Part shown: piece after piece, positions 1 through 30,870 of the stretch
Layout of the letters: each line of letters begins with the position of its first letter
Position numbering within the stretch: the first letter of the stretch is position 1
IMG/VR virus record: IMGVR_UViG_3300042342_000377
Location: 1 to 30,870 of that record
Length of the DNA: 30,870 nucleotides
Source: a virus
Lineage: Duplodnaviria > Caudoviricetes
Strand: one strand, 5' to 3'
The notes under the pieces: model-generated
Told to the model about the DNA's origin: nothing
Database searches by the model: none
Seen by the model: the letters and a program-made list of their open reading frames with translations, nothing else
Program-made: the position numbers and the translations under genes

Positions 1-1902
1 TCAGGAAACGCTACCTTTAGTGGAGAAGTTTCGGTTGGTTCAAGTTTAGTTTTATCAGCAGCCAATCCATTTATTTATGGTGGAACAGCAGCTGGTGGAA
101 CCGGAATATCTAATATTGGTGGTCAAAGCTATATTAAAATATATGGTGCCGGCCATGCTACTCTTGCTAATGTTACACAATTTGTGAATGGAAGTAGTAC
201 ATCATTTACAATTTCATCTGCAGGAGTAACTAATTTTAGTTCAAGAGTTAATGTTAATGGTGCTGCAGATAATGCTTCATATGCTCTTAACGTTTATGGT
301 GATGCTACTTTTAATGGTACTAGAGCTGCACCTGCATATATCTATGCTCTTCGCGGTGGAGATGATTCTAAACTAATCTTAAAAGCAGGTTCAACTGCAG
401 GATATTTTTCACAAATAGATGTTTCAGGTTGGAATGGAACAGGTACACCCGCTTATATATCTTTAAATGCTGGAAGTGGTACTGGAATTTATATAAATAA
501 TGGAAATAATGTAGGGGTAGGTACTGTAACCCCATCAGCAAAATTAGATGTGTATGCTGGAGCTGATGCAACATCAAATCTAGTTTTATGGGGACAAACA
601 ATTAGAAATGAAGGTAATGGTGCTGCTACTGGATATGGTGCTGGATTAAAACTTAAATTAAGTAGTGATGGTGAACCATATAAATGGGCAGGTATTGCTG
701 CTGTGGCAGGTACAGGATATTCAAATAGAACTGATTTAGGTTTATTTACAGCCGCTACATCTACTGCAAATGCAACTGAAAAAGTAAGAATAACTGGAGA
801 TGGTGCTGTTGGTATAGGTATGTTAACTCCTAATCAAAAATTAGTAATAAATCAAGGTACTGCTGCTAGTTATAATAATGGTATACCTGCAACTTCAGGT
901 ACAACACAAAATGGTATATTAAGATTAACTCCATCTTATGGAAATTTTGGAGAAGCTCTTGATTTTGGTATGAATGTTGGACCTACTTATGCGTGGATTC
1001 AATCAACAAATTATAGTGGTTTAGATACTAATTATAGTTTAGTACTAAATCCTAATGGTGGTAATATAGGTATTGGTACTAAAAGTCCTACAGCTACTTT
1101 ACAAGTTAGAGGTCCAAATGCTGTAGGTGTTTTCTTTGATGCTCAAAATGAGGGAGCAGGTGGTGCAGTTTTTAGTAGAGTTAACGCAAGTAGTTCTCCA
1201 TATAATCACTACATTTTTAATAATGGTAATGTTGGTATTAATACAAATGACTTTTCTGAAATACCAGGTTCTTCAGCTTTAAAAATAGCTGGTGCAAGAG
1301 CTACTCTTGGTTTGAATAGTTCTGGAACTTTATCAACAATTGTTTTAGTTGCATCTAATAATACTGCAACAGCAATGCACTTAAATTTTGAAAATACAGG
1401 TGCATTTAGATGGTATAGTTATGTATCAGCGGGAGAAACATTTAGTTTATTAGGTAATGGTAGATTAGGTTTAGGAGTTACAAGTCCAGATGCAAGATTA
1501 CATGTTGGTGGACCAATTTTAGTATCTAATGGTGCTCAAACATATAGAAGAGCTATTACTTGTCACGGACAAACCGGCACATATACACAAATTAAAGTTC
1601 ACTTTAATAAAACAGCATGGGGTTCTGTAACCTATGATATTAAATTAGCATCTGCTGGAGGATCTCATCATACGGCTGGAGGATATTATTCTAACCCAGG
1701 AATAGGGTCACATGTAAATTCAATTAATGCTGGAACTGGCTTAACTATGACTTTTGTAGCAGGTTCACAAACAGGTGATACTCAAGGAGCTACATGGACT
1801 TTTTCAGGAGGAACATTTATACATCCAATATTAACAATTGATATTGGTTGTGGTAATGGATATCAAGTAAATCCTGATGATATAGTAGTAGTTTATACAT
1901 AA
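1..1902 (+). CDS. Tail fibre/virion appendage protein, 5'-truncated
   Basis: Frame 1 is open from base 1 (TCA GGA AAC GCT...), so the GTG at 184 is not the true start. Gly/Ser/Thr/Asn-rich with repeated G(N/A)VG(I/V)G...P...L(D/Q/H)V beta-shaft motifs (NNVGVGTVTPSAKLDV, GAVGIGMLTPNQKL, GNIGIGTKSPTATLQV, GRLGLGVTSPDARLHV). Ends TAA 1902. Confidence 0.75.
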   Translation, partial: SGNATFSGEVSVGSSLVLSAANPFIYGGTAAGGTGISNIGGQSYIKIYGAGHATLANVTQFVNGSSTSFTISSAGVTNFSSRVNVNGAADNASYALNVYGDATFNGTRAAPAYIYALRGGDDSKLILKAGSTAGYFSQIDVSGWNGTGTPAYISLNAGSGTGIYINNGNNVGVGTVTPSAKLDVYAGADATSNLVLWGQTIRNEGNGAATGYGAGLKLKLSSDGEPYKWAGIAAVAGTGYSNRTDLGLFTAATSTANATEKVRITGDGAVGIGMLTPNQKLVINQGTAASYNNGIPATSGTTQNGILRLTPSYGNFGEALDFGMNVGPTYAWIQSTNYSGLDTNYSLVLNPNGGNIGIGTKSPTATLQVRGPNAVGVFFDAQNEGAGGAVFSRVNASSSPYNHYIFNNGNVGINTNDFSEIPGSSALKIAGARATLGLNSSGTLSTIVLVASNNTATAMHLNFENTGAFRWYSYVSAGETFSLLGNGRLGLGVTSPDARLHVGGPILVSNGAQTYRRAITCHGQTGTYTQIKVHFNKTAWGSVTYDIKLASAGGSHHTAGGYYSNPGIGSHVNSINAGTGLTMTFVAGSQTGDTQGATWTFSGGTFIHPILTIDIGCGNGYQVNPDDIVVVYT

Positions 1903-1932
1903 AAATAATAAAAATTAGAAAGCAATAATACA

Positions 1933-4900
1933 ATGGCTAAAAGTAAAAATACAATCCTCGCCTCGCTTCTCCATTCAGTCACATCAGGAGCAATATTAAA
2001 AGCAACAGGTGATATATTAGCACCCAGTTTAATCCAAGAATCAGGATCGAATGTAACTATTTCAGGTTCGGGTTCTATTGCAGGCGATTTAACAGTGCAA
2101 GGCACTTTAATTGCACAAGAATTTCGTACAGAATATGTTTCTTCTTCAATACTATATGAAAGTGGTTCAACTAAGTTTGGTGATTCAAATGACGATACTC
2201 ACGTATTTACTGGAATAGTAAGTGTTAGTGGTTCAGTATTAGTGAATGGAGTTCCAGCTATTGGACCTCAAGGATATCAAGGCACTCAAGGAACACAGGG
2301 CAATCAAGGCCCTCAGGGTAATCAAGGCCCACAGGGGATTCAAGGCTCCCAAGGCGCGCAAGGCAATCAAGGTCCTCAGGGTAACCAGGGACCTCAGGGC
2401 AATCAAGGCCCACAAGGCAATCAGGGACCTCAGGGTAACCAAGGCCCTCAAGGCAATCAAGGCCCTCAAGGTATTCAAGGTGCTCAAGGCAACCAAGGCC
2501 CTCAAGGCAATCAGGGACCTCAAGGCAACCAAGGCCCTCAAGGAATACAAGGAGCTCAAGGTAACCAAGGCCCTCAAGGGATTCAAGGAACAGTTGGTAC
2601 AACTGGTGCCCAAGGTAATCAAGGCCCTACAGGTATACAAGGAACATTAGGTGCTCAGGGTAATCAGGGTCCTACAGGTATTCAAGGAACCGTTGGTACA
2701 ACAGGTTTCCAAGGTAACCAAGGTCCAACAGGCTTACAAGGTACAGCTGGTACTAACGGAACAAATGGTTCAAATGGTGCACAAGGCAACCAGGGACCTA
2801 CTGGTTTACAAGGAACAGCAGGCACGAATGGTACAAACGGATCTAATGGAACCAATGGTGCTCAGGGTAATCAAGGCCCAACTGGGTTGCAAGGTACAAC
2901 AGGCGCTGCTTCAACTGTAGCTGGTCCTCAAGGATCTACAGGTGCTGCCTCAACAGTAGCTGGTCCTCAAGGTACCGCTGGTACAAACGGAACTAATGGT
3001 TCGCCTGGTGGAACTGGTCCTCAAGGTGCTACTGGAGCTGCTTCAAGCGTAGCAGGTCCTCAAGGTAATACTGGAGCTCAAGGAACAGCAGGTTCAACTT
3101 CTTATACAGCAACATACGCAACCAATTCAACTAGACTATATGCTAGCGATGGTTCTTATGTATATGGAGGAGCAGCTCCTTATTATATGTATATGACTTA
3201 TGATGGGACAAGATGGTTACTTCAAGTTAATCCTGCTACTCCTTCAGCTGTAAGAGTAGCTTATGCTGATGCCGCGGGTTCTGCTAGTAATGCAACAACA
3301 GCAGGAGGTTTAGCAGTTCACACTGGTACAAATAATGTTGCTAATCAAATAGTAAGAACAGATGCTAGTGGTTATATACAAGCAGGTTGGATAAATACAA
3401 TTTCTGGTGATAATGGAACATCTGCACTAACAAGAATATATGCTTCTGATGATGCTTATTTAAGATACTATACGCCTGCTAACTTTAGACAAGTATTAGA
3501 TGTTCCTACAAGAACAGGTGGAAGTGCGTCTGGTTCTTGGGGTATTAATGTAACGGGATCTGCAGGTAGTGCAGGTAGTGCTGGTTATGCTGCTTATTTA
3601 TCACCTACATATGCAGGTGATGTATATATAAATCCTCAAACATATTTTAATAATGGTATTGGACTCAAAGTAGCCATGACAGGAGCCTGGTCTGTATGGT
3701 CAGATACTTTATGGATAAATGGTTATACTGGAGGTGATGTACCAAATATGTGTGCATTACATTTTTTACGTAATGGAACGCCAAGAATGGCTATTAGTAC
3801 ACAATCATTTTCATCTACTAGTTATGGAACTTATTATGAAGTAATTACAGCATATAATATTGCTTCTCAATCAGTATCATCTGCTTCAACAGCAGGTACA
3901 GTAACTGGATCTTCTACTATAGGAGGATATCTTACATTAAATGTTAACTGGGGTGTAAGTCCTTACACAGCAGCTTTTAATATTGTTGGTACACATCCGT
4001 CAATGGTTTTTAGAGGCAGTAATGGAGATACACATTACATGATCCATATGGATTCTGCTGGAGATATGCAATATTATTTTGGACCAGGATATACAACTAA
4101 TAACTGGACTCAAAGATATACTTTTACCAAGGGCGGGAACTTTAGTGCTCTTACTGGAAACATTTCAGCATCAGGTACAGTTACAGGTTCAAATTTATCA
4201 GGTACAAATACAGGTGATCAGACTAATATATCAGGTAATGCTGCTACATCAACAGCATCATCAGGTGTAAGTTTTTTAACTCAACCTAATGCTAATTGGG
4301 CTGGAAGAATACAATTAGGTGGTAATGGTGGTGGCGGTACTGCTTTAATTGCAGTGGTTCAATCTACCAATGGTAATTTACATATGGATGCAGGAAGTGG
4401 TAACGTAATGTATTTAAATTATTATAATAATGGTACAATTTGGTTAAATGGTAGTACCTATAATATTAGTGCTAATGGTTCACAATATAATGGCAATGCT
4501 GCTACAGCTACTACAGCTGCAAGAGCAACTAGAGCTAATGGTAATTTTTATATAGATGATAACTACGGTAATACCATAGTAGGAGTATATAATGCAGCTA
4601 GATATCAAGGTGTATTTGCAATGGGTGATGCTTATAAATTACCAGCTGATGGTACTAGTACAGGTGGTCTTTATGGTCTTGCTTGGTCACACCCTAATGC
4701 GGGTGGTGTAGCAGGTAATTTAAATGACCATGGTTTACTTGTTATTAATAACGGAGTATTTGCTGCTGCAATATCTAGCTCTATAAGAGCGGCTACTGAT
4801 ATGAGAGCTCCTATATTCTATGATTCAAATGATACAGGATATTATTTAGATCCTAATGGTACATCAAATTTAAATAAGTTAAGTGCATTTACAATGTCTT

Positions 4901-5961
4901 ATAACGACATGAATTCAATGTCGGTAAATTCCCCATATGCTGCTAGATATGCTGGTTCTGCAAATTATCGTAATGGTACAATGGGTTATGGTACTACTGA
5001 TTTTAATGTAATATTCTCTAACTGGGGTTCTGGGTTTATAGATTCGTGGAGTAGTCCAGGTAATGCTCCTGGTGGTTCATCTCACTATGTAGGTCATCAA
5101 GTATGCCACTATAATCATCAAAATAGTACTAATGTATATGGATATCAAATGGCATGTGCTGGTGAAGCTGTTAATAGATTCTTTTGGAGAAGTTCATGGG
5201 CAACCCCAAATGCTTGGGTAGAAATGATACATTCAGGAAATATAGGGTCTCAATCAGTAGCAACAGCAGGTAATATTACGGCATATACTATTAATCAAAG
5301 TGTAGGTTCAGATAATTCACCTTCATTCCATACAGTTCCAACATATTATTTAAGAAATAGGTATGATATAACTACAGATCACCCATATGGAATCTATTTT
5401 GGTACTAGTGTTAGTGATTATTCATATGCTATATATAAACAAACAGGAGCCTGGTCTCACCCTTACCCAGATTTACATATAGCTTTCCATACCGGTATTA
5501 AATTAGGAGCACATTATAGCTATAACGGTATAAGATTTTATAATAACTCAGATTTTGCTACAATAACAGCTTCTATAGGAGATGGTGATAATCATATGAG
5601 AGGTTATTATGACATCATAGCATATGCCTCTGATAAACGTTTAAAACACAACATCCAACCAATTGAAAATGCCTTATCAAAAGTCAATTCATTAACTGGT
5701 ATGACTTACCAATGGAATAATGTAGGTAGCCAACATGGATGGAGTCCGGATATGGAAACAAGAGAGGCCGGAGTATTTGCTCAAGATGTTCAAGCGGTAT
5801 TGCCTGAAGCTGTTAAACTTGCCCCATTTGATAATAATATGGGTGTGTCAAAATCAGGTGAAAACTTCTTAACAGTTAAATATGAAAAAATTGTTCCGTT
5901 ATTAATTGAAGCAATTAAAGAATTAAAAGCAGAAATAGACGAATTAAAGTCTCAAAAATAA
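1933..5961 (+). CDS. Collagen-like tail fibre 1 with C-terminal peptidase-S74-type intramolecular chaperone (1342 aa)
   Basis: G-X-Y tract at 2263-3093, long beta-rich body, C-terminal YASDKRLKHNI...AGVFAQDVQAVLPEAV...[17 protein letters not shown] motif typical of S74 autocleaving chaperones. Confidence 0.88.
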   Translation: MAKSKNTILASLLHSVTSGAILKATGDILAPSLIQESGSNVTISGSGSIAGDLTVQGTLIAQEFRTEYVSSSILYESGSTKFGDSNDDTHVFTGIVSVSGSVLVNGVPAIGPQGYQGTQGTQGNQGPQGNQGPQGIQGSQGAQGNQGPQGNQGPQGNQGPQGNQGPQGNQGPQGNQGPQGIQGAQGNQGPQGNQGPQGNQGPQGIQGAQGNQGPQGIQGTVGTTGAQGNQGPTGIQGTLGAQGNQGPTGIQGTVGTTGFQGNQGPTGLQGTAGTNGTNGSNGAQGNQGPTGLQGTAGTNGTNGSNGTNGAQGNQGPTGLQGTTGAASTVAGPQGSTGAASTVAGPQGTAGTNGTNGSPGGTGPQGATGAASSVAGPQGNTGAQGTAGSTSYTATYATNSTRLYASDGSYVYGGAAPYYMYMTYDGTRWLLQVNPATPSAVRVAYADAAGSASNATTAGGLAVHTGTNNVANQIVRTDASGYIQAGWINTISGDNGTSALTRIYASDDAYLRYYTPANFRQVLDVPTRTGGSASGSWGINVTGSAGSAGSAGYAAYLSPTYAGDVYINPQTYFNNGIGLKVAMTGAWSVWSDTLWINGYTGGDVPNMCALHFLRNGTPRMAISTQSFSSTSYGTYYEVITAYNIASQSVSSASTAGTVTGSSTIGGYLTLNVNWGVSPYTAAFNIVGTHPSMVFRGSNGDTHYMIHMDSAGDMQYYFGPGYTTNNWTQRYTFTKGGNFSALTGNISASGTVTGSNLSGTNTGDQTNISGNAATSTASSGVSFLTQPNANWAGRIQLGGNGGGGTALIAVVQSTNGNLHMDAGSGNVMYLNYYNNGTIWLNGSTYNISANGSQYNGNAATATTAARATRANGNFYIDDNYGNTIVGVYNAARYQGVFAMGDAYKLPADGTSTGGLYGLAWSHPNAGGVAGNLNDHGLLVINNGVFAAAISSSIRAATDMRAPIFYDSNDTGYYLDPNGTSNLNKLSAFTMSYNDMNSMSVNSPYAARYAGSANYRNGTMGYGTTDFNVIFSNWGSGFIDSWSSPGNAPGGSSHYVGHQVCHYNHQNSTNVYGYQMACAGEAVNRFFWRSSWATPNAWVEMIHSGNIGSQSVATAGNITAYTINQSVGSDNSPSFHTVPTYYLRNRYDITTDHPYGIYFGTSVSDYSYAIYKQTGAWSHPYPDLHIAFHTGIKLGAHYSYNGIRFYNNSDFATITASIGDGDNHMRGYYDIIAYASDKRLKHNIQPIENALSKVNSLTGMTYQWNNVGSQHGWSPDMETREAGVFAQDVQAVLPEAVKLAPFDNNMGVSKSGENFLTVKYEKIVPLLIEAIKELKAEIDELKSQK
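2263..3093 (+). repeat. Collagen-like G-X-Q repeat tract, fibre 1
   Basis: [18 protein letters not shown] and GTNGTN triplets; 9/18-nt periodic DNA (caaggc...); GAASTVAGPQ interruptions near the end. Confidence 0.95.
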
Positions 5962-5972
5962 TATTTATAACC

Positions 5973-6455
5973 ATGGCATTACCAGCATCAGGAAACTCAA
6001 TAAGTATATCACAAATACGAAACGAACTAAATCCAGTTTATGGATCTAGTTATAGCCTAAGACAACTTAGTGAATGGGCCGCTAAATCAACACCGGATGC
6101 TATGAGTGAATTTTATAGCTTTTCTGCTACATCTAATGTTAACATTGTAGCATATATGCCAAGCTTATGTGGTTGTGCTAACTATTATACTTTTGCCGCC
6201 GTAGCAGCAGTTGCTGTAAATACAACATTAACAGTGACTATGAATTGGTATGGAGATTTGGGAGGTTTTATGCAAGAAGTTTTTTATATAAGCTCAGGAA
6301 CAACTTGTGGATCTACTAATATGTATTCAGGAAACAGAGTAGAATGTGTGGGTGAATATAGAAATAATGAATATTGGGAAGTTACACCAACAAGTAGTGG
6401 TAATCAAGCTTATACTACAGGTCTTAATTATTTCAATGATCTTGTACCTTGTTAA
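5973..6455 (+). CDS. Fibre-associated small protein, possible tip adhesin (160 aa)
   Basis: N-terminal MALPASGNSISISQIRNEL...AMSEFYS resembles the module commonly encoded right after S74 fibres; C-terminal half has several Cys. Function is inferred. Confidence 0.55.
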   Translation: MALPASGNSISISQIRNELNPVYGSSYSLRQLSEWAAKSTPDAMSEFYSFSATSNVNIVAYMPSLCGCANYYTFAAVAAVAVNTTLTVTMNWYGDLGGFMQEVFYISSGTTCGSTNMYSGNRVECVGEYRNNEYWEVTPTSSGNQAYTTGLNYFNDLVPC

Positions 6456-6472
6456 AATAAATAAAATAAAAT

Positions 6473-6706
6473 ATGATAAATTACTATTTAAGACCGGATC
6501 AGGCAATCATCAAAATTGATGAAGAAAACAAAATAGCTATTAATGTACTTACTATAGGGGCACATAAATTTATTGGATATACAACTAACGTTGAATATGT
6601 TAATAATATGATCAGTATGGCTAATAGCGGAAGTTTAGCTCCTAGTGATGAAACAGCATTTAATGTTGCTTTAGCTGAAGCTAAATCATTTATAAGCGGG
6701 ATTTAA
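6473..6706 (+). CDS. Hypothetical 77-aa protein, paralogue of 21178..21408
   Basis: A-rich leader; shares MINYY, D-x-E-x-K and S-x-E-x-x-FN with 21178..21408. Confidence 0.75.
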   Translation: MINYYLRPDQAIIKIDEENKIAINVLTIGAHKFIGYTTNVEYVNNMISMANSGSLAPSDETAFNVALAEAKSFISGI

Positions 6707-6732
6707 TTATCAATTATAACATTATTCTTACA

Positions 6733-6741
6733 ATATTTATA
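6733..6741 (+). promoter_or_regulatory. ATATTTATA motif, putative phage late promoter
   Basis: Intergenic, begins 33 nt before ATG 6766; one of nine similarly placed copies. Confidence 0.6.
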
Positions 6742-6765
6742 CCAGAATAATCCCGGTATAATATA

Positions 6766-9700
6766 ATGAGAATACACAACGCACTAGTTACAGGTTCATT
6801 AGAGGTATCAGGTAGTTTTAAGCTACCTGCAGTTCCACAAGACACATCAGGTTCATTAGATAAGTATCTGGTACTTAACCAAAGTACTGGAGAGATATAT
6901 TATACTTCAAGAGGCTCTCAGGGTACTCAAGGCAATCAAGGCCCTCAGGGTAACCAGGGTCCTCAGGGTAACCAAGGCCCGCAGGGTATTCAAGGGTTTC
7001 AAGGTAACCAGGGCCCACAAGGAATACAAGGTTCTCAAGGACGCCAAGGCCCTCAAGGGGATCAGGGAGCTCAAGGCCGCCAAGGCCCTCAAGGCGATCA
7101 AGGAGCCCAAGGCAGACAAGGCCCTCAAGGGGATCAGGGAGCTCAAGGCCGTCAGGGACCTCAAGGGATTCAAGGAGCACAAGGAAATCAGGGCCCTCAA
7201 GGCATTCAAGGTGCTCAAGGCAATCAGGGCCCTCAGGGTATCCAAGGTTTTCAAGGCAACCAAGGCCCACAAGGCAACCAAGGCAACCAAGGCCCGCAGG
7301 GCAACCAGGGTCCTCAAGGCAATCAAGGGCCACAGGGTAATCAAGGCAACCAAGGCCCACAGGGAAACCAAGGCCCAACAGGTATTCAAGGAACATTAGG
7401 TACACAAGGAGACACAGGATCTCAAGGTGCTAAAGGCGACCAAGGCTATCAAGGTATAGTAGGTCAAGGGTTCATAATCTATCAAACATACAATTCCGTA
7501 GCTTTATTATTGGCTGATTCATCTTGTCCAAACGGACAATTTGGATTAGTAGGAGGAACTCTACCTCAATCAGATCCAGACTACGGTAAACTATATTTAA
7601 GAAGTGGGGGGACATGGTCTTTTACCACAGACATGTCTGTGCAAGGGATTCAAGGTAATACTGGAGCTCAAGGAGCTACAGGACAACAAGGTACTACTGG
7701 ATTTCAAGGTATTACAGGACAACAAGGTCCAACTGGACTTCAGGGGGCTCAGGGTAATCAAGGACCTACAGGTTTTCAAGGAAATCAAGGCCCTCAAGGA
7801 AACCAAGGCCCACAAGGCGATCAAGGCTTCCAAGGCAGACAGGGACCTCAGGGTGACCAAGGTGCTCAAGGTAGACAAGGCCCACAAGGCGATCAAGGAG
7901 CTCAAGGCCGTCAAGGCCCACAGGGTAATCAAGGCCCACAAGGCAATCAGGGACCACAAGGAATTCAAGGTGCTCAAGGCAACCAAGGCCCTCAAGGTAT
8001 TCAAGGAGCTCAAGGAAATCAGGGACCTCAAGGCGTTCAGGGAGCTCAAGGCAACCAAGGTCCTCAAGGTATTCAAGGTGCTACAGGTACAGCAAATATT
8101 AATGGTACTGGCTTTGTAAAGGCAAGCGGTGCTACTATTTCATATGATAATTCAACTTATTTAACCTCTTATACAGAAGTAGATACTCTTGCTACTGTAA
8201 CAGGAAGAGGAGCTACTACCTCAACATCTATAACAGCAGGAGGAATTATTACTGCAGGGACAGGTCAAGGATTTAAAAATCTTAGTTATCAAGGAGGATA
8301 TAATAGAATATGGAGTTTTGGTGGTGGATCAGAAGCATATGGAATTGCATATTATCAAGGAGCAACAGCTCCTGGAGGAACTGATGCTATAGGTTTTCAT
8401 TTTGGAAACACAGCAAGCCCTTTGTTTTATTCTAATAACTTAGGTAATGCTTACTTTTCAGGAACTATATCAGCATCTAACTTTAGCGGTACACATAGCG
8501 GCTCGTCAAGTGGAACTAATACGGGTGATCAAACTAACATATCTGGTACAGCCGCCTATGCTACTCAATGGGGTACTAGTGCAGGATATGCTAATTTTAG
8601 TTCTACTGCTATTTCAGCTTCAGTAGGATGGCTTTTTGGTACTACTGGAAATGGAACTTATGCTCCTGTTTCACTAGCTAGTGTAGCTACTTTACTTGGA
8701 CTAGGATCTTTAGCTTATAGTTCAGCTACAATACCTACGAATAACAATCAGCTTACAAACGGTGCTGGATATATTACTGGAGAGTCAGATACTCTAGCTA
8801 CAGTAACAGCTAGAGGAGCATCTACTACTGCAGCTATAACTATATCAAGAGAAGCAGCGGCTTATGGAGGTACTACTCAATCATTTTTAGTAGATGGTGC
8901 TGGAGGAAATGCAGCTTTAACAATCAATGCTGCTGCTAACTATGCCTATTTAAATTTTGCTCAAGCAGGTGCCACTAAGTTTGAAATAGGATCTGAAGGT
9001 GCTGCTACAAATAAAGGAAGTTTATATTTTAATCATAACATACAGGTAGGTTCTAGTGGTGCCGCCTTATATATTAAAAAATCAAATGGTTTTGTTGGTA
9101 TATTAAATATAGCACCCACAACAGCTCTTGATGTTAGTGGAGCAGGTACTTTTTCATCTACTTTATCACTTGGTGGTGGAATAACTTTTACAGCTCCTGG
9201 TGGTACTGTATTATTAAAACATGCTGTTGCTGAAGTAGATGCTTGGATATTCCAAGAAAATGCTGCTAACTGGGGATTATATTATAAAAATAATCCTAGT
9301 GGTAATCACACATTTGGAGGATATACAACTGTAGGAGCTGAGACTTTTGGATTATCTGCAGCTAACGTGAGTGGAAATGGAGTATTAACATCTAATTTTG
9401 TTGGAGCGACAACAGCTTATGCTCAGTGGATGTTATCAAATTATACTGGATATATTTGGTCTGCTAGTACAATATATGCACAAACATCTATGGTTGTTGG
9501 TGGTAACACCGTACTTCATGCAGCTAATTTTTCATCATATGCTACTCCCATAAGAGTTCAATCAAACTGGAATGATAGCACTGTTATTAATAATGTTGTA
9601 GGTTTATTAGCATGGAAAAACTACGGTAATGCTCACGTTATATTTGATGCATCTAATGGAACTTCTCCAAGTGGAACAGGTGTAAGTCAAACAAATGCCT

Positions 9701-11451
9701 CAAATGCTTGGACGGCTGCTTATCCTACATTAATGGGATGGAATGGATCTGGCACTTATGGTGTAAGAGTAGATAGTGCAAGAATTTCTGATAGTACATC
9801 AGGTAATGCTGGAACTGTTACTGATGGAGTATATTTAAGTGGTACTCAAAATATATCAGGAACAAAATATTTTGTATCAAATAGAGATACATCATCAGAC
9901 TCACCTCCTTTACAAGCATATTCAAATAATGGAAGTGGTGCAATAATGTCTTTTCATAGAGGAGGATATTATGCTGTAAATATGGGTCTTGATTCTGATA
10001 ACGTATTTAGAATAGGTGGATGGAGTGCAGCTGCAAATAGATTACAACTTGATATGAGTGGTAATCTTACTGTTGCAGGAGCAATAGCAGGAAGTAACTT
10101 TAGTGGTAGTCATTCAGGTTCATCTTCTGGAACTAATACTGGAGATCAAACAAATATTAGTGGAAGTTCTGCTACTGTTACTCACTATGCATCAAGAGCT
10201 GATGTTGCATCGTATAATGTAGTTTGGGCAGCAGGTAATCCGTCACATATGTATTCTTGTGACGCTGTTAGAATTCAATCAAGTACAGGTACAATATTTG
10301 CTACTCGTTCAGCTGCTCCTATGTCAGCAACAGTATCAAACGGCAACTGGAATACAAGTTTTTCAAATACACCTGTTTCTACAATGGCTTGGGGTGGAGA
10401 TGTATCATCAGGTGGTCCTACAGGTACTTGGTGGTTCCAAATGAATATGCGTCATAGTAATGCATCAAATGATTGGGGTACACAATTAGCTTATGGATGG
10501 GAAGATAATGCAAATCAGATATATCAACGTAATGTAACAGGAGGAAACTGGAGTGCTTGGGTTAGATACTTGAATAGTGGTAACTATTCTTCTTATGCTC
10601 TTCCATTAAGTGGTGGAACTTTGAGTGGTACACTTCAATTTGCACAACCTGTTGGTCTTGGATTTGCAAATGGACAATACATTAAAGATAATGGTGGAGG
10701 TGGTTTAATTATTAATAGTGGAGCAGCAGTTAATATAGGTGGAACATCAGTAACATTTACTGGTACAACGTATGCTTATAATGGTATACAGATGTATAGA
10801 AATGGGCAAGCCAATACTGGTATTTCTTGGTATAATGCCTCTTATTATAACTGGCAAGAATATATGGCCTCCGCTGGTGCAACAGGATGTGGACCAAATG
10901 CTAACTTAACAGCACCTAGTGGTTTATATCAAGTTACTTCTTGGGCATTACGTTCAAGAATGGAAACTGTAGGAAGCTATGGTTGGTTATGGGAAGTTGG
11001 TGGTGGGGGTGGTGGAGTTGCAGCAGGTAGTGCTGTAATGGAGTTAGATGTATATGGTAATTTAAGAACAGCAGCTGACGTCATAGCATATGCATCAGAT
11101 GGTAGATTAAAAACCAATGTTAAAGTAATAGAAAATGCTTTAAGTAAAGTTCAAGCTATTCGTGGTGTAGAATATGATTGGTTAGATAATATCTATGAAG
11201 ACTATGGTTTCAAACCAACCAAAATGCATGAAGTCGGTGTGATAGCTCAAGAAGTTGAACTTGTTCTTCCAGAAGTTGTTTTAACAGCTCCATTCAATGG
11301 TGCTTATAAAGATAAGCATGGTATTGATCCTAACTTCTTAACTGTTAAATATGATAGAATGGTTCCACTACTAATCGAAGCAATCAAAGAACAACAAACA
11401 CAAATCGAAGAATTAAAATCACAAATATCATATTTGGTAGATAATAAATAA
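6766..11451 (+). CDS. Collagen-like tail fibre 2 with S74-type chaperone (1561 aa)
   Basis: G-X-Q tract 6913-8094 interrupted by a 59-aa domain; TLATVTxRGA x2 and [13 protein letters not shown] x2 shaft motifs; C-terminal [11 protein letters not shown]...VGVIAQEVE...[16 protein letters not shown]. Confidence 0.88.
6913..8094 (+). repeat. Collagen-like G-X-Q repeat tract, fibre 2
   Basis: GNQGPQ and [12 protein letters not shown] repeats, with a non-collagen insert at 7468-7644. Confidence 0.95.
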
Positions 11452-11452
11452 G

Positions 11453-11484
11453 TTTGGTTATTTAATTTATTAGTTGTATATTTG
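11453..11484 (+). promoter_or_regulatory. Bacteroidota housekeeping-sigma-type promoter (-33 TTTG / -7 TAnnTTTG)
   Basis: TTTG 11453-11456, 20-nt spacer, TATATTTG 11477-11484, ATG at 11501; matches the established Bacteroidetes consensus TTTG-N19-21-TAnnTTTG. Confidence 0.7.
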
Positions 11485-11500
11485 ACTAAATAATTAGTTT

Positions 11501-12436
11501 ATGGCAGATCATATTAATCATTTAACCAATGTTGATGGTGTGTTGTGGTGTGTTGATACAGTAATCTTTAATGGTGATGTTTATACTATTAATGGATGGG
11601 TATCACATATAATGCAACCCGTTAAAGCATTCCTAATTGGTGAAGAAATTATTTCTCCTGGTTTTGAATCAAGATCAGATGTTAAAAAGTTTTATCCTAC
11701 AATCCCCACTGATGAAGTTGGATTCCAATTAATTATTTCAAAACAAGAAATAGACAAACCCGTTGGACTTGTATTACAAGATAATTCCGTAGTAAATTTT
11801 ATTGGTACATTTGAAAAATGGATAGTATTTAATACTGGATTCAATGAAACTTCTAAAAAAGGTATTATAGTAGTAGATAATTTCTACAAAAACCCATCAT
11901 GGGTAAGAGAATATGCAATAAATAATTTAGATTTTAATCCATCAGGATATCATAAAGGACAACGTAGTTCAGATAGATTTATTTTAGAGGGTACTAAAGA
12001 AAAATTTGAAGAGATTTTAGGTAAGAAGATTACAAACTGGAATTATGAGTCATATGCTAATGGAGTATTCCAATATTGCACATCTCAAGATCCAATTGTA
12101 TATCACGTTGATTCTCAAACGTATGCTGCAATGGTGTATTTAACACCAAATGCTCCTTTACAAACAGGTACTGCTACCTATAAAAGCAAAATTACAGGCG
12201 CTACTAGATTTGATAAAACTGAAGGTGACGATTATTACAATACTTTTAAGGGATTAAGTAATAATATGAACTTCTATGACCCAACAACATATGAAGTAGT
12301 AGATACTGTTGCAAATGTTTATAATAGATTAGTTATGTTTGATTCAAAATCAATACACGCAGCAACCGGCTATTTCGGAGATGCAATTGAAAATGCTAGA
12401 TTTTTTCACCTATTTTTCTTTGACGTAGAATGGTAA
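11501..12436 (+). CDS. 2OG-Fe(II) oxygenase-like protein (DUF6445-like) with extra N-terminal domain
   Basis: IIVVDNFY start of the catalytic domain, HxD (YHVD), AMVYLTP...GT, NRLVMFD...IHAA (distal His) and a C-terminal R (ARFFHLFFF). Confidence 0.75.
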   Translation: MADHINHLTNVDGVLWCVDTVIFNGDVYTINGWVSHIMQPVKAFLIGEEIISPGFESRSDVKKFYPTIPTDEVGFQLIISKQEIDKPVGLVLQDNSVVNFIGTFEKWIVFNTGFNETSKKGIIVVDNFYKNPSWVREYAINNLDFNPSGYHKGQRSSDRFILEGTKEKFEEILGKKITNWNYESYANGVFQYCTSQDPIVYHVDSQTYAAMVYLTPNAPLQTGTATYKSKITGATRFDKTEGDDYYNTFKGLSNNMNFYDPTTYEVVDTVANVYNRLVMFDSKSIHAATGYFGDAIENARFFHLFFFDVEW

Positions 12437-14244
12437 TACACATATTAACGCGTTGTACGCGCCCACAGAATTTATTAACAATTCAGAAAACAATATTTGA
12501 AACCTCTGTAGTTGTATATTGGCATATTATCTTTGATACAACAACATTAAAAGATATTGATGCTGAAATGCTAAATAAATTGCAAGGTCCTACTACTAAA
12601 TTTCACTTTGTAAAGGGAGATGGATCTGATTATCTATACCCTCAATTAAATGATATTATAGACGGATTATTTGAAGATGCTTATATTGTAATATTAGATG
12701 ATGACAATTACGTTCATCATTCTTTCTATGACACAATCAAAAAGGAAATAGAAGCAAACCCTGATAAAGAGGCTTTCGTTTATGAACAGCGCATTGATGG
12801 AAGAGATTTTACTGGCTTAGATGTTAGAAAAGTAGGCCCTGAACACATGAAATTAAGACATATAGACTCAGCTCAATATGTTATTAAACAATCATTATAC
12901 ACACAAGGAAAATATGAAGGTGGATATTGTGGCGATGGTGTATTTATAGAAAATTTATATAAACAATTCCCAGATAAATTTCATTTTATTCATTCTGAAC
13001 TGTGTTATTATAATCGTTTAACACCAGTTAAAAAAGCAAAAGTGCCTAAAGTACTTTATATTAATGGCCAATCAGAATTAGAAAGTATTAAACATTTAGG
13101 ATATGAGGATACTAGTTTAAATGTATTATATACACCAAATGATATTAGTATTGAAAGTACATTGACATCATTTAAACCGGATTCAATTATTACTGTTGGT
13201 AAACATTTTAGAGAATTTCCTAATTTAGCTTGCCAACCATTAGAGGTAAGAAAAAGATGGCTTAATGTTGAAGAAGATACTACTGGTAATGGTGATATAG
13301 CTTACAATGTAGCTATGAATCAAATATTAACAGCATCAAATGAACATTTAGTATCATATTTTACCCCAATATATAATACTGGAGATAAATTGTGGAATAC
13401 TTATCGTTCATTACTTGAACAAACATATGAAGATTGGGAATGGATATTGGTAAATGATTCATCTGATGGTGGTAAAACACTTAAAATAGCTGAAGAAATA
13501 GCTAGACGAGATTCAAGAGTAAAAGTATACGATTTTAGAGAAAAAACAGGAGGAATTATTGGTGAATCAAAATATAGAGCAGCTTGTTTAACAAGAGGAT
13601 TCTTATTAGCAGAGTTAGATCATGATGATTTATTAACTGATAACTGTACAATGGATTTAATTAATGCTACTAAAGCATACCCAGATGCAGGTTTCTTCTT
13701 TAATGATAGCGTTGAATTAAATGAAAATTGGGAATCATTAACATATGATGATGGATTTGCTTTTGGGTATGGTAAGTATAGAAAAGAAACTTATAGAGGT
13801 CGTGAATGGGATGTAGCGATTACTCAAAACATCAATCCAAAAACCATAAGACATATTGTAGGGGTTCCAAATCACGTTCGTGCTTGGAGAAGAGATACAT
13901 ATTTCGCTATTGGCGGACATAATAGAGACTTAGCTATTGCTGATGATTATGAATTAGTAGTAAGAACATTCTTACACACTAGAATATGTAAAATACCAAA
14001 AATAGGCTACATTCAGTTCATATATAATAATCATACAGGACAAAATACACACGATTTATCTCGTGCTGATATTCAACGTAGAGTAAGATCGATTATGTAT
14101 CACTATAATGATAGAATTGCAAAGCGATTTGAAGAATTAGGAGTTGAAGATTATGCTTACAACCACAATCCAAACAATCCATTATCAGCCGAAAGTAGAT
14201 TTGGTGATGGTGAAAATTACGTAAACTATATTTATAATGATTAG
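12430..14244 (+). CDS. Two-domain GT-A/GT2-type glycosyltransferase (604 aa)
   Basis: N-terminal GT-A-like domain with VILDDDN; C-terminal GT2 domain with FTPIYN...SLLEQTYEDWEWILVNDSS...ELDHDD...ADDYELVVR. Overlaps the upstream gene. Confidence 0.85.
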   Translation: MVIHILTRCTRPQNLLTIQKTIFETSVVVYWHIIFDTTTLKDIDAEMLNKLQGPTTKFHFVKGDGSDYLYPQLNDIIDGLFEDAYIVILDDDNYVHHSFYDTIKKEIEANPDKEAFVYEQRIDGRDFTGLDVRKVGPEHMKLRHIDSAQYVIKQSLYTQGKYEGGYCGDGVFIENLYKQFPDKFHFIHSELCYYNRLTPVKKAKVPKVLYINGQSELESIKHLGYEDTSLNVLYTPNDISIESTLTSFKPDSIITVGKHFREFPNLACQPLEVRKRWLNVEEDTTGNGDIAYNVAMNQILTASNEHLVSYFTPIYNTGDKLWNTYRSLLEQTYEDWEWILVNDSSDGGKTLKIAEEIARRDSRVKVYDFREKTGGIIGESKYRAACLTRGFLLAELDHDDLLTDNCTMDLINATKAYPDAGFFFNDSVELNENWESLTYDDGFAFGYGKYRKETYRGREWDVAITQNINPKTIRHIVGVPNHVRAWRRDTYFAIGGHNRDLAIADDYELVVRTFLHTRICKIPKIGYIQFIYNNHTGQNTHDLSRADIQRRVRSIMYHYNDRIAKRFEELGVEDYAYNHNPNNPLSAESRFGDGENYVNYIYND

Positions 14245-14884
14245 TATTATTATCCCTACATTGTGGCAGTCAGATTGCATTTATGAAACCATTCGTGATT
14301 TCAAATATAGTCAAGTTGAAGGAGCTGAATTAATTATTATTGACAACGCCAATAGTGATTATGATGAAGAAGGTGTTACATTTGTTAGACAAACAGAAAA
14401 CATATTTGTAAACCCCGCCTGGAATTTAGGTGTATCTTTAGCTAAAAATGATACTATATGTTTATTAAACGACGACATAACAATTAATTTAAAAACGTTA
14501 TTTAATAATATCTCCCGTTTTCCCGAATACGGAATGATAGGATTTGACGCCAATAGAAACCTCACTCAAACGCTGAATGTTGATGATGAAATTTGGGAAT
14601 TAGAAGATGCTACTTGCCGCAGTTTAGGATTTGGTTGCATGATGATAATGCCTAAAGCACATTACGAAATAATCCCATCAGATTTAAAAATATATTTTGG
14701 TGATGATATGTTATATTGGTTAAATAAAGATTTCTTTAAACGTAAAGTTTATAATATTAAAAATTTAAAATCAACAGGTGAATTAAGCAAAACTAGCAGA
14801 CCATATGAACCACAACTTCAGATAGAATTACCTTATTTCCACTCAGCAATCCAACAATTACAACAAAAATATACTAATTTATAA
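14237..14884 (+). CDS. Glycosyltransferase family 2 protein
   Basis: ISIIIPT, LIIIDNA, NPAWNLG, CLLNDD, GFGCMMI and YFGDD motifs. Confidence 0.85.
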   Translation: MISIIIPTLWQSDCIYETIRDFKYSQVEGAELIIIDNANSDYDEEGVTFVRQTENIFVNPAWNLGVSLAKNDTICLLNDDITINLKTLFNNISRFPEYGMIGFDANRNLTQTLNVDDEIWELEDATCRSLGFGCMMIMPKAHYEIIPSDLKIYFGDDMLYWLNKDFFKRKVYNIKNLKSTGELSKTSRPYEPQLQIELPYFHSAIQQLQQKYTNL

Positions 14885-14893
14885 ATAATATAC

Positions 14894-15448
14894 ATGAATA
14901 CTAAAGAACATTTATTTGAAATGAGAGATGGGCAGTACGCTCAAGGGTTAGAAGATTTAATTTCACATATACAAAAACATAGTGATACTAAAAATATGAC
15001 AATGGTAGAAATTGGCTCTTATGCTGGTGAGTCTACTATCATATTTGCAAAACATTTTAAAAATGTAATTGCTATTGATCCTTTCATGAACGATTATGAT
15101 CCAAATGATATTACTTGTAATTATATGGAGTTAACGGACGTTCATAAAGTATTTAATAATACAATCCTTCCTTTTGATAATATACAACATATTCACAAAA
15201 CATCTGATGATGCTATTGATGATTTAATTGAACAAAAGTTTGATTTTATTTATATAGATGGATTACACACTTATGATCAAATTAAAAAAGATATTCGTAA
15301 TTATTTTCCAATAATCAATAAAGGTGGATTTATTGGTGGACATGATTTTCATAAAAATTGGCAAGGAGTTATAGATGGTATATTAGAAACTATTGGAATA
15401 CCAGACGAAACATTTAAAGATACAAGTTGGATTAAACAAATAAAATAA
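14894..15448 (+). CDS. Class I SAM-dependent methyltransferase (Methyltransf_24-like)
   Basis: VEIGSYAGES motif I, IAIDPF, FDFIYIDGLHTY, GGFIGGHDF. Confidence 0.88.
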   Translation: MNTKEHLFEMRDGQYAQGLEDLISHIQKHSDTKNMTMVEIGSYAGESTIIFAKHFKNVIAIDPFMNDYDPNDITCNYMELTDVHKVFNNTILPFDNIQHIHKTSDDAIDDLIEQKFDFIYIDGLHTYDQIKKDIRNYFPIINKGGFIGGHDFHKNWQGVIDGILETIGIPDETFKDTSWIKQIK

Positions 15449-15451
15449 GAT

Positions 15452-16489
15452 ATGAAAAATTTCTGCATAGGAACTTTAACACATGATGCACCTAAGCGAG
15501 GTGAATATTTTATAGATACAGTTAATAGTTTTTTAGAAAACACCATAGTTCCAGAAGGTGTAAATTGGTTTATATATTTTAATGGTGGTCATGATAGTCC
15601 TGTTATAAGCTCTATTAATGAAATGATTGATAAGTGGAGCCATAAGGTAAATTTTCATTTATTCTGTGAAGGTAAAAACTTAGGTGTAGGTCCGGGTATA
15701 AACAAATTAAACGAACATTTAAAATTATACGAATATTCTTTCTTTTTAGAAGGGGATTGGATTACATTACCACAATCTATAAGTGGATTTGATAAAAATT
15801 GGTTAATGGATTGTTTAGAATTATTAGAAACTAATAATGAAATAGACCAAATACAATTACGTAGATTCTTGCATGATGTGGATGATAGACAGTTTGGGTA
15901 TGGTTATTGGATAAAACAATCTAATATTAAACAAGAAACTGATAAATTTTTCTTTCTAAATGAAAGAGAATATGGTAATAACCCAACTGTCCGTAGAAAT
16001 CAAAAACATTTTGATGTAGGAATTTTCCCATTAAAAGAATATTATGATGAAAGTGGAGAACCTATGGAATTAAAAGGTAATCCATATTGGGGGCAAGCAG
16101 AAATACAATCATCTGGTTTGGGAAAACAATTAGGATCAGCTGCATTAAAATTTGGAAACTTTGTTCATTGTGACCATTGGCAGTATGGTACTGATTTTGA
16201 AAAAGCAATTGAAGATATAAAAGGATGTGGATTTAAAACCAATTCAGTTATAAATTGCAAATATGGATTTTTATTCCCACGTGAAGAATTTTGTTTAGGA
16301 TGTAGAGCATCAAAAGCATTTACTGATTTAGAATCACACAACATATTCTTTGAAACTGAAATTCACCATGCGTTTTGGTCAAAACAACCAAGAGAAACTA
16401 TTAAAGAAAGAATTTTAACAAACGAAGAATTACCTCCGGTGAATATTGATGAATATATCGATATTGTACTTAAAAAATCAAATTACTAA
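15452..16489 (+). CDS. Divergent GT-A-fold (glycosyltransferase-like) protein with Cys-containing C-terminal part
   Basis: NLGVGPGIN followed by FFLEGDW (DxD-like), QIQLR and NNPT; the C-terminal region has several Cys including CLGC. Confidence 0.55.
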   Translation: MKNFCIGTLTHDAPKRGEYFIDTVNSFLENTIVPEGVNWFIYFNGGHDSPVISSINEMIDKWSHKVNFHLFCEGKNLGVGPGINKLNEHLKLYEYSFFLEGDWITLPQSISGFDKNWLMDCLELLETNNEIDQIQLRRFLHDVDDRQFGYGYWIKQSNIKQETDKFFFLNEREYGNNPTVRRNQKHFDVGIFPLKEYYDESGEPMELKGNPYWGQAEIQSSGLGKQLGSAALKFGNFVHCDHWQYGTDFEKAIEDIKGCGFKTNSVINCKYGFLFPREEFCLGCRASKAFTDLESHNIFFETEIHHAFWSKQPRETIKERILTNEELPPVNIDEYIDIVLKKSNY

Positions 16490-16502
16490 TAAAATATAAA
16501 CA

Positions 16503-17093
16503 ATGGTACAAACAGGTTATTTATTCTCAAAGAAACATGTTGATCTTCAAAACTATTACTATTTTGATAATGGGTTTAATGAAGAAGAATTAAACAAAAT
16601 TTATAGAGATGTGAATGATATTGATTTTGTAGAAGCCACCACTATTGGTGGTGAAAATAAAGAAGCACGTTCATCTTCTATTAAATGGATCCCACAAAAT
16701 ATGAAATGGGATTGGTTATATGGTAGACTAATGGACATGGCTGTTGAAGCAAATGATGCTTTATGGGGATTTGACCTATATTCAGCACCAGAACAAATAC
16801 AATACACTGAATATTACGCTTCAGAAGGTGGTCACTACATTTGGCACCAAGACATTGGACCTGGGATGTTATCGCTCCGTAAAGTGTCTATTACAGTTCA
16901 ATTATCCGATCCTAGCGAATATGAAGGTGGTGATTTGGATATTTGGCAAGGAGGTAAAGAACCTATCACTGCACCACGCGGCAAAGGTACAGTAGTTATA
17001 TTCCCTTCATACATGATGCACCGCGTTTCACCAGTAACTGTGGGAACTCGTAGATCGTTTGTGTTGTGGCTTGGGGGAGAACATTATCGTTAA
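16503..17093 (+). CDS. 2OG-Fe(II) oxygenase, prolyl-4-hydroxylase/PKHD-like
   Basis: QYTEY...GHYIWHQD (HxD), RKVSITVQLS...YEGGDL, IFPSYMMHRVSPVTVGTRRSFVLW (His and R-x-S 2OG-binding motif). Confidence 0.9.
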   Translation: MVQTGYLFSKKHVDLQNYYYFDNGFNEEELNKIYRDVNDIDFVEATTIGGENKEARSSSIKWIPQNMKWDWLYGRLMDMAVEANDALWGFDLYSAPEQIQYTEYYASEGGHYIWHQDIGPGMLSLRKVSITVQLSDPSEYEGGDLDIWQGGKEPITAPRGKGTVVIFPSYMMHRVSPVTVGTRRSFVLWLGGEHYR

Positions 17094-17101
17094 TATTTAT
17101 A
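17093..17101 (+). promoter_or_regulatory. ATATTTATA motif, putative late promoter
   Basis: Begins 28 nt before ATG 17121. Confidence 0.6.
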
Positions 17102-17120
17102 CACGTAAAAAAAACATAAA

Positions 17121-17585
17121 ATGGCAATCAAAATTACAAAACAAATTGGTACTGATTTAGGTATCACAAGCGAAGCATATCTTCGTATTACTACTTATAA
17201 CATTCAAAAAGGTGGATACGCAAATTTCCAAACACAGTTGTATTTAGACACTGAAGCAGCAACATCTTCATCTAATTTATACCCAGGTCCTGGAATGGGT
17301 GGAGCAGTAGCTCGTAACCAACAAATTGGTGATAACTTATACGTTGATTTAAGAGTTCCATCTCAAAGTGTTATTTACAGAACAGTAAGCATGCCTTCTC
17401 AAAGCATTGATGAATCAGGAAGTATTACTTACACTAACGTAGAAACAACAATTTCTGAAAGTGTAACGTACATGATCCCAGATTTTACTGCAGTAGAAGA
17501 AGCAAACATTTTCGAATTTGGTTATGCTAAATTAAAAGAAAAGGTTGATGAAGTGTTCGGTACAGGCAGCTACCAGGATTGTTAA
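17121..17585 (+). CDS. Hypothetical protein (154 aa), probably tail/fibre-associated
   Basis: Clean ORF with A-rich leader and upstream motif; no recognised catalytic motif. Confidence 0.7.
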   Translation: MAIKITKQIGTDLGITSEAYLRITTYNIQKGGYANFQTQLYLDTEAATSSSNLYPGPGMGGAVARNQQIGDNLYVDLRVPSQSVIYRTVSMPSQSIDESGSITYTNVETTISESVTYMIPDFTAVEEANIFEFGYAKLKEKVDEVFGTGSYQDC

Positions 17586-17608
17586 TTAGATATTAATATA
17601 TATTTTTA

Positions 17609-17634
17609 GAAGGGGATGAGTGATCATCCCCTTT
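17609..17634 (+). terminator. Stem-loop, probable intrinsic terminator
   Basis: AAGGGGATGA (17610-17619), GTGA loop, TCATCCCCTT (17624-17633); perfect 10-bp stem, weak U-tract. Confidence 0.6.
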
Positions 17635-17635
17635 C

Positions 17636-17644
17636 ATATTTATA
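17636..17644 (+). promoter_or_regulatory. ATATTTATA motif, putative late promoter
   Basis: Directly after the hairpin; begins 30 nt before ATG 17666. Confidence 0.6.
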
Positions 17645-17665
17645 CGTGACAAATTTAAAAAAATT

Positions 17666-19936
17666 ATGGCTTTATCTTTAAGATCAACTTTAGGACGCCC
17701 GCTTACCTGGCAGGAAATGGACACTAACTGGACGTCACTAAGTGGTAGCATAGCAGCAATCACAATATCAAATGGCGCTCAAGGATTTCAAGGCACTCAA
17801 GGAACTACAGGTTCTCAAGGTGTTCAAGGTCCCGTAGGTGCACAAGGCAATCAAGGTCCATTAGGTCTTCAAGGCGTTCAAGGTCCAATAGGTATACAAG
17901 GTGTAGTTGGCCCTCAAGGCAACCAAGGCCCAATAGGTGTACAAGGTGAAGTTGGCTCGCAAGGACTTCAAGGTATTAAGGGTGATCAAGGATTTACAGG
18001 CAATCAAGGTAATCAAGGCCCACTCGGCCCTCAAGGATATACAGGCGATCAAGGTGCTAAAGGTGATCAAGGTAATCAAGGTCCAACAGGTCAACAGGGT
18101 AACCAAGGCCCAACCGGTTTTCAAGGTAATCAAGGTAATCAAGGCCCTACAGGTCTTCAAGGTAATCAAGGCAACCAAGGTCCAACAGGTTTTCAAGGTA
18201 ATCAAGGCAACCAAGGCCCTCAAGGTAACCAAGGCTTAACAGGGCAACAAGGCAATCAAGGTCCACAAGGCAACCAAGGTCCAACAGGTTTTCAAGGTAA
18301 TCAAGGCGATCAAGGAAATCAAGGTCCTACAGGGCAACAAGGCAACCAAGGTCCTCAAGGCAATCAAGGACCTCAGGGAATACAAGGAACAAAAGGCGAT
18401 CAAGGAAATCAAGGTCCTACAGGGCAACAAGGCAACCAAGGTCCTTTAGGATTTCAAGGTTTCCAAGGTAATGGAGCACAAGGAGTACAAGGCCCTCAAG
18501 GCAACCAAGGCTACCAAGGAATAACAGGACAAGGATTTACAATTTATCAAATATATAACTCAGTAGCTTTATTGTTAGCTGATAATTCATGTCCCGAGGG
18601 ACAATTTGGTTTGGTTGGGGGCAGTTTATCTCAATCAGATCCTGATTATGGAAAGTTATATTTAAGAAGTGGTGGAACATGGAACTTTTCAACAGATATG
18701 TCTGTTCAAGGTATTCAAGGCCCTCAAGGAACAAAAGGCGATCAAGGTAACCAAGGTCCTCAAGGAATACAAGGAACAAAAGGCGACCAAGGAAATCAAG
18801 GCCCAACAGGACAACAAGGCAACCAAGGCCCTCAAGGAATACAAGGAACAAAAGGCGATCAAGGAAATCAAGGCCCAAATGGTCCTCAAGGCAACCAAGG
18901 TCCTCAAGGCAATCAAGGTCCTCAAGGAATACAAGGAACAAAAGGCGATAAAGGCGATCAAGGTTTTCAAGGCCCACAAGGTAATCAAGGCCCACAGGGT
19001 AATCAAGGCCCACAAGGCAACCAAGGCCCTCAAGGAATACAAGGGACAAAAGGAGATCAAGGCAACCAAGGCCCTCAAGGAATACAAGGAACAAAAGGCG
19101 ATCAGGGTAACCAAGGCCCAAATGGTAATAATTCAACAGTACCTGGCCCTCAAGGAAATCAAGGCCCTAATGGTAATAATTCAATAGTAGCGGGTCCACA
19201 AGGTCGTCAAGGCCCTAGTGGTTTAGATTCAACAACAGCGGGTCCTCAAGGCCGTCAAGGCCCTTCAGGTACTGATTCTACAACAGCAGGCCCTCAAGGC
19301 CGTCAAGGTCCTACAGGCCCTAGTTCAACAGTAGCTGGTCCTCAAGGAAATCAAGGCCCTACAGGTACTGGAGATGCAGGCCCTCAAGGACGTCAAGGCC
19401 CTACAGGTAATGGTCCTCAAGGAAATCAAGGCCCACAAGGTAACCAAGGTCCCACAGGTACTGGTAATCAAGGCAATCAAGGTCCAACAGGTGCAGGCCC
19501 ACAAGGCAACCAAGGCCCACAAGGTAACCAAGGCCCTACAGGTCCTGGATTTAATGCTATTTCACCGGCAACAAATAATGCTTTATTAATTAGTAATGGT
19601 ACTTCAACCGGAGCTACTACAAATGCAGCAATAACAGTAAGTGGAAATACAATTTATGCGGATGGTTTCTGGCAGAATTCATCTCGCTATTTAAAAAATA
19701 ATATTATTCCTTTCAATATTGATGCTTTAGCTCTATTAAATCAAGTTAATATAGTAACATTTAATTATAAGGATGATAAAGATAGTGTATCTCACATTGG
19801 ATTTATTGCTGAAGATACTCCAATAGAGTTATCTTCTCCAAAGAAAAATGCAATGGATATCCCATCAACAGTAGGTGTGTTAATAAAAGCAATTCAACAA
19901 TTAGAAGCTAGAATAAAAGAATTAGAATCTAAATAA
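17666..19936 (+). CDS. Collagen-like fibre 3, almost entirely G-X-Y, with S74-type chaperone (756 aa)
   Basis: Short N-terminal anchor (LTWQEMDTNW), G-X-Q tract 17774-19549, C-terminal NSSRYLKNNI...HIGFIAED...VGVLIKAIQQLEARI. Confidence 0.85.
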   Translation: MALSLRSTLGRPLTWQEMDTNWTSLSGSIAAITISNGAQGFQGTQGTTGSQGVQGPVGAQGNQGPLGLQGVQGPIGIQGVVGPQGNQGPIGVQGEVGSQGLQGIKGDQGFTGNQGNQGPLGPQGYTGDQGAKGDQGNQGPTGQQGNQGPTGFQGNQGNQGPTGLQGNQGNQGPTGFQGNQGNQGPQGNQGLTGQQGNQGPQGNQGPTGFQGNQGDQGNQGPTGQQGNQGPQGNQGPQGIQGTKGDQGNQGPTGQQGNQGPLGFQGFQGNGAQGVQGPQGNQGYQGITGQGFTIYQIYNSVALLLADNSCPEGQFGLVGGSLSQSDPDYGKLYLRSGGTWNFSTDMSVQGIQGPQGTKGDQGNQGPQGIQGTKGDQGNQGPTGQQGNQGPQGIQGTKGDQGNQGPNGPQGNQGPQGNQGPQGIQGTKGDKGDQGFQGPQGNQGPQGNQGPQGNQGPQGIQGTKGDQGNQGPQGIQGTKGDQGNQGPNGNNSTVPGPQGNQGPNGNNSIVAGPQGRQGPSGLDSTTAGPQGRQGPSGTDSTTAGPQGRQGPTGPSSTVAGPQGNQGPTGTGDAGPQGRQGPTGNGPQGNQGPQGNQGPTGTGNQGNQGPTGAGPQGNQGPQGNQGPTGPGFNAISPATNNALLISNGTSTGATTNAAITVSGNTIYADGFWQNSSRYLKNNIIPFNIDALALLNQVNIVTFNYKDDKDSVSHIGFIAEDTPIELSSPKKNAMDIPSTVGVLIKAIQQLEARIKELESK
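17774..19549 (+). repeat. Collagen-like G-X-Q repeat tract, fibre 3
   Basis: GNQGPQ, GPTGQQ and GIQGTKGDQ repeats; insert at 18533-18709; S(T/I)(V/T)(A/P)GPQ interruptions near the end. Confidence 0.95.
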
Positions 19937-20745
19937 TGGCTAGAAGCGGTAATTATCAGATAACAGGAAATGAACTCCAGGCGATGGTGAATGAGAATTT
20001 GATTGGGTTAAGACCGGGTCAAACCATTCCTGCTATCAATCGATGTTTAACTCGTGCTGAAGTTGCTAGTAAAGTATATGCTAGAACAGGTCCTCAAGAC
20101 CCATATTTTCCATCTATTCCTTCTACAAGTTGGGATATAGGTGGTGGTATTTATCAAGTTGGATCAAGTCCCTATCTTACATGTAATTGGAATTATATAA
20201 GTCCCTTACCAACCCAAAATTCAATATTATTTGAAATGGATCAAGTAGGAGGAGTTGATTATCTAAATGTAGATTTATTTGGACAGGTTAATGGAACTTC
20301 ATTAGTATTAGATCCAAATAATAGTCCTCCTTTAAATGGTTTGTTTTTTGGAGGACCACAATATTCTCCTCAAATGAATGCTAATGTTTGGGTAGGAAGT
20401 ACCCTATCTATTCAAGCTAATTTTGGTAGAAATACTATTGAAACAGCTCCATCAAACTGGGGATGGCAACGTGATGGATATGGATTTTTAGAAATAACTG
20501 CAAATGGTACATTAATTTATAACCAATCTTTATGGAAACCTGAATCTCACTCTGCTAACCTTGCATCATTATCTTATACTTTTACTGTTCAAGCAAATAC
20601 AGACTACTACATTAAAGCATACTCAGTAATAGGATACCTATATGACCTATGTTATAGTTCAGATTCACCAAGTATTGCTTGTATAGCGGCTAATAACACA
20701 CAAACAGGAAATTGTGCTTGTTGTAACGGAGGAGGAGGTTGTTAA
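19936..20745 (+). CDS. Fibre-associated protein with Cys-rich C-terminus (269 aa)
   Basis: TAATG overlap with fibre 3 suggests translational coupling; beta-rich; ends CYSSDSPSIAC...NCACCNGGGGC. Confidence 0.65.
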   Translation: MARSGNYQITGNELQAMVNENLIGLRPGQTIPAINRCLTRAEVASKVYARTGPQDPYFPSIPSTSWDIGGGIYQVGSSPYLTCNWNYISPLPTQNSILFEMDQVGGVDYLNVDLFGQVNGTSLVLDPNNSPPLNGLFFGGPQYSPQMNANVWVGSTLSIQANFGRNTIETAPSNWGWQRDGYGFLEITANGTLIYNQSLWKPESHSANLASLSYTFTVQANTDYYIKAYSVIGYLYDLCYSSDSPSIACIAANNTQTGNCACCNGGGGC

Positions 20746-20760
20746 AATAAAAATAAAATT

Positions 20761-21159
20761 ATGGCTACACAGTGTTTATCTTTTAATAGTACTTGCTCTA
20801 CACTAATATATGGATGTTATCTGTATACAGATGATAAGAAAACAGTTCCTGTAAGTACTGGTTGGGTATCTGATGGAACTAACGTATATTCCATTAACTC
20901 ATCTGGCATGATTACAGCGGTAACAGCTTGTTCTAGTTGTCAAGCAGATGAAACATATATTGAATCATTTTGTACTGGAACGACTTTATATTATACCTAT
21001 GCAGATGGTAATTGTGGAACTTATAATACATTAATAGAATCCAATTCAGCGACTTGTGGATATGAATCGTGGCCTTACTATTGTGAGTGTGGTGGTGGTT
21101 GTGGGGGATCTGTAGACCCATGTTACTATAGTGGGTGTTTTGATTGTTCCCCAGCTTAA
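20761..21159 (+). CDS. Cys-rich hypothetical protein (132 aa, 14 Cys)
   Basis: A-rich leader; 14 Cys counted in the translation; no signal peptide evident. Confidence 0.7.
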   Translation: MATQCLSFNSTCSTLIYGCYLYTDDKKTVPVSTGWVSDGTNVYSINSSGMITAVTACSSCQADETYIESFCTGTTLYYTYADGNCGTYNTLIESNSATCGYESWPYYCECGGGCGGSVDPCYYSGCFDCSPA

Positions 21160-21177
21160 TATATAAAATAAAAATTT

Positions 21178-21408
21178 ATGATAAATTATTACAAAGGAAA
21201 ACAAATTTACTTATTAGTAGACAGTGAAACTAAAAAAGTAATTACATTAGTAAACGAACCAATTGAGTGCTTCATGCGTGTTATTGCACCAGCCCCATTT
21301 TATGATAAAATAGCTGATGATTTAACTAACAATGTTATTGAAACATCAACAGAAGAAGTATTTAACGCGGTTCGCCAAGAAGTAGAAACTCGTCTTTCTT
21401 CTTTATAA
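21178..21408 (+). CDS. Hypothetical 76-aa protein, paralogue of 6473..6706
   Basis: MINYY start and S-T-E-E-V-F-N near the C-terminus. Confidence 0.75.
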   Translation: MINYYKGKQIYLLVDSETKKVITLVNEPIECFMRVIAPAPFYDKIADDLTNNVIETSTEEVFNAVRQEVETRLSSL

Positions 21409-21433
21409 GATTGCGGTTTTTGGACTTTGTTAT

Positions 21434-21442
21434 ATATTTATA
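21434..21442 (+). promoter_or_regulatory. ATATTTATA motif, putative late promoter
   Basis: Begins 30 nt before ATG 21464. Confidence 0.6.
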
Positions 21443-21463
21443 TACGAACAAAAAAATTTAATT

Positions 21464-21694
21464 ATGTTAATTATTATCGTAGGTTTATTAATCGCAGCTA
21501 CTATTACTTACTTCTTAATGAAAAAGGGTAAAATTGCTGACGCTAACAACAACAACATTCCTGATGCAATTGAATCAAAAATCGAATCAATTAAAGAAGT
21601 TGTTAAAGAAGTAAAAGAAGTCGTAAAAGAAGCTAAAGCAAAGGCTCCCAAAAAACAAGCAGCAGCTCCAAAGAAAAAAACAAATATTAAATAA
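21464..21694 (+). CDS. Small single-pass membrane protein
   Basis: Hydrophobic N-terminus MLIIIVGLLIAATITYFLM followed by KKGK, a DANNNNIPD loop, KEV repeats and a Lys/Ala-rich tail. Confidence 0.7.
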   Translation: MLIIIVGLLIAATITYFLMKKGKIADANNNNIPDAIESKIESIKEVVKEVKEVVKEAKAKAPKKQAAAPKKKTNIK

Positions 21695-21708
21695 TAAGAA
21701 AGAAAGTT

Positions 21709-22179
21709 ATGGAAAAAATTAGTCTAAAATTATTCGAGTTTTTAAATCTCGAAGCTGAAATTAATGGTTTAGTAAACCAACAAACAGGCGAAGCAATTTC
21801 TAAGGGTTTATTAGGTGAAAAACTTAATATGATCACTAAGTATTGGATCACTGATTTAAATAAAAGATTGACTTCTGAAAAAGAATCAATTAATAAACTT
21901 CGTGATGAATTAATTATGAAGTATGGTTCAACAGACGAAAACGGTGGTTACCAACTGTCTCCATCTACTAAAGTAGAAGATGGTGTCGACGAAGAAGGTA
22001 ATCCAAAATTCAAAGCAGAACCGAATCAAGATTTCTTTGAATTTCAAAAGGAATACAACGACTTATTAAGTCAAGAAAGAGAGTTAGAATATAAACCTTT
22101 CAACATCAGCGATTTCGCTCATGTAGAAACAGAAGGCAACTATCAAACATTCTTTCAATTGATTAAAGTTGAAGACTAA
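21709..22179 (+). CDS. Hypothetical acidic/helical protein (156 aa)
   Basis: Clean ORF followed by a terminator; no motif I can assign with confidence. Confidence 0.75.
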   Translation: MEKISLKLFEFLNLEAEINGLVNQQTGEAISKGLLGEKLNMITKYWITDLNKRLTSEKESINKLRDELIMKYGSTDENGGYQLSPSTKVEDGVDEEGNPKFKAEPNQDFFEFQKEYNDLLSQERELEYKPFNISDFAHVETEGNYQTFFQLIKVED

Positions 22180-22195
22180 TCCCTCTATATAAAAC

Positions 22196-22229
22196 GAAGA
22201 AATAGCCTCTAATTCAGGGGCTTTTCTTC
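22196..22229 (+). terminator. Probable intrinsic terminator
   Basis: AGCCTCT, AATTC loop, AGGGGCT followed by TTTCTTC; flanking GAAGAA/TTCTTC can extend the stem. Confidence 0.6.
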
Positions 22230-22244
22230 ATTAAGTCAAGTTGT

Positions 22245-22472
22245 ATGAATAAGTTAGTAGAAATAGGTAAAGCCTGGATAGCAGCGGAAAATCCATCCCC
22301 AGAACAAAAAGCAAAAGCTGAATATCGTTTAGCAGTGTGTGATGGTTGTGAACATAAAACACACCAAGACATAATGAAATTTTGGTATTGCAATGCTTGT
22401 GGATGTCCATTAGCTAAAAAGGTATTTAGTCCAATTAAAGAAAGCTGTCCTAAAAATAAATGGGAACAATAA
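22245..22472 (+). CDS. Small putative metal-binding protein (75 aa)
   Basis: RLAVCDGC...CNACGCPL...K...CPKNKW, six Cys in CxxC-type clusters. Confidence 0.7.
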   Translation: MNKLVEIGKAWIAAENPSPEQKAKAEYRLAVCDGCEHKTHQDIMKFWYCNACGCPLAKKVFSPIKESCPKNKWEQ

Positions 22473-22473
22473 T

Positions 22474-22737
22474 ATGAATAAGAAATTAACAGAACAGGAA
22501 TTAGCAGAACTCATCGCAATGCGCGAACAATATTCAGATACAATATTTGAAATTGGGCAGTTACAATATAACAAACACGAATTAGAAGATCAATTAAAAC
22601 TAATGGATCAGGAATTAACGGAGCTATACGCGGATATAAGATCAGCCGAAACGCGCCAGAATGAATTCCTTATTAAGGTTCGTGAAACTTATGGGGAAGG
22701 AACTTTAGATGTACAAACTGGTGAGATCCTAGCGTAA
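22474..22737 (+). CDS. Hypothetical coiled-coil protein (87 aa)
   Basis: Helical, E/Q/L-rich; C-terminal YGEGTLDVQTGE. Confidence 0.7.
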   Translation: MNKKLTEQELAELIAMREQYSDTIFEIGQLQYNKHELEDQLKLMDQELTELYADIRSAETRQNEFLIKVRETYGEGTLDVQTGEILA

Positions 22738-22763
22738 GGCTAGGCGGTTACGTATTTCTCCGA

Positions 22764-22771
22764 ATATTTAT
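22764..22771 (+). promoter_or_regulatory. ATATTTAT motif, putative late promoter
   Basis: Begins 46 nt before the sheath ATG 22810. Confidence 0.5.
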
Positions 22772-22809
22772 TGTCAGAACAATTCAAATCAATTTAACTA
22801 AAAAATACT

Positions 22810-24522
22810 ATGGCAGAAAAAATTATCTCTCCTGGCGTTTTCACTCGCGAAAACGATAAGAGTTTAGTACAAAGAGGTATTCAAGAAGTTGGAGCTGCTA
22901 TTGTTGGACCTACAGTTAAAGGTAATCCTTTAGCACCAACATTAGTGACATCTTATAGTGAATATTTATCAGTTTTTGGTGATATATTTAAGAGTGGTAG
23001 TAACTACTATGAATATTTTACTTCATTAGCTGCTAAAGAGTACTTCAACAACGGTGGAAACTCATTACTAGTAACAAAAATCATCAGTGGTTCTTCTTAT
23101 AACACTTATGCAAGTTCATCAGTATCAACTGCAACATCAGGTACAGCGTCTTTCGTATTAGAATCAACTTATTGGGGCGATATCGCAAACAATAGTGGTT
23201 CTGAAGTATCAGGTGCTTTAGCAAATGGTACAACAGAGAATGTACGTTGGGAAGTAACTAATGTAAGTGCTACAAAAGGTACATTTACATTATTAGTTCG
23301 TCGTGGTGATGACAATACAAACAACAAAAATGTTTTAGAATCTTTCTCAAACTTGTCATTAGATCCATCTCAACCAAACTACATTTCTCGTGTAATTGGT
23401 GATGCAAAACCTGTTTACAATAGTTCAAAAGGCTTAGTAGAAATTTCAGGTAGCTTCCAAGGTGGTTCTTCATATGTTCGTGTTAAATCAGTAACTAATA
23501 CTATCGATTCAATCGATAATAACGGAAACTACAAAACTTCAACATATAGTGGATCTTTACCAACATCAGCTAGTGGTTCATTCAGTGGTGGTGTTGCTGC
23601 AACAAACAGAGCTGCTTCATTCTTTGAAGCAAACGATACTGCAGCTACAGATTGTCAAGGATTTGCTGCTGCTGATTATGCAGCTGCTTTAACTTTATTA
23701 TCAAATAAAGATGATTATAGCTTTAACTTATTATTAGTTCCTGGTGCAACATTAGGTACTAGCGCTTTAAGTTCAATCTCAGATGACGTAATTGCAGTGT
23801 GTGAAGGTAGAGGTGATTCAATGGCAATTATCGATACTACAGCATACGGTGCTAACGTAGCTGCTGCTGTTACAGCTTCTGCTGCTAATGGTTCAAGTTA
23901 CGGAGCTGCTTATTACCCTTGGGTACAATTATTCAGTTCTAACTTAGGTAAGGCTGTATGGTGTCCTCCATCAGTAGTAATGGGTGGTGTATTCGCATTC
24001 AACGATCAAGTTGGTGCTGAATGGTTCGCTCCAGCAGGTTTAAACCGCGGTGGAATTGGATCAGTATTACGTGCTGAAAGAAGATTATCTCAAGAAGATC
24101 GTGATAACTTATATGATACAAATGTTAACCCACTAGCTTCATTCCCTGGAGAAGGTGTTGTAGCGTTTGGTCAAAAGACATTACAAAAGAAGTCAACTTC
24201 ATTAGATAGAATCAATGTTCGTCGTTTATTAATCACATTAAAAGGTTTCTTAGGTCAAGTAGGTCGTTCATTAGTATTTGAACAAAATACAGCAGCTACA
24301 AGAAACAGATTCATGAGTATAGCTAATCCTTACTTAGAATCAGTAGTACAACGTCAAGGTTTGTATGCTTACAAAGTGGTAATGGATGATTCAAATAATA
24401 CACCGGATGTAATCGATAGAAACCAATTAGTTGGTCAAATCTTTTTACAACCAAGCAAAACAGCAGAATTCATTGTGTTGGATTTCACAGTATTACCAAC
24501 TGGGGCAACATTCCCAGCGTAA
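22810..24522 (+). CDS. Contractile tail sheath protein
   Basis: SPGVFTREND N-terminus; YYPWV, PPS, WFAPAGLNRG, NVNPL, GQKTLQ, DRINVRRLL, FEQN and P.KTAEFI are hallmark sheath motifs. Confidence 0.96.
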   Translation: MAEKIISPGVFTRENDKSLVQRGIQEVGAAIVGPTVKGNPLAPTLVTSYSEYLSVFGDIFKSGSNYYEYFTSLAAKEYFNNGGNSLLVTKIISGSSYNTYASSSVSTATSGTASFVLESTYWGDIANNSGSEVSGALANGTTENVRWEVTNVSATKGTFTLLVRRGDDNTNNKNVLESFSNLSLDPSQPNYISRVIGDAKPVYNSSKGLVEISGSFQGGSSYVRVKSVTNTIDSIDNNGNYKTSTYSGSLPTSASGSFSGGVAATNRAASFFEANDTAATDCQGFAAADYAAALTLLSNKDDYSFNLLLVPGATLGTSALSSISDDVIAVCEGRGDSMAIIDTTAYGANVAAAVTASAANGSSYGAAYYPWVQLFSSNLGKAVWCPPSVVMGGVFAFNDQVGAEWFAPAGLNRGGIGSVLRAERRLSQEDRDNLYDTNVNPLASFPGEGVVAFGQKTLQKKSTSLDRINVRRLLITLKGFLGQVGRSLVFEQNTAATRNRFMSIANPYLESVVQRQGLYAYKVVMDDSNNTPDVIDRNQLVGQIFLQPSKTAEFIVLDFTVLPTGATFPA

Positions 24523-24537
24523 GAGTTATAAACAATA

Positions 24538-24545
24538 ATATTTAT
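24538..24545 (+). promoter_or_regulatory. ATATTTAT motif, putative late promoter
   Basis: Begins 31 nt before the tube ATG 24569. Confidence 0.55.
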
Positions 24546-24568
24546 TAATAGACAAAATTTAACATAAA

Positions 24569-25054
24569 ATGGCTGTATTAGATGCAAACCAAATAATGTT
24601 CACCGCTTTCGAACCAAAGGTGCAAAACCGTTTCATCATGTATGTAGATGGTATCCCAGCATATTTGATCAAGAAAGCAGCGTCTCCTCAGTTTGACGCA
24701 GGTGAAATCATCTTAGATCACATTAACGTTTACCGTAAAGTAAAAGGTAAAGTTAAGTGGCAAGACATGACTTTAGAATTATATGACCCAATCACTCCGA
24801 GCGGTGCTCAAGCAGTAATGGAATGGGCTCGTTTGGCTCACGAATCAGTAACTGGCCGTGATGGTTATTCTGATTTTTATAAAAAAGATTTAGTACTAAA
24901 CGTATTAGGCCCAGTAGGTGACATAGTTAGCGAATGGGTAATCAAAGGTGCATATGTAAAAACTGCAAACTTTGGTGAATACGATTGGTCTAGTGAAGCA
25001 GCAGTTAACTTATCAGTTACTATTGCTATGGATTATTGTGTATTGAATTTCTAA
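24569..25054 (+). CDS. Tail tube protein (T4 gp19-like)
   Basis: 161 aa directly after the sheath; EPKVQNRF, GKVKWQDMTL, YKKDLVL...W...GA...FGEYDW pattern. Confidence 0.9.
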   Translation: MAVLDANQIMFTAFEPKVQNRFIMYVDGIPAYLIKKAASPQFDAGEIILDHINVYRKVKGKVKWQDMTLELYDPITPSGAQAVMEWARLAHESVTGRDGYSDFYKKDLVLNVLGPVGDIVSEWVIKGAYVKTANFGEYDWSSEAAVNLSVTIAMDYCVLNF

Positions 25055-25077
25055 TTCCCTTCATATTTCTTTTCCTT

Positions 25078-25111
25078 AAGGCGTCTGCTTATGCAGACGT
25101 CTTTCTTTTTT
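25078..25111 (+). terminator. Intrinsic terminator after tail tube
   Basis: AAGGCGTCTGC, TTAT loop, GCAGACGTCTT followed by TCTTTTTT. Confidence 0.8.
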
Positions 25112-25113
25112 GT

Positions 25114-25122
25114 ATATTTATA
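25114..25122 (+). promoter_or_regulatory. ATATTTATA motif, putative late promoter
   Basis: Immediately after the terminator; begins 31 nt before ATG 25145. Confidence 0.6.
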
Positions 25123-25144
25123 TATACACAAATAAAAATGTTAT

Positions 25145-25897
25145 ATGAGCGAATTTAAAATGCCTACCGAAACGATTTCGTTACCTTCAAAAGGCTTATT
25201 GTATCCAAAAGAATCACCATTATCCACAGGTGAAATTGAAATGAAGTATATGACCGCTAAGGAAGAAGATATTCTTACCAACGCTAACTACATCAAAGAT
25301 GGTTCTGTACTTAACCGAATAATGCAGTCATTAATTGTGTCAACAGTTAATTTTAATGACATATTAGTGTGCGATAAAAACGCAATTCTGTTAGGTGCTC
25401 GTATCTTGGGATACGGTGCTGAATACCCATTTAGATATTTTAATCCGTCTACAGGCGCTGAAGAAACAATCACAGTTGATTTATCAACATTGAAAGAAAA
25501 AAAAGTTGATTATTCATTGTTTGAAGAAGGTAAAAATGAATTTGAATTTACAATGCCATTATCAGGAAACGCAGTGACGTTTAAATTATTAACGCACGGT
25601 GATGAGCAAGCAATCGATGCTGAAATTAAAGGTTTAAAGAAAATTACACCACAAGCTTCATTCGAGATTACAACTCGTTTAAAATATATTATTACATCAA
25701 TCAACGGTAAGAGAGAATTAGCATCAATTCGTGATTTTGTTGATAATGGTTTAACAGCAAAAGACGCTAGAGCGTTACGTGAATATTATGCCGAAATCCA
25801 ACCAGATGTTGATATGACTTATTATCCTGAAGGTGCAGAGGAGGGCATTTCAGTTCCAGTAGGGATTAACTTTTTTTGGCCTGACTCAGGAAGATAG
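25145..25897 (+). CDS. Baseplate hub / tail assembly chaperone (T4 gp26-like)
   Basis: LPSKG...MTAKEEDIL...D...ILL..R...YG pattern; lies between tube and tape measure; ends INFFWPDSGR. Confidence 0.7.
   Translation: MSEFKMPTETISLPSKGLLYPKESPLSTGEIEMKYMTAKEEDILTNANYIKDGSVLNRIMQSLIVSTVNFNDILVCDKNAILLGARILGYGAEYPFRYFNPSTGAEETITVDLSTLKEKKVDYSLFEEGKNEFEFTMPLSGNAVTFKLLTHGDEQAIDAEIKGLKKITPQASFEITTRLKYIITSINGKRELASIRDFVDNGLTAKDARALREYYAEIQPDVDMTYYPEGAEEGISVPVGINFFWPDSGR
25871..25877 (+). other. Candidate programmed frameshift site (TTTTTTT)
   Basis: T7 run encoding FF near the 3' end of 25145..25897. The +1 frame is open from 25863 into ORF 25902; the -1 frame stops at TGA 25882. Confidence 0.6.
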
Positions 25898-25901
25898 ACC
25901 T

Positions 25902-26150
25902 ATGGTATTTGGCCAAATCCACGAAATAGTATTTCATGGAAAAGGTGGATACGATTGGAATACGGTGTATAACATGCCAATATGGTTACGTCGATTTACG
26001 TTCCAAAAGATAAAAAAGTTTTATGAAGATGAAAATGAAGCTGTTGAAAAGCAAAATAAACAGATGGAAAACAAATCAAATTCATCATCAAAACCATTAA
26101 CCCCAAACGTATCACAACCTACATACTCAACGAGAGCGCCTAAGAAATAG
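25902..26150 (+). CDS. Second tail-assembly chaperone segment (gp51/gpT-like), probably a frameshift extension
   Basis: YDWNTVYNMPIWLRRF motif; frame extends upstream as FFGLTQEDRP; lacks the A-rich leader seen on most other genes. Confidence 0.65.
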   Translation: MVFGQIHEIVFHGKGGYDWNTVYNMPIWLRRFTFQKIKKFYEDENEAVEKQNKQMENKSNSSSKPLTPNVSQPTYSTRAPKK

Positions 26151-26158
26151 GCGCTTTC
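26132..26158 (+). terminator. Stem-loop overlapping the stop codon, probable terminator
   Basis: AGAGCGCCTA, AGAAA loop, TAGGCGCTTT. Confidence 0.6.
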
Positions 26159-26159
26159 A

Positions 26160-26168
26160 ATATTTATA
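26160..26168 (+). promoter_or_regulatory. ATATTTATA motif, putative late promoter
   Basis: Directly after the hairpin; begins 29 nt before ATG 26189. Confidence 0.6.
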
Positions 26169-26188
26169 TGGGTAATTAAAACACAGTA

Positions 26189-28861
26189 ATGGCGGATACT
26201 ACACCAATATCAGCAGCAGAAGCAGCGGAATTAGTCAAATTGATGAAAGAATTAAGAGATATTACTATCTCTGATGCTAAAGCCTTTGAAAAATTGGTTG
26301 GAGGTGCTACTGAATTTAGAAAAGAATTAGGTTCATTAAGAAATGAACAAAAGAATCTCAACTCAGATATTAATACTTTTTATGAAATATTAAAAAGAAG
26401 TCTTACTGAAATAAGTAAAACAAAAAACGCCACTAGAGATACTAGCAAATCTTTTGAAAAATTAAGTAGTATTGCCTCTAAATTAAAATATGATCAGGAC
26501 GGTATTTCAACTCTTACTAAAAAACAATTACAAACTAGTCTTGAAACACTAAAACAAGAACAAAGAAATTTAGAGCTTAGTAGAAAAATTAACGTTGAAC
26601 GTTTATCTGAAGTTAAAAGTGCTTTAAAAAATCAAGATATATCTGCTAAAAAAAGAGCATCATTAAATGCCGAGAAAAAATTATTAGAAGATAATATTAG
26701 AACAAGTAGCGGATTTTTAAGAAATCAAGAATTAGGTTATCAAAATTTAGAAAAAGCAGTAAAGGATAGATTAAAGGAAGAAGAAAGAATTCAATCTACT
26801 TTAGGTATATCTGGAAAAATAGTAGATGGTCTTGTTGGCGCTCTAGGTAAATTAGGTATTAGTAGTACTTTCTTTGAGAATTTAAAGGAAGATATGAGAG
26901 AGGTTGCTAAAACTGGCTCTAAATGGAGTGTATTAATGACGGGGATGAAGGGAGTAGCTTCTGGAGTAGGAGAAGCATTAAAAGATCCTGTTACACAATT
27001 AACTATATTGTTAAAAATTGCTAATTTCTTCTTTAAAGCTGCTTTAAATGCAAATGCACAAGCAGTTGAATTAGGGAAACAATTAGGATATGGAACTCAA
27101 AGAGCAGATGCCTTTAGAGAAAAGATGGTAGCTATAGAAAGCTCATCTAATAATTTAAATGTCACTACTGCCAGTTTAACTCAAGCATTTGGAGAGTTAG
27201 CTAAAGCAACAGGGTTTGCTTATGAATTTTCAGCAGACCAACTTACAACTCAAATTAAATTAACTAAACAAGTTGGTTTACAAGCAGATGAAGCCGCACA
27301 AGTTCAAAGATATGCTGCGTTATCGGGTAAATCATCTGAAGAAACTTATAGATCATTTGTTAGAGGTTTAACAACAGCAAGAAATCAACTTAGAGTTGGT
27401 ATTGATTTTAAAGCAACCTTAGCTGAGGCTGTTAAAGTATCGGGTCAGTTAGCTGCTAATTTAGGGTATAATCCTGAACGTATAGCTAAGGCTGTAGTGG
27501 CTATGAAAGCATTAGGTACTACATTAGAAGATACCAAATCACAAGCAGATTCATTATTAAATTTTGAATCATCTATTGAAAATGAATTAAAAGCAGAATT
27601 ATTAACAGGTCAAGCAATAAATCTAGAAAGAGCTAGAGCATTAGCTTTACAGGGTGATATGGCAGGTGTGGCTCAAGAATTAGCTAACCAAGGTATGACT
27701 GCTGCTAAGTTCTCTAAAATGAACGTATTAGCACAAAATGCATACTCTCAAGCTTTAGGAACAACATCAGATAAATTATCTGAACAATTAAGAAAAAGAG
27801 AAGAAGCAGTTAAATCTGGTAAATCTTTAGCTCAAATAAATGAAGAAGAAGCAGCACAAGCTCTTGAAAGACAAAGTGTTCAAGATAAGTTTAATGCTGC
27901 TGTAGAAAAATTACAAAGCTTATTTGGTAATTTAATGGCTGGCCCTTTAGGTTCATTCTTAGATTTATTAAGTGGTGGTTTAGGCATCATTAATAAAATG
28001 ATACCTGCTTTAAAAATAATTGGTGGTCTTTATGCACTTATTAAAGGTTATCAACTAACATCAAATATTTTATCTACTTCAGCTTTAGCTGCAGGTAGAG
28101 CCAATTATGCTATAAAAGCAACTCAAATGGGAACTGAGGCTTTTATAACACGTGAAAAAGCTACTCAAAACTTGATGGACAAACAAGGATTAGGAGCTAG
28201 AATAGTATATAATGCACAGTTATTAGCTGGATTGTTATGGGAGCAAGGTATAGCAGGTATTAAAACATTTGCCGCTACTTTAGATGAAAAAAGCCTTGCT
28301 AGAAAAGTTATAATGGGTACTTATGATGCCGCTGCAGTTGTGGCAGCTAGAGCTAAAGCAGCTATAACTTTTCTTCAAACTACTTATGAAAAGGTTTCTC
28401 TTGCTCTTAAACAACGAGGATTATTATTAACAATTCGAGAAGCATGGAAAAGTATAGCAGGAGCGGCTATGTCAGCATTTGAATCAGCGGCAAAAATACC
28501 AATTATAGGATGGGTATTAGGTGCAGCCGCAGCTGGTGGTGCTATTGCTTTAGGTGCTAGTCTAATGAGCAAAGGTGATGACGTTATGTCTGGTGGGGAT
28601 GGGTATGGTAAACGTACTTTACTTGCACCAGAAGGAGCCATCAGATTAAATAATAAAGACACAGTAATTGCTGGCACTGATTTAGGTGGTGGTAGTGGAG
28701 GTGGAGGAGGTGTAAACATCGATTTATCACCAGTAGTATCAGTTCTTACTGAAATTAGAGCAGGTATTGATGCATTACTTAATAAAGAAGGCATAGTGAT
28801 GATGGACAGCGTGCAGGTAGGTACAACACAAAACATGAACGGCCGTTATAAAACAGCCTAA
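26189..28861 (+). CDS. Tape measure protein (890 aa)
   Basis: Long helical Ala/Leu/Lys-rich protein after tube and chaperones; hydrophobic Gly/Ala-rich segments near the C-terminus (IPIIGWVLGAAAAGGAIALG). Confidence 0.85.
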   Translation: MADTTPISAAEAAELVKLMKELRDITISDAKAFEKLVGGATEFRKELGSLRNEQKNLNSDINTFYEILKRSLTEISKTKNATRDTSKSFEKLSSIASKLKYDQDGISTLTKKQLQTSLETLKQEQRNLELSRKINVERLSEVKSALKNQDISAKKRASLNAEKKLLEDNIRTSSGFLRNQELGYQNLEKAVKDRLKEEERIQSTLGISGKIVDGLVGALGKLGISSTFFENLKEDMREVAKTGSKWSVLMTGMKGVASGVGEALKDPVTQLTILLKIANFFFKAALNANAQAVELGKQLGYGTQRADAFREKMVAIESSSNNLNVTTASLTQAFGELAKATGFAYEFSADQLTTQIKLTKQVGLQADEAAQVQRYAALSGKSSEETYRSFVRGLTTARNQLRVGIDFKATLAEAVKVSGQLAANLGYNPERIAKAVVAMKALGTTLEDTKSQADSLLNFESSIENELKAELLTGQAINLERARALALQGDMAGVAQELANQGMTAAKFSKMNVLAQNAYSQALGTTSDKLSEQLRKREEAVKSGKSLAQINEEEAAQALERQSVQDKFNAAVEKLQSLFGNLMAGPLGSFLDLLSGGLGIINKMIPALKIIGGLYALIKGYQLTSNILSTSALAAGRANYAIKATQMGTEAFITREKATQNLMDKQGLGARIVYNAQLLAGLLWEQGIAGIKTFAATLDEKSLARKVIMGTYDAAAVVAARAKAAITFLQTTYEKVSLALKQRGLLLTIREAWKSIAGAAMSAFESAAKIPIIGWVLGAAAAGGAIALGASLMSKGDDVMSGGDGYGKRTLLAPEGAIRLNNKDTVIAGTDLGGGSGGGGGVNIDLSPVVSVLTEIRAGIDALLNKEGIVMMDSVQVGTTQNMNGRYKTA

Positions 28862-28865
28862 TCAA

Positions 28866-28874
28866 ATATTTATA
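28866..28874 (+). promoter_or_regulatory. ATATTTATA motif, putative late promoter
   Basis: Begins 35 nt before ATG 28901. Confidence 0.6.
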
Positions 28875-28900
28875 CATAGACAATTTTAAATTAAAATAAA

Positions 28901-29197
28901 ATGGCGATTATCAATCAAAAAAACACAAGCAAATTAGGCTTAACCGCTAATGGATTAGCAGCTAACAAATTTGGATACTTTGCAGGTACCATAACTGATA
29001 AATTACACAATCAGTATTCAGTACATACAGATCCACAAGTTAAATTAGTTGATTTTAATGGTTCTTCTAAAGTTAGAAAAGAATCTACATTAGACGAATT
29101 AGATTCAAAAGCACCACGTAACCCACGTGCAAAAAGCTACAAATCAAAATCAGGTCGCAAATATAGCGATTTAGGTCCAACAGAAGGTCGTTACTAA
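28901..29197 (+). CDS. Hypothetical basic protein (98 aa), tail module
   Basis: Clean ORF with A-rich leader directly after the tape measure gene. Confidence 0.7.
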   Translation: MAIINQKNTSKLGLTANGLAANKFGYFAGTITDKLHNQYSVHTDPQVKLVDFNGSSKVRKESTLDELDSKAPRNPRAKSYKSKSGRKYSDLGPTEGRY

Positions 29198-29212
29198 TAA
29201 ACCAATTAAGGG

Positions 29213-30870
29213 ATGCCTATAATTAAACAACTAAACGCTACTAAGTTTCGTAGCTTAAAGTATGGTAATGATACCTCAGACGGAGGTAGCAGCAGGCAGC
29301 CTTATATGAAGGTTGAATTAAAAGACATTGATAAACCTTTCACTAAATTAAGACTTACTAAATTTGATGATGGTTTAATTAGAGGTGGAGCTGTAGGAGC
29401 ATTAAATGCTGCTGCAGTTGATACACTTCGTATAGGTAAATTTTTTAAAGATTTACCAAAAGGACCATTATTCTTAATTAAACAAGTAGGCTTACAGTTA
29501 TCTAATCCTAGATTAGAAGCTAAAAAAGGTGCTAGTAGATTTTTAAGTAGTGTAGGTCCAACTCGTATCTATAATTTAGGTATTAATACAATTGCTCAAG
29601 TTCCTCTTAATGCATTTGGTGGTCATTTAGTAAGACATGGTTTATTGCCCGTAATGAATGATAATACTAAGTATTTAAGTGTAGCAACTGAGAATAATAA
29701 ATGGGGTGAAGATAATTTAGGTTCTCAAAACAACAGATTAGTTGGTTTAAGAAATAAATTTAACTTAGGAGATGGTGAAACTGAAATTAGTGTAACTTTA
29801 CAAGAAGCTAAAGCAACTAATAGACAGAATAATAGAGATGGAAGAGAAGCTAATAGAGAAGCTAATAAAATAGGAAGAAAGGTTAATAGGTTAAATAATA
29901 AATATGAAAGACAATTTAATAATGACCTTAATAAACTAAGAAGACAATTTAATAGAATAGACAATAGAGAAGGAAGACAATTTAATAGATCTATTAATAA
30001 AATAGGAAGAGAGAATAATAGAAATACTAATAAACAGGGAAGACAAGATAATAGATCTGTAAACCAAAATACAAGAGAAGGAGCTAAAATTGAAGGATTT
30101 GAATTTACTCGTTCTAAATTTGAACGCTCTACATATGAACGTTCTTCATTTGAACGTACTGAATTTGAACGTTCTACATTTGATCGTTCTACATTCCGTC
30201 GTACTAGTTTTAAAAGAAACAAAATAAACATAGGTGATTATGCTATTGATAACTATATTGGTGGACCTGGGTCAGTATATGGTATAGGAAGAACTATTAT
30301 TAATAGATATAATTTTACTGAAGATAAGATAAAAATTGATGAGGCTCTTGAAAATGCTAAATGGGCAACAGCTTTTGGAACACTATCAGTTAATCCTTTA
30401 ACAGAACCAAGTGAGTATGTTGATGTTAGTGGTAAACATATTACAGGGGCCATTACAGTACCTTTTATTGAACTCCCTAGCGGAAATAATTTAGAAAATG
30501 ATCAGTTTAAAGTACTAGGAAGAAAAAAACAACCAGAAAGTTTTCTCTATGATGCTGATGCAACTGAAAGTAAACTACAAAAGGCTGTTGGTAGTGGTAA
30601 CATCGACACCAACCCATTCTATAGGAGCTGGACTATGAGTAATACTTTTGGAACAGATCATAACCCCCAAATAAACCCATCTGTAGAAACTCCTAATGAT
30701 AAGTTTAATGTAATAAAATCCGCTTTAGAAGTTTTTGATAAAGATAAAATTAAATATAAAGATGAAGACCCAACTTATATTGGTGGAATAAGAGAAATAA
30801 AAAGACAAAAATCCATTACAATTCAGGGTGATACAAATATAACAGATACAAGAACTAATAAAACAATAAC
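29213..30870 (+). CDS. Large putative tail/baseplate protein, 3'-truncated (absent from the ORF track)
   Basis: Manual translation from ATG 29213 (MPIIKQLNATKFRSLKYGND...KQVGLQLSNP...) finds no stop before the window end. Function inferred from position only. Confidence 0.8.
   Translation, partial: MPIIKQLNATKFRSLKYGNDTSDGGSSRQPYMKVELKDIDKPFTKLRLTKFDDGLIRGGAVGALNAAAVDTLRIGKFFKDLPKGPLFLIKQVGLQLSNPRLEAKKGASRFLSSVGPTRIYNLGINTIAQVPLNAFGGHLVRHGLLPVMNDNTKYLSVATENNKWGEDNLGSQNNRLVGLRNKFNLGDGETEISVTLQEAKATNRQNNRDGREANREANKIGRKVNRLNNKYERQFNNDLNKLRRQFNRIDNREGRQFNRSINKIGRENNRNTNKQGRQDNRSVNQNTREGAKIEGFEFTRSKFERSTYERSSFERTEFERSTFDRSTFRRTSFKRNKINIGDYAIDNYIGGPGSVYGIGRTIINRYNFTEDKIKIDEALENAKWATAFGTLSVNPLTEPSEYVDVSGKHITGAITVPFIELPSGNNLENDQFKVLGRKKQPESFLYDADATESKLQKAVGSGNIDTNPFYRSWTMSNTFGTDHNPQINPSVETPNDKFNVIKSALEVFDKDKIKYKDEDPTYIGGIREIKRQKSITIQGDTNITDTRTNKTI
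29819..30082 (+). repeat. Eight 11-aa (33-nt) Asn/Arg-rich coding repeats
   Basis: NRQNNRDGREA NREANKIGRKV NRLNNKYERQF NNDLNKLRRQF NRIDNREGRQF NRSINKIGREN NRNTNKQGRQD NRSVNQNTREG. Confidence 0.85.
30104..30223 (+). repeat. Eight 5-aa (15-nt) coding repeats, consensus FERST
   Basis: FTRSK FERST YERSS FERTE FERST FDRST FRRTS FKRNK; DNA unit close to tttgaacgttctaca. Confidence 0.9.

Follow-up and report, generated by a model that had tools for sequence, protein, structure and literature searches.

Between the second and third of three collagen-like tail fibre genes in a genome fragment from a large, uncultured phage of the Caudoviricetes (the window, 30,870 nt) lies a cassette of six enzyme genes which, judged from sequence and gene neighbourhood, probably modifies the collagen stalks of the phage's own fibres by hydroxylation and sugar-coating. 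The analysis established the identity of the genes, their catalytic motifs and position, and showed that three of the enzymes or domains, namely OX1, GTb and OX2, co-occur with genes for collagen-like proteins. Fibre modification is considered likely because such genes adjoin relatives of these three both in bacteria and in distantly related phages.

Collagens of prokaryotes and phages usually count as unmodified, with exceptions in spore BclA and in giant viruses (PMC8968730), and the use of the 'P4H-like' genes common in phages has been called cryptic (PMC9301287). If the proposal is correct, tailed phages would have a dedicated system for modifying their fibres, collagen modification would reach abundant aquatic phages, both DUF6445 and the phage 'P4H-like' genes would gain a function, and the interpretation of tail-island glycosyltransferases as O-antigen modifiers would be reopened. 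Moreover, the cassette enzymes are possible tools for modifying recombinant collagen.

The enzyme cassette and its genomic setting

The cassette (11501..17093) consists of six plus strand open reading frames in the order OX1, GTGT, GT2, MT, GTL and OX2, with junctions of -7, -8, 9, 3 and 13 nt. It starts 49 nt downstream of the end of fibre gene F2, and a single gene of 154 aa lies between OX2 and fibre gene F3. Open reading frames, junctions and families bear out the description, in an earlier sequence-only reading, of six tightly packed genes between collagen fibres 2 and 3, and its remark that obvious membrane anchors are absent also stands: none of the six proteins has a membrane segment, the top 19-residue hydropathy being 1.03. 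Identical window DNA, with proteins 100% identical, occurs in other assemblies (L001, L196). A family scan of 25 window proteins yielded no sugar-nucleotide, flippase or DNA methylase families. The earlier statement that sugar-nucleotide genes are missing thus holds for the window but not for the complete relative G001 (171 kb, with GroEL, ClpP and glycosyltransferase genes), which encodes a NAD epimerase/dehydratase and other glycosyltransferases elsewhere. Moraphages have been delimited by a genome of >200 kb and a marker-gene clade (PMC12619734).

OX1 (11501..12436, plus strand, 311 aa) matches DUF6445 (E 3e-11) and phrog_1644 and shows 27% identity to the Syn9-gp52 family. Its predicted structure (pLDDT 94.6) matches 2OG folds in a fold search, with neither PLOD nor TET/JBP structures among the matches listed, and the modelled double-stranded beta-helix, HxD...H motif and 2OG-binding Arg indicate a 2OG-Fe(II) dioxygenase (H202/D204/H286/R300; H202 is kept in at least 90% of homologues and the others are invariant). 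The N-terminal domain of ~110 aa is beta-rich and matches no known family, and an ESM search gave only unnamed matches, all <0.9. A search of genome contigs with OX1 found no relative, and DUF6445 is not named in any paper of the literature searched.

GTGT (12430..14244, plus strand, 604 aa) comprises a probable GT-A domain (GTa), a middle domain and a GT2 domain (GTb) that matches PF00535 at residues 311-445. GTb carries the motif DHDD...PNHVRAWR, in which D397-H-D-D400 and D505-D506 do not vary across 55 sequences, and its subfamily is commonly fused to a methyltransferase. GTa has a conserved DDDN and, in two relatives, a weak PF00535 match (E 1e-4 to 6e-4); profile-profile comparison gave no match of GTa or GTL to GTb. 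The small GT2 (14237..14884, plus strand, 215 aa) also matches PF00535 (3e-6) and, given this match, a DxD and an acidic catalytic motif, both it and GTb belong to the GT2 (GT-A) class.

Of the remaining genes, MT (14894..15448, plus strand, 184 aa) encodes a Methyltransf_24 family SAM methyltransferase, likely to act in glycan O-methylation, and this family is fused with GT2 and DUF6445 in one locus (L007). GTL (15452..16489, plus strand, 345 aa) has no family match and is a divergent GT2-like protein by ESM features (0.99; cluster 18% PF00535), with PF00535 detected in 2 of 48 homologues. OX2 (16503..17093, plus strand, 196 aa; 2OG-FeII_Oxy_3, phrog_61) shows the HxD...H...R arrangement of 2OG-Fe(II) dioxygenases at H115/D117/H173/R183; its nearest relatives are PKHD/PiuC, and its match to a P4H structure reaches only E 8e-5.

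A glycosyltransferase lies within 3 kb of OX1 in 78 of 80 OX1 loci, and 104 of the 120 best longer homologues are fusions of OX1 and GT2. The same 80 loci contradict the idea of one six-gene pathway, since OX2 is present in 47, the small GT2 in 25, GTL in 23 and MT in only four. This variation among accessory genes led us to reject a fixed six-gene operon; the core of the cassette is OX1 together with the double GT2 gene, GTGT, and the other genes are variable.

The 49-nt gap before OX1 contains a plus strand match to the Bacteroidota sigma-type promoter, TTTG-N20-TATATTTG (11453..11484; consensus from PMC6847099), and this early-type promoter is shared with the DNA polymerase in G001. A sigma-70 scan gave fewer sites than in shuffled sequence (53 vs 71). 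The late motif precedes OX1 in 2 of 59 regions, as against 8 of 9 for the sheath and 24 of 40 for fibres. Given this rarity and the early-type promoter, co-transcription of the cassette from the late motif is not supported.

Co-occurrence with collagen-like genes

The sequence-only reading proposed co-occurrence with collagen as a check, and the link was recovered in both phages and bacteria. Where at least 5 kb of upstream sequence was available, collagen was present in 49 of 51 OX1 loci and, once these were clustered at 80% identity, in 33 of 37 clusters, and 14 sheath-anchored relatives with fibre genes and no collagen upstream yielded no glycosyltransferase, methyltransferase or 2OG Pfam matches upstream. 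Among 43 whole records, OX1 with a full GTGT occurs in six, which are all collagen-positive and constitute one clade, and in none of the 29 records lacking collagen. OX1 is absent from 8 of 14 collagen-positive records of the lineage, one of which ends at the cassette while G018 and G014 carry other glycosyltransferase clusters. Among other phages, many of them T4-like with the genes beside gp13, OX1 is found in 72 of 80 GTb loci, and the well-flanked loci divide into 16 of 28 with collagen within 10 kb and 12 of 28 with none; in S-CRM01, GTb lies near psbA and ~50 kb from the collagens. Within the length of the short fragment L256 there are GT1, FkbM and sulfotransferase genes and no collagen. 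In the cultured cyanophage DSL-LC02 the OX1 homologue (47%) belongs to an opposite-strand enzyme block that adjoins three collagen fibre genes.

Conversely, flanked viral contigs with G-X-Q collagens carry OX1 or GTb in 6 of 63 cases and OX2 in one of 63. The link therefore runs in one direction, few collagens being accompanied by the enzymes, and G-X-Q collagen was rejected as a marker of the cassette.

Bacterial GTb loci were collected by a DNA motif scan which detects only GTb with WEW, DHDD and P[ND]H. Collagen lies within 10 kb in 65 of 80 such loci, compared with 5 of 80 for reversed sequence, and in 45 of the 51 that are fully flanked; a further reversed-pattern control was uninformative because the pattern is symmetric. 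For five chosen genomes of 2.5-10.3 Mb, all G-X-Q pattern matches were located at most 20 kb from GTb. Among Streptomyces genomes at least eight pattern matches occur in 8 of 11 with GTb and in 6 of 110 without (p 5e-7), where the four-repeat pattern is noisy, with matches in 80 of 121 genomes, and the cut of eight was our own choice. Parts of the system are carried by the cultured cyanophage DSL-LC02 and by cultured Streptomyces.

Candidate substrates and alternative explanations

The candidate substrates, all on the plus strand and each with an S74 chaperone, are F1 (1933..5961; 81 G-X-Y triplets, Gln at Y in 53), F2 (6766..11451; 112 triplets, Gln at Y in 98, and Pro in 28 and Asn in 23 at X) and F3 (17666..19936; 143 triplets, Gln in 103 and Thr in 15 at Y, Pro in 41 and Asn in 39 at X). 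Animal collagen prolyl 4-hydroxylase acts on Pro at Y in X-Pro-Gly. The window fibres do not fit an enzyme of that type, with 102 Pro at X vs one at Y.

OX2 accompanies 9 of 9 Pro-rich collagen sets vs 10 of 23 Pro-poor sets, and in a second phage set the Pro content is 0.22-0.42 in all seven members with OX2 vs 0-0.16 in the eight without. OX2-anchored loci lacking GTb include (GPI/GPQ/GPT)n collagens in which Pro makes up 52-87%, almost always at X. Nearly Pro-free collagens also adjoin OX2 (L638, L668, L699, L681), and a weaker OX2-like gene adjoins a collagen of 3% Pro (L456). Tree-based pairs gave four in the same direction, none opposite and one tie (p 0.125), the second set providing only two pairs, numbers too small for significance. 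OX2 presence showed no association with Asn, Gln, Ser/Thr or Lys content; p values for the fifteen composition tests are uncorrected. The small GT2 likewise accompanies Pro-rich collagens, a pairing with OX2 that was picked after the composition table had been seen. Since OX2 tracks Pro-rich collagens, the pattern fits hydroxylation at X, and OX2 is a candidate X-position prolyl hydroxylase.

The earlier suggestion that the enzymes hydroxylate Pro or Asn thus survives for OX2 and Pro at X, and is not supported for OX1, whose partner collagens range from 0 to 52% Pro at X and, beside its closest cultured relative in DSL-LC02, contain three Pro and two Asn in 197 triplets. OX1 was accordingly rejected as a general prolyl/asparaginyl hydroxylase. 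Thr/Ser as the acceptor of GTb is not universal either, because Ser/Thr makes up no more than 5% in 13 of the 62 partner collagens from bacteria. OX1 and GTb, occurring also with Pro-free and Ser/Thr-free collagens, are therefore neither general prolyl nor general Thr enzymes.

A broader proposal, which we put forward tentatively and regard as rather unlikely, is that GTb marks an enzyme system, widespread yet so far undescribed, which serves the G-X-Q collagens of both phages and bacteria and acts on Gln at Y, while OX2 and the small GT2 hydroxylate and glycosylate X-position Pro, the enzymes changing with triplet composition as in a modular code. The Gln component, an amide-linked sugar or a sugar on hydroxyglutamine made by OX1, is suggested by the bacterial partners (median Gln at Y 0.56, n=62), which include the 13 poor in Ser/Thr and one with 95% Gln, about 5% Pro and 3% Ser/Thr (L555); against it, Gln amounts to 4-10% in several phage partners of the type (GTS/GSS)n.

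For the window, soluble cassette enzymes would act on the collagen stalks inside the infected cell, the early host-type promoter allowing them to be made ahead of the late fibre chains. In G-P-Y triplets, OX2 would hydroxylate the Pro at X, with the small GT2 acting alongside, and the OX1-GTGT core may place sugar on polar side chains of the repeat, on Ser/Thr where present or, alternatively, on Gln or a residue hydroxylated by OX1. GTL and MT might then extend and O-methylate the glycan, using nucleotide sugars from host or phage, and the likely benefit would be a stabilised, protease-shielded and variable fibre surface.

Remodelling of host surface polysaccharide (O-antigen or capsule) against superinfection, with the island position reflecting co-variation with receptor-binding fibres, is distinctly unlikely. 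It is the published view of glycosyltransferase clusters in host-recognition islands of pelagimyophages (PMC7029224) and jumbo cyanophages (PMC7824862), and it is kept alive by the early promoter without a late motif, by the closest solved relatives of GTb, which are polysaccharide polymerases and GalT1, and by the frequent position of the cassette before gp13 in T4-like phages. However, it leaves unexplained why GTb lies beside the sole G-X-Q gene of bacterial chromosomes in several phyla, why collagen-less relatives lack such enzymes and why OX2 tracks Pro content, and the enzymes have no membrane anchors. Glycosylation of the virion outside the collagen repeat, on Ser/Thr/Gly-rich fibre heads, capsid or tube, is very unlikely: bacterial partners have only the collagen repeat in common and otherwise differ (Kelch heads, secreted Streptomyces proteins, a siphophage-type tail protein), and the enzymes are missing where S74 fibres have no collagen, even though phage glycosyltransferases do glycosylate capsid and tail tube (cited in PMC12619734), no single residue is common to all partner collagens and the window fibres include long Ser/Thr-rich non-collagen parts.

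A role in small-molecule metabolism, or hitchhiking in an island prone to recombination, where a true tie to collagen would hold for some members only, such as GTb, appears highly improbable in view of the near-invariant OX1-GTGT pairing, the GT2 fusions and the collagen found in 26 of 33 long OX2-anchored loci. In its favour are Syn9-gp52-like oxygenases in secondary-metabolite neighbourhoods (PMC2938197), the distant DUF6445 members (26-31%) common in cyanophages and the presence of OX1 in only 7 of 80 bacterial GTb loci. Hypermodification of phage DNA by an oxygenase and glycosyltransferase pair is likewise unlikely, and we allow it only the slightest chance. Clusters of TET/JBP oxygenases and glycosyltransferases perform DNA hypermodification. 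Such oxidise-then-glycosylate logic is compatible with the OX1-GT fusions, as is the promoter type shared with DNA polymerase, but a TET/JBP-like oxygenase was not among the listed OX1 fold matches, a DNA C5-methylase was found neither in the window nor in a scan of 88 G001 proteins, FolE/QueC/QueD are encoded separately in G001, and the bacterial chromosomal copies adjoin secreted collagens and TPR genes.

Comparison with known systems

In SgtA-type systems the initiating enzyme is a TPR-bearing GT2. The family scan found no TPR family among the six cassette proteins, and the GT2-TPR gene, of a type fused to OX1 elsewhere and present in other loci, is absent from the window. SgtA, encoded beside bclA3 in Clostridioides difficile, transfers O-GlcNAc onto Thr of collagen peptides; Thr/Ser of GPT repeats is modified in vitro, and an extended, capped glycan is present in vivo (PMC7157674). 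Glycosylation of Bacillus BclA is a related case. The cassette resembles this system in having a dedicated soluble glycosyltransferase gene adjoining a collagen-like gene, and differs in that Gln rather than Thr dominates at Y of its carrier, a phage tail fibre, that the GT2 subfamily of GTb, in most cases fused to a methyltransferase, lacks TPR, and that 2OG oxygenases form part of the core. Describing the pathway as eukaryote-like collagen maturation was an overstatement, the bacterial SgtA-BclA3 pair being the closer model.

Mimivirus L230 combines a 2OG oxygenase and a glycosyltransferase that act on the virus's own collagen-like proteins (PMC9614988), and the OX1-GT2 fusions mirror this two-activity design, as also found in animal LH3/PLOD with COLGALT. 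L230 hydroxylates Lys at Y, whereas Lys numbers 11 in the 368 triplets of the window fibres and is missing from the DSL-LC02 collagens, and many partner collagens have none at Y. OX1 belongs to DUF6445, and PLOD was not among its listed matches.

Among phages, pelagimyophages and cyanomyophages also carry glycosyltransferases alongside genes for tail fibres and collagen repeats, within a variable island that precedes the neck genes, but these are mostly GT8 and have been interpreted as O-antigen modifiers (PMC7029224). Mycobacteriophage glycosyltransferases glycosylate the phage's own particle (Freeman et al. 2023, cited in PMC12619734), the targets being capsid and tail-tube C-termini rather than collagen fibres. 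No paper describing the module by its title or the start of its abstract was found in the open literature, subscription papers lying outside that search. Iyer et al. (2010) predicted from gene neighbourhoods that 2OG oxygenases modify co-encoded collagen-like proteins (PMC2938197); their operons pair a beta-hydroxylase and a sulfotransferase with collagen-like or tail-collar genes, and differ from the cassette in their oxygenase families and in that sulfation takes the place of glycosylation, and the Syn9-gp52 family matched by OX1 is named there in connection with secondary metabolites, not collagen. By analogy, SgtA-BclA3, mimivirus L230 and this 2010 prediction are the precedents for modification of the fibres.

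Composition and setting of the cassette

The cassette at 11501-17093 (plus strand) lies between the second and third of three long fibres (F1, F2 and F3) that carry G-X-Y repeats joined to an S74 chaperone, and the window, which takes in the entire record, covers a myophage tail region with sheath, tube, baseplate hub and a probable tape measure at 22810-28861. ORF and junction analysis of the window bore out the sequence-only reading as to all six genes, their order and their spacing and, as it had also claimed, no membrane segment occurs in any of the six proteins. OX1, the DUF6445 oxygenase, has a complete HxD...H...R set by motif analysis and a 2OG fold in the predicted structure, and it matches at 27% identity syn9 gp52, whose oxygenase family is named in the available part of Iyer 2010 (PMC2938197). 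It also matches phrog_1644, labelled 'minor coat protein', and this label is likely to be a misannotation because OX1 is, by motif and fold, a 2OG oxygenase. OX2 resembles PKHD/PiuC. In the double glycosyltransferase GTGT, the C-terminal GTb is a clear GT2 domain and support for the N-terminal GTa is weak; in L440, GTa has a gene of its own, which follows GTb. GTL is GT2-like by ESM features only.

In the best 80 of 280 OX1 loci in IMG/VR, GTGT lay within 3 kb of OX1 in 78, whereas OX2 (47 loci), GT2 (25), GTL (23) and the methyltransferase MT (4) were variable and were substituted by GT17, other GT2s, sulfotransferases and further oxygenases. The earlier idea of a single six-gene pathway therefore had to be abandoned, and the gene order is one version of a plug-in cassette. 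The OX1 domain is fused to GT2 in 104 of the best 120 longer homologues (hand count), often together with TPR and methyltransferase domains, which would place OX1 within a glycosylation pathway. A fold search of OX1 yielded a 585-aa GT2-domain protein of Satyrvirus with 37% identity to the OX1 domain, which suggests that GT2 and OX1 are fused in a giant virus; G-X-Q collagens are present in a GVMAG contig (L326).

G001, a complete 171-kb relative that has terminal repeats and whose sheath is 92% identical, is T4-like with gp23, portal and gp32 and encodes elsewhere GroEL, ClpP, GT25, a GT1-type enzyme, FolE/QueC/QueD and NAD epimerase, all among the 88 of 147 listed ORFs that were scanned. FolE, QueC, QueD and the NAD epimerase/dehydratase are grouped at L029:8801-14311, close to the DNA polymerase, a possible deazaguanine pathway. 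Seven loci of close relatives (L037, L039, L040, L042, L043, L202 and L203) carry an extra 2OG oxygenase, a 190-aa gene after GTGT that in most replaces GT2, and their F3 has shifted to GDK/GDQ-rich repeats, a single correlated change. A further relative (G018, L420-L423; complete, 183 kb) has more than 1000 GSS/GTS triplets without OX1, and its tail region carries a different cassette (GT1/GT9, GT2, FkbM, CmcI, 2OG); it also has a large sugar-nucleotide-like cluster. In the neighbourhood of collagen genes or OX1 there is repeatedly a gene for a protein of about 325 aa with a TPR gene after it (L276:8833-9807, L277:9738-10712, L426:5854-6840); the protein is annotated as a beta-mannosyltransferase in the cultured cyanophage DSL-LC02 and, with kinship among the copies judged by eye from their N-termini, is possibly a further collagen-linked family. 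Finally, a baseplate-region gene, about 620 to 950 aa long among relatives, carries at window 29213-30868 a low-complexity insert with R-Q-N-N-R and F-E-R-S-T repeats and weak pentapeptide matches.

Association with collagen-like genes

Collagen was found in 69 of the best 80 (of 280) OX1 loci and in 49 of the 51 that extend 5 kb or more upstream. The control consisted of sheath-anchored loci from 14 distant relatives in which 8 kb or more of upstream sequence was available and contained no collagen; their fibre genes are mostly S74 or lectin-type. No GT, MTase or 2OG Pfam match occurred in any of the 14; the scan took in 80 of the 86 proteins listed in the 140-1200 aa range, six evident structural proteins being left out. 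The equal occurrence in collagen-less phages that was to count against the original proposal was not observed in this set. Two further sheath-anchored loci carry enzymes, L247 with collagen in its record and L256, a short fragment. Among 43 longer records picked by length, OX1 with full GTGT occurred in six, all collagen-positive, and in none of the 29 collagen-less records, while eight carried collagen without OX1; taken alone, this pattern is weak evidence because the six positives belong to a single clade and the records are mostly fragments.

Of 80 GTb-anchored loci from other phages, 72 contain OX1; among the 28 that are well flanked, 16 have collagen no more than 10 kb away. Eight of the 27 GTb records without nearby collagen are at least 45% complete, and seven of these show the ten-triplet pattern elsewhere, one by just three overlapping matches and one (L026) with a weak GTb only. 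In DSL-LC02, a three-gene block including an OX1 homologue lies on the opposite strand and adjoins three collagen fibre genes. The co-occurrence anticipated by the sequence-only reading is one-way: OX1 or GTb occurred in just 6 of the 63 flanked contigs that carry G-X-Q collagen, still a large enrichment when set against roughly 280 and 1500 stretches across 2.9 million contigs, and collagen fibres therefore do not require the cassette.

Scanning GTDB with a GTb motif extended the link to bacteria, mostly Actinomycetota but also Bacteroidota, Chlorobi and Proteobacteria. All of the first 80 of 120 loci encode GTb. A collagen-like ORF was present in 65 of these 80, versus 5 of 80 in reversed sequence, and in 45 of the 51 whose flanks were complete. 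In five genomes, chosen for having collagen near GTb, every G-X-Q pattern match lies within 20 kb of GTb and, in four, within 8 kb. Among 121 Streptomyces genomes, at least eight pattern matches were found in 8 of 11 with GTb versus 6 of 110 without, and two of the 11 had none. The bacterial partners have the repeat in common and otherwise differ. OX1 occurred in just seven of these first 80 loci, so that GTb is independent of OX1 there. Some streptomycete GTb loci contain added TPR genes (L531:326-994, L531:10569-11144, L580:9192-9899) and, in L531, RmlC, pointing to putative rhamnose donors.

Likely targets, timing and function

In the window fibres, Y is Gln in most triplets, Pro and Asn occur at X, and Pro stands at Y once. 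OX1 had been proposed to act on Pro or Asn but is probably not a hydroxylase with a general action on Pro, Asn or Lys, because its partner collagens have 0 to 52% Pro at X, some being (GTS/GSS)n, and those of DSL-LC02 lack Lys and have 3 Pro and 2 Asn in 197 triplets; its target may be Gln, Thr or the glycan. Thr/Ser as the glycan site remains tenable for phages, where Ser/Thr of at least 19% per triplet in all 30 representative sets would fit O-glycosylation, but not for 13 of 62 bacterial GTb partner collagens, which are Gln-rich with at most 5% Ser/Thr.

OX2 tracks Pro content, with exceptions. All nine sets in which Pro reaches 20% or more have it, versus 10 of 23 others, and a second phage set was split completely by Pro (7 with OX2 vs 8 without, p 3e-4) after dereplication had removed L456, with a weaker OX2-like gene and 3% Pro. 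When loci were anchored on OX2, collagen was present in 26 of the 33 long ones and, counted by cluster, in 33 of 54; its median Pro was 0.26 versus 0.11 in the Gln-selected scan. Trees gave five and two independent pairs, resting on different trait definitions, with six as predicted and none opposite, each set falling short of significance.

A likely late promoter, ATATTTAT, which we take to be the reverse complement of the T4 late motif, precedes structural-module genes at window 5961, 6733, 17093, 17636, 21434, 22764, 24538, 25114, 26160 and 28866 (also 14228 and 22962). It is mostly missing upstream of cassette genes. In the replication region of L029 it precedes none of the 19 genes, and its coding background is 21/4965. 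The gap before OX1 contains the sole plus-strand match in the window to TTTG-N20-TANNTTTG, a consensus taken from the available part of PMC6847099; about one chance match is expected per whole window, so that only its position is informative. Together with A-rich leaders, this match suggests a Bacteroidota host. In G001 the gap before OX1 carries another motif, TTGG/GTGG-N~19-CGTA[CT]ATTT (L027, L029, L030, L035), which OX1 shares with many small genes, among them those of the early region, and with DNA polymerase and gp32; it is likely to be an early Bacteroidota-type promoter.

We consider it probable that the cassette modifies fibre collagen, each chemical step being one that we infer: the OX1-GTGT core would transfer sugar onto the collagen, OX2 would hydroxylate X-position Pro, for which the chances are about even given such modification, and the accessory enzymes would extend and methylate. 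An early unit fits enzymes needed ahead of chain folding and, in animal collagen, modification comes before trimer formation according to the available part of PMC8968730. Early expression fits equally well with remodelling of the host surface, which we regard as unlikely, and with modification of DNA, the least probable of the explanations. Glycosylation of the virion outside collagen has a rather small chance of being correct, and a metabolite role or simple hitchhiking is very improbable.

Comparison with known systems

No description of the cassette module was found in the literature searched, which did not extend to subscription papers. Collagen hydroxylation was predicted for other bacterial operons in the accessible part of Iyer 2010 (PMC2938197). 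The cassette lacks defining features of mimivirus L230/LH3, animal P4H and TET-GT clusters. As far as the available parts of the sources describe them, it would work in a manner like that of SgtA-BclA3 (PMC7157674), although without a TPR-type GT, and in one similar to that of L230 (PMC9614988). What is new here are the negative controls, the early promoter, a division of roles according to the make-up of the collagen, and a cultured phage for testing.
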